A stretch of 64,000 nucleotides of DNA, taken from assembly GCA_963836315.1 (NCBI GenBank), contig CAWIJG010000002.1:1699791-1763790 (forward strand), read 5' to 3'. The first letter of the stretch is position 1. Each line of letters opens with the position of its first letter. Both the position numbers and the translations under genes were made by a program. The notes beneath the pieces were generated by a model that had not been told where the DNA came from, did not search any database, and saw only the letters and a list, made by a program, of their open reading frames with translations. Positions 1 through 64,000 of the stretch are shown in pieces. This DNA comes from an uncultured Verrucomicrobiae bacterium (GTDB lineage Bacteria; Verrucomicrobiota; Verrucomicrobiia; Palsa-1439).

Positions 1-498
1 ACGGCGATTGGCACCGCGATTCGGACGGCGCTGAAGGCGTTCGAGGCGGGCGAGGGGTGCGACCGGGCGATTGTCCTGATCACCGACGGCGAGGAAACGG
101 AGAGCGATGCATTGGCTGCGGCTGGCGAGGCGGCAAAAGCTGGCGTGAAGATTTACGCCATCGGTGTCGGCACGGCGGAGGGTGAATTGATACCCGTGCG
201 CGAGGATGGGAAGCCGATGGAGTTTTTGAAGGATCGAGAGGGACAAGTGGTCAAGTCACGGCTCGACGAGGAGATGCTCCGACAGCTCGCGCTGAAAACG
301 GGCGGCATCTACGTGCGTAGCGCGGCAGGCGATTTCGGCATCGACACGATCTACGAAAAGGGCATCGCGCAACTCCAGCGCAAGGAGTATGAAGCGCGAC
401 TGCACAAACAGTACTTTGAGCGATTCCAGTGGCCCCTGGGTTTCGCGTTTGCCTTGCTGGTCGTCGAAGCGTTTACGAACGACAGGAGGGGAACATGA
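1..498 (+). CDS. batB: vWA-domain aerotolerance protein, BatB-like (C-terminal part; 5' end lies outside the window)
   Basis: In-frame translation from position 1 (TAIGTAIRTALKAF...ITDGEETESD...IYAIGVGT) is a von Willebrand factor A domain. It ends with a C-terminal TM helix (LGFAFALLVV). It is followed by TPR (BatC-like), BatD-like and TPR+SH3b (BatE-like) genes with ATGA/4-nt overlaps, the classical Bat operon order. Confidence 0.6.
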   Translation, partial: TAIGTAIRTALKAFEAGEGCDRAIVLITDGEETESDALAAAGEAAKAGVKIYAIGVGTAEGELIPVREDGKPMEFLKDREGQVVKSRLDEEMLRQLALKTGGIYVRSAAGDFGIDTIYEKGIAQLQRKEYEARLHKQYFERFQWPLGFAFALLVVEAFTNDRRGT

Positions 499-1256
499 GA
501 TTCTGGTGGTTGCTACTTCTGCTGCCGGACGTGGCGCTGGCTAAGTCGGAAACTTGGCCGCAGCTTTATAACGGCGGCGTGACAGCCTACCGGAGCAACG
601 ACTTCGCGCGCGCGGCGGCGTTATTCGAGAATGCGACTTCCTCCACTGACCGCGCGTTGCAACAACGCGCGCTCTACAATTTTGGAAACACCGACTATCG
701 TCTCGGCCAGGCTCAGCCGGCGCAGGCGCAACCGCTTTGGCAACGCGCGCTGAAGAGCTACGAGGCTGCGCTGGTTCTCGATCCAAAGGATGCTGATGTC
801 AGGTTCAACCGCGACCTTGTGAAAAAGAAACTCGAAGAACTCAAGAAACAACAGCAACAGCAGCAACAGAACCAGAAGAATCAGCAGGATAAGAAACAAG
901 ATCAGAAGAAGAATGACGAACAGCAACAACAGCAGAGCCAACAACAGAACAAGCCTGACGACAAGCAATCTGATCAACGACAAAAGTCCCAACAATCGCA
1001 GGAACAGCAGAATCAGGAACAACGGCAGAAAGATCAGCAGGAGAAGGGGCAAAACGATCAACGGAAGCAACAACAGAAGCCAGAGCAACCCGAACAACAA
1101 CCGCAAGAGAATGGTGGCCAACCCCAGGATTACGATAAGATGCAAGCCACCGCGCTGCTGGACGAACTGCGCGAGGATGAGCGCAACTGGAACTTTTTTC
1201 CCGAAGTGCAAATGAAGGACTTAAAAAACTCCGGCGAGCCGGCGAAGGATTGGTGA
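495..1256 (+). CDS. batC: TPR-repeat protein, BatC-like, with long Q/K/D-rich low-complexity C-terminal region
   Basis: ATG at 495 overlaps the batB stop (ATGA). Signal/TM N-terminus MRFWWLLLLLP, then TPR-like repeats (AYRSNDFARAAALFENA, YNFGNTDYRLGQ). About 100 aa of the polypeptide is QQQ/KK/DQ low complexity encoded by CAA/CAG-rich DNA at ~830-1130. The ORF-track start at 429 is probably too far upstream. Confidence 0.55.
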   Translation: MRFWWLLLLLPDVALAKSETWPQLYNGGVTAYRSNDFARAAALFENATSSTDRALQQRALYNFGNTDYRLGQAQPAQAQPLWQRALKSYEAALVLDPKDADVRFNRDLVKKKLEELKKQQQQQQQNQKNQQDKKQDQKKNDEQQQQQSQQQNKPDDKQSDQRQKSQQSQEQQNQEQRQKDQQEKGQNDQRKQQQKPEQPEQQPQENGGQPQDYDKMQATALLDELREDERNWNFFPEVQMKDLKNSGEPAKDW

Positions 1257-1258
1257 GG

Positions 1259-2965
1259 ATGAGATTGTGGCCGGTCATTGGACTGCTGCTGGCAGCGACG
1301 CGCGCCTTTGCCGACGTGTCGGTTGTTGCCACGGTTGACAAGAACCACATCGGATTCGGGGATTCGGCGATCCTGACAGTCGCGGTGCAGGGCGCACAAG
1401 GGGCCTCGGCGCCTTCCATTCCGGGGGTCAATGGGCTATCCTTCAGTGGGCCGTCGACCCAAAGCAGCATGTCCCTTAACAATGGGCAGTTCAGCCAGTC
1501 AGTCAGTTATACGTATCAGGTCACACCGAGTCGGACTGGTGAGTTCACGATCCCCGGGATTGAGGTAATCGTCGGCGGCAAGAGTTATCTCACGGCGCCG
1601 ATCAAGCTGGTGGTCGAAGCGGGCGCGGCGCAGAATGATTCAAACCAGACCCTCTTCGCCCGGGTGCTTCTGCCGTCGAAACAAGTGTACATCGGCCAGA
1701 CCATGCCGTTGCGGGTGGTCGTGTATTCGCGTAGCGATGTTCCGTTGAAGGGTTTTGACGGATTCAACTACGAAGCCGAAGGCCTAGGTTTCAAGCTCCA
1801 GCCGAACGTGAAACCCGGCGCTCCGGTCGTGAACAATGGGGAGTCGTTCAATGTCCAGATAATCGACGGAGCGATCTCGCCGACTCGCACAGGGGCATTG
1901 ACCTTCGGGCCGTGCGTACTCAAGGCGCAGCTGGCGGTCCAGAAGCGTGGACGCAGCGATTGGCCCTTTGACGATTTCTTCGGACGGGTCGAATTGAGCG
2001 AAACGCCAGTGACAATCGAGGCCGTGCCGATCGAAGTGCTGCCGTTGCCCGCGGAGGGCCGGCCCGGCGATTTCGTCGGCGCGATCGGCGAATGGAAGCT
2101 CGATGTGACGGCCAAGCCGACGGAGGTTGCTGTCGGCGACCCGATCACGTTTACGATCAAGATTAGCGGCAGCGGCAACATCGATACCGTGCCGGCGCCG
2201 AAGCTCGGATCGCTGGATGGATTCAAGACGTACGAGCCGACGATAAAAACGACCAAGGATGACCTAAACACGACGGGCGAGCGGGTCATCCAGCAGGTGC
2301 TCATCCCCAAGAGCGTCAATGTGAAGGAGCTCCCGGAAGTGCGGCTCGCGTATTTCGACCCGGCGGCGAAAACCTACCGAACTTCCGTCCAATCGCCGAT
2401 TACGCTGGTGGTCAAGGCCGGCAGCGGCGGGCAGAGCACGATCATTGGCGGCGGTGGTCGATTGCGACCTGAAGAAAGACTTGGCCAAGACATCGTTTAT
2501 CTCAAGGGGGAGCCTGGGCCGGCGGCTTCGCCCGTTCCGTTCTACGCAACCCTCCCGTTTTGGGCGCTGAATCTCATGCCCGTGCTTGCGTTGTTTGGAG
2601 GCATCGGCTGGAAACGGCGCACGGACAAGCTACGTGGTGACGTGGCGTACGCCCGTCGTGCCCGTGCGGCGAGAAATGCGCGCAAGCTTCTGGCCGTGGC
2701 AACGAGTTACGACGAGGTGCAGCGTGCTCTGCAGAACTATCTGGGGGATCGCCTGAACATTCCCGCCGCCGGCATCACGGCTTCCGTTGTGGACGAACAA
2801 CTCGTGCCGCGAGGTGTAAACGGTGAATTGGCAACCCAGGCCAGGGCGTGTTTCGAGGCATGCGACACGGCGCGATTCGCAGGCGGCGCCACAGATGGTG
2901 GGGTGCCGGAGACGCGGGAACAGATGGAACGATTGATCAATGAACTTGAGAAAAAACAGCTTTAG
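1259..2965 (+). CDS. batD: BatD-like oxygen-tolerance protein (signal peptide, C-terminal TM anchor)
   Basis: 568-aa ORF. ATG at 1259 is preferred over the TTG at 1250. N-terminal signal peptide (LWPVIGLLLAATRAFA). C-terminal TM helix (FWALNLMPVLALFGGIGW) followed by a basic stretch. Position between BatC-like and BatE-like genes. Confidence 0.55.
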   Translation: MRLWPVIGLLLAATRAFADVSVVATVDKNHIGFGDSAILTVAVQGAQGASAPSIPGVNGLSFSGPSTQSSMSLNNGQFSQSVSYTYQVTPSRTGEFTIPGIEVIVGGKSYLTAPIKLVVEAGAAQNDSNQTLFARVLLPSKQVYIGQTMPLRVVVYSRSDVPLKGFDGFNYEAEGLGFKLQPNVKPGAPVVNNGESFNVQIIDGAISPTRTGALTFGPCVLKAQLAVQKRGRSDWPFDDFFGRVELSETPVTIEAVPIEVLPLPAEGRPGDFVGAIGEWKLDVTAKPTEVAVGDPITFTIKISGSGNIDTVPAPKLGSLDGFKTYEPTIKTTKDDLNTTGERVIQQVLIPKSVNVKELPEVRLAYFDPAAKTYRTSVQSPITLVVKAGSGGQSTIIGGGGRLRPEERLGQDIVYLKGEPGPAASPVPFYATLPFWALNLMPVLALFGGIGWKRRTDKLRGDVAYARRARAARNARKLLAVATSYDEVQRALQNYLGDRLNIPAAGITASVVDEQLVPRGVNGELATQARACFEACDTARFAGGATDGGVPETREQMERLINELEKKQL

Positions 2966-3701
2966 GATTCTCGTGGTCATCGGGTGGCTGGGGCTGACGG
3001 CTGCGAGGGCAACTCCGGTCGATGAATTCCGGGCGGCCAACCAGTTGTATGACGCCGGCAAGTTCGCAGAGGCTGTGGGGATTTACGAGAAGATCGAACC
3101 GAAGACAGCGTACGTCTATTACAACCTGGGCAACACGTGGTTCCGGCAGGACAAGTTGGGGCTGGCGGTGCTCAACTATGAGCGGGCGCGCAGGCTGGCG
3201 CCGCGGGACCCCGACATCCTCGCGAATCTCAAGTTTGCCCGGCAACGGCTTGGCGTGGAAGAAGTGAACACCCCTCCGCAGGCCGGCAAGAGGTTTCTGC
3301 GCTCCGCGATCGGGAGCCACACCTCCACGGAATGGGGCCTATGCGAACTGACGACACTTTGGTTGAGCGTATTGGCGGTGGGGGCGTGGATTTACCTCCC
3401 CAGAATGCGGGCGGGATTACTGGTGATGGCGGTGGCTGGCTTTACAGGATTTGCCGTCTCGACATTTGCCCTCAGCTACCAGGCGATCAACGACCACACG
3501 GCTCCGGAAGCAATCGTTGTGGTTACTGCGGCGGAGGCGCGGTTTGCTCCGATGCCCGACTCCACGATTCACTTCCGGCTCGTGGAGGGCACCGACGTTG
3601 AGGTCCGGGAAGATCGAGGGCAATGGCTGTTCGTGGAGCGGGCGGATGGCCAGCAGGGATGGGTAAAGTCGGAGACCCTCGGCCGCATCGGCCCCTCCTG
3701 A
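2940..3701 (+). CDS. batE: TPR + bacterial SH3 domain protein, BatE-like
   Basis: Signal peptide, TPR repeats (AANQLYDAGKFAEAVGIYEKI, YYNLGNTWFRQDKLGLAVLNYERA), two TM helices, and a C-terminal SH3b-like domain (GQWLFVERADGQQGWVKSETL). Overlaps the batD end. Confidence 0.5.
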   Translation: MNLRKNSFRILVVIGWLGLTAARATPVDEFRAANQLYDAGKFAEAVGIYEKIEPKTAYVYYNLGNTWFRQDKLGLAVLNYERARRLAPRDPDILANLKFARQRLGVEEVNTPPQAGKRFLRSAIGSHTSTEWGLCELTTLWLSVLAVGAWIYLPRMRAGLLVMAVAGFTGFAVSTFALSYQAINDHTAPEAIVVVTAAEARFAPMPDSTIHFRLVEGTDVEVREDRGQWLFVERADGQQGWVKSETLGRIGPS

Positions 3702-3758
3702 CGAGGCCCGGTCCTCAGCCAGCGTTTTTTCAAGCTCTTGGTTTCTGCGACAGACCAT

Positions 3759-3796
3759 CGATTCGCACTTGACTATTCAGTCAACTCGGTGAATCG
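3759..3796. promoter_or_regulatory. Nested imperfect palindrome (CGATTCG..TTGACT-ATTC-AGTCAA..GAATCG), candidate TetR operator in the tetR-RND promoter region
   Basis: Read directly: inner perfect 6-bp inverted repeat TTGACT/AGTCAA (3769-3774 / 3779-3784, 4-bp spacer), flanked by outer arms CGATTC / GAATCG. It lies 22-59 bp upstream of the tetR start at 3818. Confidence 0.4.
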
Positions 3797-3817
3797 TGTC
3801 TGCGAACGAGAGTAGTT

Positions 3818-4447
3818 ATGAAAACGGAATGTGAAACGCGACAAAAGCTGCTACAAACTGCGAAGGCGCTGATCTGGGAGCAGAGTTACGGAGCAGTGAG
3901 CGTGGATGACATTTGCGAACGGGCCGGCGCAAAGAAGGGGAGCTTCTATCATTTCTTCCCGTCCAAGTCCGACCTGGCAGTCGCGGCGATCGACGATCAC
4001 TGGCAGAAGTTACGACCCGATCTTGATCGCATCTTTTCGCCACAGACGCCGCCGTTGGAACGGTTGGCGGGATATTGCGATCTTATTTACGAGCAGCAGA
4101 AGCAGAAGATGCGGGAATTTGGCAGGGTTTGTGGCTGCATTTTTTCGTCCTTGGGCTCCGAGTTGAGCACACAGGATGAGAAGATTCGTAAGAAATCGCA
4201 GCAGATCCTTGAATACCGCAGCAAGTATTTCGCGGGAGCGATCCGGGACGCCGTACGGGAAGGACTGGCACCGGAGCAGGACTGCGAGGCCAAGGCTCGC
4301 GATTTGTATGGCTGCATCATCGGGGGGCTTTTGCAGGCGAAGATTGAGAACGACCTGGAGATTCTTCGCCACTTGAAGCCGACGATTTTTCGATTGATCG
4401 GCGTGCCAGAGAAGGAAATCGCAGCCGCATCAGGCACCCGGATCTAG
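3818..4447 (+). CDS. TetR/AcrR family transcriptional regulator
   Basis: N-terminal HTH typical of the TetR family (LLQTAKALIWEQSYGAVSVDDICERAGAKKGSFYHFFPSKSDLAVAAI). 209 aa. Immediately upstream of the RND efflux operon. Confidence 0.8.
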   Translation: MKTECETRQKLLQTAKALIWEQSYGAVSVDDICERAGAKKGSFYHFFPSKSDLAVAAIDDHWQKLRPDLDRIFSPQTPPLERLAGYCDLIYEQQKQKMREFGRVCGCIFSSLGSELSTQDEKIRKKSQQILEYRSKYFAGAIRDAVREGLAPEQDCEAKARDLYGCIIGGLLQAKIENDLEILRHLKPTIFRLIGVPEKEIAAASGTRI

Positions 4448-4504
4448 ACTAACTGGTCAATACCACAGGATGAATACCACTCGGATACAATTACGGAGGA
4501 CGCT

Positions 4505-7500
4505 ATGTGGATTGTCCGCCTAGCGCTTCGTCGGCCCTATACGTTCGTCGTGGCGGCGTTGCTGTTGCTCTTGCTGACCCCGTTCATCCTGCTACGGACG
4601 CCGACGGATATTTTTCCGGCGATCAATATTCCGGTCGTTAGCGTCATCTGGAACTATACGGGCCTGAACGCGGTGGAGATGGCAAACCGCATCGTCTACA
4701 ATGAAGAGCGGGCGCTGACCACCACGGTCAACAACATCGAGCACATTGAGTCCTCTTCGTACTACGGTATCGGCGTTATCAAGGTGTTCTTCCGCCAAGG
4801 GACCTCGGTGGACGCGGGCGTGGCGCAGGTCACGGCGATCTCACAGACGGTCCTGCGCGCGCTACCGCCCGGGACCACGCCGCCGCTTGTCATCCAGTAC
4901 AACGCCTCCACGGTCCCCATCGTCCAGTACGGTGTCAGCAGCAAAACTCTTTCCGAACAGGAAATTTTTGACGCGAGTGTAAACCAGATTCGCGTCAGCC
5001 TGGTCACGGTCCAAGGCGCCGCCATCCCGTACCCGTATGGTGGCAAGCAGCGGCTTGTTTCCATAGATTTGGACCTGAAGGCACTGCAGTCGCGGAACCT
5101 TTCGCCCCAAGACGTTGTCGCGGCCATCAGCGCTCAGAACCTCGTCCTGCCCAGCGGCACGGCGAAGATCGGTTCCACGGAATACGACCTCGCCCTCAAC
5201 ACCAGCCCGAAACTGCTCGACGAGTTGAACGACCTGCCCATCAGGACCGTCAATGGGGCCGTCATTTACGTTCGCGACGTTGCCCAAGTGCGCGACGGTT
5301 ATCTACCCCAACAAAACATTGTCCGCCAGGATGGGGTTCGTAGTGTCCTAATCAGCATTCTCAAAACCGGAACCGCGTCGACGCTGAGTGTCGCGAACGG
5401 CGTCAAGCAAGCGATGGCCGCCACGATGAAGACGGTCTCTGACAAACTGATCGTGAAGCAATTCATCGACCAATCGATCTTCGTGCGCGCCGCCATCTCG
5501 GGCGTGGTGCGCGAGGGGGTGATCGCGGCGTGCCTGACGGCGATCATGATTCTGTTATTCCTGGGTTCGTGGCGGGGCACGGTCATCATTGCCCTCTCGA
5601 TTCCGTTGTCGGTGTTGGTGTCGCTGGCCACTCTGAGCGCGCTGGGGGAGACGATCAACCTCATGACGCTGGGCGGGCTGGCGCTGGCCGTTGGCATTCT
5701 CGTGGACGACGCGACCGTCGAGCTGGAGAACGTCCACCGCCAGATGGCGCTGGGCAAGCCGACCATCCAGGCGATTCTGGACGGCGCCCAGGAGATCGCG
5801 TTGCCGGCGTTCGTCTCCACGCTGTGCATCTGCATTGTGTTTGTCCCGATGTTTTTCCTGACGGGCGTGGCGCGGTATTTGTTCGTGCCGCTGGCGGAAG
5901 CGGTGGTGTTTGCGATGCTCGCGAGCTATGCATTGTCACGGACGCTGGTGCCGACGATGGTGATGTGGTTCTACCGCCACCACGCCTACCACGGCCACCT
6001 GACCGATCCCAACAAGGTTGCGCCATGGCTGCGTCCATTCGTCAGGCTGCAGGGCCGCTTCGAGAGGGGTTTTGATCGATTGCGCGAGAACTATCGCACC
6101 CTCCTTGGCGTCATCTTTGAGCACCGGGTTGCGTTTGCAGCAGTATTCCTGGCATTTTGCATCGGTTCGTGTCTGCTCGTGCCGACCCTCGGACAGGACT
6201 TCTTTCCCTCGGTTGACGCGGGGACGTTCCGGTTACACGTGCGCCTCCGCAGCGGCACACGCATTGAGGAAACCGCCAAGGCCATCGACGAGGTCGAAGC
6301 CGCCATTCGCCGGGAGATCCCGGCGGAAGAATTGCACGGCATTCTCGACAACATTGGATTGCCGAATTCGGGTATCAACCTCAGTTACAGCGACAGCGGC
6401 GTGGTGGGGCCGGGCGACGCGGACATCCTGGTCTCGCTCAACGCAGGCCATCGGCCCACCCCGGAGTATGTCCGACACTTGCGCCTCCGCTTGAACCACG
6501 ACTTTCCCGGAACGACGTTCTATTTTCTGCCGGCGGACATCGTCAGCCAGACGATCAACTTCGGCCTGCCCGCCCCCTTCGACATCCAGATCGTCGGTCG
6601 CGATCAAGTCAAGAACCGGGTGGTGGCCGCGCGCCTCGTGGATCAACTCCGCCGTATTCCCGGCGCGGTGGATGTGCGCATCCAGCAACCTGGCGACCGT
6701 CCCCGAATCGATTTCGCGATCGACCGTACCAAGGCGTCCGAGATGGGGCTTACCGAGAGCGATATTGCCAACTCGGTATTACTGAACCTCAGCGGCAGCA
6801 GTCAGGTGGCGCCTTCCTACTGGGTCAATTTTGGAATCGGCATCCAGTACTTATTGAACGTCCGCGCCCCCGAATACCGGATGGAATCGCTGACCGATCT
6901 CAACTCGATGCCAGTGAGTGCCAGCCAGCCCGGTGCAGGGAACGGCCAACTGCTCTCCAATCTCGCCAGCTTCAAACGCACGACCGGCCCCACCGTCGTC
7001 TCCCACTACGATATCCAGCCCGTGATTGATATCTTTGGCGGCGTGAGCGGTCGTGATTTGGGAGGGGTGCTGCAGGACATCCAGCCGCTTATCAAACAGG
7101 CGGAAAAGGAATTGCCGCGGGGGAGCCTCATCCTGCTGCGCGGGCAGGCGGAGACGATGCATTCGAGTTTCATCGGGCTGAGCATCGGCTTGGTGATGGC
7201 CATTGCGCTCATTTACCTACTGCTGGTCGTGAACTTCCAGAGTTGGCTCGACCCATTCATTATCATTACCGCGTTGCCGGGCGCACTGGCCGGCGTGGTC
7301 TGGGCGTTACACATCACGGTCACCACCGCAAGCGTCCCGGCCCTCATGGGCGCGATCATGAGCCTCGGGGTCGCCACGGCAAATTCCGTTCTCGTCGTCA
7401 CATTCGCGCGAAACCATCTCCACGAGGGACGCGACCCGCTGCACGCAGCCTGGGAAGCCGGTGTGGGCCGTCTGCGGCCGGTACTGATGACGGCGTTAGC

Positions 7501-7732
7501 CATGATCATCGGCATGCTCCCCATGGCCTTGGGACTTGGGGAAGGCGGCGAGCAGAATGCGCCGCTGGGCCGCGCGGTCATTGGCGGTCTGGTGGTCGCC
7601 ACATTTGCCACGCTCTTTTTCGTGCCGGTCGTGTTCAGTCTGCTGCGTCGTCAGGAGTCGGCCTCGGCCCAGGAAAAAGTCGACGCGGTGATACAATCAC
7701 GCGGTGTTCTTCCAACCGCAGTACAGACATGA
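4505..7732 (+). CDS. RND family efflux transporter permease (HAE1/AcrB-like), 12-TM
   Basis: 1075 aa. N-terminus RRPYTFVVAALLLLLLTPFILLRTPTDIFPAINIPVVSVIW. Two large periplasmic loops plus two 6-TM bundles; conserved TM4-like region GLALAVGILVDDATVELEN. Followed by MFP and OMF genes. Confidence 0.9.
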   Translation: MWIVRLALRRPYTFVVAALLLLLLTPFILLRTPTDIFPAINIPVVSVIWNYTGLNAVEMANRIVYNEERALTTTVNNIEHIESSSYYGIGVIKVFFRQGTSVDAGVAQVTAISQTVLRALPPGTTPPLVIQYNASTVPIVQYGVSSKTLSEQEIFDASVNQIRVSLVTVQGAAIPYPYGGKQRLVSIDLDLKALQSRNLSPQDVVAAISAQNLVLPSGTAKIGSTEYDLALNTSPKLLDELNDLPIRTVNGAVIYVRDVAQVRDGYLPQQNIVRQDGVRSVLISILKTGTASTLSVANGVKQAMAATMKTVSDKLIVKQFIDQSIFVRAAISGVVREGVIAACLTAIMILLFLGSWRGTVIIALSIPLSVLVSLATLSALGETINLMTLGGLALAVGILVDDATVELENVHRQMALGKPTIQAILDGAQEIALPAFVSTLCICIVFVPMFFLTGVARYLFVPLAEAVVFAMLASYALSRTLVPTMVMWFYRHHAYHGHLTDPNKVAPWLRPFVRLQGRFERGFDRLRENYRTLLGVIFEHRVAFAAVFLAFCIGSCLLVPTLGQDFFPSVDAGTFRLHVRLRSGTRIEETAKAIDEVEAAIRREIPAEELHGILDNIGLPNSGINLSYSDSGVVGPGDADILVSLNAGHRPTPEYVRHLRLRLNHDFPGTTFYFLPADIVSQTINFGLPAPFDIQIVGRDQVKNRVVAARLVDQLRRIPGAVDVRIQQPGDRPRIDFAIDRTKASEMGLTESDIANSVLLNLSGSSQVAPSYWVNFGIGIQYLLNVRAPEYRMESLTDLNSMPVSASQPGAGNGQLLSNLASFKRTTGPTVVSHYDIQPVIDIFGGVSGRDLGGVLQDIQPLIKQAEKELPRGSLILLRGQAETMHSSFIGLSIGLVMAIALIYLLLVVNFQSWLDPFIIITALPGALAGVVWALHITVTTASVPALMGAIMSLGVATANSVLVVTFARNHLHEGRDPLHAAWEAGVGRLRPVLMTALAMIIGMLPMALGLGEGGEQNAPLGRAVIGGLVVATFATLFFVPVVFSLLRRQESASAQEKVDAVIQSRGVLPTAVQT

Positions 7733-7744
7733 GGGAATGTTGTT

Positions 7745-8953
7745 ATGAACTCGCTTGAGAACAACCAAACAAAGCCCCCGGAATTCAGGGAGCATTCTTC
7801 GCCAGTCGCGCCCCCCGGTTCGGAAACCGGAAGGGACCCGGTCCGGCTGCGGCGCATTGGCGGCATGGTCGCGGCGGTCATCGTGGTCGGATTCGTCATT
7901 GGTTTTGTCCCGCGCTGGCATCAACGCGCGGTGGTGCGCGCCGAGACGATCGAACTGGCGACGCCCAGCGTCAGTGTGGTGTCACCCACACCCAGCCAGC
8001 CGGCTGGCGGTCTGATGCTGCCGGCGGAGGTCAAACCCCTGCTCGAAGCGCCCATATTCGCCCGGGCCAACGGGTATCTCAAACGCTGGCTCGTGGATAT
8101 TGGCGCGCACGTCACGGAGGGGCAGTTGCTGGCGGAGATCGATACACCCGAACTGAACCAACAACTCGAGCAGGCCCGCGCCGAACTCGCGCAAACGGAT
8201 GCCGCCCTGGCGCTGGCCAAGATCACCGCCGACCGCTGGGCCGACCTGTTGAAGACGTCCAGCGTCAGCGAGCAGGAAAACGCGGAAAAGCAAGCGGACT
8301 TCAAGCTCAAGACCGCGACGGTCGATGCTGCGCGCGCCAACGTTCACCGGCTGGAGGAACTTGTGTCATTTGCGCGGGTCACGGCGCCATTTGCAGGGAC
8401 AATCACGGCGCGCAATACCGATGTCGGCGATCTTATCGTGGCGGGCAGCAGCAAGGAACTCTTTCGTCTCGCGCAAACCGAGACGCTTCGGGTGTATGTG
8501 CGCGTGCCGCAATCCGCCGCCCACGGCATCATCCCCGGCCAATTGGCGGAGATGATGATCCCTGAAATACCCGGTCACGTATTTCCCGCGAAGGTTGTCA
8601 CCACCTCGCAAGCAATGTCGACGGATTCACGCACGCTGCTGACCGAGTTGGAAGTGGACAACTCCCAAGGGGAAATCCTCCCGGGTAGCTACGCCCAAGT
8701 GCGTTTTCTCGATGTGAAACTCGCCACCGCGCTGACATTGCCGTCGAACACATTGCTGTTCCGCGCTGAGGGGCTGCAGGTTGGCGTCGTGGGACCCGAT
8801 AAGAAGGTTGATTTGCACAACGTGGAGATCGGTCGTGACTTTGGGCAGAAGGTCGAGGTGATTTCCGGCGTTGGCCCGACCGACCAAGTCATCGTCAATC
8901 CCGCCGACTCGCTGGTCAGCGGCACGACCGTCCGGATCGTTGAGGCGAAATGA
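7745..8953 (+). CDS. RND efflux membrane fusion protein (HlyD/AcrA family periplasmic adaptor)
   Basis: 402 aa. Single N-terminal TM (MVAAVIVVGFVIGFV), coiled-coil hairpin (ELNQQLEQARAELAQTDAALALAK), lipoyl/beta-barrel motifs (VSFARVTAPFAGTITARNTDVGDLI). Confidence 0.85.
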   Translation: MNSLENNQTKPPEFREHSSPVAPPGSETGRDPVRLRRIGGMVAAVIVVGFVIGFVPRWHQRAVVRAETIELATPSVSVVSPTPSQPAGGLMLPAEVKPLLEAPIFARANGYLKRWLVDIGAHVTEGQLLAEIDTPELNQQLEQARAELAQTDAALALAKITADRWADLLKTSSVSEQENAEKQADFKLKTATVDAARANVHRLEELVSFARVTAPFAGTITARNTDVGDLIVAGSSKELFRLAQTETLRVYVRVPQSAAHGIIPGQLAEMMIPEIPGHVFPAKVVTTSQAMSTDSRTLLTELEVDNSQGEILPGSYAQVRFLDVKLATALTLPSNTLLFRAEGLQVGVVGPDKKVDLHNVEIGRDFGQKVEVISGVGPTDQVIVNPADSLVSGTTVRIVEAK

Positions 8954-10416
8954 AGGTTGTGCAGCATGGTATCGTTGTTGCGATGACCGGCGCGTTGCTG
9001 GCCGGCTGCGCCGTCGGGCCCGATTATAAACGACCTGAAGCGGCGACGGTGCCCGCAGTATATGCCGGCGCGACCAACGGATGGAAAGTTGCCGAGCCCC
9101 GGGCGCATCTGTCCAAAGGCAATTGGTGGGAAATCTTTGGGGATGCGGAGTTGAACCGTCTGGAAACCAACGCGGTGGTGGCAAACCAGGAGCTCAAGGC
9201 TGCCGTGGCCAGCTTCGATCAAGCCCGCGCGGTCACGGATGTCACGAAGTCCGGGCTGTTTCCACACATCGATCTCTCGCCCACAGTCACCGCTCAGCGC
9301 AACTCTTTTAACCAGCCGGTTCTTGCCCGGCCGGCAGGCAAGACCAACACGTTCCCTTATGCCACTCTCCTTGTGCCGCTGGACCTCAGTTACGAGGTGG
9401 ATCTCTGGGGACGAGTTCGACGACGCGTTGAATCGGCGCAGTCTCTGCAACAGGCCGATGCGGACGATTTGGAGGCGGTCAGACTCTCCATCGAGGCCGA
9501 AGTGGCGACGGACTATTTCACGCTCCGCGCGCTCGATGCGGAAAAGGCGTTGCTCAGTTCCGACATCGAAGTCTTCCGCAAATCACTGGAATTGACCCAG
9601 AACCGCCGCGTGGGCGGGATTGCGTCCGACCTGGACGTGGCCCAGGCCGAAACGGTGCTCAAGACGACGCAGGCGGAACTGCCGGCCACCATGTTGCAGC
9701 GGGAACAGTTTGAGCACGCCCTTGCCGTGTTGACGGGGCAACCGGCCTCCACGTTCGCTGTGGCGGAACGACCGCTCAACGCCATGCCACCCGCCGTTCC
9801 GCCGGGGTTGCCATCCCAGCTGTTGGAGCGACGGCCCGACATCGCGGCCGCTGAACGCCGCATGGCCTCCGCGAACGCGGACATCGGCGTGGCAAAGGCG
9901 GCGTTTTTCCCGACCATCGAGCTCAACGGATTGGCCGGTCTCGAGAGTCTTCATGCCGGCTCCCTGTTTAACTGGCAGAGCCGGCTCTGGTCGATTGGCC
10001 CGTCCCTGACGATGCCGATTTTCGATGCCGGGCAGAACCGCGCGAACCTCAGGTTGGCGAGAGCGGCCTATGATGAGATGGTCGCCAACTACCGTCAGAC
10101 GGTGCTCGCGGCGTTTGCGGACGTGGAGGATAATCTGTCCGCGCAAGTTCTTCTCGCCGACCAGAGCGAAGCGGAAACAGCCGCGTTGCAAGCGGCGCGG
10201 AAGCAACTCGACATCGCTGATAATCGGTACCGCGCCGGACTGGTCACTTATCTCGAAGTGGCCACTGCGCAAAACACGGCACTGAGTGTCGAGCGTACCG
10301 CGGTGCAACTTCGCGGGCAGCAGCTTGTGGCCGCCGTGGCGTTGGTGAAGTCACTCGGCGGCGGCTGGCAGGACCCGGTGGCGGCGGCACAGCCTTCTCG
10401 TGCGGCGAATCGCTGA
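8950..10416 (+). CDS. RND efflux outer-membrane lipoprotein, NodT/OprM family
   Basis: Lipoprotein signal with lipobox LLAGC followed by the NodT-family motif AVGPDYKRPE. Two repeated OEP halves. 4-nt overlap with the MFP gene. Confidence 0.85.
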   Translation: MKVVQHGIVVAMTGALLAGCAVGPDYKRPEAATVPAVYAGATNGWKVAEPRAHLSKGNWWEIFGDAELNRLETNAVVANQELKAAVASFDQARAVTDVTKSGLFPHIDLSPTVTAQRNSFNQPVLARPAGKTNTFPYATLLVPLDLSYEVDLWGRVRRRVESAQSLQQADADDLEAVRLSIEAEVATDYFTLRALDAEKALLSSDIEVFRKSLELTQNRRVGGIASDLDVAQAETVLKTTQAELPATMLQREQFEHALAVLTGQPASTFAVAERPLNAMPPAVPPGLPSQLLERRPDIAAAERRMASANADIGVAKAAFFPTIELNGLAGLESLHAGSLFNWQSRLWSIGPSLTMPIFDAGQNRANLRLARAAYDEMVANYRQTVLAAFADVEDNLSAQVLLADQSEAETAALQAARKQLDIADNRYRAGLVTYLEVATAQNTALSVERTAVQLRGQQLVAAVALVKSLGGGWQDPVAAAQPSRAANR

Positions 10417-10421
10417 GCGGT

Positions 10422-11282
10422 TCACCAGGCAAAGTGGTGCAGCCCGTAGATCAAAGAGGCGCCGAGGTACCCGGCCGCGCTGACGAGGATGACCCCGATG
10501 ACCAAGGTGAGGCGGAAATAGCCTCTCACGCGAAGTGGGCTTCCACTTCTGTTCGCAAATTGCAGCAGCGTAGCGATCAGCACCGCCCACACCGCCGTCG
10601 CGGTTCCGAACCAGCGGTGCCACGCGAGTATTGGGACCGAGGTTCCGCGGAAATCTGAGAACGCGGCATCACACCAGCCAAGCGTGGCTGCACCGGCCGC
10701 GGTGACCGCACCGAGCATGACGCAAAATCGAACGGTATCCCTCCATGAATCCTTGCGAGTAAGCATCCACATGAACTCGGCTGGGACCGCAACAATCAGC
10801 AGGGCGATGGGAAAATGCGTTGCGGGAGGGTGAAATTGTCCGAGGTAACGAATAATTCGCTGGCGAAGTGTCAATCGAGGCGCGGCATACGGGTTGACCT
10901 GAGACACGTTGGCAGGCGCGCCGGCTTCTATCCAATATTTCACAATGTCCTTTTCAGTGCGCGTCAATGGCGGTGAATTGCCTTTTGGGTTGGGCATTTC
11001 GTTGTGCACGAGCATTTGGTAGAGCTCGGATTGCGCGGGTTTGCCCGGCACGATCATCTTGGGGTTGGCGGCGACCCGGGCGAGGTCGAGGACATAGCCG
11101 AACTTTCCTTTGGGTCGCGGGAGATCAGAGGCATGACACTCGACGCACTTGACTTGAAAGATTGTGTGAACCTGTGTGGCAAGCGACAGTGGTTCGTCAA
11201 ATGGGCGGCTATCAGCCTCCCCCGCGCGAGGGGTCGTGAGAATCAAAGCCAAAGCAAGCGCCCCAGCAACGCCGCGCCTCAC
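10422..11282 (-). CDS. Membrane protein with N-terminal c-type cytochrome (CxxCH) domain fused to a 4-TM C-terminal domain
   Basis: Signal peptide, haem-binding motif CVECH in a planctomycete-type cytochrome c context (IFQVKCVECHASDLPRP...QSELYQML), then four predicted TM helices. Co-oriented with and downstream of the mdtABC-like genes. Confidence 0.5.
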   Translation of the reverse strand: MRRGVAGALALALILTTPRAGEADSRPFDEPLSLATQVHTIFQVKCVECHASDLPRPKGKFGYVLDLARVAANPKMIVPGKPAQSELYQMLVHNEMPNPKGNSPPLTRTEKDIVKYWIEAGAPANVSQVNPYAAPRLTLRQRIIRYLGQFHPPATHFPIALLIVAVPAEFMWMLTRKDSWRDTVRFCVMLGAVTAAGAATLGWCDAAFSDFRGTSVPILAWHRWFGTATAVWAVLIATLLQFANRSGSPLRVRGYFRLTLVIGVILVSAAGYLGASLIYGLHHFAW

Positions 11283-11284
11283 GT

Positions 11285-11755
11285 TTACTGCCCCGGTGGC
11301 GGGCTCCGGTGCTTTCCGCCTCCGCCCACCCCTAGTTCCTTGTGGCTCGAGTCCTTCAACTGCGCGATGTTGGCAATCTCAGTCTTGGCGACTTCCAGTT
11401 TGTCGGCGGCGATCGCTTGCTGCAGCGCACCAATCTCCTTGATCAATGTGTCCAAATCATTGTGAAACGAGTCGAGGTACTTGGTTTGGTCCGCCCCGGA
11501 CAATTTATCCGCCCTGGGAGGGGTGAGTGTCCGGGCCTTCTGGGCGTGCTTTTGCATGTCGGCCACGAAATTCAATGTGGATGCTTTTTGGGTCGGGTCG
11601 GCATACTGGCGGCTCACCAAGCGGAAATCCTGGTTGATTCCCTCCATTTCATCGTGAAGCGGAGATTCGTGGCCTCCCGCCGCGAAAGCGTTGAGCGGCA
11701 CGAGCACAGTGGCCAACAAGACCAAGACATGAGAACTGCGGATCGTTGTTTTCAT
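11285..11755 (-). CDS. Secreted four-helix-bundle protein, cytochrome b562-like
   Basis: Signal peptide (VLVLLATVLVPLNAFAAG) followed by ~130 aa, all-helical. Segment MQKHAQKARTLTPPRADKL resembles the cytochrome b562 region (AQKATPPKLEDK) and a conserved His near the C-terminus. Weak similarity judgement made by eye. Confidence 0.4.
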   Translation of the reverse strand: MKTTIRSSHVLVLLATVLVPLNAFAAGGHESPLHDEMEGINQDFRLVSRQYADPTQKASTLNFVADMQKHAQKARTLTPPRADKLSGADQTKYLDSFHNDLDTLIKEIGALQQAIAADKLEVAKTEIANIAQLKDSSHKELGVGGGGKHRSPPPGQ

Positions 11756-11846
11756 AAGAATTTCCCGATGACACTAGATTAATGACCCAGTTGGTGGCTC
11801 CACGCAAGCACGGAACGAGTTAGCGGTTGGCAGGATGTGCCGTATC

Positions 11847-14800
11847 CTAAGGCGCGGTCGCGAGTTCCGTCAGTTCGTGGCGGCGTCGGACCTTGAACCT
11901 TTGGCGCAGATGTTCGAATGCCAGATAGACCACCGGGGTGGTGTAGAGGGTGAGGCCCTGTGAGAACAACAAGCCGCCGACGACGGCGATGCCCAGTGGC
12001 TGGCGCAGTTCGGAGCCGGTGCCAAGCCCAATGGCCAACGGAACGGCACCGAGCAGTGCGGCCATCGTGGTCATCATGATCGGGCGGAAACGGATGACGC
12101 AGGCCTTGTAGATTGCATCCTCCGGGCTCAATCCTTCGGTGCGTTCGGCGTCGAGCGCGAAGTCGATCATCATAATGGCATTCTTCTTCACGATGCCCAT
12201 CAGGAGGATGATGCCGATAAAAGAAACCAGCGACAGGTCAACACGGCATGCCATGAGCGCCAGTAATGCCCCGACACCCGCTGAGGGCAGCGACAGAAGA
12301 ATTGTGATCGGGTGGACCATGCTCTCGTACAGCATCCCCAGCACGATGTACACAACGATCAGCGCCGCGACCGCCAACAAGGGCAGGGTCGACAGGGAAT
12401 CTTTAAAGACCTGCGCCGTGCCCTGAAAACTACCTTGTACGCTCGCCGGCATCCGCATGTCCTGTGCGACCTTCTGGATGATTTCCGTCGCTTGGCCGAG
12501 CGCCACACCGGGAGCCAGGTTGAACGACAAGGTCACGGCCGGGAACTGGCCTTGGTGATTGACCGACAAGCTGGTATTGCTGGTGGTAAACTTGGCGACG
12601 CTGGCCAGCGGGACCATTTGTCCGGTGTTGGACTTTACGTAGATTTTATTCAACGCCGACGGTTCCAATTGATCCTTTGGGTCGACTTCGAGAACCACGT
12701 GGTGCTGGTTGTACTCTTCGTAGATGATTGCCACCTGCCGCTGGCCGAAGGCGTCGTACAAGGTATCATCGATTGCTTGGGGCGAGACGCCCAAGCGGGA
12801 GGCGGAGTCGCGATCGATGACTACGTTGCTTTGCAGACCGTGCGTCAGTTGATCACTGTTGACATCCCGAAGCTGTGGAGTTTTGCGGAGTTTGTTGAGC
12901 AGTTGGTCTGACCAGTAGTTGAGTGCGCCCAGGTCAGTGGACGTCAGGGAGTACTGGTATAACGCGGCAGTGAGCCGGCCGCCTGTCCGGATATCCTGAA
13001 TCGGTTGGAGCCGCAAGGTAATGCCGGGAACAGCTGCCGTGTTGCGGCGAAGCCGGTCGATGACCTCATCCACCCGCACCTTTCTCTTGGAGAGCGGTTT
13101 GAGGCTGATGAACATACGACCGTTATTCAGAGTTGAGCTGCCGGAGGCGGCGCCGATGAACGAGCCCAGCGTATCGATCGCCGGGTCGGCGAGAACAATC
13201 CGTGCCACTTGATCTTGGAGCCGGGCCATGGTGGGGAAGGAAACGTCTTGGGAGGCCTCGGTGGTTCCGATCATGACCCCGGTATCCTGCTGCGGGAAAA
13301 AACCTTTGGGCACGATGACGTAGAGCCAGACAGTTGCGATAATGGTCCCCAAGGCAACCAGCAGCATGACGGCCTGGTGGCGTAGCACCCATTTGAGGCC
13401 TGTTTCGTAATGACCGAGCAGCCAATGGAAGGACTTTTCGCACGCCAAACAGAATGCGTTGGGTTTGGCGTACGCCGATTCCGGTTTGAGAAACCGTGAG
13501 CATAACATCGGTGTCAGCGTGAGCGAGACAACTCCCGATACGAGAATCGCTAGGCTCAGGGTGACCGCAAATTCGTGGAATAAGCGACCGACCAATCCCC
13601 CCATGAACAACAGCGGAATAAACACGGCGACCAATGAGGTGCTGATCGAGATGACGGTGAAGCCAATCTGCCGCGCCCCCTTCAGTGACGCCGCCAGGGA
13701 CGACTCTCCCTGCTCGATGTAACGGTAGATATTCTCAATGACGACGATCGCGTCGTCGACGACAAATCCGACTGAGATGGTGATCGCCATGAGCGAAAGG
13801 TTGTCGAGGCTGTAATCCAACAAATACATGATGCCACATGTGCCGGCCAGGGCGAGCGGAACGGTCACATTCGCGATAAATGTCGGCCAGAATCGCCGCA
13901 GGAACAAAAAGATGACCATGACCACCAGCGCAATGCTCACGAGTAGCGAAAACTGGACGTCGTTCACCGAGGCCCGGATCGTCGTCGTCCGGTCAGCCAG
14001 CACCTTGAGCCTCACTGACGGGGGAACCCACCGTTCGAGGCGGGGCATCTCCGCCTTGATGCGATCCACGGTATCGATAACGTTCGCGCCAGCCTGCTTA
14101 AAGACGATCAATAGCACAGCCCGCCGGGTCCCGTCCCAGCCGGCAAGCAGATTATTCTCGACGCCCTCCATGGTTTTTCCGAGGGAGGCGAGCTTGACTG
14201 GGGTGTTATTGATTTGCGTCAGAATGAGGGAGCGATATTCCCGCGCGTCGATTAATTGATCGTTACTGGCGAACGTATAGGAGTTTTGGTTGCCATCAAT
14301 GCCGCCAATGGGTTGCACCACCGTGGCCTGACCCAGAAACGTCCGCACATCCTCGAGGCTGAGACCGGCCGACGCGAGAGCCGTCGGATCGATTTGCACG
14401 CGCACGGCGGATTTTTCCGCGCCGTTGATACCGACCTGGCTGACGCCGTCGATCTGGCTGATTTTTTGGCCCATGATTTGATCGGCAAATTCGTACACCT
14501 GCGCTGGCGGGAGCGTATCCGAATACATCGACAACACCATAATCGGGGAATCCGCAGGATTGTATTTTCGGTATGTCGGTGGGCTGGGCAGGTTGAGGGG
14601 GAGTTCGCTGGCAGCGGCGTTGATGGCCGCCTGCACGTCGCGCGCCGCGCCATCGATGTTGCGATCGAGACCGAACAGAATATTGATAGTGCTGCCGCCC
14701 AGCGTGCTGGAAGAGGTGAGCTCCGATACGTCTGAAATCTGGGCCAGCCGCCGTTCGAGTGGGGCCGCCAGCGAAGAGGCCACGGTCTCCGGGTCGGCAC

Positions 14801-14957
14801 CCGGTAGCGACGCGGACACAGAGATAGCCGGGTAGTCGATGCGTGGGATTGCCGCGACCGGCAGGAACCGATAGGCCACGATCCCCATTAGAAACAACCC
14901 GCCAGCCAGCAGGGAGGTACCCACGGGGCGGCGGATGAAAGGCTCGGAGACGTTCAT
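11847..14957 (-). CDS. mdtC: RND multidrug efflux permease, MdtC-like (second subunit of heteromeric MdtBC-type pump)
   Basis: 1036 aa. N-terminus MNVSEPFIRRPVGTSLLAGGLFLMGIVAYRFLPVAAIPRIDYPAISVSASLPGADPETVASS, the MdtB/MdtC signature start. Tandem with a paralogous RND gene and an upstream MFP gene. Confidence 0.85.
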   Translation of the reverse strand: MNVSEPFIRRPVGTSLLAGGLFLMGIVAYRFLPVAAIPRIDYPAISVSASLPGADPETVASSLAAPLERRLAQISDVSELTSSSTLGGSTINILFGLDRNIDGAARDVQAAINAAASELPLNLPSPPTYRKYNPADSPIMVLSMYSDTLPPAQVYEFADQIMGQKISQIDGVSQVGINGAEKSAVRVQIDPTALASAGLSLEDVRTFLGQATVVQPIGGIDGNQNSYTFASNDQLIDAREYRSLILTQINNTPVKLASLGKTMEGVENNLLAGWDGTRRAVLLIVFKQAGANVIDTVDRIKAEMPRLERWVPPSVRLKVLADRTTTIRASVNDVQFSLLVSIALVVMVIFLFLRRFWPTFIANVTVPLALAGTCGIMYLLDYSLDNLSLMAITISVGFVVDDAIVVIENIYRYIEQGESSLAASLKGARQIGFTVISISTSLVAVFIPLLFMGGLVGRLFHEFAVTLSLAILVSGVVSLTLTPMLCSRFLKPESAYAKPNAFCLACEKSFHWLLGHYETGLKWVLRHQAVMLLVALGTIIATVWLYVIVPKGFFPQQDTGVMIGTTEASQDVSFPTMARLQDQVARIVLADPAIDTLGSFIGAASGSSTLNNGRMFISLKPLSKRKVRVDEVIDRLRRNTAAVPGITLRLQPIQDIRTGGRLTAALYQYSLTSTDLGALNYWSDQLLNKLRKTPQLRDVNSDQLTHGLQSNVVIDRDSASRLGVSPQAIDDTLYDAFGQRQVAIIYEEYNQHHVVLEVDPKDQLEPSALNKIYVKSNTGQMVPLASVAKFTTSNTSLSVNHQGQFPAVTLSFNLAPGVALGQATEIIQKVAQDMRMPASVQGSFQGTAQVFKDSLSTLPLLAVAALIVVYIVLGMLYESMVHPITILLSLPSAGVGALLALMACRVDLSLVSFIGIILLMGIVKKNAIMMIDFALDAERTEGLSPEDAIYKACVIRFRPIMMTTMAALLGAVPLAIGLGTGSELRQPLGIAVVGGLLFSQGLTLYTTPVVYLAFEHLRQRFKVRRRHELTELATAP

Positions 14958-17900
14958 GATGCGGACGTGGGGCTCTTGTTACCTGCGGTGTCGCTTTCCA
15001 GTTGTCCCTCACTGAGCATACCCGCTTGTGCACGCCAATCGTGAAGCCATCTTGCGCATCTCTCCATGTAGAGATAGATCACGGGCGTCGTATACAGGGT
15101 GAGGAACTGAGAGACAAGCAAGCCGCCGACGATTGAGATGCCCATGGGACGGCGCAATTCCGAGCCGGTGCCCCGTTCCAGCGCCAGGGGCAATGCGCCG
15201 AGCAATGCGGCCATTGTGGTCATCATAATCGGACGAAACCGCAGCAAACAAGCTTGGTAAATCGATTTCTCAGGCGGCAATCCTTCCACGCGCTCGGCTT
15301 CAAGTGCGAAATCGATCATCATGATCGCGTTCTTTTTCACGATACCGATCAGCAGCACGACCCCGATGAGGGCAATCATCGAAAAGTCGATACGACAGAT
15401 CATCAGCGCCAGCAATGCTCCCACGCCTGCCGAAGGAAGGGTGGAGAGAATGGTGATCGGATGAATGTAACTCTCGTATAGGACGCCCAACACAATGTAG
15501 ATAACCACGACTGCTGCTAGTATTAGGTAGGGCTCACTCTTGAGTGATGAACGAAATTCAGCAGCGCTGCCGGAAAATGTTGTCAATACCGTCTCGGGCA
15601 AGCCAATCTCCTTTTCGGCCTTTTGAATCGCGTCGACGGCTTCACCCAGCGAACTGCCGGGACTCAGGTTAAACGACAGCGTGACTGCAGGGAATTGGCC
15701 TTCGTGGGTGATCACCAGTGGCGCGGTCACGGTCCGCAGGTGGGCAAACGCGCTCAGGGGCACCATTTGGCCGGTGGACGATTTGACATAAATCTTGTTC
15801 AGCGATTCCGGGGTGAGTTGATAACGCGGCTCGCTTTCGAGAATCACGCGATACTGGTTGAGCTGGGTGAACATGATCGACACCTGTCGTTGCCCGAAGG
15901 CGTCATAGAGCGTATCGTCAATGGTCTGCGGCAGGATATTGAGGCGTGACGCCGTGTCGCGGTCGATTTCAATATCGAGTTGCAGCCCGTTCCGTTGCTC
16001 ATCGGTGGCTACATCGACCAACTCGGGTGAAGTCTGCAGTTGATTGAGCAGCTTCGACGACCATTGTGAAAGCTCGGTTTCGTCGGCATCCTCCAACGTG
16101 TATTGATACTGGGTACGGCTGACGCGGCTGTCGATCTGGACGTCCTGCACAGCTTGCATGAACAGCGAAATACCTTGAACGTCCTTGGTCGCGGCGCGCA
16201 ACCGGTCAATGACCTGGCTGGCACTGGAGCGGCGTTGGTCACGCGGCTTAAGGTTGATATAGAGGCGGCCGGTATTGACGGTGGCGTTGACCGTGCCTGC
16301 GCCGACAAATGAAGCCACGCTGACCACATCGGCGTCCTTACGTACGATCTCGGCGATGACACGTTGGCGTTCCGCCATCGCCTTGAATGAGATCGATTGT
16401 GCGGCATCGGTCACGCCGGTAATGAGGCCGGTGTCTTGCTCGGGCAAAAGTCCCTTGGGCACGATGATGTAGAGCAGAATCGTGACGACGAGGGTTGCAA
16501 TGGCCACGGTCAACGTCAGCGGCTGATGTTGCAGCACCCATTTAAGACCACGCTCATACCAGTCCAGCATGCCTTGGAACATTCGCTCGGTCATTTCATA
16601 GAAGCGACCATGCTTCTGTTCCTTCTCAGCTTTCAACAGGCGCGCGCACATCATCGGGGTGAGTGTGAGGGAAACAATTGCCGAAACCGCCACCGCCACA
16701 CTCAGGGTGATGGCGAATTCCCGAAATAGTCGGCCCACGATACCGGTCATGAATAGCAGTGGGATAAAAACGGCGATAAGCGAGATGCTGAGGGAGATGA
16801 CGGTGAAACCGATTTGTTTCGCGCCCTTGAGCGCGGCCTGCAGTGGCGGCTCTCCCGCCTCGATGAAGCGGACGATGTTCTCGATCATTACAATCGCGTC
16901 GTCCACGACGAAGCCTGTGGAAATCGTCAGTGCCATCAGCGATAGGTTGTCGAGGCTAAACCCGACCAGCTTCATCACGCCGAATGTGCCGATAATGGCC
17001 AATGGCAGTGCGACGCTGGGGATGACGGTGGCCCAGAACTTTCGCAGGAAGACGAACATGACCATGACGACCAAGAACACAGTCAGGATGAGTGTGAATT
17101 GAACGTCGGACACCGACGCACGGATGGTTTCGGTGCGATCCGTCATGATCGAGACCTTAACGGATGGCGGAATGGAAGCGCGTAGTCTCGGCAGCAAGGC
17201 CTTTACTCGATCTGCCGTTTCAATGATGTTGGCGCCCGGTTGGCGTTGGACATCAAGAATGACGGATGGTTTGTCGTCGACCCAGGCGGCCAAACGAGCG
17301 TTTTCCACGTTGTCGATCACTTCTCCGATATCCTCGAGCCGCACCGGCGATCCATTTCGGTAGGCCACGATGACCGGGCGGTACTCGGCGGCGGATAAAA
17401 TCTGGTCGTTCGCGCCAATGGTGTACGATTGGCGGGCGCCGTCGAAGCTCCCTTTCGGTGCATTGACGTTGTTGTTCATCAGGGCCGCGCGCACATCCTC
17501 CAACCCCAGCCCGAGCGAAGCGATGGCAGTCGGGTTGACGCGGACGCGGACCGCGGGCTTTTGGTTCCCCTCAATGGTGACGAGGCCGACGCCACTGACC
17601 TCACTGAGTTTTTGCGCCAGCACCGTATCGGCGAGGTCGTTGACTTTTTCCAGCGGAAGTGTGTCCGAAGTGATTTGCAGCGTGAGAATGGGAGTGTCGG
17701 CGGGGTTGACCTTATTGTAGGTCGGCGGATTGGGCATATTCTTCGGCAGCACGCCGCCGGCGGCATTGATCGCGGCTTGGACGTCCTGCGCGGCGGCGTC
17801 GATGTCGCGATTGAGATTGAACTGGAGGATGATGGTTGACGTTCCGAAGGAACTCTGGGAGGTCATCTGCGCCAGACCGCTGATCTGGCCGAATTGCCGC

Positions 17901-18103
17901 TCCAAGGGAGTCGTTACCGATGAGGCCATGACATCCGGACTCGCCCCTGGATATTGCGCGGTCACTTGGATCGTTGGAAAATCAACCGGCGGCAATGCGG
18001 AGATTGGCAGGAGGAGGTAGCCGAGCAACCCCATGAGCACCACGCCCACCATGAGCAACGACGTGGCGACCGGGCGCTGAATGAAAGGTTCCGAGATGTT
18101 CAC
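14954..18103 (-). CDS. mdtB: RND multidrug efflux permease, MdtB-like
   Basis: 1049 aa. N-terminus MNISEPFIQRPVATSLLMVGVVLMGLLGYLLLPISALPPVDFPTIQVTAQYPGASPDVMASSVTTPLERQFGQI. 4-nt overlap (ATGA) with the downstream mdtC-like gene. Confidence 0.85.
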   Translation of the reverse strand: MNISEPFIQRPVATSLLMVGVVLMGLLGYLLLPISALPPVDFPTIQVTAQYPGASPDVMASSVTTPLERQFGQISGLAQMTSQSSFGTSTIILQFNLNRDIDAAAQDVQAAINAAGGVLPKNMPNPPTYNKVNPADTPILTLQITSDTLPLEKVNDLADTVLAQKLSEVSGVGLVTIEGNQKPAVRVRVNPTAIASLGLGLEDVRAALMNNNVNAPKGSFDGARQSYTIGANDQILSAAEYRPVIVAYRNGSPVRLEDIGEVIDNVENARLAAWVDDKPSVILDVQRQPGANIIETADRVKALLPRLRASIPPSVKVSIMTDRTETIRASVSDVQFTLILTVFLVVMVMFVFLRKFWATVIPSVALPLAIIGTFGVMKLVGFSLDNLSLMALTISTGFVVDDAIVMIENIVRFIEAGEPPLQAALKGAKQIGFTVISLSISLIAVFIPLLFMTGIVGRLFREFAITLSVAVAVSAIVSLTLTPMMCARLLKAEKEQKHGRFYEMTERMFQGMLDWYERGLKWVLQHQPLTLTVAIATLVVTILLYIIVPKGLLPEQDTGLITGVTDAAQSISFKAMAERQRVIAEIVRKDADVVSVASFVGAGTVNATVNTGRLYINLKPRDQRRSSASQVIDRLRAATKDVQGISLFMQAVQDVQIDSRVSRTQYQYTLEDADETELSQWSSKLLNQLQTSPELVDVATDEQRNGLQLDIEIDRDTASRLNILPQTIDDTLYDAFGQRQVSIMFTQLNQYRVILESEPRYQLTPESLNKIYVKSSTGQMVPLSAFAHLRTVTAPLVITHEGQFPAVTLSFNLSPGSSLGEAVDAIQKAEKEIGLPETVLTTFSGSAAEFRSSLKSEPYLILAAVVVIYIVLGVLYESYIHPITILSTLPSAGVGALLALMICRIDFSMIALIGVVLLIGIVKKNAIMMIDFALEAERVEGLPPEKSIYQACLLRFRPIMMTTMAALLGALPLALERGTGSELRRPMGISIVGGLLVSQFLTLYTTPVIYLYMERCARWLHDWRAQAGMLSEGQLESDTAGNKSPTSAS

Positions 18104-18115
18104 AAACGTTCGCCG

Positions 18116-19396
18116 TCAGGATCCGGTACCGTCGGTTTTCCCGGAGGAGGCCGGTTTCACGTGCGACCCGACCTGCAGCTTGTATTGTCCATCGACCACG
18201 ACCCGTTCATTGGGCTGAAGTCCCTCATCAATCAACGCCTCACCTTTTTCGATTTGCGCCACCTTCACGGGACGGACTTCGACGCTTTGGTCATCCTTGA
18301 TGACGAAGGCATAGGAGCCTTGCGGCCCCCGCTGGATTACCGATGCGGGAACCACGAGACCATTCTTGCGCGTGTTCAACAGCAGGCGGGCGTTCACGAA
18401 CTGGCCGGGCCAGAGTCGGAGGTCGTCATTGGGGAAGTTCGCCTTGAGACGGATCGTGCCGGTCGTGGTATCGATTTGGTTGTCGATCACGGCCAGTTTT
18501 CCTTCGCCCAGCAGGGTGCTGTTGTCGCGGTCCAAGGCAAGTACTGTGATGCCCTGAGGGGAAGCTTCCTTCTGTATCTGGCTTAGCGTTTGTTCGGGAA
18601 GCGTGAAGATTAGGGAGATGGGTCGTAGTTGCGTGATTACCACCAAGCCATTGACATCGACGGCATGAACGATATTTCCCTGGTCCACCAGGCGAATACC
18701 GGTGCGACCGTCGATGGGAGAGACGATGGTCGTGTAGTCAAGTTGGACGGTGGCACTATCGATCGCTGCCTGGTCTGCCTTGACGGTCGCGTCAAGCTGG
18801 TCGACGAGGGCTTTTTGCGTATCGTACTGCTGCTGGGTGGCGATTTTTTGCTCGACCAGATCGGTGTCTCGCTTCAGATCAAGGTTGGCGTTGGCCAATT
18901 GCGCTTCATCCTGCTTTTTCTTTGCCTCGTTCTGTTCGAGCTGGGCTTGGAATGGGGCGGGGTCGATCTGGGCAAGCACGTCTCCGGTGTGGACATCTTG
19001 CCCTTCGATGAAGGCGACCTTTTGCAGCTGACCGTCGACTCGGACGTGAACGGTCACGGTGTTGTACGCCAGAACGGTGCCGAGTCCGTCGAGATAGATG
19101 GGAACGTCCTTCTGCTGTACCTTGGCCTCAACAACTGCTACGACAGGCCCGCCCGATGGAGCATGCACGGACGCTTTCTTTGCAGCAGTTGCGCGGGAGT
19201 AACGCAGGCCTACGAAACCTCCAATGACCAGCACCGCACAGGCAACGCTGACGATCAGCTTTTTGGGGGCGGGGGATGTTTCTTGTTGCAGTGGGGGTTG
19301 GGATTGTGCCCGAAAATCCTTCAGCGAGCCGCCAGCCCGCGCCGCGTCGGCCCGATCCACGTCCTGGCTGTCTTGAAGTTCGTCGTGTTTCAGCAT
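18116..19396 (-). CDS. mdtA: RND efflux membrane fusion protein, MdtA-like
   Basis: 426 aa. N-terminal TM anchor (LIVSVACAVLVIGGFVGL), lipoyl and beta-barrel MFP motifs (TVTVHVRVDGQLQKVAFIEGQDVHTGDVLAQID). First gene of the minus-strand mdtABC-like operon. Confidence 0.85.
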   Translation of the reverse strand: MLKHDELQDSQDVDRADAARAGGSLKDFRAQSQPPLQQETSPAPKKLIVSVACAVLVIGGFVGLRYSRATAAKKASVHAPSGGPVVAVVEAKVQQKDVPIYLDGLGTVLAYNTVTVHVRVDGQLQKVAFIEGQDVHTGDVLAQIDPAPFQAQLEQNEAKKKQDEAQLANANLDLKRDTDLVEQKIATQQQYDTQKALVDQLDATVKADQAAIDSATVQLDYTTIVSPIDGRTGIRLVDQGNIVHAVDVNGLVVITQLRPISLIFTLPEQTLSQIQKEASPQGITVLALDRDNSTLLGEGKLAVIDNQIDTTTGTIRLKANFPNDDLRLWPGQFVNARLLLNTRKNGLVVPASVIQRGPQGSYAFVIKDDQSVEVRPVKVAQIEKGEALIDEGLQPNERVVVDGQYKLQVGSHVKPASSGKTDGTGS

Positions 19397-19734
19397 ACCC
19401 GAGGTGACTCCGTGTTGGCATTACCTGTTACAGCTTAACATCAAACACCAGTACCCGACTATAGGTTTCAAAATATGTCGACGGTCGGGAATGTCAAATG
19501 ATGACCTTCGCGACGCAACAGTTCAATGAGAATCCGCACGGGCGCGGAATCGGGTTGCGCGGGTTCGAGATGCGCATGCGCAACGCGGATCGCAAGCTCA
19601 CGGCATCTGGTTGGCGAAGGATCTCTTAAAGGCAACCCGAAAGAGGTCCATGTCGGTGGTTGCAAGAAATCTGTTCACAAGCGGGCGGGTTGGGATAAGA
19701 TGAGGGTTGCCACATAAAACGTGGTCAACTTCGC

Positions 19735-20376
19735 ATGTTTACCGCACGCACATTGCTCGAAGGCAAATGGCCAATCCTGATTTTTGCAGCGTTGACGGTT
19801 GCGACACTGACAGGATGCCCCGTAGACTGGGCGCCGATCGTTCCGCTGGCGCTGCTGGCCTTTACGATCTCATTTTTCCGCGACCCCGAGGTAAACGTGC
19901 CGCCGGACACAAAGCTCGTTGTCGCGCCGGCGACTGGGAAGATCGTCGAGATCAAGACCGTCCAAGAGCCGCTTTTTCTGAACGGCGAGGCGACGATGGT
20001 GGCGGTTTTTTTATCAGTCTTCGACGTGCACGTGCAGCGGGCGCCGATCGACGGCGAGGTCAAGTTTGTGCACTACAACCGGGGTAAATTCCTCGACGCC
20101 CGTGATCCGAACGCGTCGCTCCAAAACGAGAACCGCGTGGTTGGCATCGAGTCGGCGGACGGATTTCGAGTGACTGTCCGCCAGATTGCTGGGTTGATTG
20201 CGCGACGCATAGTCGGCTGGGCTGATCAGGGCGCAACGCTGTCGAAGGGTGAACGGTTCGGGATGATCCGGTTCGGTTCGCGCGTGGAACTATTCCTGCC
20301 GCACGGCACGGAGATTATGGCGAAAGTGGGCGATTACGCGAAAGGTGGTGAGACGATCCTTGCCAGAAGAACATGA
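19735..20376 (+). CDS. psd: Phosphatidylserine decarboxylase proenzyme (short, archaeal/PSD-A type)
   Basis: 213 aa with N-terminal TM segment. Conserved PSD motifs (FFRDPEVNVP...ATMVAVFLSVFDVHVQRAPIDGEV...GFRVTVRQIAGLIARRI...GERFGMIRFGSRVELFLP) including the GS-type cleavage region. Confidence 0.8.
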   Translation: MFTARTLLEGKWPILIFAALTVATLTGCPVDWAPIVPLALLAFTISFFRDPEVNVPPDTKLVVAPATGKIVEIKTVQEPLFLNGEATMVAVFLSVFDVHVQRAPIDGEVKFVHYNRGKFLDARDPNASLQNENRVVGIESADGFRVTVRQIAGLIARRIVGWADQGATLSKGERFGMIRFGSRVELFLPHGTEIMAKVGDYAKGGETILARRT

Positions 20377-21216
20377 TATACGATCGCGCACGGAAGCCCG
20401 CGTGCTGAATGCCGCCACCTCGCCGCACCGCGAAGAGAAGGTTCGGATCTACTTTTTGCCAAACCTGCTGACGGCAGGCAATCTCGCATGCGGCTTCTTT
20501 GCCCTGACGTGGATTTTCAAGTATCAGGAGGGGGGGACTTCGAGCCGATCCGGACGGCGATCCGCCTGATTCTGGCGGCGTTTGCGTTCGACCTGTTTGA
20601 CGGGCGGCTGGCGCGGCTGGCGCATAAAGAATCACGGTTTGGGCGCGAGTTCGATTCCATCGCGGACATCGTGAGTTTCGGTGTGGCACCGGCGTTCCTG
20701 ATCTATCGGATTGTGCTGCAGGAATTCGATTCCGGCTGGGTGATTGCGGCGTTTTATCTGGTGTGCGGCGGGATTCGGCTGGCACGGTTCAATGTCCTGA
20801 GTGCGCGGCCCGGAGGTGCGGACGAGCGCGAGTTTGTCGGATTCCCAATCCCGTCGGCAGCAGCCTTGGTGGTGAGCGTGACGATGCTCATCATGTGGAT
20901 GGTCGGACACGACCGAACGCTGGGCAACTGGCGGTTTGTGCTGCCGGCATTGATGCTGTTGCTCTCGGGTCTGATGGTCAGCAACGTTCGCTACCCGACC
21001 TTCAAGTACGTGGACTGGACGTTGTATCGATCGGTGGCCACCTTTGCCGCCGCAGTGATTGTCGGGTTGTTGCTGGCAAGGTACTTTCAGATCACCTTGG
21101 CACTCTTGTTCATTGCGTACTTGTTATACGGGCTGGTGCGTCCATGGGTGAGCAAACGGTGGCGGCGCGAGATTGAATCGGACGAAGAGGACGAAGACGA
21201 TTCGGCAGAGGGCTAG
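20345..21216 (+). CDS. pssA: CDP-diacylglycerol--serine O-phosphatidyltransferase (CDP-alcohol phosphatidyltransferase family), reading frame broken at a G7 homopolymer
   Basis: The N-terminal part (RIYFLPNLLTAGNLACGFFALTWIFKYQEGG) is in frame 2. The remainder (DFEPIRTAIRLILAAFAFDLFDGRLARL...FGREFDSIADIVSFGVAP, the D-G-x-x-A-R...G-x-x-x-D-x-x-x-D motif) is in frame 1. The switch is at GGGGGGG, 20525-20531. One additional G would restore a continuous PssA (..YQEGGDFEPIRT..). Overlaps the psd stop. Confidence 0.7.
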
Positions 21217-21224
21217 ACAACAGC

Positions 21225-21881
21225 GTGGTAGAGAACCTTTTTCAACCTTTCCTTGCAGGAATCGTCTGCGGATTCTTGGTGTCGGTCCCGGTCGGCCCCG
21301 TGAATCTCACCGTCATCAACCAGGCACTGCGCCGGGGTTTTGGCGCCGCGTTTCTAATGGGCCTCGGGGCAATCTTCGCGGAGTCGTTGTACGCGTCGCT
21401 GATGCTCTGGGGGCACACGTCGATTCTCGACGAACCGCGCGTGGTGCTGATCTTGCGCATCGTTGCCGTCGTAGTGATCGCGGGATTGGGCGCGCGCTAC
21501 CTGCTCTTCAAGACCGAACGACTGGACGTCAGCGAGGCGGCAGCCCAACGGTTGGATGAACGCTGGCATCATCCACAGTCGTTCTTCCTCGGGTTTGCGT
21601 TGACGATTACAAACTTTATGTTGGTGGTGGTGTGGGCGACGATAGTGACCCTGCTGTTCGCGCATGAATGGGTGACGCGGACACGCGCCAGCCGGGTCCT
21701 GTGCATCATGGGGGTTCTTGTTGGTGGCACGGCGTGGTTCTTTCTGGTGGCCTTCTTCGTCTCTCGCGCGCATCGTCGTATAAAGGCGGGAACCTTGACC
21801 TTGCTCGTGCGCAGCTGCGGCGTGGTCTTTCTGGGGTTCGCCGCGCTGTTGGCGTACAAGCTGATTCACCACTGGCTGTAG
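21225..21881 (+). CDS. LysE/RhtB family amino-acid exporter
   Basis: 218 aa, 6 TM. N-terminus LFQPFLAGIVCGFLVSVPVGPVNLTVINQALRRGFGAAFLMGLGAIFAESLY, typical of LysE-type translocators. Confidence 0.75.
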   Translation: MVENLFQPFLAGIVCGFLVSVPVGPVNLTVINQALRRGFGAAFLMGLGAIFAESLYASLMLWGHTSILDEPRVVLILRIVAVVVIAGLGARYLLFKTERLDVSEAAAQRLDERWHHPQSFFLGFALTITNFMLVVVWATIVTLLFAHEWVTRTRASRVLCIMGVLVGGTAWFFLVAFFVSRAHRRIKAGTLTLLVRSCGVVFLGFAALLAYKLIHHWL

Positions 21882-21901
21882 AGACAGCGGCAACCGCACT
21901 C

Positions 21902-22891
21902 TCACTTTCCGAGCTTCTTCAGCAAACCCGGTAGCTTTCTCAACGCGATGATCTGGCGTTTGGTTTGCATTGCCGGTTGCGCAGGGCTGCCGAACACGAC
22001 CGAGCCTGGTGGCACATCCTCCGCAACGCCGCTCTGTGCGGCCACCACCGAGTTCGCCCCGATCTTGAGATGATCAGCCACGCCGGCCTGTCCGGCCAGC
22101 GTCACGTTGTCGCCAATCTGTACGCTGCCGGCGATGCCGACTTGCGAGATCACGATGCAATTCTGGCCAAGGGTGACGTTATGGGCGATCTGCACAAGGT
22201 TGTCGATCTTGGTCCCGCGCTTGATGAGGGTTGAATCCATCGTCGCCCGATCGATGGCCACGTTCGCGCCGATCTCGACGTCGTCTTCAATGATCACGTT
22301 GCCAGTCTGTGGGATTTTCAGCCGGTCCCCGCCGTCCTGCACATAGCCGAAACCATCGCTGCCGATGACCGACCCAGCGTGAATGGCGACGCGATTGCCG
22401 AGATGGATGTCATGGTAGAGCGTGACGTTCGGGTACAGCAGGCAATCATCGCCAAGGGTGCTGCCTTCGCCGACGACGCTGTGCGCGTCGATGACCGTGC
22501 GGTTGCCGATGGAGACGTGGTCGCGCAGCACCGCGTACTCGCCGATGAATACACCCTCGCCAAGCCGCACATCGTGACCCAATTGGGCAGTCGGGTGAAC
22601 GCGCGCGGGATATTGGCGCGGTGGATGAAAAATCGCCAGCGCCCGCGCAAACGCGGCCCGCGGGTTTTTCACTCGGATCACCGTCTTGTGTAAGGGGGGT
22701 GTGTTGAGCGGAACGATGATTGCCGCCGCTGCGGAGCCTTCGGCGTCCGCGCTGTGTTTCGCGTTTTCCGCAAACGTGATGTCGGTGGGTTGGGCTCGAG
22801 GGATTGGCGCAATTCCACTCAGCGAAATGTTCCCGTCGCCTTCGACCTGGCCGCCGATTCGCGCCGCGAGCGCGTGAACGGTAATGGACAT
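21902..22891 (-). CDS. lpxD: UDP-3-O-(3-hydroxyacyl)glucosamine N-acyltransferase
   Basis: From MSITVHALAARIGG (start codon on minus strand at 22889-22891). LpxD N-terminal domain, then left-handed beta-helix hexapeptide repeats (VHPTAQLGHDVRLGEGVFIGEYAVLRDHVSIGNRTVIDAHSVVGEGSTLGDDCLLYPNVTLYHDIHLGNRVAIHAGSVIGSDGFGY) and a C-terminal helix. The ORF-track N-terminal extension to 23128 is unlikely. Confidence 0.85.
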   Translation of the reverse strand: MSITVHALAARIGGQVEGDGNISLSGIAPIPRAQPTDITFAENAKHSADAEGSAAAAIIVPLNTPPLHKTVIRVKNPRAAFARALAIFHPPRQYPARVHPTAQLGHDVRLGEGVFIGEYAVLRDHVSIGNRTVIDAHSVVGEGSTLGDDCLLYPNVTLYHDIHLGNRVAIHAGSVIGSDGFGYVQDGGDRLKIPQTGNVIIEDDVEIGANVAIDRATMDSTLIKRGTKIDNLVQIAHNVTLGQNCIVISQVGIAGSVQIGDNVTLAGQAGVADHLKIGANSVVAAQSGVAEDVPPGSVVFGSPAQPAMQTKRQIIALRKLPGLLKKLGK

Positions 22892-22967
22892 CGCGTGCAG
22901 CGTAACAGAAGGCCCTCGTGAAGGCAACGAATTGACTTGGCCGCCGGCGAACCGTAGACTTTCGGCC

Positions 22968-24395
22968 ATGGCCAAGCAAAAGCACACGGCGTTTGCGGGC
23001 TGGCTGGCGAGGACAAAGCAGTTCCTTGAAGAAACTCCGATCGAGCCCGGGGGAGCGCGCCCGATCGTCCAGAGGCTGCACACGGCCGCGCACTTCATCA
23101 CGCTCATCGTTCGCGGGTTCGTGAACAATCGCTGCCCGATGCGGGCGGCGGCGCTCTGCTACACAACACTTCTGGCGCTCGTGCCGCTGTTGGCGGTGGT
23201 TTTCAGCATCTCAAGAAGCTTCCTGCAAACCACGAGCGCGGACCTGGCGCCGAGGGTGGTTGACGCAATTGTGGGGAAGGTGGCGCCGCAACTCGAGTAC
23301 GTGCCCGCCGACGGCCAGGCCCCGATAGGCGGCTCGACTGCCAGGGGGCATGTCGTGGTTTCGACGCAGGCCCGCCAACAGGTCGTCGACAAGATCCAGT
23401 CGTTCATCGGCAACATTGACCGGGGCAAGCTGGGCACAGTCGGGGGCGTGTTGCTGGCGCTGGTCGCCGTGCGGTTGTTGATGACCATCGAACAAACCTT
23501 CAACGACATTTGGGGCGTACAGCGGGGGCGCTCGATCTGGCGCAAGGTGGTGTACTACTGGACTTCGATCACGCTCGGGCCCATTGTTTTGTTCACCGCA
23601 TTGGCAGCGACCGGGACCGCGGAGTTTTCCACCGTCATGGGACGGTTGTCGTTTGCGCCGGGTTTTCAGCGGTGGCTGCTGGAACTGGCGCCCTACGCCA
23701 TCCTGTGGGTCGGCTTCTCGCTCATGTACGGGCTGATGCCGAACACCCGCGTGCGATTTCATGCCGCGCTGATTGGCGGTGTGGTCGGGGGAACGTTGTG
23801 GCAATGGAACAGTCAGCTCAACACGATGTACCTGTCCCGTGTAGTCACTTACAGTAAAATCTACGGCGGGCTGGGGGTGGTGCCGGTCTTCCTGCTGGGC
23901 CTCTATTTTTCGTGGTTGATCGTGCTGTTCGGGGCGCAAGTGTCGTTCGCCGCGCAGAACGTGCACCTCTACCTGCAGCAGCGCGCGAGCGAACGGATGG
24001 ACCAGGCCCGGCGCGAGTTGCTCGCCTGTCGGGTTGTCCTCCATGCATGCCAAAGCTTTTTGCGCGGCGCGCCACCACCCGACACGGAAATGCTGGCGAG
24101 CCAGCTTCGCGCGCCGCTGCAGTCGCTCAACCAGTTGGCGCACCGACTCGTCGAAGGTGGCGTCCTCGTCGAGGTGGCCAGCGCCCAAGGAGGCCTGCAG
24201 CCGGCGCACCCGCCGGAATCGATTACCATTGCCGACGTGCTGCACGTCGTGCGCACGAGCGACGGATCCTGCTCGGATGAACCGAGGCGCCCGGGTTCGG
24301 AACCAGTCGAGCGGACACTTTCCGAAATCGCCGCCGTGGTGCGATCCGCGACCGCCAACGCCAATTTCGGTGACCTGGTGACAAAGCTGAACTAG
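22968..24395 (+). CDS. YihY/BrkB (virulence factor BrkB / ribonuclease BN-like) family inner-membrane protein with C-terminal soluble extension
   Basis: From MAKQKH. Motifs RAAALCYTTLLALVPLLAVVFSI and multiple TM helices typical of the YihY family, then a ~120-aa C-terminal hydrophilic domain. The upstream ATG at 22884 would overlap the divergent lpxD start and is rejected. Confidence 0.7.
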   Translation: MAKQKHTAFAGWLARTKQFLEETPIEPGGARPIVQRLHTAAHFITLIVRGFVNNRCPMRAAALCYTTLLALVPLLAVVFSISRSFLQTTSADLAPRVVDAIVGKVAPQLEYVPADGQAPIGGSTARGHVVVSTQARQQVVDKIQSFIGNIDRGKLGTVGGVLLALVAVRLLMTIEQTFNDIWGVQRGRSIWRKVVYYWTSITLGPIVLFTALAATGTAEFSTVMGRLSFAPGFQRWLLELAPYAILWVGFSLMYGLMPNTRVRFHAALIGGVVGGTLWQWNSQLNTMYLSRVVTYSKIYGGLGVVPVFLLGLYFSWLIVLFGAQVSFAAQNVHLYLQQRASERMDQARRELLACRVVLHACQSFLRGAPPPDTEMLASQLRAPLQSLNQLAHRLVEGGVLVEVASAQGGLQPAHPPESITIADVLHVVRTSDGSCSDEPRRPGSEPVERTLSEIAAVVRSATANANFGDLVTKLN

Positions 24396-24976
24396 TGTTT
24401 CGGCAGGACGCGCCCCCTCATGCTCTTGTGAAGGAAGGTGGTCACGGCGTCAGGCCGTGTTGTAAGGGCTGCTGGACACGAGTGTCTAGTATGTCAGGCG
24501 GACTGGACACTCCAGACATGTCCAGATCACCCTGTCGGCGATGCCCTACGTACGGCTGGTATCCACCAAGTGCCAGCCTCCCTAGTGGTTACATTTTGAT
24601 TGACTTCGACGGCGGCCAAGCCTTATTCTTTGTGGCATGCAAGGCGCTTGATGGTGGCATCGTTGGAGAAGCGCCTTCGAGTGGGTATTGAGGCTCACTT
24701 CCAAGGTGACGGTGGTTTGTAGTTTTGGGTATATGGGTTGAAGGGAAGGATGAAGGGGTGTTGTAACAGGCGAGAATCATAGCCAGGGTCGTGCTGCAAA
24801 CGGTCGCGTAAGCCGAAAAGCCATCCTGAAGTGGTGCACATCCAGAAGCCAAGGATTCTGCTGACACCCGATCCGAGCCAGGGCTCATGATGTTGTCGTA
24901 CTATCCGACGTTGGATGGTAACCTCCATGAGTCGAGTTTGGAATCCGAATCCCGATCAGGCGAGGTGAATTGAACC

Positions 24977-25579
24977 ATGCGATATTTGCTACAGGGAATT
25001 AAAGGCCGCGGGCAACGACTTGGTCGCGATCATTCCGGGCAGGCATTGATCGAGTTTGTGCTTCCCTCCATTTTTCTGATCCTGTTGCTGTTCGGCCTGA
25101 TCGACTTCGCGATCGCGATTTTCTACCGGCAGGCCATGATCAATGTTTCCCGGGAAGGCTCGAACATCGCCGCCCGGATTGGCGCGAGCACACCGGCTGC
25201 CGCCGTTAATACCGCCCTCGTTACCGTGGTTACGTCGGCCTACCCGCCGCTCCTGATCATGGGAACTACCGCGGACAGGGGCATGGGAAGGGTGATTGTA
25301 TCCGCCGTGATCAAGAATGGTGCGAATTACAGCGTGATCGCTCAAGCGTCGCAGGGGGGACTCGACTCGACCACGGCCCCCAGCAAAATCCATGAGGGAG
25401 TGGGTGTGATACGCACCGGCAATGGCGTCGGCTTGCCTCAGACAAACCCGCAAATCCCGGCTGGCAACAGTACCCTGTACATCACCGAGGTGTATTACAA
25501 GTTCAAGACAGCCTCGCCGCTGGGCGGGTTGGTGGGATATATCATGACCAACCAATTGTATGACGCCGCGTACTTTTAG
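24977..25579 (+). CDS. TadE-like pilus-assembly/pseudopilin-type protein
   Basis: N-terminal TadE-like domain (GQALIEFVLPSIFLILLLFGLIDFAIAIFYRQAMINVSREG). 200 aa. Followed by a TadG-like vWA gene. Confidence 0.6.
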   Translation: MRYLLQGIKGRGQRLGRDHSGQALIEFVLPSIFLILLLFGLIDFAIAIFYRQAMINVSREGSNIAARIGASTPAAAVNTALVTVVTSAYPPLLIMGTTADRGMGRVIVSAVIKNGANYSVIAQASQGGLDSTTAPSKIHEGVGVIRTGNGVGLPQTNPQIPAGNSTLYITEVYYKFKTASPLGGLVGYIMTNQLYDAAYF

Positions 25580-25597
25580 CAATTTGAGGAGGGAACC

Positions 25598-26922
25598 ATG
25601 AAACGATTTATGATTCGGGGGAACGCCGGACGCGGCGGCGAGCGCGGCCAGATGTTGCCGTTGGTCGCGCTGTCGGCGGCGGTCCTGATCGCCCTGATCG
25701 GTTTGTCTATCGACCTCGGGTTTGCGTACGTGACCAAGGCGCGACTCTCCAAAGCCTGTGATGCCGCCGCGTTGGCGGGGATGGAGAACATCAATCTGGG
25801 GACGACCACCGCAGCCGCGGTTGCCAAGGCCGAATTCTACGCCAACTATGCCAATGGCGGCACCAGAACGACCTTGGACACGGCCCCGGTCTCTCCGACG
25901 TTTACATTCACGCCCAATTCCTCCGCCGCGACGCAACTGACCGTTAGCGCAAAGACGACGATCCAGACATTCTTTCTGAAGGTATTGCCGGCCTTGGGAT
26001 TTGCGCAATGGAATGCCGTGTCGGCCGGTGATTCCTCCGTGGTTTCACGAGGTCATCTTGCCTTTACATTGGTGTTGGATAAATCGGGTGTCCATCGAAC
26101 GGAAACGGAGGAAGAGCGGCGATGTATCCAACCGTGACGAATTTCCTCGGTTTTTTCAGTGACACTCTCGACCAAGCGGCGCTGGTGACATTTAATACGC
26201 TTGCCACCACCAACGTGCCGATGATAGCGCCTTTCACGTCAACGATAAGCAGTTCGACGCACGTGGTATATGTGACAGGGCCCTACCCCACACAGCTTCC
26301 AACTGATCCCAACACCTTCACGGACGGCGAACGCGGGCTGTACGACGCCCTGAATATAGAAGCTCCAATAAACGCATCGAATTTTGTTAAAGCGGTCATT
26401 TTCTTTACCGACGGTCATATGAACACTCTGGAAGACACCCTGAATTGCCCCGGTTCGACCAACCTCGTTTTTACAGCAGGCGACGGCAGCCAGACCGAAA
26501 TCGATTTCTTTTACAAGTACCCTGTTGCGCTACCTTTTGCGGGCAGTGCAACGAATATAGGCTGCAAAGTCTGCGGCGGCAAGGATCCCTGCTCCGCGTC
26601 CACAAGCTTCCCATCCCTTCATGGTGGTGGAGGGACGTTGTCTTTTACCGCCGATAATGTGCGGGAAGAGGCCGAAGATCGCTGTATAGAATGGGCGAGC
26701 GAAATGCGTGATAACAAGATTGTCGTCTGCGCGGTTGGATTGGGCACGGGATCCGATCGACCCGATGTACCCTTTATGCAGATCGTCGCCAACGACCCCG
26801 CTTATCCGGGCCTTACGCCGACTCCATACGACGGCATCTACGTTACAGCAACCAACTCAACCGACATGCTGCCAGCCTTCCAGACAATTGCTGAGACTCT
26901 TTTGCTGCGATTGATACACTAG
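25598..26922 (+). CDS. TadG-like protein with von Willebrand factor A domain; apparent frameshift inside the MIDAS motif
   Basis: The N-terminal part (GQMLPLVALSAAVLIALIGLSIDLGFAYVTKARLSKACDAAALAG, TadG/Flp-pilus-type N-terminus) is in frame 2 and ends right after LAFTLVLDKSG (vWA D-x-S-G-S start). The downstream ORF in frame 1 continues a vWA domain (DQAALVTFNTLA...AVIFFTDGHMN...VVCAVGLGTG). The frame switch is between 26087 and 26122. Confidence 0.55.
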
Positions 26923-27035
26923 GCGCGCGTCGTTGGTAACAAGCCGTTCGAAACAGTGGCACGACACTGTTCCACATCGAATCTTCTCTTCCCAGCCTGT
27001 AACCGGACTGAGTAACCACCGCTGTGTCCAGTTCG

Positions 27036-27078
27036 CTGAACACTCGGAGTGTTCAGGTGACCTTGACACAGTGTTCAG
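27036..27078. promoter_or_regulatory. Perfect 9-bp inverted repeat CTGAACACT-CGG-AGTGTTCAG plus a third GTGTTCAG half-site; candidate operator upstream of the sigma-factor gene
   Basis: Read directly from the sequence (27036-27056 palindrome; a further GTGTTCAG copy at 27071-27078). A second inverted repeat AACAGTG-N6-CACTGTT lies at 26952-26971. The region is intergenic between the tadG-like gene and the sigma factor. Confidence 0.3.
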
Positions 27079-27350
27079 CATGTAAAGGCTGGTGGACATT
27101 CGGCCGGCTCGTTTCGGAGGTCACTGCGTTTCCCGCAGGATTTTTCAATTTCGCAATCCACTCATCGGCTGCCAGTTACGTCGTGCGAAGGGTAACCACC
27201 CGCCAAGCCTTGGTTTTATTGGCATAGCGGACGCTAGGTAGGAAGGAGTCACTTGGAGAAGTGAGCGGGTGGGTTGTGGATTGAACACAGGGTGCGTCCA
27301 TCTGTCGCGCCCAACTTGGAACGCGAGCGCAGACGACGAGGGGTGGTCAA

Positions 27351-28004
27351 ATGACTGAGAACCAGATTGTGAAACAGTTGCAGGGAATCGCCTCGAGGTT
27401 GACGAGTGATCCCGATCAGCAAAGGGACCTGATGCAGGAGATGTTTGTGCACCTCATCCGCGTCCAGACCGCCGAACCCGGCCAGGCGCTTGGCTGGTAC
27501 CTGAAAAGCTGTGAATTCCGCGCCCGCAATTACCTCAAACCCGGCCACGGCGTCGACGCGTCCCGACGCGCCGGCATCGGCCTGCCCGTCGACGAAGTTA
27601 CCGCCGCCGGCGGCATGAGCCCGCGTAACGGCACACGTCTTTCTCCCGAGCCGATTGGTCCGATCGAAATCCAGGGCGAGCTCATCACCAGCGAAGTCCT
27701 CAACCTCATTGTCCCTCTTCTTTCCGACATGCGGCAACGAGTGCTGTTCTTGCTGATGAAGGGGTGCGGCGTCCGCGAAGCCGCCCGGGAACTGGGCATC
27801 ACCCACCCGGCGGTCATCAAGCACCGAAAAAAGATCGCCCGCATCGCCCGCGAACTGTTGCAGGAGTCGGAAGGCGTCGGCGTTGCGGTCGCCGTCCAAA
27901 ATGGCGCCGAAGATAACGGCAACGGCAACGGCAACGGTAACGGTAACGGAAATGGCAACGGCAATGGTAACGGCAGCGCCAATGGAGAGCCGCACGCCGG
28001 TTAG
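27351..28004 (+). CDS. ECF-type sigma-70 family RNA polymerase sigma factor with C-terminal (Asn-Gly)9 repeat tail
   Basis: Region-2-like segment (QQRDLMQEMFVHLIRV) and region-4 HTH (RQRVLFLLMKGCGVREAARELGITHPAVIKHRKKIARIAREL). C-terminus EDNGNGNGNGNGNGNGNGNGSANGEPHAG. Confidence 0.7.
   Translation: MTENQIVKQLQGIASRLTSDPDQQRDLMQEMFVHLIRVQTAEPGQALGWYLKSCEFRARNYLKPGHGVDASRRAGIGLPVDEVTAAGGMSPRNGTRLSPEPIGPIEIQGELITSEVLNLIVPLLSDMRQRVLFLLMKGCGVREAARELGITHPAVIKHRKKIARIARELLQESEGVGVAVAVQNGAEDNGNGNGNGNGNGNGNGNGNGSANGEPHAG
27915..27974 (+). repeat. Hexanucleotide microsatellite (AACGGC-like)x~10 inside the sigma-factor coding sequence, encoding (NG)n
   Basis: aacggcaacggcaacggcaacggtaacggtaacggaaatggcaacggcaatggtaacggc. 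An imperfect tandem hexamer with synonymous variation, read directly. Confidence 0.8.
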
Positions 28005-28081
28005 CGCCCCGCCCCGCATTGGGGCTTCCCAGCCGCAATTTCCTGTCGTGACAAGCTCGCATCGGTGGGTAAACTGCGGCC

Positions 28082-28768
28082 ATGCTTTACGGCCAAACCC
28101 CGAAGTGGATCGACCGGCTGGAACGCCTGCTGCCCGGCCTTGGCATTCCCAAGCTCGCACTTTATCTCGTTGGAGCACAGGCGTTTGGGTTCTTGTTGGC
28201 CCTGTTTGATCCGCACACACTGCTGCTTCTGCCTCTCGATCCGGACCTGGTGCTCAAGGGGGAACTGTGGCGGCTCGTCACGTTTCTGGCGGTGCCACTG
28301 TCGGTCAGTCCGTTGTGGATGGTGTTCGTGCTCTACTTCCTGTTCTTCATTATCAACGGCATCGAAGAGGAATGGGGCGAATTCCGCACGACGCTCTACG
28401 TGCTGGTGTCGGTGTTGTTGACCATCGCGTTTTCGTTTGCGTTCCACATGGCGATTGGGACCGTCGGTCCTCTCGAATCGACGCTGTTTCTGGCCGCGGC
28501 CACCATTGCGCCCGAATACCAGATCCTGTTGTTCCTCGTCCTTCCCGTGAAAATGAAATGGCTGGCCTGGCTGGCCGTGGCGGCCATCGTCTGGGAGCTG
28601 ATCTTCGGGACATGGTTGGGGCGCCTCTATTTGTTGACGATGTACGCGAATTACCTGTTGTTTTTCGGCCCGTATTTTGTCGACCGGCTCAAGGCGTTCC
28701 AGCGCCGCAAAAAATTCCAGCACGACGCGGCGGCCGGTCGCCCCGATAAAGGCGAGTCAATCGAATGA
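28082..28768 (+). CDS. Polytopic membrane protein (6-7 TM), function unknown; possibly a CPBP/rhomboid-like intramembrane protein
   Basis: 228 aa, strongly hydrophobic. Contains an EEEWGEFR acidic motif in a loop and FSFAFHMAIG in a TM helix, loosely reminiscent of CPBP (CAAX-protease-like) motifs. Sits immediately downstream of an ECF sigma factor, where anti-sigma/regulatory membrane proteins are common. Confidence 0.45.
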   Translation: MLYGQTPKWIDRLERLLPGLGIPKLALYLVGAQAFGFLLALFDPHTLLLLPLDPDLVLKGELWRLVTFLAVPLSVSPLWMVFVLYFLFFIINGIEEEWGEFRTTLYVLVSVLLTIAFSFAFHMAIGTVGPLESTLFLAAATIAPEYQILLFLVLPVKMKWLAWLAVAAIVWELIFGTWLGRLYLLTMYANYLLFFGPYFVDRLKAFQRRKKFQHDAAAGRPDKGESIE

Positions 28769-29965
28769 GTACGCCGATGAAATATCGCCGTTTCGGCCGC
28801 ACGAATCTCTCGATGCCGGTCATTTCCTGCGGGGGAATGCGCTACCAGCATTCGTGGAAGGACGACGACGCGGCGGGCATCACCGCGGAAGGCCAGGCGA
28901 ACCTCGAAGCCACGATCCACCGCGCGCTCGAACTGGGCATCCATCACATCGAGACCGCCCGCGGGTACGGCACGTCGGAACTTCAACTTGGCAAGATCCT
29001 CCCGAATCTTCCGCGTGAGGACCTGATCGTGCAAACCAAGGTCAGCCCGACCGCCGACACGAAGGAGTTTCTGGAGACGTTCGAGAAATCGATGCGCAAC
29101 CTGCAACTTGAGTATGTTGATTTGCTGGGCATCCACGGCATCAACAACGAGGAGTTGCTCGACTTCACCCTCCGCCGCGGTGGCTGCCTTCAGGCCGCGC
29201 GCCAACTCCAAAAGGATGGCCGCGTCCGCTTCATCGGGTTTTCCACGCACGCGGTGCCCCGCGTGATCCGGGGGGCCATCGAGTCGGACGAATTCGACTA
29301 TGTGAACCTGCACTGGTACTTCGTCAATCCGCTCAACTGGTCGGCGGTGCAGGCTGCGACGAAACACGACATGGGGGTGTTCCTCATCAGCCCGAACGAC
29401 AAAGGCGGCATGTTGCAGAACCGGCCGACCAAGATGGCGGGGTTGTGCGCTCCGCTCTCGCCGATGCAATTTAACGACCTCTTCTGCCTCGCGCGGCCCG
29501 AAGTCCACACGCTCAGTTGCGGCGCGGCCCGCCCGACGGATTTCGATGCGCATATCGAGGCGCTGAAGTTTTATGATCGTGCCGCAAAAACCATCGCGCC
29601 CATCGAGCATGGTCTGCGCGAGGAGATGGAGCGCGTGCTCGGGGCGGATTGGTGCGCGCATTGGTCCGAAGGCTTGCCGGAGTACGCCGACGACGCCGTA
29701 CAACGTGAACATCGTTGAGATTCTCCGGCTGTGGACCTACGCGAAATCCCTCGATCTCGTCGAGTGGGGCCGGATGCGCTACAACCTGCTTGGCGGCAAC
29801 GGCGGCCACTGGTTCCCCGGCGAGATGACCAACAAGATCGAAGACGAACAGAAGCTGCTGGCGGCGGTCGCGCGCAGCCCGTTTGCGGCGCGGATTCCGC
29901 AGATTCTTCGCGAAGCCCATGAGATGCTGTACACGGCGCCGAAGAAACGCCTGAGCCAAAGTTGA
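28765..29965 (+). CDS. Aldo/keto reductase family oxidoreductase; apparent frameshift near the C-terminus
   Basis: Frame 1 (28765-29718) gives a complete AKR TIM-barrel ([20 protein letters not shown]...[21 protein letters not shown]...FIGFSTHA). Frame 2 from ~29685 ([44 protein letters not shown]...) reads like the conserved C-terminal extension of long AKR homologues. The frame-1 stop coincides with the start of the meaningful frame-2 sequence, at the GACGACGCCG region ~29690-29700. Confidence 0.65.
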
Positions 29966-29975
29966 GTCCGGAGCG

Positions 29976-30749
29976 TTAGACGGCGCAGAGGTTGTTCTGG
30001 GTGTACTCAAAGCTCTGTTTCAACGAGTCGAACGGGTCGCCGGGGCAGGTGTCCTGTTCGATGCAATACCACTGGCAACCGGCGGCGTCTGCGGCGGGAA
30101 TGATTCGTTTCCAATCGAGGTTGCCGTTGCCGATTTCCGCGAAGGTCGCCTGGTTGTCGGGCGTCACGGTGTAATCCTTCATGTGCAGGACCGGCAATCG
30201 GCCCGTGAGCCGCTGGCACCATGCGACGGGGTCGCCGCCACCGTGTTGCACCCAATAGGTATCAAGTTCGGCCTGGAGATAACGGGGGTCGGTTTCCGCG
30301 AAGAGGATTTCCAGCACGGGTTTCCCGGCCACGCGACGAAACTCGATATGGTGATTGTGGTAGCAAAGTACCTGTCCTGCCTCGTGCAACAACTTGCCCG
30401 CCGCGTTGAGCCGGATGGCGAACGCCTTGACCTCGGCGAGGGTGTCGAACTTCACCCCGCCAGGCCACGGATAGACGGTGATGCGACAGCCAAGGTTCCG
30501 GAGCCGATTAACGACGCGTTGCGGTTCGTTGAGGAGGACATCGCCGGATTCGTGCGTGGAACAACAGGTCAAACCTTCGCCTTGGAGCAGCGACACCAAC
30601 TCATTGTCCGCAATCGGCCCCAGCGCGCTGAGTTCGACGACCTGATAGCCGATGGCGCGGATTTTCTTCAGCGTCCGGGCGATCTCGGCTGGCGTCCCGG
30701 TGAAATCACGAACGGTGTACAATTGGGCGGCGATTTGTTGGAGTTTCAT
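29976..30749 (-). CDS. Sugar phosphate isomerase/epimerase (xylose-isomerase-like TIM barrel)
   Basis: 257 aa. Motifs GYQVVELS, HNHHIEF, HMKDY typical of the AP-endonuclease-2/xylose isomerase-like TIM-barrel family. 4-nt overlap with the upstream Gfo/Idh/MocA gene. Confidence 0.75.
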   Translation of the reverse strand: MKLQQIAAQLYTVRDFTGTPAEIARTLKKIRAIGYQVVELSALGPIADNELVSLLQGEGLTCCSTHESGDVLLNEPQRVVNRLRNLGCRITVYPWPGGVKFDTLAEVKAFAIRLNAAGKLLHEAGQVLCYHNHHIEFRRVAGKPVLEILFAETDPRYLQAELDTYWVQHGGGDPVAWCQRLTGRLPVLHMKDYTVTPDNQATFAEIGNGNLDWKRIIPAADAAGCQWYCIEQDTCPGDPFDSLKQSFEYTQNNLCAV

Positions 30750-31906
30750 CGGTTAAACGATTTCGCAAGGTCATCGGCCACCACGCTCGGGGTGCGCACA
30801 GCATTCTTGTTGAAACGCGAGGTGGAGATTTTTTCTTTCAGGTACCTCTCATACGCGGCGGAATCCAACGGCAGTTCGACCGTTTGGTTGAGCGCCGAGG
30901 AAAGGAGTATGGCGTTGACGAGTTCGACGGAACGAATGCCTTCGCCGGCTGGCGCGAGCAGCGGCTTGCCGTCAAGGATCGCATCGACGAAATCCTGCAG
31001 CACGGCGACGTGTTGCCCGCCATGGTCGGGGAAGGTGAACCTCACTTCCTGCGTCGCGGGGGCCGCAAACGCCTTGGTGGCGGTGCGACTGAATTCGCTC
31101 ATGGGCATTTCATTTTTGAGGAACACGAGCGTGTCGTTTTCGAGCACCAGTTTCCCGTTCTCCCCGGCGATTTCGAGGCGATTGGTGCCGGGCGCTTCCC
31201 CGGTGGAGGTGAGGAACACCGCCGTCGCCCCGTCGGCGTATTCGAAATACGCGGTCGCGTCATCCTCCACCTCGATGTCGTGATAACGGCCGAACCGGCA
31301 GAAGCCGCGCACGCGTGTCGGCATCCCGAAGAACCATTGGAAGAGGTCGAGGTTGTGCAGGCATTGGTTGAGCAGGACGCCGCCGCCTTCACCGGCCCAC
31401 GTCGCGCGCCAGCTGCCGAGCTTGAAGTACGCCTCCGGGCGAAACCAGTTCGTGATGATCCAGTTGATGCGGCGAATCGGGCCGAGCTCTCCGCCTTGGA
31501 TGAGTTCCCGCACTTTTCGATAGTACGGATCTGTGCGTTGATTGAATACGACGGCGAACACCTGTTTCGGGTTCTGATGGGCCGCGATCAGCCGTTCACA
31601 GTCGGCTTTCTGGACGGAAATCGGTTTCTCCACGAGGACATGCAATCCCTGCTGCAAGGCGTCGATGCCGATGGGCGTGTGGCTGAAATGCGGCGTCGCG
31701 ATGAGCACCGCGTCAACTGCGCCCGAGCGGATGAGTTCCTCGCTGCGTGTAAAGCCTTTGGCACTTGGGAAACGCGTGAATTTTTCCGGCGTGGGACCGC
31801 ACACAGCCGTGAGTTCGCAACGGCTGACTTTTCCGGACACGATGTTCCCGGCGTGTCCCAGTCCCATGTTGCCCAAGCCGATGATTCCCAGTCGAACCGA
31901 TTTCAT
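30746..31906 (-). CDS. Gfo/Idh/MocA family NAD(P)-dependent oxidoreductase
   Basis: N-terminal Rossmann fold VRLGIIGLGNMGLGHAGNI and the conserved EKP motif (LHVLVEKPISV). 386 aa. Confidence 0.85.
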   Translation of the reverse strand: MKSVRLGIIGLGNMGLGHAGNIVSGKVSRCELTAVCGPTPEKFTRFPSAKGFTRSEELIRSGAVDAVLIATPHFSHTPIGIDALQQGLHVLVEKPISVQKADCERLIAAHQNPKQVFAVVFNQRTDPYYRKVRELIQGGELGPIRRINWIITNWFRPEAYFKLGSWRATWAGEGGGVLLNQCLHNLDLFQWFFGMPTRVRGFCRFGRYHDIEVEDDATAYFEYADGATAVFLTSTGEAPGTNRLEIAGENGKLVLENDTLVFLKNEMPMSEFSRTATKAFAAPATQEVRFTFPDHGGQHVAVLQDFVDAILDGKPLLAPAGEGIRSVELVNAILLSSALNQTVELPLDSAAYERYLKEKISTSRFNKNAVRTPSVVADDLAKSFNR

Positions 31907-32519
31907 GAAACGTGCCCTTTCAATCCTTCTTCATCCTATGCCACCGGCGGCCCGTCAAGCGCGTTTTCCCCGAGGAACCCGTCGGCCGTCTTGTAAGGGA
32001 AAACCTTACAACAAAATCAGGGAAACCCCTACAGACAGAGTATCGGAGTTTCGATTATACAAAGAGTCGAAAACTAGGGAGCCAGGTGCCAATCGCTGCG
32101 TACAGGATCGTGTGCGTCGAACGACAACGGGTCGGTCAACCCGAATCCCATGTACACATTGTGAGGATCGGCACTGCGGACGACGGTATCGGCGCCCGGC
32201 AATGGAGCATCCAACAAGTGTTGGTCGCAATGGAAGAAGGCGATGTGTTTTACACACAGGATATGACCAGCGGGAAGATCGCCAGTGTGGCCGCCTACCA
32301 ATGCGCGCAATGCCGTCAAACCTACATCCGCTCCGACGCCAATGCCCTTGCTGGCAGCAATCTTGATAATCTGCCGGGCTGCGCGTCGCCGTAGTCGGGG
32401 CCAAACCCGTGATTCTCTCGTGGCTCGGCGCGGCAAAATGGGTTCGTTTGGCTTCGCTTCGGTAAAACCACCCCATTTTCGACACAAGTACGCCTCCTGC
32501 ACCCCTCAAAATGGGTTCG

Positions 32520-32640
32520 TGTTTCGTCGAACGAACTCAATCTCATTTTACATAACTTATTCACAGCTAGAGCGATATGCATTTTTGAAATGGCTTCGCT
32601 TTTGAAAAACATACTTTAATAGAGAGCCAAGCCGCTGGGA
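32520..32640. other. Low-GC island in a 1.4-kb non-coding region
   Basis: tcattttacataacttattcacagctagagcgatatgcatttttgaaatggcttcgcttttgaaaaacatactttaatagagag. Markedly AT-rich relative to the ~60% GC surroundings. Flanked by short repeats: caaaatgggttcgt at 32424-32437 and 32497-32510, and ggcttcgctt at two sites. Confidence 0.6.
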
Positions 32641-32713
32641 GTGCCGGAGCCGAGTCCGACGAGACGCCGCACGCCGTACTCCCCGGCAAACGCAACACCG
32701 AAGGTGGCCCGAA

Positions 32714-32822
32714 GGCCGAGCCGAGCGGGAGCGAGCGAGTGAAGCCGAGCCCGAGGGTAGGGCGAGACGCAGATCCGCGTAGCGGAGAGCCGTAGGCCGA
32801 GCCGAGCGGGAGCGAGCGAGTG
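32714..32822. repeat. Two copies of a 28-bp GC-rich direct repeat (GGCCGAGCCGAGCGGGAGCGAGCGAGTG) 81 bp apart
   Basis: Copies at 32714-32741 and 32795-32822, identical. Read directly. Only two copies, so not a CRISPR array. Confidence 0.6.
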
Positions 32823-32933
32823 CAATTCCCCCTCCCATGCGAACTGTTCTTTCGTCGCCTTCCCGCGCATGTCTCTACGATCCATGCTCACCCCTCGATT
32901 CTCTCACAATCCCAGAAATACCGTTATCGTACT

Positions 32934-32960
32934 TTGGAAGGTTTGGAAGGTTTGGAAGCT
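32934..32960. repeat. Tandem 9-mer (TTTGGAAGG)x3
   Basis: tttggaagg tttggaagg tttggaagc, read directly. Confidence 0.7.
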
Positions 32961-33028
32961 TTTCTTTAAGAATCCACGCTGCGGGATTCCCAAAACCAGC
33001 CTGTGCCAGAGCCAAGTGCCTGTACTGA

Positions 33029-33250
33029 TTGACCGAACGCAGTAAGCTTCTCTTTGTGAACCGGACTCTCTGGCGAGCGGTTTATACGGCGTGGGCTGTG
33101 GTTTATATTGGGACGTTTGCTGTCTGTATCTCTTCCGGCTTGGAGAAAACCCTCTGGTTGCTGATTACGCCGTTGTGGGGGTTGTGCGCCTTCGCCCTGA
33201 TAAGGATGAGGTCTCCAAAGCGGCACAGCTTCCGTTACGGCCCAAGGTAA
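33029..33250 (+). CDS. Small hypothetical membrane protein (2 TM, 73 aa)
   Basis: ORF with two hydrophobic helices (AVYTAWAVVYIGTFAVCI; LWLLITPLWGLCAFALI) directly upstream of the YdjM-like gene. No recognisable family. Could be spurious. Confidence 0.25.
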   Translation: MTERSKLLFVNRTLWRAVYTAWAVVYIGTFAVCISSGLEKTLWLLITPLWGLCAFALIRMRSPKRHSFRYGPR

Positions 33251-33326
33251 TCCGCCACCGTTCAACAGGGCCATTCAGCCTGTGCCAATACCGTCGCGCT
33301 TGCCCACCTGACAAACGGCGGATACT

Positions 33327-34268
33327 GTGCCGCTCGTGGACAACATTGCACACGGGCTGACGGGGGCGCTAATTGGCTATTGCGGGTTTCGGCAGCGGGG
33401 CGGGACTGAATCGGGCCGGGCTGCGCTCTGGACGTGCGTTGCGGCGGCGGAGTTTCCCGATATGGATGTCGTGTTGGGCTTTTTTGGCCGCGATACATTT
33501 TTTCGCTGGCATCGCAGCTTCACGCACTCGGCAATCATGTTGCCGCTGTGGGCCACTCTGTTGGCGTGGGTGTTTTGGGAATGGTCGGATCGCAGGAACT
33601 TCCGGTTGTTGTGGTGGGCTGCCGTCGCGGGGATCGCCTCGCATTTGTTGCTCGACTGGCTGACCAACTACGGGACAGAACTGCTTTGGCCGCTGAGCGA
33701 CCGGCGATTTGCCCTGAGTTGGGTGTTCATTGTGGACGTCTATGTATGGGCGGTGTTGCTGATCGGGACGGTGGCGGCGATTTGGACACAGCGCGCGTGG
33801 GTGGCAAGGACGGCGTTGGGGCTGGTCGGGGTGTTCTTTCTTTTCTGCGGCGTCTCGCGAGCGGAGGCGTTGCACCGATACGAAGCAGGTGGCGTGTCGG
33901 GACGGATTGGCGCGTTCCCGCAACCGATGGATCCGTTGCACTGGACGATGGTCCGCGACGACGGCGGCACCATGTATTGGGTGAGCGGTTCTCACTCCAA
34001 CAGGTTCGCGCAGTTTCACGATGACAACTTGCTGTCGAAGGCGGAGGCGACAGAGGCCGTGAGGCTATTCCGATGGTTTGCGGAGTTTCCCCTGGTGGAG
34101 AAAACCGAGGAAGACGGCCACACGGTATTGCGGTACCGCGATCTGCGATTTCGTTCACCAATGCCGCGGGGCCGCGTGCGCGAGGGGATGTTCGTCATTG
34201 CGAAGGTCGTCTTCGACGACCACGGCAACGTCATTGCGGCGAAACTCGCCAGCGAAAATGACCGGTAG
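33327..34268 (+). CDS. Membrane-bound metal-dependent hydrolase, YdjM/DUF457-like, with C-terminal soluble domain
   Basis: N-terminal MPLVDNIAHGLTGALIGYCGF, with conserved His/Asp positions in TM helices (FTHSAIMLPLW, HLLLDWLTNYG), typical of the YdjM family. ~120-aa C-terminal extension. Confidence 0.6.
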   Translation: MPLVDNIAHGLTGALIGYCGFRQRGGTESGRAALWTCVAAAEFPDMDVVLGFFGRDTFFRWHRSFTHSAIMLPLWATLLAWVFWEWSDRRNFRLLWWAAVAGIASHLLLDWLTNYGTELLWPLSDRRFALSWVFIVDVYVWAVLLIGTVAAIWTQRAWVARTALGLVGVFFLFCGVSRAEALHRYEAGGVSGRIGAFPQPMDPLHWTMVRDDGGTMYWVSGSHSNRFAQFHDDNLLSKAEATEAVRLFRWFAEFPLVEKTEEDGHTVLRYRDLRFRSPMPRGRVREGMFVIAKVVFDDHGNVIAAKLASENDR

Positions 34269-34426
34269 CGGAACTGGAGCAGAGCCTGAGCAGCCGGTGA
34301 TTACTTCGCTTGGGGCTGACATAGTCGACGTGAAGAGGGCCGCGCCTGCTCGACTGGCAAACAGCGGATACACTATCCGGCCACGGCGGTTCTCAAGGCG
34401 CGGGGCTGCGCATTGAGGGCAGTCGT

Positions 34427-35578
34427 TCATCGCGTGACACGCTCGATCGGGGCGAGGTTGTTGGTGTTCCAAGCGTAGGATACGCCGTTGGGGAAGGCGA
34501 CAACGTAGCGGCCGTTGGGGAATCGGGTGAGAGTGGGTCTGCCGCGAGTGCCCTTGGTAATATCGACGAGGCATTGCCCCCACGGCGCGGCGCGGTTGGC
34601 GGCTGTGTTCCAGCAACCGTAAAAGGAGTGGGTGTCGTCACCTTTGAACCGGCTTATGTCATCGCCCGCATACGTCCAGCCAGCGGCGTAGTCGTGCGGC
34701 TGGATGAGTTGCACACCGGCGGCGAGCATGATGAGGACGACCTTGGCGTTGCGGTCGGCATTGGACCGGACGAAGCCGACTTCGTCGCAGAACATCGGCA
34801 TACCGGCCGGCAGCATCGCTTTATCGGCCATGAGGTTATCGTAGAGCGGGGCGGATGGAGTTTGTGCCTGCACAGCAGGATGATCCGCCGGATTATAGGG
34901 CACGTCAGGAGCCGTAACCCATGAGCCGTAATAGTGAAAGCTGACAGCATCGCAGTTGGTGGCACAGCCACGGTCAACTAGCTCCTTGAACTCTCTGGGG
35001 CCGCAGCCCTGAAGTGTGAACCCGACGATCTTGACGCGGCCACGCGACAAAGCATGGCATCGTTGGAGAATCGCCGCGTGGCGATCAAAACCTTCCGGTG
35101 AGTAGAAGGGTTCGTTGTCGGGCGCAATCCAGAGGTTGTCCTTGGCGGTCGTGTAGCGTATGCAAAGATGCTCAAACAATCGACCAAGGCGGTCAACGTA
35201 GTTGGAGGTGGTCACATCAAGGGGTGGGTCGAAGATCTTTAGGATGACCTGTCGGCCCCCCTGTGCGGCGAGCCAGCCGTCGAGGCCGGTGAAGTCGAAG
35301 ATGGTGCTGAATTGCTGCGGAAACAACGCCCTAGCGTCTCGTCCCGCCAGTGCGGGATTCGGTATCTCCATTGCCAACCAGCGTGTCTCAGGTGCGCCGC
35401 CAACGCTCCATGCCGGATGCAACGCGGCAACGGCTGGGTCGGACTTGGAGAAGCTTGCCAACGACAGCCACGGCACGGAACCCGGAGGCGCAGCGGCGGA
35501 GCATGGTTTGCAGGCGGCGAGCGCGATCGCGGAGGTGAGTGCGGCAAACAACACAACGCCGATATAAGGACTTCTCAT
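34427..35578 (-). CDS. Secreted glycoside hydrolase, GH5-like (TIM-barrel, NEP catalytic motif)
   Basis: Signal peptide plus lipobox-like LAAC. WIAPDNEPF matches the GH5 acid/base NEP motif. 383 aa. Confidence 0.5.
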   Translation of the reverse strand: MRSPYIGVVLFAALTSAIALAACKPCSAAAPPGSVPWLSLASFSKSDPAVAALHPAWSVGGAPETRWLAMEIPNPALAGRDARALFPQQFSTIFDFTGLDGWLAAQGGRQVILKIFDPPLDVTTSNYVDRLGRLFEHLCIRYTTAKDNLWIAPDNEPFYSPEGFDRHAAILQRCHALSRGRVKIVGFTLQGCGPREFKELVDRGCATNCDAVSFHYYGSWVTAPDVPYNPADHPAVQAQTPSAPLYDNLMADKAMLPAGMPMFCDEVGFVRSNADRNAKVVLIMLAAGVQLIQPHDYAAGWTYAGDDISRFKGDDTHSFYGCWNTAANRAAPWGQCLVDITKGTRGRPTLTRFPNGRYVVAFPNGVSYAWNTNNLAPIERVTR

Positions 35579-35827
35579 GATGTTGCGTACCCCGGTTAGT
35601 TCAATTGATCGTGCCTGTCAAGTGCCCGATCGGAACAGGCATGGCGATTCTCCAGCCGCCACGACCCCTGCCTCGCATTGGTTGCCTATCACTTGCTGGG
35701 TTTCGTTTGCTTGCGAGTCTCACTGAGTTAACGTTGCCCCCCATTGTCAGACGCCACCATCACGACGGCGAATCTCTCTCCTGTGACTGCAGTTTCTTTG
35801 ATCAGAACTGGGTTAACTCGACTACCG

Positions 35828-35915
35828 AGAGCGGCCGCAACGACGTTGGCAGCTTTGCGGGGACAACTGCCATTGAGGGGGGGCGGAACATGATGGGCTC
35901 TTCGCCGGGGCAGCG
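35828..35915. repeat. ~90-bp element homologous to the 3' coding tail of the GH5-like gene at 39253-39340 (orphan gene-tail remnant)
   Basis: cggccgcaacgacgttggcagctttgcgggg...ttgagggg..ggcggaacatgatgggctcttcgcc aligns with cggcggcaacggcgttggcagcattgcgcgcgg...ttgaggggacggaacaggatcggctcctcc. Minus-strand translations are PLNGSCPRKAANVVAAALG versus PLKGGSARNAANAVAAALSN. The copy at 35.8 kb is frameshifted and not attached to an intact gene. Confidence 0.55.
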
Positions 35916-36075
35916 ATGATCCTCTCCGTGGTAAGGAATCTGATCTTGGAGCGACGGGAAGGGCACGGAATCGGCTTATCAGCATTGTCAAAGGTGATAA
36001 AGGTGATACTATGAACGCTTGTCCGACTGAATGGTCCGCGACTGTCGCAAGGCGTGAGTCATACGGGAAAGGTCG

Positions 36076-36960
36076 GATTGGAAGGTCTTCCTCACGATGA
36101 CACCGCAACGGAGATTCATCAAGGAGTTGGACAGGCCCGGTCTTCAGCCAGTCCTGGCGTTTCTGGCAACCCGGTATGCTCAACGAAAAACCGGGTTGGA
36201 TCCGCAGATTTTCCATGACGCTGGGTGGATCCGGCGAGTGGGACACTATTATTTGGCCGAATCTACGACCTTTGATTGGCTTGCGGGCCAAATCGCGGCA
36301 TGGCGCAACGACCTCGGCGGCATTCTCCACATGTACGGGGACTGCTGGTCTTACCAATACAAACCCAAGGAAGGTGACGTCGTGGTGGATATTGGCACCG
36401 GTGTCGGAATCTGCAGGCCATGACAAGAACGGAATCGAGCCGGAATTTGTCGACTAAGCCCGCTGGGGCTTATTCCGTCATTGCGCAGAACCGACACGGC
36501 TTCATTGGTGATCCATGAAACAGGTTCTCATCCTGACGCCATTCTATGACCCGGCCAAAGACGGTATTGCCGAAGCGGCAAAGGTGACGGCGGTCGGTTT
36601 GGCCAACCGTGGCTACCGGGTAACCGTGGCGACTGGTTATCTTCCAGATCGCGGGACGGAAGCGCCCGAAGCCAATCCGACCGTAAAACAATTCAAGGTG
36701 AGCGGGAACTCAAGTCTGCGTGTTGGTATTCAAGGTGAAATAACCGCTTATAAAGACTTCGTCGCGAACTTCAACGGGGAGTTTATCATTTGCCACAGCT
36801 GGGAGTGCTGGTCCACCGACCTCGCGGCATCTGTGTTTCGCAAAACACCAGCGAAGAAAATTCTGGTGAGTCACGGGCTTACCGCTCATCTCGTGCATTG
36901 GCACAGTCACTTCCCCTGGGGGCTTGGCCAATGGCTGGGGTGGCAGCCCTACGTAGTGCG
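36076..36960 (+). repeat. Segmental duplication, copy A (FkbM-GT1 unit; paralogous to 46086-47475)
   Basis: Near-identical DNA to copy B from the shared ggaaggtcttcctcacgatgacaccgcaacggagattcatcaagg start through the first ~450 bp of the GT1 gene. Copy A lacks ~525 bp that are present in copy B (46405-46936). Confidence 0.8.
36097..36423 (+). pseudogene. FkbM-family methyltransferase with in-frame ~525-bp internal deletion (108 aa; N-terminal 102 aa fused to last 6 codons)
   Basis: First 102 aa are ~90% identical to the intact 283-aa FkbM at 46098-46949, up to the SAM-motif VVDIG(A/T)GVG. It then jumps to the C-terminal codons (GIRRT/ICRP) and the stop. Deletion junction cgg|aatc. Confidence 0.7.
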
Positions 36961-37687
36961 CCTGCCGTTCTTGATGAGGAAATTTTCCCGGGTCGTGCTC
37001 TTGAGCAAACGGGTTGATCGACGACGGTTTTTTGACCATCGAGTTGCCAAGCTCACCGGCTATCGGGGGATCGTGGTGATTCCCAACGGTGTCGACCCGG
37101 ACACATTTGACAGACCACTGCCCGACTTCCGCCGCGAGTTCGGTGTCGGGGAAGGTTGCCTGTTTTTATGCGTGGCGAACTACTGCACGCGCAAGAATCA
37201 GGAACTGGCCTTGCGCGCGTTCCGCAAGGCCCGAACAGCCGGGGCAACCCTGGTGTTCATTGGCAGTGAGTTCAATGAGTACCAAGCCATGGTGCGCGAC
37301 CTCGATCAGGAACTGGCAAAATCGCATCCCGAAGGGCGGGTCGTGTTCCTCGAGAAAATCACCCGAGATATGACGCTGGCAGCCTACAACTCGTGTGATG
37401 CTTTCGTCCTGACGTCGAAAGACGAAACTCAGCCGATTGTGCTCTTGGAGGCCATGGCTTGCGCAAAACCGTTTATCAGTACGGAAAGCAGCGGTTGTAT
37501 CGAAGAGTTGCCTGGTGGAGTGGTGGCGCGCTCGGAGCAGGAAATCAGCGAACAGATGAAACATCTTGCTGAAAATCCCGATGCCCGTGTCGCGCTCGGG
37601 AAAACGGGACGCGACGCCTGTCTGACGCGGTACACTCACGAACGCGTGGTGGACGCATACCAAAAACTGTTGGAATCCCTCGGATGA
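36515..37687 (+). CDS. Glycosyltransferase, GT-B fold (GT4/GT1 family)
   Basis: 390 aa. N-terminal MKQVLILTPFYDPAKDGIAEAAKVTAVGLANRGYRVTVATGY. C-terminal GT4 motif region (DAFVLTSKDETQPIVLLEAMACAKPFISTESSGCIEEL). This is the intact copy of the duplicated GT. Confidence 0.8.
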   Translation: MKQVLILTPFYDPAKDGIAEAAKVTAVGLANRGYRVTVATGYLPDRGTEAPEANPTVKQFKVSGNSSLRVGIQGEITAYKDFVANFNGEFIICHSWECWSTDLAASVFRKTPAKKILVSHGLTAHLVHWHSHFPWGLGQWLGWQPYVVRLPFLMRKFSRVVLLSKRVDRRRFFDHRVAKLTGYRGIVVIPNGVDPDTFDRPLPDFRREFGVGEGCLFLCVANYCTRKNQELALRAFRKARTAGATLVFIGSEFNEYQAMVRDLDQELAKSHPEGRVVFLEKITRDMTLAAYNSCDAFVLTSKDETQPIVLLEAMACAKPFISTESSGCIEELPGGVVARSEQEISEQMKHLAENPDARVALGKTGRDACLTRYTHERVVDAYQKLLESLG

Positions 37688-37734
37688 AGTTTGCTCCGTG
37701 ACGCTGCCCGGGGCGATCAGTCGCCCTGGACGGA

Positions 37735-38700
37735 TCAAAATCCCAATCTCCGCCGCAAGCTCCGGCAGGCCATTCTCCCGAGTTCCCGACAAGAACGAAA
37801 CCGGGCGTGATTGTATCTTCGATAGTCTTCTGCGGTGAAGTATTCCTTGGCGTAGGGGAAGAACCCATCTGGCGTAATCAAGAACCCATCCGTTACATAC
37901 GGGTCAAAACCAAGGGCTGGAAAAGAACGCTTCTGAAGATGGATGTACGCATATTCGTGGTCGATGGTACCGCCGTCTCGATTCCGATAGGCTTGAAAAA
38001 TCTTGCCCTTGTACCAGTAGAAAACTTGATCGGAATAGTTCGTGATCTCCGTTCCCTCGAACCGGGTGTGCTTCCACCGTGTCGGAGCCCTTACGTCGAC
38101 GATGAACTCCGCATGGTATTGCACGACGTTGTGGTATCGCAGAATCGGGTGAATCCCGCGCCATTCGTCGAATTGCCTTGTCTCCGGGTCACGAAACGCA
38201 TCCCGGTAATTGACCACATTCGGGGCTTTCAGCGTGAAATACCGGTTCACTTCCGGAGTGTTGCGGTAGAGGCTCAGATGGGCTCGGTTGAGGACCTTGT
38301 TGTGAGACCGGAGAATATCTTCAGTGATAAACGCCCGTAGATCGCCGTAGATCACATCCAAATCACAGTGCCCCCAAAAATCGTATCCCGTAAGCGCTTC
38401 GGCGAATAAGCACCCGTAGGCGGGTTTGAATTTGCACAATTGGTAAGGATTTGGAAGGCTCACCTCAAAGCCCAACTTCTTGGAGAAGCCTTCCCGAAAT
38501 TCGTCCATGGTCGCGTGCTTGATATGCACATTCGAAGGAAGGCGCCGCGCCGTCTTGTCATCTGTAAAGACAAGCCAGTCGATGTCGGGATTGCCTTCGC
38601 AGGAACGGAGCACACAATCGATGTAGGACGGCAGTTTCCCTATGTAGCAGACGACCAGACAAACGGAATTTTTTGACTTCAATGGATCTGCATTAGCCAT
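37735..38700 (-). CDS. Hypothetical protein of a capsule/EPS-locus-associated family (DUF6625-like, possible GT-A-like transferase); lower GC than surroundings
   Basis: 321 aa. N-terminus VCLVVCYIGKLPSYIDCVLRSCEGNPDIDWLVFTDD and a D-x-D-like HCDLDVIYGD. Resembles uncharacterised proteins recurrent in polysaccharide loci. Local GC is visibly lower (~50%). Confidence 0.4.
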   Translation of the reverse strand: MANADPLKSKNSVCLVVCYIGKLPSYIDCVLRSCEGNPDIDWLVFTDDKTARRLPSNVHIKHATMDEFREGFSKKLGFEVSLPNPYQLCKFKPAYGCLFAEALTGYDFWGHCDLDVIYGDLRAFITEDILRSHNKVLNRAHLSLYRNTPEVNRYFTLKAPNVVNYRDAFRDPETRQFDEWRGIHPILRYHNVVQYHAEFIVDVRAPTRWKHTRFEGTEITNYSDQVFYWYKGKIFQAYRNRDGGTIDHEYAYIHLQKRSFPALGFDPYVTDGFLITPDGFFPYAKEYFTAEDYRRYNHARFRSCRELGRMACRSLRRRLGF

Positions 38701-39252
38701 TCTGCGGCGTCTCCTGGCTTGCCGGGGTCATCACACGCCTCGTTCGTATGTATGGGCATCCCGATGGACAACACGATGTTTTTTATACAGAAGCCTGGCC
38801 GCAGTGGCAATACGCATTACTTGACGAGCTTGTTGCAGGCGCCATTTGGCTGCTTGGGCAAGACTCAGAGTGCCCGTGCCGGGGAAAACAGTCACCGCAT
38901 CCGTCGGTCCCGTGGGCGCAATCCTGTTGCCAAATATATCGGTGATACTGGTCCAGCCATTTGCCGTCAGGGCGGTGAACAACAGAAAAAAGCCACACAG
39001 GTTCTTCATGGCGTCGTGTGCGAGAAGGGTGAATAGTATTCGTTGTTCCTGTCAAGTACCCATTTGGAAGCGGCTCGGTGCTTGTTGGGCCGCCGAGATC
39101 CTGCTACGGATTCTTTGCCAATCGCCTACTGCGTCCCATTTGCACCCGAGTTTTACTAAAGCAGCTCCGTCGCGATCGCTTTCAGAGACCATGATCACGA
39201 CGACGAAGATCTCTCGTGCGGTCGCGATCTCTTTGCCCGGCACTGGATCAGC

Positions 39253-40863
39253 TCAATTGCTGAGTGCGGCGGCAACGGCGTTGGCAGCATTGCGCGCGGA
39301 ACCGCCTTTGAGGGGACGGAACAGGATCGGCTCCTCCCCCAAGGATCCGGGAGTAATATCGTTGCCGTAGATGTCCGTCATGCGGAAGCCGGGCAGTGCG
39401 GCGATGGCGCGTGATTGTCCCTCGACGCACCACGCAAACACAATCATACCGGTCCTGGGCCGCTTCCATGTGTAGAGATAAACCTGGCCATCAAGGACCC
39501 GGCTGTCGCCGAGTTTTGCGTGGTTCAGCCAGTAGCAGGTCATCAAGAATGCCGAGGTCTTGGGGTGTGGGCCGCGCGGAGCGTACACGTTATTATTCGG
39601 GGCGGGCGACTCATCCCAGCCGTAGATTTCCCAGTTGGAATTTGAAACCGCTCCAAATAACCCCATGCATTGCGGAGCAAGGTCGACCACTCCGGCGGCG
39701 CGGTACATGATGGTCGTCTTAATGGTACGGCAGAAACCACGATACCATGAAAGCCCAGACATTGTAATAGTCTCATCGTCTGGGTGAGTTAAATTGGCAC
39801 CGAGTGCGCTGGTGCCGTAAAGCCCAATCTCGGTAACGAGCATCGGCTTCTTGGCAACCAACGGACCGAAGTTTGTCGCCAAACGGCTGGGGATCGGCAT
39901 GGCCCAAGAGTCGTTTTCATCAGGCGCCCACCAGCGCATGTCGTAATCGTGGAAGCTCCAGTAGTCGAGCATTTTCAGGATCCCCTGTTGAACCAAAGCG
40001 TCGCTCTCAGTTCGGATGCGGGGGCTGGCCCAGGTAGGACCAACGAGTTTGATGTTCAGATGCAGCGTCTTACGGACAGAATCTGCTGCGCGGGTGAGAT
40101 TCATCAACACAGGGACCACGTCCATCTCGTTGGTTCCGCCGAATTTCGTATACCACGGTTCATTCCAGATTTCCCAACCATAGAGCTTCGAGCCGTACCG
40201 CCGCATGGCGGCAGTGGCGAATTGGGTATAGGCGGTGACAAGTTCGTTCGTGCCCACCCAGGAAGGCACGCTATCGCCACCCAGATAGATGATTTTACGG
40301 TTGGTGCCTGCCAGGGCAGCCATGCCCTGATCCATCTGGGACCAATCCCAGACGTCACGTTGCGGCTGGACGACTGACCAACCGCCAAGGCCGGTACGTT
40401 CCCAACTTGGGCCCAACAGGGCATTCAGGCGGTCGCTGAAAAACCAAGCCCCGGTAAATTGCGAAGAGGGAAGAGAGGTCGGGGCATAGTCGTCTGGCAA
40501 CACGGCAAACTGTGTTCGGTCGCCATCGGTCTCGACGAAGTAATGGCCCTGCGAGAATTGCATGTTGGTCGAAGTGCCCTCGTAGACGACGTTGCCGAAC
40601 GTGTTCAGAACGCGAAATGGGTTCCCATTGGTCGTGGCAATCCCAATCGTATCGGAAACACGGAACAGGCCGTTCCTGTCATCAGGTGTTAGCTGAAATA
40701 CGCCGGGGTTGTAGACGTTAGACGAATACGAGAAGGGGATTGTGCTGACCGTCACCTGCGCGGAGGCGGGTCTGATCTCCTGAAACTGCAATGCAATCAA
40801 CCACAGCAGCACCAGCGGCCAGCTGTTGTGCTGCGTTTCTCGACGGGGAATACAGAGTGTCAT
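39253..40863 (-). CDS. Secreted glycoside hydrolase family 5-like
   Basis: Signal peptide (WPLVLLWLIALQF...ASAQ). GH5 signature GWEIWNEPW (catalytic acid/base NEP). Second conserved Glu region MLVTEIGLYG (nucleophile TE). 536 aa. Confidence 0.6.
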   Translation of the reverse strand: MTLCIPRRETQHNSWPLVLLWLIALQFQEIRPASAQVTVSTIPFSYSSNVYNPGVFQLTPDDRNGLFRVSDTIGIATTNGNPFRVLNTFGNVVYEGTSTNMQFSQGHYFVETDGDRTQFAVLPDDYAPTSLPSSQFTGAWFFSDRLNALLGPSWERTGLGGWSVVQPQRDVWDWSQMDQGMAALAGTNRKIIYLGGDSVPSWVGTNELVTAYTQFATAAMRRYGSKLYGWEIWNEPWYTKFGGTNEMDVVPVLMNLTRAADSVRKTLHLNIKLVGPTWASPRIRTESDALVQQGILKMLDYWSFHDYDMRWWAPDENDSWAMPIPSRLATNFGPLVAKKPMLVTEIGLYGTSALGANLTHPDDETITMSGLSWYRGFCRTIKTTIMYRAAGVVDLAPQCMGLFGAVSNSNWEIYGWDESPAPNNNVYAPRGPHPKTSAFLMTCYWLNHAKLGDSRVLDGQVYLYTWKRPRTGMIVFAWCVEGQSRAIAALPGFRMTDIYGNDITPGSLGEEPILFRPLKGGSARNAANAVAAALSN

Positions 40864-41333
40864 GAACGTATCAATTGTCCTGCTGGAACCTGCGCGCGAT
40901 ACTTAGAGCAGGCGGTGAGCCAAGAAAGCTGCCGGGGGTCAGTACTTTTGAGTCGGTGCGGGAGTGTCGAGTCTGAGAAACAGAAGCAACTTTGAGACTG
41001 GAGAGGACAGTGGTTGGCAAGCGGAGCGGCAGGAGCCTCGGCTTGCGGCCACGTTTTTCCCATGCCGAGTTGAGTTCTCTCCTGTTGCGAGGGGACTGGG
41101 GACAGCGAAACTGAAGGACTCATAAATGTGGTTGACGAGGTCTATGTGGAAATGGATGATTGTAGTCCTTGATACTGCGAGCTTCGATGGGCAAGTCCGT
41201 TCGACGCTGGGGCAGGTTTCTTTGTTCGTGCAAGCAACTGAGTGCTCAAAAGTGAAAACAACCGAAGTCGCCTTGACGGCGACCTGCGGCTAACCGGGCT
41301 GGTGAGAGCCATAATTTTTGCAGCCCACAAAGG

Positions 41334-42434
41334 ATGATCTTGATGGGAGCAAGCTCCAACCCGAAAACGATTCTTGTCACCGGATCGAACGGCCTGATCG
41401 GGTCAGAGGTCTGCCTGCACTTCGCGGCGCGGGGATTCGCCGTCTCGGGCATCGACAACAACCAACGGGCGGTTTTTTTTGGACCCCAAGGGGACACGCG
41501 CTGGAACCAGGGCCGCCTCCAGAAGGCGATCCCTGATTTCCGTCATTACGAAGTCGATGTACGGGACCGTGCTCGCATCGAGCAGACGATCAAGGAAGTC
41601 TCGCCCCAGTTGATCGTGCATGCGGCGGCGCAACCGTCACACGATCTGGCCGCTTCCATGCCCTTTGAGGATTTTGACACCAATGCCGTTGGGACACTGA
41701 ACATGCTCGAGGCGACGCGCCGACATTGTCTGGAAACCCCGTTTGTGTATCTATCGACGAACAAGGTTTATGGAGATGGTCCCAACACAATTCGCCTTAA
41801 AGAGCACGAGACGCGCTGGGATTACGATGACCCTCGGTTCACCCACGGGATTCCGGAGACGTTTCCCGTGGATCAGGTCTTGCATTCGCTCTTCGGGGCC
41901 TCGAAGCTTGCGGCGGATACACTGGTCCAGGAATACGGACGCTATTTCAAGATGCCAACTTGCTGCTTGCGAGGCGGTTGCCTGACCGGCCCCAGTCATT
42001 CCGGGGTGGAACTCCATGGCTTTCTCAGCTATCTCATCAAGTGCAACTACGAGAACAAGCCGTACAAAGTTTACGGCTACAAGGGCAAACAGGTCCGCGA
42101 TAACATCCACTCCGAGGATGTGGCCGCGTTCATCTACGAGTTCTATCGCCGACCACGGGTGGCGGAGGTATATAACATCGGCGGTGGAGTCGAGAACTCC
42201 TGCTCGATTCTTGAGGCGTTTTCATTTGCAGAGAAGCTGAGTGGACGGAAGCAGGTATACGAATACGTCGATCAAAACCGGATTGGAGATCACATTTGCT
42301 ATTATAGTGACCTGCGCAAGATGAAGGAACACTATCCATCCTGGTCGATCACCAAGACCTTGCCACAGATTTTCAAGGAGATTGCGGCATCTTGGGGCCA
42401 GCGATTGGATCGGGGAGCCACGGATCACCACTAG
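41334..42434 (+). CDS. NAD-dependent epimerase/dehydratase (extended SDR), CDP-paratose/tyvelose 2-epimerase-like
   Basis: [11 protein letters not shown] Rossmann motif and YxxxK (YLSTNKVYG / ASKLAA). 366 aa. Confidence 0.75.
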
Positions 42435-42461
42435 CCGCCGTGACGATGGCGCATCAGGACG

Positions 42462-43532
42462 ATGAAGATACTTATCACCGGGGTTTGCGGTTTTGTCGGC
42501 AGCACGATTGCGGAGGAGTTGGCCCGGTCGTCGTCGGGCTGCCAGTTGTTCGGGCTCGATAACCTGAGCCGGGCCGGTAGCGAGGTGAACCTGCCCCGCG
42601 TCAAGAAATGCGGCGTGCGTTTTTTCCCCGGCGACGTCCGGAACGCCAGTGATCTGGAATCTCTTCCCACCGTTGACTGGGTCATCGATGCCGCCGCCAA
42701 TCCGAGTGTGCTGGCGGGAATTACCGGCCAAGTGAGCAGCCGCCAGCTCATTGAACATAATCTGCTGGGGACCATCAACGTGTTGGAGCACTGCAAGCGC
42801 TCGAGCGGCGGGTTGATACTGCTCAGCACCAGCCGCGTCTATTCGATTGCCGCGCTGGCGAGCGCGCCGCTGGACGTGGTGAACGAAGCCTTCGTACCGC
42901 GGCGGCGTGAGATCAACCAACCGGGGTGGACGGAGCACGGGATTCGCGAAGACTTTTCCACCCAATCCCCCTTGTCCTTATATGGTTGCTCCAAACTCAC
43001 GTCGGAACTATTAGCGCAGGAGTACGGGGCGGCATTCGGATTGCCTGTTTACATCAACCGGTGTGGGGTCTTGGCCGGCGCGGGTCAATTCGGAAAGCCG
43101 GACCAGGGTATTTTCTCGTTCTGGATCCATTCCCACTGCCGGCGTCGCCCACTCAAATACATCGGCTTCGGCGGGCACGGCCATCAAGTGCGCGATTGCC
43201 TGCATCCGCGCGACCTCGTGCCGCTGTTGTACAAGCAGATGCAGAGCTCGGGCAGGCATGCCGGACAAATCATCAACTTGGGTGGCGGGATGGCCAGCGG
43301 CGTTTCTCTCGCGCAATTGAGCCAATGGTGTGATCGCCGGTTTGGTTCACACCCCGTCGGGAGCGACAGCGTCGACCGGCCCTTTGACATTCCCTGGATC
43401 GTGCTTGACCCGTCTCGCGCGGAGCAACTTTGGGGATGGCGGGCGACGACGTCGCTGGAACAGGTTCTGGACGAGATCGCCGAGCACGCCTTGGCGCACC
43501 CCGAGTGGTTGGACTTGTCAAGCAACCCATGA
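42462..43532 (+). CDS. NAD-dependent epimerase/dehydratase (extended SDR), paralogue of the preceding gene
   Basis: ITGVCGFVGSTIAEEL Rossmann motif and YGCSKLTSELL catalytic YxxxK. 356 aa. ATGA overlap with the next gene. Confidence 0.75.
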   Translation: MKILITGVCGFVGSTIAEELARSSSGCQLFGLDNLSRAGSEVNLPRVKKCGVRFFPGDVRNASDLESLPTVDWVIDAAANPSVLAGITGQVSSRQLIEHNLLGTINVLEHCKRSSGGLILLSTSRVYSIAALASAPLDVVNEAFVPRRREINQPGWTEHGIREDFSTQSPLSLYGCSKLTSELLAQEYGAAFGLPVYINRCGVLAGAGQFGKPDQGIFSFWIHSHCRRRPLKYIGFGGHGHQVRDCLHPRDLVPLLYKQMQSSGRHAGQIINLGGGMASGVSLAQLSQWCDRRFGSHPVGSDSVDRPFDIPWIVLDPSRAEQLWGWRATTSLEQVLDEIAEHALAHPEWLDLSSNP

Positions 43533-44314
43533 CCGAAACGCCTCCAGTGCCCCGACCGTTGACATTGCTTTCCGTGGTGCTTCCCGCGCGGGACGAAGAG
43601 GGGTGCATTTGCTCCACCGTGGAGCATCTGCACGTCGAATTGCGACTGCGCAATGTGCCGCACGAGATCATCGTGGTGGATGACGGCAGCACGGACGCGA
43701 CATGGCGATTACTTCTCGAACTGCAGCAGCGGGTGCCCACGCTGAGACCGGTTCAAAACACCGGGCTGCATGGGATTGGCCGAGCAATCATTTGTGGACT
43801 GGACGCCATGCGAGGCGACGCAGGGGTGATCATGATGGCCGACGAGTCGGACGACTGTCGTGATGTGGTGCGTTATTGGGTCGAATTGAACAAGGGGTTC
43901 GACTGCGTCTTCGGCAGCCGGTTTATCAAGGGTGGCGGGGTGATCGACTACCCCCCGCACAAGCTTGTGTTGAATCGTCTGGCCAATTATTTCCTCCGGA
44001 TTCTGTTCCGCATTCGGCTCAACGACACCACGAATGCGTTCAAAGCCTATCGCAAAGAGGTGATTATCGGCTGTCGTCCGCTGATCTCGCCGCATTTCAA
44101 CCTGTTAGTGGAACTTCCGTTGAAGGCGATCGTGCGTGGCTATACCTGGACGGTGATTCCCATCACGTGGCGCAATCGTCGCACCGGTGAGGCAAAGCTC
44201 AAGATCAAGGAGATGGGCAGCCGCTACCTGTTCATCTGTCTCTACGTCTGGCTGGAAAAGTATTTCAGCCAGGGCGACTACAAGAAACACGGCCAAAACT
44301 CATCCAACTGCTGA
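43529..44314 (+). CDS. GT2 polyprenyl-phosphate sugar synthase (DPM1/ArnC-like, soluble type)
   Basis: From MTETPP. LSVVLPARDEE...IIVVDDGSTD...MMADESDD (GT-A DXD). Resembles dolichol-/undecaprenyl-phosphate glycosyltransferases. No C-terminal TM domain. Confidence 0.75.
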   Translation: MTETPPVPRPLTLLSVVLPARDEEGCICSTVEHLHVELRLRNVPHEIIVVDDGSTDATWRLLLELQQRVPTLRPVQNTGLHGIGRAIICGLDAMRGDAGVIMMADESDDCRDVVRYWVELNKGFDCVFGSRFIKGGGVIDYPPHKLVLNRLANYFLRILFRIRLNDTTNAFKAYRKEVIIGCRPLISPHFNLLVELPLKAIVRGYTWTVIPITWRNRRTGEAKLKIKEMGSRYLFICLYVWLEKYFSQGDYKKHGQNSSNC

Positions 44315-44347
44315 AACCCCCGGCATCGTGGATTGCGGCGGTGTGGG

Positions 44348-45970
44348 TCAGGGAATCTCCTTGATGAGTATATCGTCATTCTGAAACAAAGTCTTCCAAC
44401 CATCCGCGACATGCGTCAGATGCAAGTGATAGGTCTCCCGCGCCAACCGGGCCTGTCCGGGATTGATCACTTGGACGGCATGGAGCAAGGGAGATTCACT
44501 TATCATAACCAGTTTGTTGTACCCGAGTTCTTTGATCCTCGCCAGGTTCGCGGGGTTTTCTAGAAACTCAGTGCCCCAAATGCTCAATCCCTTCCGGTTC
44601 GTCAGCAGAAACTCGTTGCCACCCCATCCGCCGTTCTGCACCAGCAGGCGGTCCGATTCGTTGGTGTACTTTTGGATTAGCGCCGCGATTTGGCGCGGGT
44701 ACGGATCGTATTCTTCGACAACCTTTATGCCCAGCAGTCCTTGAATCAAAGACAAGCCCAACAGGACGGCGGCGGCACCGACCCAAAGGCGTTCCCTTGA
44801 CAGGACGCTCGGCATCGCGAGGGCCTCAAAGTCCACCACTGCCTGTGCACAAAGCATGGCGATTGCCGGCGAATACATCAGGTAGTAGTGGCGATGGTGA
44901 AGAACAAGATGGGAAAAGATCATCGTTGTCAGGACATCTCCCAACAGCCAGTACTTGGACACGCTACCGCGCTTGCCGAACAAGAGCGCGTATCCCAGCA
45001 GCCCGACGAGAACCAGGCTGCCAAAGCAACAGTTCAGGATCCTCCAACAAGCTTTACCCCAGATCGCCGGAGAGAGACGGTAGTGCCAGTCTCCGAAGTA
45101 CCAAAAAACCATTTGCGGATCGGACAGGCGAAGATCAACCAGGGGAAACTCCGCTTGGGTGACGCAAGAATTTGTATGCCTCGTCCATGCGGCGAACGCG
45201 CTGGCCGCCACCAACCCCGCTGTCCCCAAAAGCAACCAGTGCCGATGGGATTGTCGGTGGAACCGAAGAAGCAGGAAAAACGCGGCAAGTCCTGCCGCCA
45301 TGAAAAAAGGCAGTTTTGAGGTGGCTGAAACCGCCCCTGATAGACACGCGAGTGCCCACCAGAATGCGTTCGGGTGTTGAAGGAGCTTCACGGCGAAGTA
45401 TAAGAACCACACCATGCTGGCAAGCGAGAATCCATCCGTACCCGCGACGCCCGAGTAAAAGAAAACAATCGGCTGAGCCAGAAAGAACACTAAGGTCCAC
45501 GCCGCGCAGCGCCTGCCAAGGTACTCGCGGGACACTTGGTAGAGTGGCCACAGGCAGGTGAAGAACAAGATAAGCGAGGTGATATTCCCCCACCCGAACC
45601 ACGGGCCGCAAAGCTTGAAAACCAGGGCGGTGGCGGCCTGCCAGAGGGGAAATTCCTGTGGAGTCGGCGTCTGCGAAGCATTGAAACCGACGATGACGGG
45701 TCGCAGAAGATCAATCCTTGTCCGGGCGTAGCGCAAAGCCGCACCCAGATGCTGATCGCGATAAAGTGGATAGCCCGCCCGGGCACTGGCTATATGAAAC
45801 AGGCAGGCAGCCACTGCAAAGAAGGCGGCCACAAGCAACAGTAGCTTGGTTCCGTTCTGCCGGGGTTTGTCGTCAATCATGGAATTTGGCCTGTCCTGCG
45901 AACACTTCGCATCCCATTCCGATGAGCTTGGAGCCCACAGAATACCCGCCCTTGCCGGATTTGCCAGCAA
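44348..45970 (-). CDS. GT-C fold membrane glycosyltransferase, ArnT/PMT-like (GT39/GT83-type)
   Basis: 540 aa, ~11 TM helices in the N-terminal 2/3, plus a ~180-aa C-terminal periplasmic domain. First periplasmic loop after TM1 (YPLYRDQHLGAALRYA) resembles the ArnT/PMT family. The start may instead be the internal MIDDKPRQ (45880). Confidence 0.5.
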   Translation of the reverse strand: MLANPARAGILWAPSSSEWDAKCSQDRPNSMIDDKPRQNGTKLLLLVAAFFAVAACLFHIASARAGYPLYRDQHLGAALRYARTRIDLLRPVIVGFNASQTPTPQEFPLWQAATALVFKLCGPWFGWGNITSLILFFTCLWPLYQVSREYLGRRCAAWTLVFFLAQPIVFFYSGVAGTDGFSLASMVWFLYFAVKLLQHPNAFWWALACLSGAVSATSKLPFFMAAGLAAFFLLLRFHRQSHRHWLLLGTAGLVAASAFAAWTRHTNSCVTQAEFPLVDLRLSDPQMVFWYFGDWHYRLSPAIWGKACWRILNCCFGSLVLVGLLGYALLFGKRGSVSKYWLLGDVLTTMIFSHLVLHHRHYYLMYSPAIAMLCAQAVVDFEALAMPSVLSRERLWVGAAAVLLGLSLIQGLLGIKVVEEYDPYPRQIAALIQKYTNESDRLLVQNGGWGGNEFLLTNRKGLSIWGTEFLENPANLARIKELGYNKLVMISESPLLHAVQVINPGQARLARETYHLHLTHVADGWKTLFQNDDILIKEIP

Positions 45971-46097
45971 AAACGCCAGTAATACGGGCGTGACTTATTC
46001 CGAGAGTGGCACGATCGGTCAACTCCGTTCGAACGCGGCATGGACTGGGATCGGCTTGCTTTGGAATGAGGTTTTGCATTAGAAAGTCTTCCTCACG

Positions 46098-46949
46098 ATG
46101 ACACCGCAACGGAGATTCATCAAGGCCTTGGACAGGCCCGGTCTTCAGCCAGTCCTGGCGTTCTTGGCGACCCGGTATGCTCGACGAAAAACCGGGCTGG
46201 ATGTGCAGATTTGTTATGATGCCGGGTGGATCCGGCGAGTGGGAGACTATTGTCTTGCCGAATCCACGACCTTTGACTGGCAGGCGGACCAAATCGCGGC
46301 ATGGCGGGACAATCTTGGCGATATTCTCGACATGCACCGGGACTGGTGGTTTTACCAATACAAGCCTAAGGAAGGTGATGTCGTGGTCGATATCGGCGCT
46401 GGCGTCGGGGAGGCAACGCTGCTCTTTTCGAAATCCGTGGGGACACGAGGAAGGGTTCTCTCCGTAGAGGCCCACCCCACGACCTTTCAGCTTTTGCAGA
46501 AGACCTGCCGCTACAATCAATTGGATCAGAACACAACCTGTCTGCAACGCGCCGTCATGGACAAAGCCGGCAGCATTCGTATTGATAATCGTGCTCACAA
46601 GGGTAGCACCATCCGATTGTCGGAGAATCATGACTCTTCACTTCCTCAGATAGCCGCGATATCACTGGATGAATTGTGTGCAGACCAGAGCATCTCCCAG
46701 GTTGACTTCCTGAAGATGAACATTGAGGGGGCCGAACGATTCGCGATCCAGGGGATGCCTCGCATGATTGAGCGGACGCGCGCACTGTGCATCGCCTGCC
46801 ATGACTTCATTGGTGCCCGCGATGGCTTTTATCGGACGAAGGCCTTGGTTATTGATTATCTGCGGGATCACAATTTTGATGTCGTCACGCGAGAACAGCA
46901 CCCGGAACCGTGGGCGAGAGACCATGTTTACGGAATCCGCAGGACATGA
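46098..46949 (+). CDS. FkbM-family SAM-dependent methyltransferase
   Basis: 283 aa. Class I MTase motif VVDIGAGVGEATLLF. FkbM-type C-terminus. Intact paralogue of the truncated gene at 36097. Confidence 0.8.
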   Translation: MTPQRRFIKALDRPGLQPVLAFLATRYARRKTGLDVQICYDAGWIRRVGDYCLAESTTFDWQADQIAAWRDNLGDILDMHRDWWFYQYKPKEGDVVVDIGAGVGEATLLFSKSVGTRGRVLSVEAHPTTFQLLQKTCRYNQLDQNTTCLQRAVMDKAGSIRIDNRAHKGSTIRLSENHDSSLPQIAAISLDELCADQSISQVDFLKMNIEGAERFAIQGMPRMIERTRALCIACHDFIGARDGFYRTKALVIDYLRDHNFDVVTREQHPEPWARDHVYGIRRT

Positions 46950-47042
46950 ATGCGGACGGAATATGACCGAACTCTGTCAATTGGGTCCAGCGGGTCTGTA
47001 TTTCGTCATTGCGCAGAACCGACACGGCGTTGTTGGTGATCC

Positions 47043-47475
47043 ATGAAACAGGTTCTCATCCTGACCCCATTCATTATGACCCGGCCAAAGACGGTCTTGC
47101 CGAAGTGGCAAAGGCGACGGCGGTCGCTTTGGCCAACCGTGGCTACCGGGTAACGGTGGCGACTGGTTATCTTCCAGATCGCGGGACGGAAGCGCCCGAA
47201 GCCAATCCGACCGAAAACAATTCAAGGTGAGCGGGAACTCAAGTCTGCGCGTTGGTATACAAGGTGAAATAACCCCTTATAAAGACTTCGTCGCGAACTT
47301 CAAGGGGGAGTTTATCATTTGCCACAGATGGGAGTGCTGGTCCACCGACCTCGCGGCATCTGTGTTTCGCAAAACACCAGCGAAGAAGATTCTGGTGAGT
47401 CACGGGCTTACCGCTCATCTCGTGCATTGGCACAGTCGCTTCCCATGGGGGGCTTCGCCAACGGCTGGGGCGGCA
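47043..47475 (+). pseudogene. Degenerate 5' fragment of the GT4/GT1 glycosyltransferase (paralogue of 36515-37687)
   Basis: ~90% nucleotide identity to the first ~430 bp of the intact GT. 1-bp deletion (ccgaccgaaaacaattc versus ccgaccgtaaaacaattc) and other indels break the frame (ORF fragments 47009-47230 and 47227-47667). Homology is lost after ~47460 and the gene is truncated by the Wzx gene end. Confidence 0.65.
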
Positions 47476-47691
47476 TGCTTCTGCCGCGCGTGTTCTCTCG
47501 GGTCTATCGCCTGCTGCTGCTCAAGGAAGTATTCCCCAACTGGGGGCATGGTATTTACGCGTATTACCCGCATGTCTAACGTTCGGGGACTGTTGTGCAC
47601 TGCGCCGGGGTGTGCGGCACACCGCCCCGGCATGAACATCAAGTCCCTGGGATCGCCCCACCTCTAACCAACCCGCCCGCCGGTTGCGGGC

Positions 47692-49242
47692 TCACTTGTT
47701 GGCGCCCAAAAGAGGGGCCAGCATCGGCTGGAAGAATCGTGGCACGTGCCCGAGGACTTCCACTCGCATTTCCCTGGTCATGCCGTAGCGGAGAAATAGA
47801 ATAAGACCGAGAGGGCCAAGCGACACTGCATTCACTACCAACCGTGGGACGGGCCGGAGCCCTTGGCCAAGATACCACACGACCAGTGCCGTCAGGATCA
47901 TGATCCCCGCCACTCTTACCGTCGTAGCCAGCCACCGAAGCTCCAATTCGGGAAAATGGAACCCGAAGTAGGCGTTGATGCGTTTGATACCGTAGGGCCC
48001 GCTGAAGCAGGCGCTGCACAAAATCGAGGTGCCAATAATCGCTGGAAAACCTCCTTGACGGCTCACCAGGCTGGCGACAATGACAAATACCAGGCCTTCC
48101 AGCAGATAGACGTACCGCATAAAGCCGATTCGTTTGGTCAGAATGGTGAAACAATTGTCGGCATGAACGACGATGGTAACGATCAGCCAGCAGTCCAATA
48201 GCACGTCATTCCATCCCGACCACGAGATCTTGCCCGCGGTCCACACAGTAACGAAGGTGCTATTGCAGGACGCGTAGATCACTGCGGCAACGACGCCGAT
48301 CACTTCCGAAATAACGAGGATTCCACTGAAACGCGTCCGCAGTCTCTCGTGCTCGCCCCGGACGATCATTTCGGAGAACGCCGGCTCCGAGAAATCATAA
48401 AACTGGTAGATCAACTGGCTGATGAAGGCAAACGCCTTCGTGCCCACAACCCAGACGGCCACCGCCACCAACCCCATGGTGCGTGAGATGATCACAGACT
48501 GGGTTGCCATGATCAGCAGGCTGCCGAGGTGGATCACGAACACATCCTTGCTATACATGAATAGTTCCTTGAACCGTGACCACACCGGTCTTCCCCAAGC
48601 ATGACGCGGGGGGAGCAACCGCAGCTTTAAACAGCTCCAGCAGTTGACGGACACGCTGAACATCAGGGCGAACGCATTCATCCACAGAATGCTGAACACG
48701 CCGGATTGCGCCCTTAATGCCACATAGAGAACTCCGAGCTGAACGAGAAACATAACGGCCTGCATGTGATTGATGATGTCGTTACGTTGGTGTGCATACA
48801 GAACGTTCCGGAACAAGCGGGTCGCAAAGGTTGCGCCGGTAATGGCGCATTGCCAGCGCACCAAAAGGTTGAACTGTGGCCGGACTTCGATTGGTATCCG
48901 CAGGAGATTGGCGAAGAATGGGGCCAGTAGTAGCCCCGTCGCCAGAATCAGGAGTCCCTGCACCAGATTCACCAGAACGGCTGTCTGGATCAGGCTCCCG
49001 TACGCCCCGCTGGCGGGTTGGTCCTTCTCTTCAATCAACAGGCGCGCCACGGCTGGCGACATGCCGAAATCGATCACGATCAGATAGCTCGCAATCTGAA
49101 ACATCAAGGCCCACAACCCGAACTCCTGCTTGGTTACGAAGTGGAGAGCCAGGGGTACGGAAGCAACCGAGTAGACGAGATTGCTTGCCAGCGATACATA
49201 GCTGGAAGCGATGCTGTGAAGAAAAAAACGAAGTCGTGACAT
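47692..49242 (-). CDS. wzx: Polysaccharide/O-unit flippase, Wzx-like (MOP superfamily, PST family)
   Basis: 516 aa, ~12-14 TM. N-terminal SYVSLASNLVYSVASVPLALHFVTKQEFGLWALMFQIASYLIVIDFGMSPAVARL, typical of PST-family transporters. Confidence 0.7.
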   Translation of the reverse strand: MSRLRFFLHSIASSYVSLASNLVYSVASVPLALHFVTKQEFGLWALMFQIASYLIVIDFGMSPAVARLLIEEKDQPASGAYGSLIQTAVLVNLVQGLLILATGLLLAPFFANLLRIPIEVRPQFNLLVRWQCAITGATFATRLFRNVLYAHQRNDIINHMQAVMFLVQLGVLYVALRAQSGVFSILWMNAFALMFSVSVNCWSCLKLRLLPPRHAWGRPVWSRFKELFMYSKDVFVIHLGSLLIMATQSVIISRTMGLVAVAVWVVGTKAFAFISQLIYQFYDFSEPAFSEMIVRGEHERLRTRFSGILVISEVIGVVAAVIYASCNSTFVTVWTAGKISWSGWNDVLLDCWLIVTIVVHADNCFTILTKRIGFMRYVYLLEGLVFVIVASLVSRQGGFPAIIGTSILCSACFSGPYGIKRINAYFGFHFPELELRWLATTVRVAGIMILTALVVWYLGQGLRPVPRLVVNAVSLGPLGLILFLRYGMTREMRVEVLGHVPRFFQPMLAPLLGANK

Positions 49243-49494
49243 GGCCCGCTCGGCTTAAACCAACACCTCAATGCCGTGATCGTATTGCTTTGTCGTTAGG
49301 CTCCGACCGTGCTCGACATTTCCCATATGACTCACGCCCCGCGACCGCTGCGGGCCATTCAGCCTGACAGCCACTCACAGTATCACTTTAGACAATGCCG
49401 ACAAGCCGATTCTGATGCTTTTGTGTTCACTCCCAGATCGGATTCCCTATTGCGGAGAGGATGGTCGCCGCCTCCGGCAACGTCCAATACGGCG

Positions 49495-50175
49495 TCACGG
49501 ACCCGTTTGGGGCAACTGTTTCAGGCAGCGGATCACACGTGCCGGATTGCCCACGACCAATGAGTCGGGCGGGATCTCCTTGATTGAAACCACGCTGCCG
49601 GCGCCAATGATGCTGCGGTCGCCGATGGTGACACCCTTTAAGATTACGGCGTTGGCGCCGATCAAGACGTCGTCCCCGATTGCGACGGGTGCGGTTCTAC
49701 AGCCGGCTCTGTCAGCCGCAACGTCGCGGCGGGCGAGATGGTCCAAGGCGTGAAAATCGTGGTCGTAAATTCGGGCGCTCCCGCCGATTTTCGTGTTCTG
49801 ACCGATCCGAATACTGGTCTTGGAGGACAGAACCGCAAACGAGCAGCCGCTATTATTGCCGATGGCAATGCGGCCTTCACCCAGGCACTGGAAGATCGTG
49901 GGATTCGTCCGGCCAACCAGATTGGAACCGGTGCGGGAGTTGATTATCACGTTCTCGCCAATCTGAATGGCGCCCCGTCGAGCCACGCGAATGATAGCGT
50001 GACCATCCACGCGAAGGCCCCGACCATACGGGCAGCTGAGTATCCGCAGCAGCATTTTGGTTCTGAGTGTCCAAAAGAACGTGGAGGCGTATCCGACGAT
50101 GATGTCAAACGCGACAAACAGATGCGCGGGGAAGTCATACTTGTCGATAAACTGTTGCAGACGCGTTCTCTTCAT
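49495..50175 (-). CDS. Hexapeptide-repeat (left-handed beta-helix) acetyltransferase, WcaF/maltose-O-acetyltransferase-like
   Basis: Isoleucine-patch hexapeptide repeats (IGENVIINS...IGNNSGCSF...[16 protein letters not shown]...[31 protein letters not shown]). Start taken at MKRTRL. Confidence 0.75.
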
Positions 50176-50191
50176 GGCCCCGTCCATCTAA

Positions 50192-51388
50192 TCAGCCGGG
50201 CCCGATTGCTTCAAGCTTCAAGATTTCATGGTAGGCATCCATGGTCTGCGCCGCGACGCGTTCGGGCAGGTGGCGCTCCCGGGCGACCGGCTGTGCGTTC
50301 CTGCCCAGGCGCGCTCTCTCCTCGGGATGTTCGAATAATTGAAGAATGACCTCCGCCAGGCGAGCGGGGTCACGAGGAGGAACCAGCAGTCCGGTTTGCC
50401 CATCTTCCACCATCGACGGAATTCCGCCAACGGCGGTGGCGATTACGGGCATACCCGAAACCATCGCTTCCGCGAGTGTGTTCGGACTATTCTCGTTTCC
50501 AGACGGCAGGACGAATACCTGGCAATCGAGATGGTGCCTGGCGATCTGATCCTTTGATTGGAAACCCAGAAACTCAACGTGGCTGGCGATCTGCAGGCGT
50601 TCACACAATTCTTTATAGCCGGTTTGATCTCCGCCCCCAACGACCGTGAGCATGGTCTTCGGGCGCGTGCCCAGCACCAGTTTCAACGCCTCGAGCAGGA
50701 TGTCGAGGCCCTTGCGCTTTTCGAGCGAGCCGACATAAAGCAGTCGGTCCGTATCGCGCACCTCCCAGTTGTTGTGAAAGTAAACAGGGCTCATCGCCTC
50801 ATGGATGGTGAAGATGCGGGCGCGCGGGTTGACCGATCGGACGAACCCGGTGTCGAAGTTGGTGCGGCACGTGAAGTATTTGGAGCGACGCACGGAATCC
50901 TGTTCGTAATGGCGGACAATTTGATAGCGCAGGCACGGATCGGTCTTGAAGTACTCTGTGATGATGCCCTGAATCGAGATCAGATAAGGGAAACCGGAGT
51001 ATTGTGCCGCCAGCGCGTAGGCGGCCTCGGTGCCATGCGCATGCACGATGTCGGGGCGGATGCGTCGCAGCTCGGCCGTGAAGCGGCGGATGTTCCAGGC
51101 GAACCGGGTGAGCATGTCCAGTTGCATGAACCCAGGGAAACCACGGTGAAGAAACGGAACCCCGCATTTCTGCACGTGATAGACGATGTTGCCATTCGTG
51201 ATGGTTTGGCTTCGCGTGACAAGGGGGCTCTCGGTCAGCAGGTGCAATTCCACGTCGGGTCGCTGCGACAACGCCTGGGAAAGATTGACGATCCAACTAC
51301 AGGGGTGAGACACGGGGACGTGACGTCCCAGCTTCAGTGCGGGCGCGAGATACTGCACTGGATAGGGTGCAAGCCAGGTAATTCTCAT
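50192..51388 (-). CDS. Glycosyltransferase family 4 (GT-B)
   Basis: 398 aa. MRITWLAPYP N-terminus. C-terminal GT4 E-x7-E region (FVLPSGNENSPNTLAEAMVSGMPVIATAVGGIPSMV). Confidence 0.85.
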   Translation of the reverse strand: MRITWLAPYPVQYLAPALKLGRHVPVSHPCSWIVNLSQALSQRPDVELHLLTESPLVTRSQTITNGNIVYHVQKCGVPFLHRGFPGFMQLDMLTRFAWNIRRFTAELRRIRPDIVHAHGTEAAYALAAQYSGFPYLISIQGIITEYFKTDPCLRYQIVRHYEQDSVRRSKYFTCRTNFDTGFVRSVNPRARIFTIHEAMSPVYFHNNWEVRDTDRLLYVGSLEKRKGLDILLEALKLVLGTRPKTMLTVVGGGDQTGYKELCERLQIASHVEFLGFQSKDQIARHHLDCQVFVLPSGNENSPNTLAEAMVSGMPVIATAVGGIPSMVEDGQTGLLVPPRDPARLAEVILQLFEHPEERARLGRNAQPVARERHLPERVAAQTMDAYHEILKLEAIGPG

Positions 51389-51406
51389 GCGCAGTAGGAG
51401 GCGCGA

Positions 51407-52993
51407 TCAGTTCCCCAGGTTCCCGGGACGCAAAGCGAAACGGGGAACGGTTGCCGGCTGCGGTAAACGGATCGGTTCCGTTGCCGGAGCGGTTGCGGAG
51501 GGGGGATACCTCTCCGCCATGCCAAGGATCAGAACCAGCAGGCCCGTAAGAAGCAACATCTGGGGTACGTCAGCATCATAAGCGCCAAAAATCAATGTGA
51601 AATGGAACGGTATCCAGACCAACTGAACGGCCAAAAAAACCGCCGCGGGAAACAGGGGCGAGCCGCGGCACCGGCCAACACATTTTACGGAGTAGACCGC
51701 CGCGGCGATCATCCACGCATAGTACAGAACCAGTCCGATGACTCCCGCGAAGCGAATCGTGGTCAATGGACCGTTGTGAAGGTTGCCCGTTACAGTAAAC
51801 CAATCGAAGGTGTGGGACGAGAACGCCATCAAATTGAAGTCGCTTTCAGTGACACCAAAACCGTCACCCGTCCACCAGTTCTTGATCACGCCTTCGCTAA
51901 GAATGGTGCGCCACCACGCAAAGCGCCCCTCCGAACTTTCTCTGGCTTCGTCCTTGACGACTTCGGTCCACTCGCCGGGCAGAAAGGCGAGTGCTCGTTG
52001 GGCGGTCAAGGGCAATTGGAAAAAGCGACCCTGGCCGAAGATCAGGATCCCGACGAATAACGTGCCGACGGCCCCCACCAGGACCATGTGACGCCAGCTG
52101 CGTTGGAATATCGAAGCGAGCACGACCGACACCATCGCGTAGGCCAGCATATTGCGGAAACCCGAAGCCAGGATGCCCGCGATGGCCAGTAGAAACAGAT
52201 AGCACCGCCACCGCAGCGGATTAAAGAGTGTTTGCGGCGGGTAATAGGCCACCAGAATCTGCACCAGCATCAGGCCGAAACCGCCCAGTTGCATGAATCG
52301 TCTGATCTCCGGCTCCCCCGTCCTCACCGAAGCGAAGAGGCTTGAGGTGTCGATGCCCCCATAGAAGGGCAGAATAAACCTTGCAGTGGACGGAAAGATG
52401 TACACGATCACGTTGATTGCAGTGACAAGGACCATTCCCCCCAACATCCAAAGCGGAGCTTTGGAAACGCTCTGGTAGGATTCGGGCAAATGCACGATCA
52501 CCCAATATGCGAACAGGGCAAGTAACATGTTGATGTAGGGACGTGCGCCCATCGTCTCGGCACCGAGCGCCCGCACTCCTGCGGGGTGCAACACAAATGT
52601 GAAGGCAATATAGGCGCAGTTGACGGCCACGAGTGTTTCCAATATGCCCCAGGGCCGGCGAGCGTTGCTGCCAATCAGGACGCGATAGGTGATATACCCG
52701 CACATCGCGAGCAAGATCGAGATGTCATGGATTGAAGCTGGTACGGGAAGCACGTAGGTACTGCCCGTGATGTACCAACAAACGAGAATCAGCAGCCAGG
52801 CATTTCGTTGCAGTCCCACGGCCACCAAGGTCGCTAGGATCACCCCCCCCAAGATTCCGAGCATGAGCATCTGCTGGTCCGCAATCCAGAAAGATACGGC
52901 AATCGCTACGGCGAAGCCAATGGTCAGAACGGTCCACCGACGGATGTACTCGGGGGCCAGCAGAGGGTTCTGTATAATGTCGAAAAGTTTCAT
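51407..52993 (-). CDS. O-antigen polymerase/ligase family membrane protein (Wzy/WaaL-like)
   Basis: ~12 TM with a large periplasmic loop near the C-terminal third (EWTEVVKDEARESSEGRFAWWRTIL). Start taken at MKLFDI; the ORF-track extension to 53101 is unlikely. Confidence 0.6.
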   Translation of the reverse strand: MKLFDIIQNPLLAPEYIRRWTVLTIGFAVAIAVSFWIADQQMLMLGILGGVILATLVAVGLQRNAWLLILVCWYITGSTYVLPVPASIHDISILLAMCGYITYRVLIGSNARRPWGILETLVAVNCAYIAFTFVLHPAGVRALGAETMGARPYINMLLALFAYWVIVHLPESYQSVSKAPLWMLGGMVLVTAINVIVYIFPSTARFILPFYGGIDTSSLFASVRTGEPEIRRFMQLGGFGLMLVQILVAYYPPQTLFNPLRWRCYLFLLAIAGILASGFRNMLAYAMVSVVLASIFQRSWRHMVLVGAVGTLFVGILIFGQGRFFQLPLTAQRALAFLPGEWTEVVKDEARESSEGRFAWWRTILSEGVIKNWWTGDGFGVTESDFNLMAFSSHTFDWFTVTGNLHNGPLTTIRFAGVIGLVLYYAWMIAAAVYSVKCVGRCRGSPLFPAAVFLAVQLVWIPFHFTLIFGAYDADVPQMLLLTGLLVLILGMAERYPPSATAPATEPIRLPQPATVPRFALRPGNLGN

Positions 52994-53299
52994 TACCGGG
53001 GGCGTCTTCCAGCATTCAGCGTACCCGGACTTTACATGTGCCCTCGTCAACCTGCAAGTGCCTCGGAAAGAAATCTGCTGGCAGGGAGGATCCTTGGCCA
53101 CAGCCCGCAGGATTTATGCGATTCGGCGCCGAATCAGAGTGGGAATTCCTGCCAGGCGCTTTCGGGCCGCACATTGAAACTTGGGCTTGAAAAGGCATTT
53201 GATGAACCTATACCGGCTGTGCTAGGAATCAGCCTGGCCCCGCCCATGAGAATGCCCGGGGATCGGAAGGCAATATCCTGAGCGTCGGAGCCGGATGAC

Positions 53300-54481
53300 G
53301 TGATGACAGCTACAACGGTTGAAGTTTCTGTAGTGATCCCGTGTTTGAATGAGGCGCGGTCCATCGCCTTTTGTGTGGACAAAGCCTTGGCCGGGTTCAA
53401 AGCCGGGGGCATCGCCGGTGAAGTAATCGTGGCCGACAACGGTTCGACGGACGGTTCACAGCAGATTGCCATGCAGCATGGGGCGCGTGTCGTAGTCGTC
53501 GCGCTGAAAGGGTATGGACACGCCTTGCGGACGGGCATCGAGGCCGCGTGGGGGCAGTTCATCATCATGGGCGACGCCGATGACAGTTACGATTTCTCGG
53601 AGGCGCCGCGGTTTGTAGCCCAATGGCGTGAAGGATGGGAAGTGGTGATGGGCAATCGGTTTGCGGGCGAGATCAAGGCAGGCGCGATGCCCTGGCACCA
53701 CAGGTATATCGGCAACCCGGTTTTGTCGGGTTTGTTGCGGATATTGTTCCACGCTCACATTGGTGATTCGCATTGCGGGATGCGGGGGTTCACCAAGTCG
53801 GTGTATGAGCGAATGGATTTGCGGACCACCGGCATGGAATTTGCCAGCGAGTTTGTCATCAAGGCTGCCAAGCTCCAGGTGCGCATGACGGAGATCCCCA
53901 TCACTCTCTGGCCCGACAAACGCGGGCGGCCTCCGCATCTGCGCAGTTTTCGCGATGGCTGGCGCCACCTGCGTTTCATGCTGCTGTACGCTCCCAATTG
54001 GTTGTTTCTCGGCCCCGGTGGAGCGTTAATGACGGTCGGACTGGCGCTGGTCGTCTGGCTCCTGCCGGGACCGCGTTGGATCGGCCAGGTGCGGTTTGAC
54101 ATTCACACGATGTTCTTTGGGGTTCTCTTTACGTTACTGGCGATGCAGATTCTATCGATCGGACTGTTTGCCAAGATTTTCTCGTACACCGAGCGATTTG
54201 ATCATTCCAACGTCGGATTGAGCCGCTGGCTGCGGCGGCTGCCGCTGGAAAGCGGGCTGGTGGCCGGAACGGCGCTGGCAATCGTGGGCTTCGTCGGAAA
54301 TGTGGCCATCTTTTGGAAGTGGAAACAAGGGGGATTTGGGGCATTGTCGGAAATGCGATGGCTGTTGTTTTGGTCGATGTTGTTTTTCATCGGGGCCCAG
54401 ATCGTGTTTTCATCTTTCTTTATGAGCATGCTCGGCGTCAGCCGCGGAACCTATGTTGGCGACAAAGAGTTTCAGTCATGA
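53300..54481 (+). CDS. GT2 polyprenyl-phosphate glycosyltransferase with C-terminal TM domain (ArnC/GtrB/CsbB-like)
   Basis: VSVVIPCLNEARSI...VIVADNGSTDGS...IIMGDADDSYD GT-A motifs. Four C-terminal TM helices (LFLGPGGALMTVGLALVVWLL...). Architecture of undecaprenyl-phosphate sugar synthases. Confidence 0.8.
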   Translation: MMTATTVEVSVVIPCLNEARSIAFCVDKALAGFKAGGIAGEVIVADNGSTDGSQQIAMQHGARVVVVALKGYGHALRTGIEAAWGQFIIMGDADDSYDFSEAPRFVAQWREGWEVVMGNRFAGEIKAGAMPWHHRYIGNPVLSGLLRILFHAHIGDSHCGMRGFTKSVYERMDLRTTGMEFASEFVIKAAKLQVRMTEIPITLWPDKRGRPPHLRSFRDGWRHLRFMLLYAPNWLFLGPGGALMTVGLALVVWLLPGPRWIGQVRFDIHTMFFGVLFTLLAMQILSIGLFAKIFSYTERFDHSNVGLSRWLRRLPLESGLVAGTALAIVGFVGNVAIFWKWKQGGFGALSEMRWLLFWSMLFFIGAQIVFSSFFMSMLGVSRGTYVGDKEFQS

Positions 54482-55787
54482 CGGGAGCGGTGTGCCAACC
54501 GTATTAGTGACCGGGGCCGCGGGTTTCATTGGCCGAAATGTTGTCACCCGCCTGCTGCAACGCGGCTGGCACGTGAAGGCGATGGTGCGGCGCTTGGAAA
54601 CGTCTGAGGGGTTGCCGAAAAATGATCTTCTCGAAATCGTCCAGGCCGACATGCGGGATGTGGAGGCGCTACGCCGGGCGGTGCAAGATACAGATGCCGT
54701 CGTTCATCTCGCCGCCGCGAAGACCGATGAGAAGGATAGCGAAGAGATCAATGTCGGCGGCGCACGGAATTTGGTGGCCAACTGCCGCGCAACAGGGTGT
54801 TTGCGCATAGTCAACATCAGCACGCAATCGGCAAAAATCCTTCGCAAGGGGTTGTACGCGCGAACCAAGAGTGCAGCCGACGAGGTGTTTCACGGTTCAG
54901 GGTTGGCGGTGACCACCCTGCTGCCGAGTATCGTTTACGGGGATGAAACCAGCGGCGTGTTCGGTACTGTGCTGGGTTTCGTGCAGAGGCTGCCAGTGGT
55001 GCCGGTTCTGGGGGATGGTCGGTGGATTTCGGCGCCAGTCTATGTGGGTGATGTGGCCGAAGCGATTCTCGCCTGCTTGGAACACGACAAGACGATCGGT
55101 CAACGCTACGATCTGGGCGGTCCCGACCAACTCTCGTTCGACGATTTCATCGACCGCATTTGTGCTGCCCGGTCCATCCGGCGACCGAAGTTGCACATCC
55201 CATTTGGCCTGTCACTCCTGGCGGCCCGGGTCGCGACGCGGCTGTTGCCCAAGCCGGCGATCACCATCAGCAATGTGCTCGGGTCCAACCAGAATACCCA
55301 CATCGATATCGGACCTGCCCGGCGAGACTTCGGATTTCAGCCGATGGATTTTCAAAGCGGCTTGGCACGCGTGCTCGGAGCCGTAACCGCCGAAGATCGC
55401 ATTCTTGCCACGGAAAGCACCACAATCGCGCGGTATTTGATTGGGCGGGCACCCTCGCTCGAATTGCAACACCGATATGCGGCCGCGTGCCGGGTGCGAT
55501 TGCGCGAGGGCGCGGACGTCGAACTGGAGTTCGCCCGCCGCCATCCGTACTCCTGGCCGTTCTTGGATGCCGCCACCGGGCTGCTCCGCCCGTATTCAGG
55601 CGTGCGAGAGCGAGTGTTTCTGATGGCTGCGGTGCTGGAAGCGTCACCGGAACACGCGGAGTTCTTCCTCAAACCGCCGGAGAAGCCACTGAAGTTAATA
55701 ACCCGTGTGGCCTGGCAGGGAATCCGTAGCGTGGTGTTGGCTGCGGTTGGTGTTCCACTTTTGTTCTGGGCGAGGCGCAGAGCATGA
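54453..55787 (+). CDS. NAD(P)-binding SDR-type epimerase/reductase with ~140-aa C-terminal extension ending in a TM helix
   Basis: VLVTGAAGFIGRNVVTRL Rossmann motif, YARTKSAAD (YxxxK). C-terminal hydrophobic segment VVLAAVGVPLLFW. Overlaps the GT2 end. Alternative GTG start at 54489. Confidence 0.7.
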   Translation: MLATKSFSHDGSGVPTVLVTGAAGFIGRNVVTRLLQRGWHVKAMVRRLETSEGLPKNDLLEIVQADMRDVEALRRAVQDTDAVVHLAAAKTDEKDSEEINVGGARNLVANCRATGCLRIVNISTQSAKILRKGLYARTKSAADEVFHGSGLAVTTLLPSIVYGDETSGVFGTVLGFVQRLPVVPVLGDGRWISAPVYVGDVAEAILACLEHDKTIGQRYDLGGPDQLSFDDFIDRICAARSIRRPKLHIPFGLSLLAARVATRLLPKPAITISNVLGSNQNTHIDIGPARRDFGFQPMDFQSGLARVLGAVTAEDRILATESTTIARYLIGRAPSLELQHRYAAACRVRLREGADVELEFARRHPYSWPFLDAATGLLRPYSGVRERVFLMAAVLEASPEHAEFFLKPPEKPLKLITRVAWQGIRSVVLAAVGVPLLFWARRRA

Positions 55788-57400
55788 ACGCGTTCTGCGA
55801 TGTAATCGTGGTCGGTTCCGGCGCAAGCGCCGTGCACGCGGCCCGAGCAGTAGTGGAAGCAGGACGTACCGTGGTGATGATCGACGTGGGACACGAGGAC
55901 ACGACGTACGGAACCCTGATCGCGCAGGCTCCCTTTGCCCAGTTACGCCGTTCTGATCGGGGCCAGCACCGTTATTTCCTCGGAGACGAGTTTGAAGGCG
56001 TTCCTCTGGGCGTGTTGGGTGCCGGACCGCAGGTCACGCCGCCGCAGCAATACGTGGTGCGGCATGTCGACGCGCTTACCCCCACGCGGGCCCCCGATTT
56101 CGCGGCGCTCGAAAGCGTGGCGCTCGGCGGATTGGGTGGCGCGTGGGGCGCGGTGTGCTTTCCATTTCTAGAACACGAATTGTCACAGTGCGGGTTGCCG
56201 GCGGCTGAGATGCGTGAGCACTACGAGGTCATTGCCCGCCGCATCGGGATTAGCGGCGATCGCGATGATCTTGAACCGTTGCGCGGTCGGATCGAGCCGC
56301 TACAGGCACCATTGGAAATTGACACCAACGCCTCTCTGATTCTCGCCCGGTACGAACGCCGAAAGAAGGCGCTTCGCGGCGAGGGGGTTTATGTCGGGAA
56401 ACCATTATTGGCGGTACTCAGCCAGGCAATGAACGACCGCCAAGCAAACCCCTATTACGATATGGACTTCTGGTCGAATGCCGGCAACAGCGTCTATCGC
56501 CCGCAATTGACAGTGCGCCAGTTGGAGAGGTCTCGCAACTTTTCATATCGCCGACCCTATCTGGTGGACAGCTTTGTGGAGACGGTTGATGGTCGGGTTA
56601 GTGTCCAAGCTCGTGCGTTGAACGCCGGGGGCGCCGAAACGTTTGAAGCGCGCCGCCTGATCCTGGCGGCCGGTGCGTTGGGTACCGCGCGGATCGCCTT
56701 GCGATCGCTCGGTCAATACGACATGCCTGTGCCGCTCACGTGCAACGCACACGGTTATATCCCCTGCCTGCATTACCGCAATCTTGGCCAGGCACCCGCC
56801 GACCGCTGTCATAGCCTCGCGCAATTGACCATGATCTACGATCCCACGGGGGATCGTCAGCATCTCGTGCAGGGCCAGCTGTACTCGTATCGTTCGCTGC
56901 TATTGTTTCGCCTGCTGAAGGAATTGCCGTTGCCCCAATCAGAGTCTCTGCGCATCATGCGTGAACTGGCGCCCAGCATGGTGATCTGGGTGATCCAGCA
57001 CGAAGATCACTTGAGCCCCGACAACCACTGCGTACTGCGACGGAGTCCGGGCGGAGGCGGTGACTACCTGGATATTGCGTGGCAGGAGTCCACCGTTGTA
57101 AGAAAGTCCCAGCAATCGAGCGAACGGGCAATGATGCGTGCTATGCGGCGGTTGGGTTGCTGGCCGTTGCGTCCCGTGCATCCCCAGCACGGATCGAGTG
57201 TCCACTACGCCAGCACGTTGCCTTTCAGCACTGTCGACAAACCACTGACCACAGAACCGTCAGGCCGATTGCGGGGGACGAACGCGGTGTACATCGGCGA
57301 TGGCGCGGCCTTTGCCTACCTGCCTGCAAAGGGGTTGACCGGCACCCTGATGGCCAACGCCAACCGCATTGGCGAGTTCGTGGCGCGAAGCATGGGCTAG
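55784..57400 (+). CDS. GMC-family FAD-dependent oxidoreductase
   Basis: N-terminal FAD Rossmann DVIVVGSGASAVHAARAVVEAGRTVVMID. C-terminal GMC active-site region (HYASTLPF...VYIGDGAAFAYLPAKGLTGTLMANANRI). 538 aa. 4-nt overlap with the upstream SDR gene. Confidence 0.75.
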   Translation: MNAFCDVIVVGSGASAVHAARAVVEAGRTVVMIDVGHEDTTYGTLIAQAPFAQLRRSDRGQHRYFLGDEFEGVPLGVLGAGPQVTPPQQYVVRHVDALTPTRAPDFAALESVALGGLGGAWGAVCFPFLEHELSQCGLPAAEMREHYEVIARRIGISGDRDDLEPLRGRIEPLQAPLEIDTNASLILARYERRKKALRGEGVYVGKPLLAVLSQAMNDRQANPYYDMDFWSNAGNSVYRPQLTVRQLERSRNFSYRRPYLVDSFVETVDGRVSVQARALNAGGAETFEARRLILAAGALGTARIALRSLGQYDMPVPLTCNAHGYIPCLHYRNLGQAPADRCHSLAQLTMIYDPTGDRQHLVQGQLYSYRSLLLFRLLKELPLPQSESLRIMRELAPSMVIWVIQHEDHLSPDNHCVLRRSPGGGGDYLDIAWQESTVVRKSQQSSERAMMRAMRRLGCWPLRPVHPQHGSSVHYASTLPFSTVDKPLTTEPSGRLRGTNAVYIGDGAAFAYLPAKGLTGTLMANANRIGEFVARSMG

Positions 57401-58248
57401 CGCAGAGACTGCTGGGGAATCCTCAACTCGGTGTGCCACCAACCATACGGGGCGACGACGATGTCTTTCTCAGGTTTCAACAACCGATTCCCCAGGCGCC
57501 GCGCCAGACGCAACACTTGGTATCCACCGTGCAACATCCAGAGCGTTGGCCCATTGTCCAACCAGCGCAGGCGGCGCAGGCCGAGATAGTGTCGTTGCAG
57601 CGCGCGGAATTCCTGGCGACCGCGCGCATGATGAACCGAACTCACGTTGGCTTCATGCCAGCGGAAGCAAGCCAGTGGCTGCGGCAGATGTTCAAATCGG
57701 AAACCAGCCTGCGCCAGGCGCAGGTAATACTCCAAGTCCATGGCAACCTTCTGCGATGCGTCAAGCAAGTGACCGGCGTCGACCAGTTCACGACGGTAGA
57801 AGGTGGCAGTCGACGGGATGAATGTCCCGTAAAAGAGGAGCATCCAATAGCTGAAGTCGCCTTCGCGCTTCTTCTTCACAATATTGCCCTGCTTGTCCAC
57901 GAAGTCAGAATCGCCGTAGATCACATCCGCTTGGGGGTGGGCTTGTGCAAACTGGGCTGCTTTGGCAAACGTTTTCGGCAACAGGTAATCGTCAGCGTTC
58001 AACCACATCAACCAGTCACCGGTAGCTTGGCGGAACCCCTTGTTGATCGCATCCGTTTGTCCCCGGTCCGGTTCGGAAGTCCACCGGATGTGCGGATACG
58101 ACTTCAAGATCGCCACCGTTTCGTCTGTGGAACAGCCGTCCACGACGATGTGCTCCACCTCGACATCCGCCTGGGCCCGCACGCTCTCAATACAGTCGCG
58201 GATGAAACACCCTTGGTTCAGGCTCGGAGTGATCACGGAAAACTTCAT
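57397..58248 (-). CDS. Glycosyltransferase family 2
   Basis: From MKFSVITPSLNQGCFIRDCIESV...HIVVDGCSTDET...WLNADD (DXD). 283 aa. The longer N-terminal extension in the ORF track is unlikely. Confidence 0.8.
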   Translation of the reverse strand: MKFSVITPSLNQGCFIRDCIESVRAQADVEVEHIVVDGCSTDETVAILKSYPHIRWTSEPDRGQTDAINKGFRQATGDWLMWLNADDYLLPKTFAKAAQFAQAHPQADVIYGDSDFVDKQGNIVKKKREGDFSYWMLLFYGTFIPSTATFYRRELVDAGHLLDASQKVAMDLEYYLRLAQAGFRFEHLPQPLACFRWHEANVSSVHHARGRQEFRALQRHYLGLRRLRWLDNGPTLWMLHGGYQVLRLARRLGNRLLKPEKDIVVAPYGWWHTELRIPQQSLR

Positions 58249-58496
58249 CGCCCCCAATCTATCCGTCCGGGCCGTCGTCGCCAAACAAAAACAAGCCGGC
58301 TGTCCGACGGATACTCTGGTGTGTCCGAAGAGAATTGTCAGAAAGCTCATTGTGAATAGGCACCCAATTTGCTAGAAGAATAGGTCTGATTGTCACTCGA
58401 CTGGTTGGCGAAGCAGAGGGCATCGGGAAGTGCGGGCTCTCGACGGCCCGGTTTGGAAACAGCCTGTCGGTTAGTCCCGCTTAGGAATGCGATAAC

Positions 58497-59474
58497 ATGT
58501 CCGATACGGGTTCACCCTTAGAAACCACGCGTGCACACCGTCCGATACTCGTAACCGGGTCACACCGATCCGGGACAACCTGGGTAGGGAAAATCATCAG
58601 TTCGTCCCCGACGGTGGGCTATATTCAGGAACCGTTTAACATCCACTGCCGACCCGGGCGATGCACTGCGCGATTTCCGTACTGGTTCCAATACATATGT
58701 GAAGAGAACGAAGAACAGTACCTCCATCATATCGAACAGACCCTTCAGTTCCGCTATCACGTTGGGGAGGAAATCGGGGTCATGCGCGGGCCTCGGGACG
58801 CGGCCCGGATGGTGCGGGACCTCTGGCGATTTCAGTTTCATCGGATCAACCGCCATCGCCCGCTGCTCCGTGATCCCTTTGCGTTCTACTCGGCGGAATG
58901 GCTCGCCAAACGGTTTGCCTTCGATGTGGTGGTTCTAATCCGTCAGCCATCTGCGTTTGTGGCGAGCGTCAAGCTGCTCCAGTGGGAGCATCCATTCGAT
59001 CATTTCCTCAAACAACCCCTCTTGATGCGCGATCATCTGGGCGCGTTTGAAGGCGAGATCCGTGAGTTTGCGGAGCGGAAGCAGGCCGTCGTAGATCAGG
59101 CCATTCTGCTATGGCGATTGACTCACAGCGTTATCATCCGTTATCGCGACAGGCATCCGGAATGGATCTTCGCCCGTCACCGCGATCTTTCGTTGAACCC
59201 GTTGTCGGAATTTCCCCAGATTTTTGCGCGGCTGAACCTGCCCTACGGAGTCCGTGAAGAGATCAATACGCGCCATTACTGCATGGCGGAGGCAAGACGA
59301 ACCAGATATGTTTGGGATGACGTCGTTCGCAACTCGGCGCGGAACGTGAGCTTATGGCGAAAAGTATTGACCGATGAGGAGTTGGAGCGGGTGCGTGAAA
59401 GGTGCTACGACATCGCGCAACACTTCTTTTCGAAGGAGGAAATGCCTGCCATCGGGCTCGTGCCGGGAGCGTAG
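58497..59474 (+). CDS. PAPS-dependent sulfotransferase family protein
   Basis: 5'-PSB P-loop-like motif ILVTGSHRSGTTWVGKI near the N-terminus, and a 3'-PB-like region (VVVLIRQPSAFVASV). 325 aa. Confidence 0.65.
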   Translation: MSDTGSPLETTRAHRPILVTGSHRSGTTWVGKIISSSPTVGYIQEPFNIHCRPGRCTARFPYWFQYICEENEEQYLHHIEQTLQFRYHVGEEIGVMRGPRDAARMVRDLWRFQFHRINRHRPLLRDPFAFYSAEWLAKRFAFDVVVLIRQPSAFVASVKLLQWEHPFDHFLKQPLLMRDHLGAFEGEIREFAERKQAVVDQAILLWRLTHSVIIRYRDRHPEWIFARHRDLSLNPLSEFPQIFARLNLPYGVREEINTRHYCMAEARRTRYVWDDVVRNSARNVSLWRKVLTDEELERVRERCYDIAQHFFSKEEMPAIGLVPGA

Positions 59475-59989
59475 AATGGCGGGTCGCGGACGTGCCAGCC
59501 CGGCTCCGCTTCTTCGCGACGAACGGAATCGCTGCGGCGGCACTGCCAAGCGCTCCCGCTGTCCCTTCCTCAAGGCGTGACTTTGGGGCGCGGCTTTTGT
59601 ATTTTGAACCTCGCCAGACTTGAGATCGGCGCCGGCATGACCTCTGGGACGGTAAGAATGCTCACGAGCACCACAAGACCAAAAGAAGTGATTATCGCCA
59701 CGCGGATGCGACCGCAGAGGGACGCGGGGGTTCAAGTGCGCTTCAACGTTTCTCAGGTCGATGAATGGGCTTCCAAAGGGAAGATCCGCTCGGGGGACAC
59801 CCTGCACCGGGCCATTCGACGACGCGAGCGGGACGCCCTGCCACGGCTGGATGGGATTGCGTTTATCTCCGATTTTGTTGGGGGGAAGTGTCCCGCCGCA
59901 TTCTCGATGCGAAGCGGGTTCCAGCGGTGGTTATCTCGAGTCTTATCGAGAAAACAGATCAACCAAATTCTTCCTCACCGGGGAACGAT

Positions 59990-60184
59990 TTGATCAAAAT
60001 TATTGGCACGTTGGGGCCGCGCAACAACCAACAGTTCTTGCTCAAGGTGCTGGCCAAGAAGCTGGGCAAACAATACAGGCTTTCCTTATTTGACGAGTCC
60101 GTCATGGGACAACGCCTTTTGAGCTTCTTTTTGCGGTCAAACGGCGTCTTTGGGTGGGGATTCAACTCCTTCTCGGAATCATGA
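59990..60184 (+). CDS. Possible small ORF (64 aa) translationally coupled (ATGA) to the YfhO gene
   Basis: LIKIIGTLGPRNNQQFLLKVLAKKLGKQYRLSLFDESVMGQRLLSFFLRSNGVFGWGFNSFSES. AT-richer than surroundings. TTG start only. Could be a 5' gene fragment or spurious. Confidence 0.2.
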   Translation: MIKIIGTLGPRNNQQFLLKVLAKKLGKQYRLSLFDESVMGQRLLSFFLRSNGVFGWGFNSFSES

Positions 60185-62592
60185 AATCGCGACTATGCAC
60201 TATGGGCTGGCTGGCTTTGCTCTCCGGGGTGATCCTGTTCTTCTTTCACGAGACGATTATGGACGGGTTCAGCTTGGTACCAACCGACGTACTTAACCGC
60301 TTGATGGCACCCTACAACCACGGGGTTCAGGACTTCCGCGTGCAGAACCACTACACATGGGATATTGTGCGCATGGATTACGCGTTCGCCGAGTTCGCGC
60401 AGGAACGAATGCGTGCGGGCGAAGTGCCACTGTGGAACCCGTATATCTACGGTGGGCACCCGCACATGGCCGTGAGCATGCACGGTGTATTCAACCCTTT
60501 CAAAGTGCTCTATTTGTTTTTGTCTGCCGAGCGCGCCTTTAGTCTCGTCATCGTGTTGGAGTTGTGGCTGGCCGGCTTGTTGATGTTCGCGTTCTTGCGG
60601 GAACTGGGGCGGTCGCACCCCGCGGCGTTTCTGGGAGGTGTCGCGTACGCGCTGAACAGCGGGTTCCTGATGTGGTACTGGAGGGTGCCGAGCACCATGG
60701 CGTGGGCGCCGCTGATACTGATGCTGGTGGAACGCTCGGTCCGTCGAGAGGCGTGGTGGGGATATGCCGTCGGGGCAGGAGGCATACTGGGTCTGGCGAT
60801 GATCAGCGGCAGCATCCAAGCGGCCTCACATCTGGGGTTCCTCTGTGTCATCTACATGGTTGGCACAGTGGTTTCTCGCGACAACGAGAGCCGGGCCAAA
60901 TCGCTGCAACGAGCCGGCGTGGTTCTACTGGTTGGCATGCTGCTGTATGCGGTGCAACTGTTGCCGACAACCGAGTTGGTGCTGAATGGAGGCATACACC
61001 GGATTCAGGAGACAGGGCCGAAAATGAACTTGCGCCGCACGGTTCTGGACATTCCCTTTCTGTTGACGTTTATGTTCCCGGGGTTGGCCGGCTCGACGGA
61101 ATCCTATTCGTTGGGCAAGGCGTTTGGGGTCGACATTATAGACTTCACCAGCTACGTCGGAATCGTGCCGTTCGTGTTGTTTGTGATTGGGGCAGTGACC
61201 GCGCGAGTACGGCCGGCCCGCTGGTTGGTGCTGACGGCTGGCGCCGTGGTCGTCATCCTCGTATTCACACCATTGGCGCGGTTTCTGTATTATCGGTTCT
61301 TCATTGTCGCCACCTTTGCCATGTCGGTGCTGGCGGCCTATGGGATGGACGCATTGCTGGATGCATCCGCTGCCCACAGCCGGACGATTGGTCGATGGCT
61401 GTTCGGGATGATGGTCGTGGGGCTGGCGGTAGCGATCGGGCTGCTCGCCGTGCAATGGATTGTTGCCACGAACTGGAACCGGTTGTTGGAGGCCGGCCAA
61501 AAATACATCTTGAGCCATGAGGGCACGGCGACGTTCAGTATTCGGCAGTGGCAATTGGACCGCGTGGAATTGTTTCTGCGGCATTACCGGATCACGAATG
61601 TGGTTTTTTGGCTGCCGTTAACATTTCTGGCTGGCACTGTCTTGGGATGGCGGGCGTATGTGCGTGGGTGGCTGAGCCGAAATGCATTCGTTGCCGCACT
61701 GCTCATCTTCACCGTGACGGATTTGACGGTGCTGGGGCGAGAAATGGTGCCGCAGGTTGATCTGCGGCAGTTTCCACTGTATCCAGAGATGGAGACGATC
61801 CGAACGGTGCAGGCAGATCCCGGCCTTTTCCGCGTGGAGCAGTGGGAGCCGGGGAACACCCTCTTTTTTGCGCAAAACGTGCTGTTCGCGTATGGCCTAT
61901 CCACCATCAGGAACGAAGATTCCATGGTACCCGAGAACGGGCTCTCACTGCCGTACCGTTTGGACGGGCAGTGGACCGCCCTCGCTGATCTTCTCAACAT
62001 CAAGTACATTCTTGTCCCAGACCCGGTCACGCTCCCAAAAGACCGCTTTTCGTTCGTTCAGCAGAGCCAAGGCGTCCGGCTATACCGCAACGACCGGTGC
62101 CTGCCACGGCTGCAGTTTATTCCTGGCTGGAAGGCGGCGCGGAGCCATGAGGAAGTATTGACAGCGATGAGCGCGCCGACTTTTGACCCGCGCCAGGTGG
62201 TGTTCATCGAAACCGGTTCGGCACCGCCGATCGCCGGTGCACCGACCGAACCAGGCTTGTCGACAACCCCGGCCACGGTGCAAGTGGAACAATACGCGCC
62301 GCGTCGAGTACGCGCGCATGTCCACTGCACCCAACCGGGTGTGGTCCTGTTGGCGGATGCGTTTTATCCTGGTTGGTACGCGACGGTTGACGGCGCGCCC
62401 GCGCCCATCTATCGCGCCGATTACGTGATGCGGGCGGTATTCGTGGCTGCGGGCGACCACGAGATCGAGTTTCACTACGTACCGCTGTCGTTTCGACTGG
62501 GCGCGACGATCAGCGGCGTCACGTTGGCCGGCCTAGCGCTAATGGGGCTATTGCGCGGGATGCGTCGGCGGATTGCCCGCGGGAAAGCATGA
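60181..62592 (+). CDS. yfhO: YfhO-family polytopic membrane protein (GT-C-like glycosyltransferase candidate) with C-terminal periplasmic domain and terminal TM anchor
   Basis: ~800 aa, ~14 TM helices. Conserved YfhO N-terminal region (DIVRMDYAFAEFAQERMRAGEVPLWNPYIYGGHPHMA). C-terminal beta-rich soluble domain, then a final TM (GVTLAGLALMGLL). Start taken at MKSRLC (60181) rather than the GTG at 60154. Confidence 0.7.
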   Translation: MKSRLCTMGWLALLSGVILFFFHETIMDGFSLVPTDVLNRLMAPYNHGVQDFRVQNHYTWDIVRMDYAFAEFAQERMRAGEVPLWNPYIYGGHPHMAVSMHGVFNPFKVLYLFLSAERAFSLVIVLELWLAGLLMFAFLRELGRSHPAAFLGGVAYALNSGFLMWYWRVPSTMAWAPLILMLVERSVRREAWWGYAVGAGGILGLAMISGSIQAASHLGFLCVIYMVGTVVSRDNESRAKSLQRAGVVLLVGMLLYAVQLLPTTELVLNGGIHRIQETGPKMNLRRTVLDIPFLLTFMFPGLAGSTESYSLGKAFGVDIIDFTSYVGIVPFVLFVIGAVTARVRPARWLVLTAGAVVVILVFTPLARFLYYRFFIVATFAMSVLAAYGMDALLDASAAHSRTIGRWLFGMMVVGLAVAIGLLAVQWIVATNWNRLLEAGQKYILSHEGTATFSIRQWQLDRVELFLRHYRITNVVFWLPLTFLAGTVLGWRAYVRGWLSRNAFVAALLIFTVTDLTVLGREMVPQVDLRQFPLYPEMETIRTVQADPGLFRVEQWEPGNTLFFAQNVLFAYGLSTIRNEDSMVPENGLSLPYRLDGQWTALADLLNIKYILVPDPVTLPKDRFSFVQQSQGVRLYRNDRCLPRLQFIPGWKAARSHEEVLTAMSAPTFDPRQVVFIETGSAPPIAGAPTEPGLSTTPATVQVEQYAPRRVRAHVHCTQPGVVLLADAFYPGWYATVDGAPAPIYRADYVMRAVFVAAGDHEIEFHYVPLSFRLGATISGVTLAGLALMGLLRGMRRRIARGKA

Positions 62593-62796
62593 CGTGTCCA
62601 CGCTCGCTTTCTCGCGAATACGTCACGGTGCCGTGGCGAGATTCATCTCATTTGATGGCTACGCGCCACCGTCGGCCGGAATGATTCTGGCCAGTCTCGA
62701 CAGGTCTTGGTTGCTGGGATAGAGTGGCGCCACGATGCCAAGAATCGTTCAGTGTGTCACGCCTCACCGAATGAATATTACTCCCGTGCGTTGAGG

Positions 62797-64000
62797 ATGA
62801 AGGTCTCCATCATCACGCCGTCTTTCAATCAGGCGCGATTTCTGCCGGAGACGCTGCGTTCCGTTCGCGGGCAAACCCACCCGCACATTGAGCACATCAT
62901 CGTGGATGGAGGATCAACGGACGGTTCGGTGGATATTCTTCGGGCGGCGCCTAGCATTCGTTGGGTGTCGGAGAGTGATCGTGGACAAGTGGATGCGATC
63001 AATAAGGGCTTCTCACTCGCCACTGGTGAGGTTCTCGCGTGGTTGAACTCCGATGACACGCTGGATCCCGATGCCGTTCGCCTCGCCGTAGAGGCGCTGC
63101 AGCGCACGGGCGCGGATCTGGTGTACGGCGACCTGCGCATTATTGATGCGGAGGGTACGCACATACGGATGTTCTATGGCATCCCGTTTGACTATCGGAC
63201 GCTGCTATACGGCATCAATTACATCGGGCAGCAGACGGCATTTTCCCGTCGCACGCTTCTGGGAAACGCCGGTCCACTGCGCGCTGAGTATGACAATGGT
63301 TTTGACTACGAGTTGTGGCTGCGCATGGCCCGGTACGGGCGGCTGGTGTATGTGCCGCAGGTGCGCGGGCAAATTCGCTGGCATGTCGACGCCAAGTCGG
63401 TCGTCCGCGCGCAACGGACATGGACCGATACAGACCGGATTCGGCGGGAATACTGGCGTACGGGCGGATTGCCGGCGTTCTTGGCGCGGCGGCCCTGGGC
63501 CGGGGTCGTCAACTGGTATTACCGTCTGAAGCGCATTTGGCGGATTCGGAAAGCGTCGCGGACGCGAGAACGGCCGCGCATTCTGGTGTTGGGCTATCTG
63601 CCGCCGCCGATTCACGGCCCGGCCATCACGTTTCAATCGCTGTTACGGTCTCCGTTTGCCCGGCAGTTCGATGTGAGCTTTGTGAACCTGAACGTGGTGC
63701 GAGACTACCGGGAGTTGGAGGTATTTCACTGGCGCAAGCTGGCCCGGCTGGGCCGGCTGATCGGGACCGAATGGTGGCGCCTCACGAGCCAGCAGTTCGA
63801 CTTTGTATTGTACCCGATCTCGATCAACCGCAACGCTTTTCTCAAGGATGCGCTCTTGCTGGCCATCGTTCGGGCATTTCGCGTGCCGGTTGTCCTCTGT
63901 GGCCTCGGCAACAATCTGCCGGAGTTTCGCGATAAATCCCCGCGCTGGCTGCGGTGCGTGATCGACTGGACGGTTCGTGGCGCGGTGGCGGCGACGGTGC
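62797..64000 (+). CDS. Bifunctional glycosyltransferase: N-terminal GT2 domain fused to a GT4-like (GT-B) domain; 3' end outside window
   Basis: MKVSIITPSFNQARFLPETLRSV...HIIVDGGSTDGS...WLNSDD (GT2). From ~aa 270, RPRILVLGYLPPPIHGPAITFQSL...FRVPVVLCGLGN resembles a GT4 N-terminal domain. The ORF is open to the window end. Confidence 0.7.
   Translation, partial: MKVSIITPSFNQARFLPETLRSVRGQTHPHIEHIIVDGGSTDGSVDILRAAPSIRWVSESDRGQVDAINKGFSLATGEVLAWLNSDDTLDPDAVRLAVEALQRTGADLVYGDLRIIDAEGTHIRMFYGIPFDYRTLLYGINYIGQQTAFSRRTLLGNAGPLRAEYDNGFDYELWLRMARYGRLVYVPQVRGQIRWHVDAKSVVRAQRTWTDTDRIRREYWRTGGLPAFLARRPWAGVVNWYYRLKRIWRIRKASRTRERPRILVLGYLPPPIHGPAITFQSLLRSPFARQFDVSFVNLNVVRDYRELEVFHWRKLARLGRLIGTEWWRLTSQQFDFVLYPISINRNAFLKDALLLAIVRAFRVPVVLCGLGNNLPEFRDKSPRWLRCVIDWTVRGAVAATV

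Follow-up and report, generated by a model that had tools for sequence, protein, structure and literature searches.

The window analysed here is a 64,000-nucleotide stretch of DNA from an uncultured Verrucomicrobiae bacterium, for which the nearest relatives available are Verrucomicrobiia from soil and peat; it contains a Wzx/Wzy-type surface-polysaccharide gene cluster. Within the cluster, a module comprising an FkbM-family methyltransferase gene (fkbM) and a GT4 glycosyltransferase (GT) gene occurs twice, and each of the two genes still works in only one of the copies (Table 1). Self-BLASTN of the window yielded two collinear direct matches, 36077–36407 against 46078–46408 (86.4%, gap-free, E 8e-110) and 36405–36945 against 46931–47475 (91.0%, E 0), and a repeat search of the window returned a core at 36471–36922 with 93–97% identity. 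The two-segment duplication claimed in a preliminary description is thus real, with boundaries that were right to within about 15 bp; its copies, A and B, are direct repeats spaced ~10 kb apart. Open reading frames and alignment also upheld the gene states given there, a remnant plus an intact GT in A and an intact FkbM plus a broken GT in B, so that each copy retains a different intact gene, and Pfam and NCBIfam confirmed the family assignments.

Table 1 Features of the repeat pair and its surroundings (window coordinates)
Feature	Position	Strand	Evidence
Candidate remnant (last ~26 codons) of a g536-like gene, adjoining X on its left	35827..35906	−	weak tblastn match
X, second, diverged copy of the putative flippase promoter/leader	35904..36075	+	74% identity to X' reverse complement
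Sigma-70-like promoter match within X (TTGTCA, 16 nt, TACTAT, TG before −10)	35985..36012	+	consensus match
Repeat copy A	36077..36945	+	self-BLASTN, repeat search, pairwise alignment
fkbM remnant ORF, 108 aa	36097..36423	+	ORF list, pairwise alignment
Young tract: 40 bp intergenic and GT codons 1–143	36476..36945	+	4.3% divergence from B, dS 0.06
GT390, intact GT4 glycosyltransferase, 390 aa	36515..37687	+	Pfam
DUF6625 gene, conserved downstream neighbour of GT390	37735..38700	−	Pfam E 5e-85
g536 gene, part of the 6.8-kb insert	39253..40863	−	ORF
Single-copy ancestral block between the repeats: 2 epimerase/dehydratase genes (+), GT2 (+), PMT_2-type GT-C (−)	41334..45970		Pfam
Repeat copy B, at the ancestral site	46078..47475	+	self-BLASTN, repeat search, alignment, relatives
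Intact FkbM-family methyltransferase gene, 283 aa	46098..46949	+	NCBIfam, Pfam
525 bp absent from A	46406..46930	+	pairwise alignment
GT pseudogene fragment, codons 1–144, three indels	47043..47475	+	alignment
MetW-type methyltransferase gene remnant (last ~51 codons), at the right edge of B	47469..47621	+	tblastn, BLASTN
g516, Wzx-like flippase gene	47692..49242	−	87.6% identity to L081 homologue
X', resident putative flippase promoter/leader	49314..49478	−	self-comparison

FkbM-family O-methyltransferases act in glycan pathways, NoeI, the Nod-factor fucose 2-O-methyltransferase, being one example. The copy B protein resembles them in scoring above the curated thresholds (TIGR01444, 86.5 bits, cut-off 37.7; PF05050, 57.3 bits, cut-off 22.7) and in its SAM-binding motif VVDIGAG, and it is 92% identical to a homologue (P0121) that is also 283 aa long. 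The GT fragment behind it carries indels of +2 (47073–47074), −1 (after 47213) and +1 (about 47447), reaches its first stop after 36 codons and loses homology to the GT of A at 47475. The MetW-type remnant at this edge matches residues 283–333 of a methyltransferase of the relative L081 (tblastn, 65% identity, E 4e-15) and positions 12991–13103 of L082 (BLASTN, 83%); the L081 gene sits between DUF6625 and the flippase gene. The right edge of B is thus a deletion joint (47469–47475) that fuses GT nucleotide ~433 to the MetW-type remnant, and one deletion of roughly 2.5–3 kb took the GT 3' end, DUF6625 and most of the methyltransferase gene. The L081 homologue of flippase g516 carries PF13440, and g516 itself matched NF041503 WZX_like with an E of 5e-10, under the curated cut-off.

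Unlike a complete family member, copy A retains only the N-terminal extension and motif I of FkbM. Its remnant joins 102 N-terminal codons at 36404/36405 to the final 6 codons, with the native stop retained (ending ...VVDIGTGVGICRP*), and alignment bears out the clean in-frame deletion of 525 bp (175 codons) described earlier, with CGG microhomology at both ends of the missing segment (46406–46408 and 46931–46933). By chance, 1/3 of deletions leave the frame intact. The 108-aa product had no match in Pfam. Of the lineage-specific changes, A has 8 that are synonymous and 16 that are non-synonymous, and B has 12 and 6; this non-synonymous excess relative to B and L167 shows relaxed constraint on the truncated FkbM. 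Downstream, GT390 scores 71 bits for Glycos_transf_1 and 34 bits for Glyco_transf_4, and homologues 78–81% identical to it are likewise 390 aa long. This only intact GT390, with DUF6625 adjoining, lies inside a 6.8-kb lineage-specific insert (about 34300–41120, between ydjM and the epimerase genes) that is absent from relatives; the insert is delimited by a conserved element of 40 nt that precedes the first epimerase gene and is found 33 nt past ydjM in L083 and at 41120–41162 in the window. The insert also holds g536, which matched nothing in Pfam or NCBIfam and whose closest homologue besides itself is ≤47% identical. A tblastn search of the window with g536 gave two collinear segments (residues 509–517 and 517–534, at a weak E of 0.005) whose nucleotide patches match at 26/29 and 15/17 positions, weak evidence for the candidate g536-like remnant beside X.

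Element X is joined to copy A 20 bp ahead of its fkbM start codon. Four copies of this type of element are known: X itself, X', which is 82–87% identical to the copy at the same position upstream of the flippase gene in L082, and one upstream of a methyltransferase gene in L165. The predicted promoter in X is the only promoter-like match in 35500–36600, and its spacer contains AAGGTGATA twice, a tandem duplication of 9 nt that only the X copy has. This consensus match and the conservation in four sequences suggest that X is a promoter/leader; it matched no Rfam family. JUMPstart/ops leaders head enterobacterial polysaccharide operons and are RfaH-dependent. They are the nearest analogue of X, which is likewise a conserved non-coding element heading more than one glycan operon, with different first genes; unlike in those leaders, the ops octamer GGCGGTAG was not found in X or X'.

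The comparison with related genomes (Verrucomicrobiia contigs, none closer than ~81–89% identity) places the ancestral position at copy B. The block between the repeats (41334–45970) is collinear with L082 and L083 at 77–83% nucleotide identity. L083 and L164 have PMT_2(−), the intergenic region and then GT directly, without fkbM; L164 and L082 have GT390 followed by DUF6625(−); and L167, 88.8% identical to B over 1365 bp, combines the 5' end of PMT_2 and the intergenic region with an intact fkbM and the start of GT. Copy B, downstream of the divergent PMT_2 gene, thus occupies the ancestral site PMT_2(−)/intergenic/GT/DUF6625(−). L082 bears an independent duplication of 620 bp that covers the intergenic region and GT 5' end (86.6% identity), which makes this junction a recurrent one. 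The 20 nt preceding the fkbM ATG, 18 of which are common to A and B, continue the intergenic region that precedes GT in the fkbM-less relatives, and these 20 nt by themselves suggest that A derives from a B-type context. A donor-like arrangement (X, intact fkbM, GT390, DUF6625, g536) was not found in homologue searches.

The two copies are of mosaic age. Left of 36475, A and B differ by 17% (dS 0.40), about 4-fold the divergence and 6.5-fold the dS of the young tract (Fisher p 1.4e-5 for dS 0.40 versus 0.06). A maximum chi-square test put the change-point after 36475, and none of 2000 permutations reached the observed value. The reported identity of ~90% therefore stands as an average and hides two very different values, 83% and 96%. 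Discordant sites in the 5' part of fkbM (15, 20 and 24) leave A, B and L167 at roughly equal distances from one another; across the 3' end of fkbM and the intergenic region, A clusters with L167 (17 sites versus 4 and 2); and at the GT start A clusters with B (8 sites versus 2 and 3). At the GT 5' end, A and B share 95.4% identity, and each is only 75–79% identical to relatives. Two divergence levels within one repeat therefore require gene conversion or alleles of separate origin, and conversion and a separate origin of the fkbM alleles would fit these sequences equally well.

These ages bear directly on the proposal that a single recent segmental duplication of the fkbM–GT unit was followed by neutral complementary degeneration. 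The direct orientation, the one intact gene kept per copy and the mutual closest relationship of the two GT 5' ends all agree with it, and two copies with complementary intact genes are indeed present. The sharp change-point and the 4-fold and 6.5-fold gaps between the halves, however, make one duplication followed by decay insufficient. The A–B distance in fkbM equals that of either to an allele of another population, and most fkbM divergence arose under purifying selection (omega 0.24). Nor are the copies equivalent: B holds the ancestral site and was truncated by a large deletion that took neighbouring genes too. We consider this history unlikely. The preliminary caveat that recombination or horizontal transfer may have remodelled the locus is borne out.

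That the copies never shared a cell, the assembly being a chimera of locus halves from two strains in a metagenome or strain mixture, is very improbable. The relatives do come from metagenomes and the locus is polymorphic among them, and no B-side protein had an exact database match. However, GT390 (P0001) and g536 (P0241), both from the A-side insert, are on record together on a single contig of 1.78 Mb, and a single working genome would be expected to retain, as here, exactly one intact copy of each gene. The left flank of B occurs independently in L167 and the right flank of A in L082 and L164; in L082 the flippase gene adjoins the methyltransferase gene that survives by its 3' end as the right-edge remnant of B. 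The 4–17% divergence of the copies rules out a collapse or mis-join of identical repeats.

Equally slim are the prospects of a functional switch in which RecA recombines A with B and so excises or re-amplifies the intervening 10 kb (GT390 3' end, DUF6625, g536, 2 epimerase genes, GT2 and PMT_2), yielding glycan-off or altered variants. Direct repeats of 470 bp at about 96% identity, 10 kb apart, are adequate RecA substrates, and phase variation often targets glycan loci; yet such a deletion would be irreversible and cost the cell both epimerase genes along with its only intact GT390, the remnants decay like ordinary pseudogenes, variant contigs were not found, and the proteins scanned contained no recombinase, invertase or mobile-element genes. 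It is also hardly credible that selection kept the 108-aa fragment as a small protein in its own right, such as an adaptor built on the conserved N-terminal extension of the family, through an adaptive in-frame deletion: frame, start codon and native stop are preserved and the N-terminal ~95 residues, outside the Pfam methyltransferase domain, are conserved among homologues, but the A-specific changes are mostly non-synonymous (16 versus 8), the most conserved motif of the family is altered (DWWFYQYK to DCWSYQYK), the fragment matches no family and an in-frame outcome is a one-in-three event.

Comparable remains are known from enterobacterial O-antigen clusters. Salmonella groups B1, D1 and D3 carry wzy remnants and a partial wzy duplication (PMC3715488), and in Escherichia coli clusters gene remnants are counted as 'anomalies' that mark recent events (PMC7685785). 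As in those clusters, a dead glycan-gene fragment lies at the old site while an intact copy elsewhere provides the function, recombination is marked by junctions between blocks of unequal divergence, and degradation paths vary among related strains. Unlike them, the host is of the Verrucomicrobiia type, two adjacent genes decayed reciprocally, the relocated copy brings a duplicated promoter/leader, and an IS or H-repeat element is absent at the junctions; no transposase or integrase was found among 60 predicted proteins of the window scanned against Pfam. Duplication–degeneration–complementation, an idea reportedly due to Force et al. in 1999, and reciprocal gene loss offer a second likeness, in that the two copies are disabled in different components, which makes both loci necessary. 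Here, in contrast, whole genes of a two-gene module were lost, not sub-functions of one gene, and the mosaic ages form no clean series of duplication and then decay.

Together, these results favour, with a probability of roughly 0.65, a locus rebuilt by recombination, not by one clean duplication, and for that reason carrying the fkbM module with the start of the GT4 gene twice. Copy A appears to be a relocated or imported copy that gained a copy of the flippase promoter/leader, and we infer that the original duplicated block exceeded the visible 0.9–1.4 kb and extended at least through GT390 and DUF6625. We suggest that an fkbM–GT390–DUF6625 block was copied from a B-type context, within the genome long ago or from a related strain, and placed behind X; that later gene conversion between A and B, or a second recombination, homogenised 470 bp around the GT start; and that redundant parts of both copies were lost afterwards, although relatives at ~81–89% identity do not fix the order of events. 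With the remnant in frame, ribosomes could read through it to the native stop 91 nt before GT390, and the deletion would thereby have caused no polar loss of GT390 expression.

The repeat pair is an ordinary scar of repeated recombination in glycan clusters and no new kind of system. It is the mosaic synteny of the relatives, rather than this repeat, that makes serotype-like differences among strains plausible. The cell would now run on a single complement, the FkbM of copy B together with the GT390 and DUF6625 of copy A under the predicted promoter in X.

Self-BLASTN of the window returned two collinear direct matches between copies A and B of the repeat, one gapless at 86.4% identity and the other at 91% (E-values of 8e-110 and 0, respectively, homology far above chance), and a repeat search placed the core at 93–97% identity. 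Base-by-base alignment revealed that 525 bp (175 codons) of copy B, bordered there by the trinucleotide CGG, are missing from copy A, where a 108-aa ORF ending in VVDIGTGVGICRP and a stop codon is left. This remnant has lost 175 of the 283 fkbM codons and keeps only ~8 residues of the methyltransferase domain; it matched no Pfam family at E 0.001 and held no complete methyltransferase domain. The 390-aa gene of copy A is intact, and its product, the GT4 glycosyltransferase GT390, has the full length of its homologues (P0002–P0004 and P0006) and matched both GT4-type GT-B half-domains in Pfam (PF00534, 71.1 bits; PF13439, 34 bits). In copy B it is fkbM that is intact (283 aa), its product scoring above the curated cut-offs (TIGR01444, 86.5 bits versus 37.7; PF05050, 57.3 versus 22.7) and carrying SAM-binding motif I (hhDhGxG) as VVDIGAG at residues 95–101, the start of the Rossmann-like domain. 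The copy B glycosyltransferase (GT) fragment contains three indels (+2, −1, +1) and meets its first stop after 36 codons; its homology ends at codon ~144, with no ORF over the catalytic C-terminal domain. The preliminary description had read A as an fkbM gene with a 525-bp deletion beside an intact 390-aa glycosyltransferase gene, and B as an intact FkbM gene beside a frameshifted, truncated glycosyltransferase gene; alignment, ORFs and translations bore out the former, and ORFs, indels and the early stop the latter. Each copy has kept a different intact gene, FkbM at B and the GT390–DUF6625 pair at A, and the remaining copies of fkbM (A) and the GT (B) are pseudogene fragments, to be labelled as such in annotation. 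Rather than two copies of both, the locus codes for a single FkbM methyltransferase and a single GT390.

Coordinates of the repeat copies, their surroundings and the matching features in related contigs
Feature	Position	Strand	Remark
Third RND system	4505-10416		
AcrB-type RND genes	11847-14957; 14954-18103	-; -	tandem
33-nt direct repeat	32709-32741; 32790-32822		
Insert carrying copy A	~34.3-41.1 kb		g383(-), X, fkbM remnant, GT390, DUF6625(-), g536(-)
g383	34427-35578	-	
g536 C-terminus remnant	35827-35906	-	matches 39259-39336 (-)
X	35904-36075	+	directly left of copy A
9-nt tandem duplication	35991-36008		promoter spacer of X
Left match, A; B	36077-36407; 46078-46408		86.4%
Right match, A; B	36405-36945; 46931-47475		91%
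Repeat core	36471-36922		
fkbM remnant (A)	36097-36423		pseudogene fragment, 108 aa
GT390 (A)	36515-37687		
g536	39253-40863	-	
40-nt element	41120-41162		upstream of first epimerase gene
fkbM cassette borders	46095-46102; 47030-47045		imperfect direct repeat
fkbM (B)	46098-46949		
Segment missing from A	46406-46930		525 bp
GT fragment (B)	47043-47475		pseudogene fragment
MetW-type remnant	47469-47621		directly after repeat end
X′	49314-49478	-	before flippase
Wzy_C gene	51407-53101		
Duplication, L082	6533-7150; 9878-10503		620 bp
X element, L082	14987-15158	-	
X element, L165	1780-1886	-	
Empty fkbM site, L083	6195-6211		ATGACCC

The repeat sits in a chromosomal polysaccharide cluster with two epimerase/dehydratase, three GT2 and two GT4 genes, a PMT_2-type GT-C gene and DUF6625, together with genes for a Wzy_C protein (PF04932, Wzy-type polymerase or ligase-like protein; 38.7 bits, cut-off 31.7), a Wzx-like flippase, a hexapeptide acyltransferase, a sulfotransferase and a YfhO-like protein. 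The flippase scored 39 bits with NF041503 (WZX_like), for which the cut-off is 300, and had no Pfam match in the scan; a homologue 87.6% identical to it bears a precomputed PF13440. The remaining window holds BatD/TPR, RND efflux and phospholipid-synthesis genes. The AcrB-type RND transporter genes (64–69% identical DNA) are old tandem paralogues of MdtB/MdtC type, with a membrane-fusion protein gene upstream, and a third RND system lies elsewhere in the window. Between a 167-aa ORF and ydjM, GC-rich non-coding DNA of GAGCCGAGC-type low complexity holds the copies of a 33-nt direct repeat, 97% identical and 81 nt apart.

Six Pfam/NCBIfam scans covering 60 proteins across the window revealed no transposase or integrase domain, ARAGORN found no tRNA gene in the window, and there was no Rfam match at gathering thresholds. 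The block edges have no terminal inverted repeats, the only inverted repeat of the window being that formed by X and X′, the copies of a promoter/leader element before the copy A fkbM and the flippase, respectively. With no mobile-element gene among these proteins and no terminal inverted repeats at the edges, an IS- or transposon-mediated composite rearrangement is not supported; a plasmid origin was rejected, because megablast of 33000-50000 against PLSDB gave no match. A switch in which the locus recombines through its direct repeats is conceivable. Such recombination would delete essential single-copy genes, and no supporting variants were found.

Divergence between the copies is not uniform along the repeat. 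Over fkbM codons 1–102, A and B differ with a dS of 0.40, a dN of 0.095 and an omega of 0.24, versus 0.062, 0.035 and 0.56 over GT codons 1–143 (Fisher p 1.4e-5 for the difference in synonymous change). A maximum chi-square scan placed a change-point after 36475, ~40 bp before the GT start, with 17% divergence to its left and 4.3% to its right, a statistic reached in 0 of 2000 permutations (p < 0.0005). Three-way site patterns with L167, a 1.36-kb related contig, were discordant between tracts: sites shared by A and B, by A and L167, and by B and L167 numbered 15, 20 and 24 in the fkbM 5′ part, where the discordant sites cluster in runs, 2, 17 and 4 in the fkbM 3′ end plus intergenic region, and 8, 2 and 3 at the GT start. 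At their GT 5′ ends, A and B share 95.4% identity, compared with 75–79% to L082 and L083. Because one duplication followed by decay predicts uniform divergence and a mosaic is seen, a single duplication is not sufficient, and a simple recent duplication of the fkbM/GT unit, contradicted by this age mosaic, is disfavoured. What stands of the earlier proposal of duplication with complementary decay is thus the presence of two copies with a different intact gene in each; descent of both from one duplication event is not supported. Two histories fit the sequences: the fkbM alleles may be of separate or older origin, or the 470-bp GT tract may have undergone recent gene conversion.

Among the lineage-specific changes in fkbM codons 1–102, synonymous and non-synonymous ones numbered 8 and 16 in A, 12 and 6 in B, and 4 and 2 in L167, and DWWFYQYK, a motif conserved enough for use as a search pattern, has become DCWSYQYK in A. 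The counts in A indicate that its remnant has drifted as a pseudogene for some time, and this non-synonymous excess disfavours a functional 108-aa peptide; most of the A–B divergence nonetheless arose under purifying selection.

The closest relatives retrieved, Verrucomicrobiia MAGs and metagenome contigs, came from peat and soil. GT390 and the 536-aa insert protein g536 both occur at 100% identity on a single 1.78-Mb contig record; best matches of FkbM reached 59% among genome contigs and 65% among metagenome contigs, and an FkbM protein search gave one match at 92%, on L167. Synteny was examined between the window and four related contigs. In L083 (GT 79% identical), ydjM, two epimerase genes, GT2 and PMT_2(−) are followed immediately by the GT, and L164 (GT 78%) has PMT_2(−), the GT and DUF6625(−). 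L082 (GT 81%) has two epimerase genes and GT2 and, further on, a PMT_2 3′ remnant, an intergenic region, the GT, DUF6625(−), a MetW-type methyltransferase gene (+), the flippase gene (−) and X′. L167 (88.8% identical to B) holds the PMT_2 5′ end (−), the intergenic region, an intact fkbM and the GT start. On the question of which copy is ancestral, this gene order around PMT_2(−) and the GT identifies copy B's site, after the divergent PMT_2 gene, as the ancestral GT position. The GT–DUF6625 adjacency is likewise ancestral and is retained in the window only at copy A. In other relatives, different methyltransferase families fill the slot before the GT. An old conserved fkbM–GT390 operon was rejected, as fkbM of distant relatives adjoins a flippase or epimerase gene.

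Directly after the repeat end in copy B, the DNA codes for the last ~51 residues, with an in-frame stop, of the MetW-type methyltransferase of L081 and L082 (tblastn, 65% identity, E 4e-15; 83% at the DNA level versus L082). Since this C-terminal remnant abuts the repeat end, the right edge of B is a deletion joint; the deletion took the GT 3′ end, DUF6625 and the methyltransferase 5′ part, ~2.6 kb on the L082 scale. Cut-and-paste from B predicts that 5′ part at the right end of A (38731-39252) and was rejected, as tblastn found none there.

The relatives are without the segment containing copy A. A 40-nt element that lies 33 nt past ydjM in L083 is shifted in the window, which sizes the insert at ~6.8 kb. 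This element is 85–92% conserved in L082 and L083, the adjacent intergenic DNA being unconserved, and may serve the epimerase–GT2 operon as promoter or operator. Neither g536 nor the 383-aa protein g383 matched a Pfam or NCBIfam model. In Verrucomicrobia, proteins homologous to g536 (≤47% identity) often carry fused LamG and Ig-like domains, and no donor-like arrangement emerged via g536, for which no match other than itself exceeded 47% identity. The left edge of X adjoins a weakly matching, frameshifted vestige of the g536 C-terminus, which suggests that the X–fkbM–GT–DUF6625 block is flanked by a short duplicated piece of the g536 3′ end. An assembly chimera is unlikely, given copies that are 4–17% diverged, three independently supported flanks and gene retention that is complementary between the copies. 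The 1.78-Mb record shared by the A-side proteins GT390 and g536 lends indirect support to copies A and B lying on a single molecule.

X matches X′ at 74% identity in reverse-complement orientation; X′ fills the gap separating the hexapeptide-transferase gene from the flippase start. The element is a conserved non-coding stretch of ~105–170 nt whose first genes differ (fkbM–GT, flippase, methyltransferase): a ~105-nt core precedes the flippase in L082 (82–87% identical to X′) and a class-I methyltransferase gene in L165, and an nhmmer profile search of the window and 170 loci found no copies beyond these four. X contains a sigma-70-like TTGTCA, 16 nt and TACTAT with a TG extension, the sole promoter-like match in 35500-36600, and a conserved GC hairpin region lies downstream of the promoter match in the element. 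Its 9-nt tandem duplication (AAGGTGATA twice), absent in the other copies, puts a second TTGTCA 16 nt from the −10 hexamer and changes the hexamer at that spacing. The RNAalifold consensus of the four sequences had almost no covariation, so we do not claim an RNA structure, and the element had no Rfam match. The ops octamer GGCGGTAG is absent from X and X′ (its three window matches are at 4862, 5971 and 61425), and identity with a JUMPstart/ops leader was rejected on that ground. The element may be the promoter/leader cassette of the locus. The 20 nt from X to the fkbM ATG, 18 of them common to B, extend the intergenic region that precedes the GT in fkbM-less relatives; this sharing suggests a B-type context as the source from which A was copied before its junction with X formed.

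Other junctions carry scars. L082, the closest relative, has its own duplication of the intergenic region and GT 5′ end, with copies 86.6% identical to each other and each ~91% identical to L083, a foreign Methyltransf_23 gene and small ORFs between them, and PMT_2 shrunk to a 118-bp 3′ remnant; as an independent duplication at the same intergenic/GT junction, it means that this junction was hit twice in evolution. The fkbM cassette is bordered by the imperfect direct repeat ATGAC...TGATCC, and fkbM-less L083 has ATGACCC at the empty site, a configuration that would fit microhomology-mediated gain or loss of fkbM alike. Together, the L082 duplication, the g536 remnant, the fkbM brackets and the variable fkbM/methyltransferase neighbours indicate that a few junctions underwent homologous and illegitimate recombination repeatedly, with no mobile-element genes involved, in agreement with the earlier suggestion that recombination or HGT may have remodelled the locus.

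We propose that the X promoter would drive GT390 transcription through the fkbM remnant. A deletion is in frame by chance in one case in three; as the 525-bp deletion preserves the frame, ribosomes would continue to the native stop, which lies 91 nt ahead of GT390, and Rho-type polarity would be avoided. Expression of FkbM would start in the divergent region between PMT_2 and fkbM. Set against an L082-like ancestor, the lineage carries FkbM where L082 encodes a MetW-type methyltransferase, and a hexapeptide transferase where L082 encodes an acyltransferase-3/GDSL pair, gene differences of a kind that alters glycan decoration. A broader reading, to which we give roughly one chance in ten, would make X a portable, lineage-specific promoter/5′-leader cassette and the repeat a footprint of promoter capture, with repeats that might allow a 10-kb loss. 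That X was copied before the flippase (window and L082), fkbM–GT390 (window) and the class-I methyltransferase gene (L165) as such a cassette is equally doubtful. If it were true, co-expression of modification and glycosyltransferase genes with export would be rewired, and the ~470-bp near-identical repeats might permit RecA-dependent loss of 10 kb and a glycan-switching subpopulation.

O-antigen clusters are well known to contain gene remnants at former sites, partially duplicated genes and junctions between blocks that differ in divergence: Salmonella has wzy remnants and a partial duplication (PMC3715488), and in E. coli gene remnants are counted among the anomalies that point to recent events (PMC7685785). 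The present case differs in its Verrucomicrobiia-type genome, its tidy reciprocal pattern and its copied promoter. Because mosaicism and gene remnants are well known in O-antigen and capsule loci, the picture of glycan-locus evolution is unchanged; the observation is sound and its significance modest. It provides a base-pair-resolution record of how, in a phylum that has received little study, a surface-polysaccharide locus is rebuilt: a gene pair moved behind a copied promoter and the old site was deleted to fragments. The FkbM family is present where a relative codes for a MetW-type methyltransferase, whose gene is reduced here to a 3′ remnant, and the same GT 5′ end has been partially duplicated, independently, in a relative.

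Follow-up and report, generated by a model that had tools for sequence, protein, structure and literature searches.

A conserved verrucomicrobial gene module with a probable role in extracytoplasmic glycosylation through a lipid-linked monosaccharide

Genes at the locus

The stretch of DNA analysed here (64,000 nt, hereafter the window) carries four adjacent genes encoding two extended SDR proteins (SDR1 and SDR2), a glycosyltransferase without TM helices (GT2), and a membrane glycosyltransferase (GT-C). They lie among glycan genes that comprise GT4, Wzx, Wzy, acetyltransferase and sulfotransferase genes and a glycosidase-like gene. The features used below are:

21902-23128: LpxD
41334..42434, + strand: SDR1, extended SDR related to CDP-tyvelose 2-epimerase (Pfam Epimerase PF01370, 138 bits)
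42462..43532, + strand: SDR2, extended SDR related to CDP-tyvelose 2-epimerase (Pfam Epimerase PF01370, 97 bits)
43529..44314, + strand: GT2, polyprenyl-phosphate glycosyltransferase-like GT-A enzyme (261 aa, PF00535, no TM helices)
44348..45880, - strand: GT-C, GT-C-fold membrane glycosyltransferase (510 aa, PMT_2), convergent with GT2 across a 33 bp gap
46098..46949, + strand: FkbM-family methyltransferase (PF05050, 57 bits; TIGR01444, 86.5 bits), divergent from GT-C
47692..49242, - strand: Wzx-like MOP-family flippase (NCBIfam WZX_like, 39 bits, below cut-off; ~12-14 TM helices)
51407-53101: Wzy_C protein
53300-54481: GT2b, of a second GT2/GT-C pair
60154-62592: YfhO, of the same second pair

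The four ORFs of the initial annotation are all present as it described them, except for the start of GT-C. The 540-aa ORF that it reported (44348-45970, - strand) is the maximal reading frame and opens at a TTG; the gene and its convergent orientation are real, but the true start is almost certainly the ATG at 45880, since an identical 510-aa protein is known (P0001) and nearly all of the ~120 homologs measure 500-530 aa and begin their alignment at this ATG. Proteins identical to SDR2 (P0511) and to the 261-aa GT2 (P0121) also exist in the collections. The exact 366-aa SDR1 is absent from the collection, its orthologs having ~351-356 aa, and its true start may lie a few codons further downstream. 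The GT2 ATG overlaps the SDR2 stop codon (ATGA). The second GT2/GT-C pair noted in the same window does exist (GT2b and YfhO). The module was also thought to be self-contained, which is not supported: no nucleotidyltransferase gene was found in the 64,000-nt window, and no dedicated small flippase, sought as an ATG-started ORF of 80-200 aa with at least three hydrophobic segments, was found in 36-64 kb.

Predicted properties of the four proteins

The GT-C fold proposed for the membrane protein is well supported. Its AlphaFold2 model is confident (pLDDT 91.6, pTM 0.91), its best Foldseek match is ArnT (5F15, E 4.4e-10), and PMT_2 (PF13231, clan GT-C) scores 33.4 bits for a gathering score of 26.1. 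The Pfam searches recommended by the initial annotation thus matched GT-C with PF13231 and GT2 with PF00535 (64.8 bits), but gave no PF02366. According to a topology derived by the positive-inside rule, ~11 TM helices are followed by a C-terminal periplasmic alpha/beta domain of ~125 aa with an invariant GGWGG at 417-421. Conserved residues include R41, D42, H44, E76, D149, K189, R268, H329, and Y332, and every residue with at least 95% conservation lies on the inferred periplasmic face. Enzymes of this fold carry conserved acidic residue(s) (DD/DE/DxD) in the first extracytoplasmic loop (PMC7801869). In GT-C, D42 of the YRDxH motif sits 8 residues past TM1 in loop 1 (D in 110/119 members, 92%, and E in 2), E76 in the same loop is invariant, and D149 in loop 2 is 97% conserved. 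Conserved acidic residues are present in the predicted periplasmic loops, but the canonical adjacent DE/DD pair is absent from loop 1, which has RDQH. The model displays the GT-C fold itself, from which the transfer chemistry is predicted.

Three family identities were examined for GT-C and rejected. For ArnT (GT83), neither phmmer nor a family profile gave any match among all PDB chains, hhalign against E. coli ArnT returned a probability of 0.2%, and no NCBIfam ArnT match was obtained; ArnA-, ArnB-, and ArnD-like genes were not found in the window. For PMT (GT39), PF13231 alone matches, PF02366, MIR, and the DE motif are lacking, and the loop after TM7 has just ~30 residues. For STT3/PglB/AglB (GT66), the periplasmic domain has no WWDYG motif.

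The sequence and model of GT2 support a polyprenyl-phosphate glycosyltransferase of the Dpm1/GtrB/ArnC type, as had been proposed. Its closest PDB sequence match is the Pyrococcus DPMS (5MLZ, E 1.4e-21), with ArnC and GtrB next, and the 25 best Foldseek matches of its model are ArnC, DPMS, and GtrB. The top NCBIfam matches are PgfS (the best), AglJ, Dol-P-hexose transferase, ArnC, and PpgS, every one below its cut-off (30-47 bits for cut-offs of 325-529), so that orthology to any of the five is not indicated. GT2 keeps the acceptor-side motif R-x-G-E-S-K of DPMS as RRxGxAKLK, and its motifs are conserved among its orthologs. Hydropathy reveals no TM segment, and human DPM1 and the catalytic domain of mycobacterial Ppm1 are likewise TM-less; the C-terminus of GT2 carries a highly conserved hydrophobic/amphipathic segment, RYLFICLYVWLEKYF, modelled with low confidence. 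The initial annotation would have given up its reading if GT2 proved to be a processive polysaccharide synthase or if the membrane protein lacked a GT-C fold or acidic loop motif. Neither is the case: GT2 has no QxxRW motif, TM domain, or other processive-synthase feature in its sequence, and its PgaC match (NCBIfam) is limited to the N-terminal 90 residues. Two observations count against the synthase reading. The DXD (DAD) site aligns as MADESDD, with the first Asp replaced by Met and the second retained, a form conserved in ~24 orthologs, while canonical paralogs neighbouring GT2 have DADLQ or DADDS; and the GT2 model reaches no more than moderate confidence (pLDDT 64).

Among solved structures, both SDRs come closest to the CDP-tyvelose 2-epimerases 9RL0 and 1ORR, with 9RL0 as best PDB match of SDR1 (E 1.4e-41) and SDR2 (E 6.4e-29). 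The catalytic triad of TyvE is Thr124/Tyr164/Lys168 (PMC13098431). SDR2 has all three residues together with a DQG segment, and its motifs STSRVY and LYGxSK are shared by 17 orthologs. SDR1 has Thr, Phe, and Lys, the Phe standing at the Y164-equivalent position in HSLFGASK; the same Phe is found in 14/14 SDR1 orthologs and in 105/118 subfamily representatives covering the site, which places SDR1, judged by sequence, in a large tyvelose-epimerase-related subfamily with Phe for the catalytic Tyr. Thus, of the "two SDR epimerases" initially proposed, both are tyvelose-epimerase-like but an epimerase role is doubtful for SDR1. Among the CDP-binding residues of TyvE (W207, W210, F211, D204, R237, and R299; PMC7851689), the R237 and R299 equivalents are kept in both proteins, D204, with Q205, only in SDR2, and W207/W210/F211 become F/Y/L in SDR1 and I/F/W in SDR2. 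SDR1-family proteins occur fused to Leloir glycosyltransferases (GT11, GT26, GT2), and also to FkbM or class-I methyltransferases. Since both diphosphate-binding Arg of TyvE are kept (PMC7851689) and such Leloir fusions exist, the SDRs would act on a nucleotide-sugar.

Linkage, proposed pathway, and acceptor

The genomic coupling of GT2 and GT-C is conserved across Verrucomicrobiota. We collected 54 genome loci encoding a GT-C relative, 23 of which extend 5 kb or more in both directions from it. Orthologs of GT2 (55-89% identity) were present within the available flank at 25/54 loci, directly adjacent to GT-C (<300 bp) at 12/54, and less than 10 kb away at 13 of the 23 well-flanked loci. A single-copy gene placed at random in a few-Mb genome would fall that close in well under 1% of cases, so the arrangement is not due to chance. 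GT2, SDR1, and SDR2 are all present at 11 loci, and these counts bear out a conserved module of GT2, GT-C, and the two SDRs. Arrangements vary: SDR1-GT2 pairs adjoin other polytopic GT-C-like proteins and YfhO at three loci (L058, L059, L005). Roughly half of the GT-C relatives lack a GT2 inside 10 kb, and at one locus (L002) GT-C sits among unrelated genes. The position next to a Wzx/Wzy pathway had been regarded as unusual, which is wrong, as about half of the related loci (24/54) have homologs of GT4, Wzy, Wzx, or AcT; three-component systems typically lie within clusters for O-antigen or cell-wall polysaccharide (PMC11127046, PMC9574508). GT9 and Wzy_C/ligase-like genes add to this glycan context at L047.

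Since characterised members are absent from all four families, function was assigned purely by homology. On this basis, the four adjacent genes most likely link sugar tailoring to lipid-carrier loading and to extracytoplasmic transfer onto a cell-envelope molecule, and we favour, with some confidence, a conserved Verrucomicrobial extracytoplasmic glycosylation module acting through a lipid-linked monosaccharide. In the cytoplasm, SDR2, with its intact triad, and the non-canonical SDR1 would tailor a nucleotide-sugar. The FkbM methyltransferase is tentatively included as a possible accessory methylating this sugar; its ortholog is not conserved at related loci, and non-orthologous methyltransferases directly adjoin GT2 at two of them (L047 and L061). 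GT2 would dock on the inner leaflet through its C-terminal amphipathic segment and move the tailored sugar onto polyprenyl phosphate, as suggested by homology and fold. The lipid-linked sugar would then be flipped. The Wzx-like protein, polytopic by hydropathy and encoded 1.8 kb from GT-C, is, speculatively, both the O-unit flippase of the surrounding cluster and the sole nearby candidate for this step, for which MOP/MATE flippases in three-component systems offer a precedent (PMC11127046); Wzx homologs are not conserved at related loci, occurring <10 kb from GT-C in two only (L018 and L032). Finally, GT-C would pass the sugar to its acceptor using the periplasm-facing D42 and E76 (loop 1), D149 (loop 2), K189/R268, and H329/Y332. 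In this window, the acceptor is most likely an envelope glycan (EPS, O-antigen, or LPS core) from the surrounding Wzx/Wzy cluster, which is the weakest point of the proposal. Across classes of the phylum, GT-C (42-77% identity) and above all GT2 (69-89%) are conserved, a pattern more in keeping with a conserved acceptor (lipid A/core or a protein motif) than with a polysaccharide that varies between strains.

The same donor route could serve a protein acceptor, with GT-C O-glycosylating Ser/Thr of periplasmic or envelope proteins like PMT/TMTC with Dol-P-Man, which we judge unlikely, though it has the best claim among the alternatives. The Pgf system of Streptococcus mutans (PgfS/PgfE/PgfM1, GalNAc), which unites an epimerase, a GT-A, and a GT-C enzyme (PMC12041528), is a parallel, and PgfS is the best NCBIfam match of GT2; the SDR1-GT2 pair of L058 is flanked by five paralogs combining 9-11 TM helices with TPR repeats, that is, the TMTC architecture; and strong conservation of the GT-C periplasmic domain would agree with an acceptor motif that is itself conserved. 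However, GT-C lacks the DE motif as well as any TPR or MIR domain, it lies inside a polysaccharide cluster in the window, and no candidate Ser/Thr-rich substrate gene was found nearby.

The order of steps could also differ, whatever the acceptor, if GT2 loaded a common sugar and SDR2 and/or SDR1 epimerised it on the lipid. DprE1/DprE2 work in this order, and so does the SDR ORF13 of Citrobacter youngae O2. Conversion of UndP-Ribf into UndP-Xylf by an SDR is established (PMC11127046). SDR2 directly adjoins GT-C without GT2 at three loci (L011, L020, L029), and the window lacks a nucleotidyltransferase for an unusual NDP-sugar. Against these points, SDR1 and SDR2 keep both nucleotide-diphosphate-binding Arg of TyvE (PMC7851689), the GT11 and GT26 enzymes fused to SDR1-family proteins are cytoplasmic users of nucleotide-sugars, and neither SDR has a membrane-binding segment, making this order rather improbable.

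We give still less credit to lipid A or the LPS inner core as the acceptor, as for ArnC/ArnT or Rhizobium RgtE/RgtA-D. A donor route and transferase conserved throughout the phylum would fit such an acceptor, the module in L047 adjoins GT9 heptosyltransferase-like and Wzy_C/ligase-like genes, and the genome makes lipid A, since the LpxD gene is present. Yet GT-C resembles ArnT neither in sequence nor in profile, Arn-type sugar genes are absent, and several genomes have at least two GT-C paralogs (L017/L037, L048/L055), suggesting several acceptors. It is very improbable that GT-C is a PglB/AglB-like oligosaccharyltransferase or ligase acting on the Und-PP-linked Wzx/Wzy product, with GT2 an unrelated neighbour, given the GGWGG in place of WWDYG, the separate Wzy_C protein, and a conserved linkage to a polyprenyl-P-type GT2 that is hardly a coincidence.

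Comparison with known systems

With GtrA/GtrB/GtrC and the Citrobacter youngae ORF15/ORF14/ORF12 plus SDR ORF13 (PMC11127046), the proposed module shares a cytoplasmic enzyme making a polyprenyl-P-monosaccharide, a GT-C protein whose C-terminal periplasmic domain accompanies (here predicted) transfer of the exported sugar, an auxiliary SDR epimerase diversifying that sugar, and a location inside an O-antigen or EPS cluster. It differs in that GtrB has two TM helices and GT2 has no TM anchor, in the absence of a GtrA, SMR, or dedicated MATE flippase gene, in a GT-C unrelated in sequence to GtrC types or GT136, and in its two tyvelose-epimerase-like SDRs, one without the catalytic Tyr.

ArnC/ArnT (lipid A Ara4N; PDB 5EZM/5F15, 9ASC) follow the same two-step logic and provide the best fold matches of GT2 and GT-C, respectively. 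In contrast to ArnT, with 13 TM helices and D55/E56, GT-C has ~11 helices, a single Asp (RDQH), and no detectable similarity in sequence or profile; GT2 scores 30.8 bits for an ArnC cut-off of 529 bits, and the ArnA, ArnB, ArnD, and ArnE/F flippase genes are absent here. For Dol-P-Man synthase with PMT/TMTC (5MLZ; 6P25), the solved protein nearest to GT2 in sequence is DPMS, and PMT_2 matches GT-C, whereas the DAD motif is MAD in GT2, and GT-C lacks the DE motif, MIR domain, and TPR repeats. The adjacent SDRs suggest a tailored sugar rather than mannose.

PpgS/Rv3634c/Rv3779 (mycobacterial GalN on arabinogalactan) and PgfS/PgfE/PgfM1 (PMC12041528) likewise combine an SDR epimerase with a polyprenyl-P GT2 and a GT-C. 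The GT2 described here matches PgfS and PpgS far under their equivalog cut-offs (47 for 500 and 30 for 370), PgfM1 is YfhO-type and unrelated to GT-C, and the epimerases of these systems are GalE-type 4-epimerases, unlike the TyvE-like SDRs described here. TyvE itself (1ORR, 9RL0; PMC13098431) is only ~30-35% identical to SDR1 and SDR2. Besides the residues compared above, SDR1 has QPSHD for the VAM segment, the cytidine-stacking residues are not conserved in either SDR, and the CDP-glucose pathway genes (ddh, prt, rfbF) are absent from the window.

The GT-C/GT2 module is therefore neither an ArnT nor a PMT ortholog but of the three-component type, with the same logic as GtrA/B/C, ArnC/ArnT, PpgS/Rv3779, CsbB/YfhO, and PgfS/PgfM1. 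Glycosylation through lipid-linked sugars is already well known as a strategy, and the module described here would be a new representative of it.

A tightly packed four-gene module

The module consists of two tandem extended SDRs (SDR1 and SDR2), a 261-aa polyprenyl-phosphate-glycosyltransferase-like protein (GT2) and a convergent membrane protein (GT-C), whose genes are tightly packed inside a polysaccharide cluster extending from about 36.5 to 62.6 kb of the window.

Genes of the module
41334-42434, + strand, SDR1, 27 bp before SDR2
42462-43532, + strand, SDR2, stop codon overlapped by the GT2 ATG
43529-44314, + strand, GT2, ATG start overlapping the SDR2 stop
44348-45880, - strand, GT-C, polytopic, 510 aa, convergent with GT2

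Since the GT2 ATG overlaps the stop codon of SDR2, the first three genes form an operon-like unit. The GT2 stop is separated by 33 bp from the end of GT-C, and no convincing terminator was found in this convergent spacer. The initial annotation gave GT-C a span of 44348-45970, the longest open reading frame, read from a TTG; the membrane protein itself is real, and by comparison with its homologs it almost certainly begins at the ATG at 45880. A 510-aa protein of identical sequence has already been recorded, and almost every listed homolog is 500-530 aa long, its alignment beginning at that methionine. The nearest relatives of the module all come from Verrucomicrobiota metagenome-assembled genomes.

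The GT-C protein and its GT2 partner

Residues 78-232 of the 510-aa GT-C match the Pfam family PMT_2, whose gathering score is 26.1, with 33.4 bits. No solved relative was found by sequence when all PDB chains were searched using phmmer and a 28-sequence family profile, and hhalign detected no similarity between GT-C and E. coli ArnT. Because this sequence-level placement failed, there was no alignment by which to place the catalytic residues on ArnT. The AlphaFold model obtained from the family alignment is confident (pLDDT 91.6, pTM 0.91), and its top Foldseek match is the ArnT of C. metallidurans (E 4.4e-10, TM 0.61), followed by STT3/PglB, ALG12, AftA, AftD, Emb and Pmt4. Judged from this model, the protein encoded at 44348-45880 certainly has a GT-C fold, and it stands about equally far from several GT-C families.

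The model helices combined with the positive-inside rule predict about 11 TM helices, an N-terminus inside and an alpha/beta domain of about 125 residues outside. In the alignment of 119 family members, all charged or aromatic residues conserved in at least 95% of the sequences lie on the inferred periplasmic side, including R41, H44, E76, H329 and Y332 (100% each), K189 (99%), D149 and R268 (97% each), and D392 and R429 in the soluble domain. A defining feature of the GT-C/PMT clan is an acidic residue in the region eight residues past TM1 (D55/E56 in ArnT, D77/E78 in Pmt1; PMC7801869), and there GT-C carries D42, an aspartate in 92% of the 119 members, within a YRDxH motif. Where ArnT and Pmt1 have acidic pairs, GT-C displays a single, not quite invariant Asp and, further along that loop, a Glu that is invariant. 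The fold and the acidic loop residue expected in the initial annotation are both present, although the canonical DE/DD pair is absent.

GT2 matches PF00535 in Pfam (64.8 bits), and its top NCBIfam matches, PgfS, AglJ, dolichyl-phosphate hexose transferase, ArnC and PpgS, are all polyprenyl-phosphate glycosyltransferases, every score being far under the equivalog cut-off. The nearest solved protein is the Pyrococcus dolichyl-phosphate mannose synthase (DPMS; E 1.4e-21 over 216 residues, R-x-G-E-S-K segment included), and ArnC and GtrB come next. The AlphaFold model of GT2 is only moderately confident (pLDDT 64, with a good N-terminal half) because the alignment is shallow (75-93% identity), but its 25 best Foldseek matches are consistent even so, all being ArnC, DPMS and GtrB. 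Neither a TM helix nor a processive-synthase motif was found in GT2; a processive synthase was ruled out, since a TM domain is lacking and the match to PgaC is partial and N-terminal only, so that the earlier assignment to the polyprenyl-phosphate type holds. The family is distinguished by the replacement of its DAD motif by MADESDD and by a near-invariant C-terminal amphipathic segment, RYLFICLYVWLEKYF. Its orthologs are unusually conserved, with 69-89% identity across the phylum.

The tandem SDRs and the sugar

SDR1 and SDR2 are most similar to CDP-tyvelose 2-epimerases (TyvE), with E-values of 1.4e-41 and 6.4e-29, respectively, for PDB entry 9RL0. The catalytic triad of TyvE is Thr124/Tyr164/Lys168 (PMC13098431). 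SDR2 retains the triad and the D204/Q205 segment; SDR1 retains Thr-Asn-Lys and Lys168, has a Phe at the Tyr164 site and fails the TyvE triad test. The initial description of two epimerases is therefore right as to similarity and too specific for SDR1. Phe occupies this site in 14/14 Verrucomicrobial SDR1 orthologs and in 105 of the 118 best cluster representatives covering it, and Phe-type representatives mostly have QPSHD in place of the VAM segment of TyvE. Fusions in the SDR1 subfamily involve a class-I methyltransferase, GT11, a methyltransferase together with a GT2, WecG/TagA (GT26) or an FkbM methyltransferase. A decayed pseudogene was ruled out, since the Phe is kept across a large subfamily with functional-looking fusions. 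The cluster representatives P0241-P0390 delineate a large group of SDRs akin to CDP-tyvelose 2-epimerase, with HS-x-F-G-x-SK and a conserved QPSH[DE] segment. Such a Tyr-less subfamily could uncover a previously unseen variation in nucleotide-sugar chemistry.

In TyvE, two Arg residues hold the nucleotide diphosphate (PMC7851689), and both are present in SDR1 and SDR2. Their retention favors the two SDRs acting on a nucleotide-sugar, upstream of GT2. Alternatively, the SDRs would epimerise the sugar after lipid loading, by analogy with ORF13 of C. youngae, a precedent for epimerisation of a lipid-linked sugar (PMC11127046). Methyltransferases recur beside the module: the window has FkbM, and class-I SAM methyltransferases lie directly downstream of the GT2 ortholog at two related loci (L047, within 11653-18922; L061, 4555-5232). 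This recurrence hints at a methylated sugar. No nucleotidyltransferase was found in the window.

Genomic company, acceptor and known systems

A scan using one genome per species gave 54 loci encoding GT-C relatives, essentially all labelled Verrucomicrobiota. A GT2 ortholog lies in the available flank at 25 of them, at no more than 300 bp in 12; of the 23 loci flanked by 5 kb or more on both sides, 13 have it within 10 kb. SDR1 is found at 13 of the 54 loci, SDR2 at 17, and both together with GT2 at 11. Seen from GT2, SDR1-GT2 is the tightest pair and the partners vary by genome. At one locus on another Verrucomicrobial contig (L058, 2795-15414), SDR1 and GT2 orthologs (86% and 83% identity) are flanked by five paralogs of 593-690 aa, for which hydropathy indicates 9-11 TM segments in four and about 6 in the 593-aa one; all five bear C-terminal TPR repeats, the architecture of TMTC-type O-mannosyltransferases. 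At another (L059, 5603-16771), the SDR1-GT2 pair is tandemly duplicated and interleaved with an SDR2 ortholog, a gene for a 525-aa protein with 10 TM helices, one for a 648-aa polytopic protein and a YfhO-like gene, and at a third (L005) YfhO is immediately beside SDR1. This varied company is what would be expected if GT2 made a common lipid-linked donor used by several periplasmic transferases.

Besides the module, the cluster in the window contains two GT4s, FkbM, Wzx, an acetyltransferase, Wzy, three more GT2s, YfhO and the following genes.

Further genes of the polysaccharide cluster
37735-38700, DUF6625 protein (286 bits)
39253-40863, - strand, 536-aa glycosidase-like secreted protein, hydrophobic N-terminus, WEIWNEPW motif
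58497-59474, sulfotransferase (PF13469)

The sulfotransferase and DUF6625 genes suggest a sulfated polysaccharide and an uncharacterised transferase-like component. The 536-aa protein has no Pfam or NCBIfam match and shows weak similarity (E ~0.03) to GH10 xylanases and GH1 glucosidases around WEIWNEPW; it is possibly a glycosidase of clan GH-A belonging to the cluster. Upstream of the glycan region, three AcrB-type RND transporters, HlyD-type adaptors, an outer-membrane factor and a TetR regulator are encoded (4505-19396), and LpxD at 21902-23128 indicates that the organism makes lipid A. Among the nearby ORFs, no small flippase of the GtrA or SMR type was detected. The sole candidate for flipping is the Wzx-like protein, which is not conserved alongside the module.

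Homologs of the cluster genes occur at 24 of the 54 related loci, and in Methylacidimicrobium (L047) the module is followed by a GT4, a GT9 heptosyltransferase-like gene and a Wzy_C/O-antigen-ligase-like gene. Because of these glycan-gene surroundings, an envelope glycan is the most likely acceptor. A protein or lipid A/core acceptor is kept alive by the strong conservation of GT2 and of the GT-C periplasmic domain, by the TPR-bearing paralogs and by one related locus without any glycan genes.

Verrucomicrobiota are abundant in soil, freshwater and gut, and to our knowledge their envelope glycans are almost unstudied; our literature searches found no paper on the Verrucomicrobial protein families of this module. 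The GT2, with 70-90% identity phylum-wide, is linked to a large GT-C family without a characterised member, and this linkage marks a common surface modification approachable in a cultivable relative. MAG loci from relatives of Chthoniobacter, Pedosphaera and Methylacidimicrobium (L019, L006 and L047) carry the module. Speculatively, and we consider this unlikely as a whole, the four genes would be the core of a phylum-wide, undescribed envelope modification. The Tyr-less SDR (Phe and QPSHD) and its canonical partner would make an unusual sugar, possibly 2-epimerised and methylated; the highly constrained, anchor-less GT2 with its altered DXD would attach that sugar to polyprenyl phosphate; and a set of GT-C enzymes, comprising the 510-aa family (itself then a new CAZy family) and the TPR-bearing and YfhO-type paralogs, would use the lipid-linked sugar on conserved envelope targets.

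The window also encodes a candidate second lipid-linked-sugar pathway (53300-57400 and 60154-62592). Its GT2b (53300-54481; 393 aa, four C-terminal TM helices; NCBIfam AglJ 1e-38, PpgS 3e-22) overlaps, head to tail, the genes for an HpnA-like SDR of 444 aa and a GMC-type FAD oxidoreductase of 538 aa, and a YfhO-type GT-C (60154-62592) lies 2.7 kb beyond these genes. A flavoenzyme and an SDR beside a polyprenyl-phosphate glycosyltransferase are reminiscent of DprE1/DprE2-type epimerisation of a lipid-linked sugar. FAD oxidoreductase and GT2b homologs are also found near the 510-aa GT-C at two related loci (L036, L040). Two three-component systems within one cluster are plausible and not surprising.

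The source names of the four module proteins are generic or automatic, and "dolichol-phosphate mannosyltransferase", "family 39 glycosyltransferase" and "CDP-paratose 2-epimerase" are not justified at the orthology level. The ArnT/PMT-like module proposed initially is right in outline and too specific in name, as membership tests for ArnT and PMT failed, like those for OST and the named GT2 enzymes. Its position next to Wzx/Wzy had been thought unusual, wrongly, since such systems are as a rule embedded in clusters for O-antigen or cell-wall polysaccharide (PMC11127046, PMC9574508). The mechanism is ordinary; the phylum-wide conservation, the tyrosine-less SDR subfamily and the GT-C, which if characterised would probably define a new glycosyltransferase family, stand out to a moderate degree. 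By analogy, the logic of the module is that of three-component extracytoplasmic glycosylation, as in the Gtr, Arn, PpgS/Rv3779, CsbB/YfhO, Pgf and pentofuranose systems (Kelly et al. 2024), and it is not orthologous to any characterised example.

Follow-up and report, generated by a model that had tools for sequence, protein, structure and literature searches.

Does the short operon considered here tailor a sugar while it is carried on a lipid, and is the YfhO-family protein encoded downstream the enzyme that transfers it? The first-pass annotation of a 64,000-nucleotide stretch from an uncultured Verrucomicrobiae bacterium (the window) had proposed such a pathway, in which a GT2, an SDR and a GMC flavoprotein would remodel a lipid-linked sugar for transfer by YfhO. 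A literature search found no paper on this cassette.

Layout of the operon and its surroundings

All four reading frames lie where they had been placed. The operon, on the plus strand, encodes (i) GT2a, a polyprenyl-phosphate-type family-2 glycosyltransferase (53300-54481, 393 aa; PF00535, 1.7e-22), (ii) an SDR fused to a further domain, X (SDR~X; 54453-55787, 444 aa; PF01370, 3.7e-26) and (iii) a divergent GMC-superfamily FAD oxidoreductase, GMC (55784-57400, 538 aa). The overlaps of stops and starts are real: the GT2a and SDR~X frames share 29 nt, from the SDR ATG at 54453 to the GT2a TGA (54479-54481), and a 4-nt ATGA at 55784-55787 is common to the SDR and GMC frames, which implies translational coupling of the three genes.

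The three-gene operon is closed by a convergent gene, GT2b (57397-58350, minus strand), which encodes a soluble-type, TuaG-like GT2 (PF00535, 1e-27). Between GT2b and the gene for the YfhO-family GT-C membrane protein (60154/60181-62592, plus strand; PF09586, 1.4e-21, above gathering score; about 12 hydrophobic segments) lie a sulfotransferase-like gene (58497-59474, plus strand; PF13469, 1.9e-6) and a 139-aa ORF. A gene for an O-antigen ligase/polymerase-like Wzy_C membrane protein (51407-53101, minus strand; PF04932, 1e-9) is divergent from GT2a and adjoins it, which places the operon inside a surface-glycan cluster; the 36-64 kb region around it is rich in GT4, GT2, SDR and acetyltransferase genes. 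In the closest relative (L082; GMC 81% identical), orthologues of GT2b (85% identical), the sulfotransferase (72%) and Wzy_C (61%) keep their positions, as does the sulfotransferase (66%) in L084, a locus of another close relative. The X domain and a second GT-C gene in the window, encoding a PMT_2-family membrane protein (44348-45970, minus strand; PF13231, 6.4e-8), had not appeared in the first-pass annotation.

The three encoded enzymes

GT2a combines a GT-A catalytic domain carrying a DAD motif with a C-terminal membrane part of four predicted TM helices (segments at residues 237-373). Its NCBIfam matches, all partial, are to AglJ (1e-38), Dol-P hexose transferase (1e-22), PpgS (3e-22) and ArnC (5e-13), and its best PDB sequence matches are ArnC (4e-14) and Dol-P-Man synthase (DPMS; 8e-11). 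Orthologues adjoining SDR~X-GMC in L082, L080, L081 and L079 (87, 74, 49 and 46% identical, respectively) carry PF26629 GT2_TM_C, and GMC and GT2a orthologues co-vary across loci. The ArnC/DPM1/AglJ/PpgS-like matches and the four helices place GT2a with the polyprenyl-phosphate membrane type, as first proposed, and not with the soluble-acceptor type.

The second protein had been described simply as an SDR. That holds for residues 1-310 (54453-55382, plus strand), an extended, NDUFA9/HpnA/OleD-like SDR domain; the remainder, X (residues ~311-444; 55383-55787, plus strand), is a separate conserved domain of ~130 aa, an unannotated all-alpha module of seven helices. Partial NCBIfam matches of the SDR domain are to HpnA (9e-28) and OleD (8e-23), with the sterol demethylase SdmB also among the best, and in both PDB sequence and Foldseek searches its best match is complex-I NDUFA9, a membrane-interface SDR, followed by GalE/RmlB-type enzymes. 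Whether the SDR is fused or stands alone, its NAD(P) motif (G21/G24/G27) and Ser-Tyr-Lys triad (S123/Y135/K139) are intact and do not vary. For X, searches found no match in Pfam or the PDB and no similarity to the gamma/small subunits of membrane-bound sugar dehydrogenases. X carries an 'ILE[AT]sP' motif, and in the AF2 model (pLDDT 89.5) its helices span residues 313-443; the last (412-443) is a long, basic-flanked hydrophobic/amphipathic helix, presumed to be a membrane anchor. At E<=1e-3 the homologues of X comprise 653 cluster representatives, most of them 130-150 aa long.

GMC itself has only weak N-terminal FAD-motif matches in Pfam, and many of its homologues carry PF05199 GMC_oxred_C. 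The AF2 model (pLDDT 86.8) has the GMC fold, a GxGxxG motif stands at residues 11-16 and alignment with cellobiose dehydrogenase recovers three GMC motifs. The top Foldseek neighbours are FAD-glucose dehydrogenase alpha, fructose dehydrogenase large subunit and bacterial pyranose 2-oxidase/C-glycoside 3-oxidase (TM ~0.65-0.75), at 13-17% identity, a level at which fold similarity cannot fix the substrate. In fold and profile the likest carbohydrate GMCs are 7qf8, 7dve and 8qve (bacterial pyranose 2-oxidase/C-glycoside 3-oxidase), with FAD-glucose dehydrogenase gamma-alpha (8grj, 6a2u) and fructose dehydrogenase (8jej) as further best matches; such enzymes convert secondary sugar hydroxyls to keto sugars. 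Carbohydrate GMCs dominate the significant profile matches, which include no cholesterol-, choline- or alcohol-oxidase structures. Thus GMC does not group with choline/alcohol dehydrogenases; such a grouping is what the first-pass annotation had named as evidence against its own reading.

There are also differences from these enzymes. Placed against what we take to be the catalytic residues of cellobiose dehydrogenase, H474 aligns to the catalytic His, whereas the canonical second catalytic residue (Asn/His) is replaced by Gly517, beside an invariant Lys516; the chemistry of GMC may therefore differ. In membrane-bound dehydrogenases a small-subunit gene precedes the catalytic gene, as X precedes GMC, but X has no Tat signal and the cassette has no cytochrome subunit. 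Since no signal peptide is predicted for GMC and the SDR is NAD(P)-dependent, the chemistry is likely to be cytoplasmic, unlike that of the periplasmic carbohydrate-oxidising dehydrogenases.

Conservation of the cassette and its transferase partners

We surveyed 41 orthologous loci, all from metagenome-assembled genomes, in more than 10 phyla (Verrucomicrobiota, Proteobacteria, Myxococcota, Bacteroidota, Acidobacteriota, Sumerlaeota, Gemmatimonadota, Eremiobacterota, Planctomycetota, Patescibacteria and others), with 36 loci centred on distant GMC paralogues as controls. X plus GMC form the conserved core, most often together with the SDR; X is a neighbouring or fused module in 27/41 loci and the SDR a neighbour in 26/41. 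X and the SDR are both fused and permuted, the genes running X-GMC-SDR or SDR~X-GMC, and in most other loci X has a gene of its own (~135 aa) immediately upstream of that for GMC. Of the 41 loci, 23 have a polyprenyl-P-type GT2 no more than 5 kb away, compared with 1/36 controls (Fisher p = 2e-7, inflated somewhat by the phylogenetic non-independence of the loci and by detection seeds drawn from the same loci). DUF2304, the GacJ/Rv3632 partner, often accompanies this GT2 and is present in 10 of 41 loci and in none of the 36 controls. Together, GT2 and DUF2304 are the experimentally characterised GacI/GacJ, PpgS/Rv3632 type of HexNAc-P-polyprenol synthase (10.1101/180810). The enrichment is specific to these two families and does not extend to GTs in general. 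The association of GT2, SDR and GMC is thus conserved and statistically enriched across phyla, as is synteny with GT-C genes.

The arrangement varies. Of the 23 loci that have flanks of at least 5 kb, 8 contain no polyprenyl-P-type GT2 within that distance; one of the loci lacking it (L078) has X-GMC-SDR plus a methyltransferase only. Certain Myxococcota/'delta' and Saprospiraceae loci carry X-GMC with no SDR next to it, so the pathway may at times stop at oxidation. Compact operons include GT2-PMT_2-SDR~X-GMC (L001 and L081) and, in Patescibacteria (L018), GT2-X-GMC-SDR followed by a 593-aa membrane protein, the ORFs touching each other or overlapping. Bacteroidota operons run GT2-DUF2304-deacetylase-X-GMC-SDR-GNAT-methyltransferase-(TM+TPR protein), the deacetylase of the Bacteroidota cassettes being Polysacc_deac_1; in L002 the GT2 is fused to a TM+TPR protein. 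GT-C enzymes recur near the cassette, at times in-operon, and PMT_2 is the commonest type beside SDR~X-GMC (in-operon in L001 and L081; nearby in L080, L082 and L039). The PMT_2 gene of the window is not orthologous to the in-operon copies.

It is YfhO that fits this pattern poorly. The first-pass annotation had made it the partner of the triplet, in effect a CsbB/YfhO-type system with YfhO as dedicated transferase of the remodelled lipid-linked sugar, which we regard as possible but doubtful. YfhO does lie 2.7 kb downstream of GMC in the window and 1.6 kb downstream of an SDR-GMC pair in L077, and in L084 the order GT2a (85%), sulfotransferase, YfhO (59-62%, two copies) is preserved. However, it belongs to a separate transcription unit behind the convergent gene, it occurs within 10 kb in only 3/44 GMC loci, and L082 has PMT-family GT-C genes in its stead. 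Conversely, none of the five YfhO-orthologue loci carries SDR~X-GMC and four lack a GT2a orthologue, so conservation of the triplet with yfhO did not hold up, a result that the first-pass annotation had itself listed as refuting its proposal. The link between cassette and YfhO is therefore weak and sporadic. Since L084 keeps both GT2a and YfhO in the absence of SDR~X-GMC, the two may still be linked in this lineage. YfhO is a candidate acceptor-side transferase, though not a conserved one, and the PMT_2 protein of the window is a candidate alternative.

Proposed chemistry and its alternatives

For the cassette as a whole we favour, at about even chances, a membrane-associated GT2a-SDR~X-GMC system at the cytoplasmic face that first builds a polyprenyl-phosphate-linked monosaccharide and then tailors it. 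GT2a would move a sugar from a nucleotide sugar onto undecaprenyl phosphate; GMC, held at the membrane by X, would oxidise one hydroxyl to a keto group; and the NAD(P)H-dependent SDR would reduce it from the other face, leaving an epimer (a rare sugar) on the carrier. The product would be flipped across the membrane, where a GT-C enzyme (here YfhO or the PMT_2 protein, elsewhere mostly a PMT_2-type enzyme) would transfer the sugar to a surface glycan or protein. We infer the substrate, the oxidised position, which way each step runs, the electron acceptor and which transferase acts. Weighing against this reading are the loci with no polyprenyl-P-type GT2 close by or no adjacent SDR, Gly517 at the second catalytic position of GMC, and fold matches at only 13-17% identity.

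The type of GT2a, the carbohydrate-GMC neighbours and the conserved association together make the oxidise-then-reduce logic of DprE1/DprE2, invoked from the start as an analogy, still the best reading. In that decaprenylphosphoryl-ribose 2'-epimerase (Mycobacterium; also Pseudomonas pilin and O-antigen Araf systems), a flavoenzyme oxidises a polyprenyl-P-sugar hydroxyl, and reduction of the resulting keto form by an NAD(P)H-dependent SDR yields the epimer; the genes cluster with the lipid-sugar synthase and the product goes to GT-C transferases. The two would be analogous, not homologous: DprE1 has a VAO/PCMH-type FAD fold and not a GMC fold, DprE2 is a classical and not an extended NDUFA9/HpnA-like SDR, the donor is PRPP via a phosphoribosyltransferase in place of a DPM1/ArnC-type GT2, and X has no counterpart. 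In GacI/GacJ/GacL, PpgS/Rv3632/Rv3779, CsbB/YfhO and ArnC/ArnD/ArnT, likewise, a GT2 makes a polyprenyl-P-monosaccharide that a GT-C enzyme uses outside the membrane. The ArnD and PpgS pathways even tailor the sugar on its carrier by deformylation or deacetylation (compare the Bacteroidota Polysacc_deac_1), but all four lack an oxidoreductase pair.

A different outcome on the same lipid-linked substrate is unlikely: GMC could, by a four-electron oxidation like that of choline oxidase, take a C6 hydroxyl to a uronic acid, or the keto sugar could be final, aminated or C-methylated, with the SDR acting as decarboxylase or ketoreductase to give a pentose or a deoxy/amino sugar and not a simple epimer. 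The loci lacking an SDR and the non-canonical second catalytic residue of GMC would fit, as would the keto-sugar-using DegT aminotransferases (6 loci) and Methyltransf_13/14 sugar C-methyltransferases (6 loci) and the UDP-GlcA-type decarboxylases (8vr2, 8sk0) among the SDR fold matches. Yet NDP-sugars are the usual substrates of those aminotransferase and methyltransferase families, which are frequent in glycan clusters of every kind, and the best matches of the SDR are NDUFA9/HpnA/OleD-type ketoreductases and not UXS/ArnA.

It is also rather improbable that the precursor on which GMC and the SDR work is soluble, a nucleotide sugar or free glycoside, and that they supply an unusual NDP-sugar to GT2a or other GTs, with X merely recruiting them to a membrane-bound biosynthetic complex. 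The characterised structural neighbours of GMC all act on soluble sugars or glycosides, those of the SDR after NDUFA9 are NDP-sugar epimerases and dehydratases, and, with its many GTs, the window forms a large glycan cluster. We know of no GMC enzyme that acts on nucleotide sugars, however, and the specificity of the enrichment, the fusion of the SDR to a dedicated putative membrane-anchoring module and the minimal GT2-X-GMC-SDR-membrane protein cassette of reduced Patescibacteria genomes all argue against this route. Least likely is a non-sugar lipid alcohol (polyprenol, hopanoid, sterol-like or other) as substrate, with the GT2 reflecting later glycosylation: the lipid-acting NCBIfam matches of the SDR, the predicted membrane anchoring and the precedent of cholesterol oxidase, a GMC enzyme conceptually paired with 3-beta-HSD-type SDRs, are outweighed by the carbohydrate profile matches of GMC, the lack of hopanoid/sterol genes in 44 neighbourhoods, the presence of the cassette in Patescibacteria/Saccharibacteria with their minimal lipid metabolism, and GT2 + DUF2304 partners that are polyprenyl-P-HexNAc synthases.

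Returning to epimerisation on the carrier, a two-enzyme route is not obligatory, since a single SDR can epimerise alone (GalE, ORF13). ORF13 of Citrobacter youngae O2 is a cytoplasmic SDR, an auxiliary tailoring module inferred to turn undP-Ribf into undP-Xylf prior to flipping and GT-C transfer (PMC11127046). That three-component undP-pentofuranose system, with its PRPP-dependent synthase, MATE flippase and GT136 GT-C, has neither a flavoenzyme nor X, unlike the cassette here. Close relatives differ in whether they carry the ORF13 gene, which thereby diversifies the glycan (PMC11127046); this mirrors the window and L082 against L084. Because L084 keeps GT2a, the sulfotransferase and YfhO without the SDR~X-GMC pair, that pair appears to be an optional insert for tailoring. 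The cassette probably remodels a lipid-carried sugar ahead of its arrival at the cell surface, and SDR~X-GMC would be an insert that diversifies the donor sugar.

Gene order and predicted activities of the cassette

When we inspected the cassette again, its open reading frames matched the positions of the first-pass annotation exactly. The glycosyltransferase GT2a (53300-54481, + strand; 393 aa; PF00535, 1.7e-22) is followed by SDR~X (54453-55787, +; 444 aa; PF01370, 3.7e-26, residues 1-310), a fusion of an SDR with a small domain that we call X, and by a flavoenzyme with the GMC fold (55784-57400, +; 538 aa). The start ATG of SDR~X is located 29 nt upstream of the GT2a stop, and the SDR~X TGA and the GMC start share the tetranucleotide ATGA. 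A convergent GT2 of soluble type, GT2b (57397-58350, -), closes this three-gene operon. The window also contains a YfhO-family member of GT-C, the class of membrane transferases that includes YfhO and PMT_2 (60154-62592; PF09586, 77.1 bits against a gathering cut-off of 28.5); it forms a separate unit behind a sulfotransferase-like gene (58497-59474, +; PF13469) and a 139-aa ORF. Promoter and terminator counts between 52.9 and 62.8 kb were equal to the shuffled expectation. The nearest named homologues come from Verrucomicrobiia/Verrucomicrobiae MAGs, and source annotations call the redox proteins "hypothetical", "choline dehydrogenase-like flavoprotein" or "NADH dehydrogenase / nucleoside-diphosphate-sugar epimerase".

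The sulfotransferase-like gene also occurs beside the cassette position in three homologous loci from other genomes (L082, L084 and L076), and its conservation hints that the glycan of the cluster is sulfated. The same glycan cluster encodes a DUF6625 protein (37735-38700, -; 4.8e-85) and a 536-aa protein (39253-40863, -) that gave faint glycoside-hydrolase matches alone.

GT2a has a family 2 GT-A domain with a DAD motif within "IIMGDADDSYD". Its leading NCBIfam matches, all partial and sub-threshold, were polyprenyl/dolichyl-phosphate sugar synthases: AglJ (1e-38), Dol-P hexose transferase (1e-22), PpgS (3e-22) and ArnC (5e-13). Since every score fell below the equivalog cut-off, no specific sugar can be assigned. 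The closest PDB sequences were ArnC (4e-14) and Dol-P-Man synthase (8e-11). A simple hydropathy scan predicted four C-terminal transmembrane (TM) helices (residues 237-373), and GT2a orthologues elsewhere are annotated with PF26629 (GT2_TM_C). The GT-A domain with its DxD motif, the C-terminal TM helices and the likeness to ArnC and DPMS thus favor the earlier prediction of a membrane synthase of the polyprenyl-phosphate type.

In the flavoenzyme, the FAD-binding GxGxxG motif is present as DVIVVGSGASAVHAA (residues 6-20), with G11, S12 and G13 invariant in 27 homologues. This N-terminal motif aligns with the N-terminus of cellobiose dehydrogenase, and HMMER aligned three GMC blocks to the same enzyme. 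The window protein matched neither GMC_oxred_N nor GMC_oxred_C in Pfam, where the N-terminal FAD motif was the only feature detected; PF05199 (GMC_oxred_C) is precomputed on many of its homologues (at least 617 in all), among them ones at 47-62% identity. An AF2 model built from a 27-sequence alignment (pLDDT 86.8, pTM 0.90) was compared with the PDB by Foldseek, and the top 50 matches were all GMC enzymes (E down to 8e-25, TM 0.63-0.75), headed by the alpha subunit of FAD-glucose dehydrogenase, the large subunit of fructose dehydrogenase and bacterial pyranose 2-oxidase/C-glycoside 3-oxidases. When the family profile was searched against PDB sequences, carbohydrate-oxidizing GMCs alone came out on top, and no cholesterol, choline or alcohol oxidase appeared at E<0.01. 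The grouping with choline or alcohol dehydrogenases that would have spoken against a role in sugar metabolism was therefore not seen, either by profile or by fold.

H474 of the flavoenzyme is invariant and aligns to the His in "SNHW" of cellobiose dehydrogenase, whose catalytic residues we take to be this His and the Asn in "PTGNPQGTLM". Canonical GMCs carry a second catalytic residue, Asn or His, near the C-terminus. At this second position the alignment has G517 rather than His or Asn, within residues 514-521 (PAKGLTGT; 57326-57340 region of the window), and its neighbors Lys516, Thr519 and Thr521 are invariant in the 27 homologues. Gly517 and these invariant neighbors suggest an altered active site. 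Because the FAD motif begins at residue 6, the enzyme lacks a signal peptide.

The 444-aa SDR~X protein consists of an extended SDR (residues 1-310) and X (residues ~311-444). The SDR domain is nearest to HpnA/OleD/SdmB in NCBIfam and, by PDB sequence and fold, to NDUFA9, an accessory subunit of complex I, and then to GalE/RmlB-type enzymes. It has the TGxxGxxG cofactor motif (VTGAAGFIG), which is invariant together with the triad Ser123-Tyr135-Lys139 in fused and stand-alone forms alike, and full-length alignment places fused and free SDRs in one family. In SDRs generally, an Arg after beta-strand 2 points to NADPH; such an Arg is present here and gives a weak hint that NADPH is perhaps the cofactor.

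X was modeled as a seven-helix bundle (pLDDT ~80-96) that ends in a 32-residue helix (residues 412-443). Across the family an N-terminal "RYLL" segment, "IDAg" and the motif "ILE[AT]sP.y..FL" are conserved, as is a hydrophobic helix at the C-terminal end, with Arg/Lys within it and on its flanks, that we read as a putative membrane anchor. Among 1.84 billion cluster representatives, all searched with HMMER, 653 relatives were recovered, mostly stand-alone proteins of 130-150 aa, with a few SDR fusions. Neither Pfam (searched with the window copy and 12 members singly) nor PDB sequences (searched with the profile) gave a significant match to X; the best sub-significant ones were DPM2 (E = 0.065, one member) and complex-I NB8M (0.15).

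Conservation of the cassette across phyla

We scanned one genome per GTDB species with the alignment of the GMC family and found at least 38 clear orthologous loci (33-56% identity); of the other matches listed, two were distant paralogues and 36 came from GMC-like but unrelated loci, which served as controls. Exact-protein look-ups added three loci (41), and three more were added later (44). Every locus is from a MAG. Gene context was called by tblastn using the window proteins and seeds from the loci as queries, with crude ORF calling in high-GC loci. Among the loci listed, the taxa represented were Verrucomicrobiota, Beta- and "Delta"-proteobacteria, Myxococcota, Sumerlaeota, Gemmatimonadota, Bacteroidota, Acidobacteriota, Eremiobacterota, Planctomycetota, Limnocylindria, Patescibacteria and Saccharibacteria.

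X placed directly 5' of the GMC gene forms the tightest core (27 of 41 listed loci); the two ORFs usually overlap or touch, and an SDR adjoins in 26 of the 41. Two arrangements recur: (i) X-GMC-SDR with an SDR of ~290 aa, in Bacteroidota, Patescibacteria, Acidobacteriota, Sumerlaeota and others, and (ii) SDR~X-GMC, fused as in the window. Because the genes of X and the SDR are fused, the two probably cooperate physically, and because the X-GMC adjacency is invariant, the same would hold for X and the flavoenzyme.

A GT2 of the polyprenyl-phosphate type lay within 5 kb in 23 of 41 listed loci versus 1 of 36 controls (Fisher p = 2e-7), and DUF2304 was found in 10 of 41 versus 0 of 36 (p = 1e-3), p values that come from a small control set and from loci that are phylogenetically non-independent. 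Among the listed loci having at least 5 kb on both sides, 15 of 23 had such a GT2. In other phyla, a short GT2 together with DUF2304 takes the place of the TM-tailed GT2, and the best matches of the short GT2s near the cassette were PpgS, PgfS, AglJ and ArnC. DUF2304 is the GacJ/Rv3632 family, whose members bind and stimulate the GlcNAc-P-Und synthase GacI and the GalNAc-P-polyprenol synthase PpgS (10.1101/180810). Chance co-location inside a big glycan cluster would also bring these genes together, but both the cross-phylum conservation and the control comparison argue against it.

Individual loci differ in what surrounds this core. L001 and L081 read GT2(GT2_TM_C)-PMT_2-SDR~X-GMC on one strand. 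The most compact form is that of a Patescibacteria MAG with a reduced genome (L018:7506-14245). Here six ORFs overlap or touch: a 458-aa protein, GT2 (234 aa), X (141 aa), GMC (543 aa), SDR (280 aa) and a 593-aa multi-TM protein, the first and last of which have no family match; beyond them, the opposite strand encodes a sugar C-methyltransferase and a DegT aminotransferase. In five Bacteroidota loci (L012, L017, L020, L029 and L034) the order is GT2-DUF2304-Polysacc_deac_1/DUF3473-X-GMC-SDR, continued by GNAT, a methyltransferase and a 770-aa multi-TM + TPR protein. In L079:1-17600, SDR~X-GMC-GT2 is ringed by at least four paralogous membrane proteins of ~720-790 aa labeled DUF6311, a precomputed annotation that our local Pfam copy did not reproduce. 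L078 is an exception in which X-GMC-SDR is accompanied by a methyltransferase alone. Two GMC paralogues that are 26% identical to the window protein (L039 and L037) have a like context, which in L039:10001-16314 runs GMC-SDR-GT2-DUF2304-PMT_2, so that a broader GMC clade may share the association.

Directly after the GMC gene of L081, on the opposite strand, is a gene for a 251-aa protein (11626-12381, -) with a 3-keto-disaccharide hydrolase domain (PF06439, 4e-6, barely over the cut-off). This neighbor is suggestive given the keto-sugar intermediate proposed below.

YfhO and other candidate GT-C partners

The pairing of the triplet with yfhO, on which the first-pass annotation had built, did not extend beyond a few loci. 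YfhO was found within 10 kb of the GMC gene in 3 of 44 listed loci (the window, L077 and L015); conversely, none of five YfhO-orthologue loci (49-79% identity) carried SDR~X-GMC, and one of the five carried a GT2a orthologue. The nearest relative of the window, L082, retains Wzy (61%), GT2a (86%), SDR~X (82%), GMC (81%), GT2b (85%) and the sulfotransferase (72%) and has no YfhO; in its place are a PMT/PMT_2 protein and a 663-aa protein with a weak PMT_2 match. The most telling locus is L084:6586-12418, from a Verrucomicrobiae MAG (GCA_035541135.1). There GT2a (85%), the sulfotransferase (66%) and a duplicated YfhO (59-62%) occur in window order, a mere 28 bp occupy the site of SDR~X-GMC, and the gene at the convergent position encodes another GT2, 34% identical to GT2b. 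L084 and the window (53300-62592) are thus a natural presence/absence variant, and the window and L082 versus L084 provide a ready-made comparison of close relatives. From L082, L084 and the YfhO-side loci, SDR~X-GMC behaves as an optional insert directly downstream of GT2a, and the GT-C genes that accompany GT2a encode YfhO, PMT-type proteins or a combination of the two. YfhO is therefore a plausible candidate for the acceptor-side enzyme in the window, albeit one that we consider doubtful.

There are other candidates. A further lipid-sugar/GT-C pair may be encoded at 43430-45970 of the window, where a 294-aa GT2 (43430-44314; 28% identical to polyprenyl-P-type GT2s) stands back-to-back with a membrane PMT_2 protein of 540 aa (44348-45970, -). 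This protein is not orthologous to the PMT_2 encoded within the operons of L001 and L081. We rejected the GT2 after YfhO (62794-64000, +) as a CsbB-type partner because it is of soluble type; it has an extra C-terminal region, and its ORF runs past the window end.

In the TM + TPR proteins (~770 aa) of Bacteroidota, the first TM helix is followed by an invariant FxFDD. In L002, X, SDR and GMC lie beside a 932-aa protein (3524-6322, -) that combines a DPM1-like GT2, a multi-TM part and a C-terminal TPR. This architecture, including FxFDD, and the GT2 fusion of L002 make the TM + TPR proteins putative GT-C enzymes, and the architecture recalls TMTC. Aligned to the in-operon PMT_2 with hhalign, the Bacteroidota proteins showed no homology (probability 1.7%); TPR matches dominated a profile search of the PDB, and the membrane halves gave no Pfam match at E<=1. 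Nor did Pfam at E<=1 match the other large membrane neighbors, namely those of L025 (725 aa), L027 (559 aa), L018 (593 aa) and L032 (727 aa) and the DUF6311-type proteins of L079.

A proposed route for editing carrier-linked sugars

To our knowledge, the enzymes that re-shape a sugar already loaded on its carrier are of two kinds only: DprE1/DprE2, the mycobacterial pair that epimerizes lipid-linked ribose, and a recently inferred single SDR that gives Xylf. DprE1/DprE2 is a leading tuberculosis drug target. Our full-text searches turned up no paper that connects a GMC/SDR pair with polyprenyl-P-sugar synthases. The single SDR is ORF13, an auxiliary enzyme of Citrobacter O antigens that turns undP-Ribf into undP-Xylf (PMC11127046). 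The presence/absence pattern of the cassette parallels that of the auxiliary ORF13. In 2024 the authors of that study knew of no side-chain glycosylation epimerases beyond DprE1/E2 and ORF13 (PMC11127046).

We propose a route of four steps. (i) GT2a would load a sugar onto undecaprenyl phosphate, (ii) the GMC enzyme, anchored by X, would convert a secondary hydroxyl into a ketone, passing the electrons to O2 or a quinone, (iii) the SDR would reduce the ketone with NAD(P)H, and (iv) the epimerized lipid-sugar would be flipped and then used by a GT-C enzyme. What we observed is the identity of the domains, the layout of the operon, the fused and permuted modules and a synteny enriched for lipid-phosphate sugar synthases and GT-C genes; that oxidation followed by reduction epimerizes a lipid-linked sugar is what we infer from gene content and synteny only. 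The logic would be that of DprE1/DprE2 performed by unrelated proteins. DprE1 has a VAO/PCMH FAD-binding fold, whereas Foldseek gave a GMC fold for the model of the flavoenzyme, in keeping with the earlier suggestion that the two systems are probably analogous rather than homologous. The source of the substrate would differ as well: that of DprE1/DprE2 derives from PRPP via a polyprenyl-phosphate phosphoribosyltransferase, while the adjacent synthase here is a GT2, and no such phosphoribosyltransferase was seen in the neighborhoods examined.

Some alternatives keep the oxidation and change its outcome. The keto sugar may be the end product, or a substrate of DegT aminotransferases or C-methyltransferases, each of which occurs in about six listed loci. 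No SDR adjoins in L007, L008, L009, L011 and L033 (Myxococcota/"delta") or in L028 and L030 (Saprospiraceae), which read GT2-DUF2304-X-GMC or X-GMC alone; oxidation alone is the end point in these loci unless a gene elsewhere supplies the reductase. Oxidation may also take place at C6, giving a uronic acid that is then decarboxylated. Alternatively, the cassette may act on NDP-sugars or on a non-sugar lipid alcohol. We rejected a periplasmic GMC enzyme acting on finished glycan, given the missing signal peptide and the fusion of its partner X to an NAD(P)-dependent SDR; since the GMC enzyme has no signal peptide and its partner is NAD(P)-dependent, a cytoplasmic location is implied.

The boldest reading, which we advance tentatively and rate as somewhat less likely than not, is that X, the GMC enzyme and the NDUFA9-like SDR form an undescribed membrane-anchored redox machine, present in more than 10 phyla including Patescibacteria, that edits sugars carried on polyprenyl phosphate. 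With the same reserve, evolution would have solved the DprE1/DprE2 problem a second time and independently, with X as a novel small subunit that tethers the two enzymes to the membrane or the lipid substrate. What would be new here is the flavoenzyme family and its small subunit; carrier-level tailoring of sugars is of a kind already known. If the proposal is true, it would assign a function to at least 600 "hypothetical" or "choline dehydrogenase-like" proteins and to an orphan small protein of ~650 clusters, and it would add enzymes to the glycoengineering toolbox. It would also provide rare surface sugars without a nucleotide-activated route, and it predicts unknown surface sugars in uncultured Verrucomicrobiota, Bacteroidota, Acidobacteriota, Myxococcota and CPR bacteria. 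A widespread GMC, SDR and X cassette tied to polyprenyl-P-sugar synthases and GT-C enzymes would then support carrier-level sugar editing as a general route to glycan diversity and not a mycobacterial speciality.
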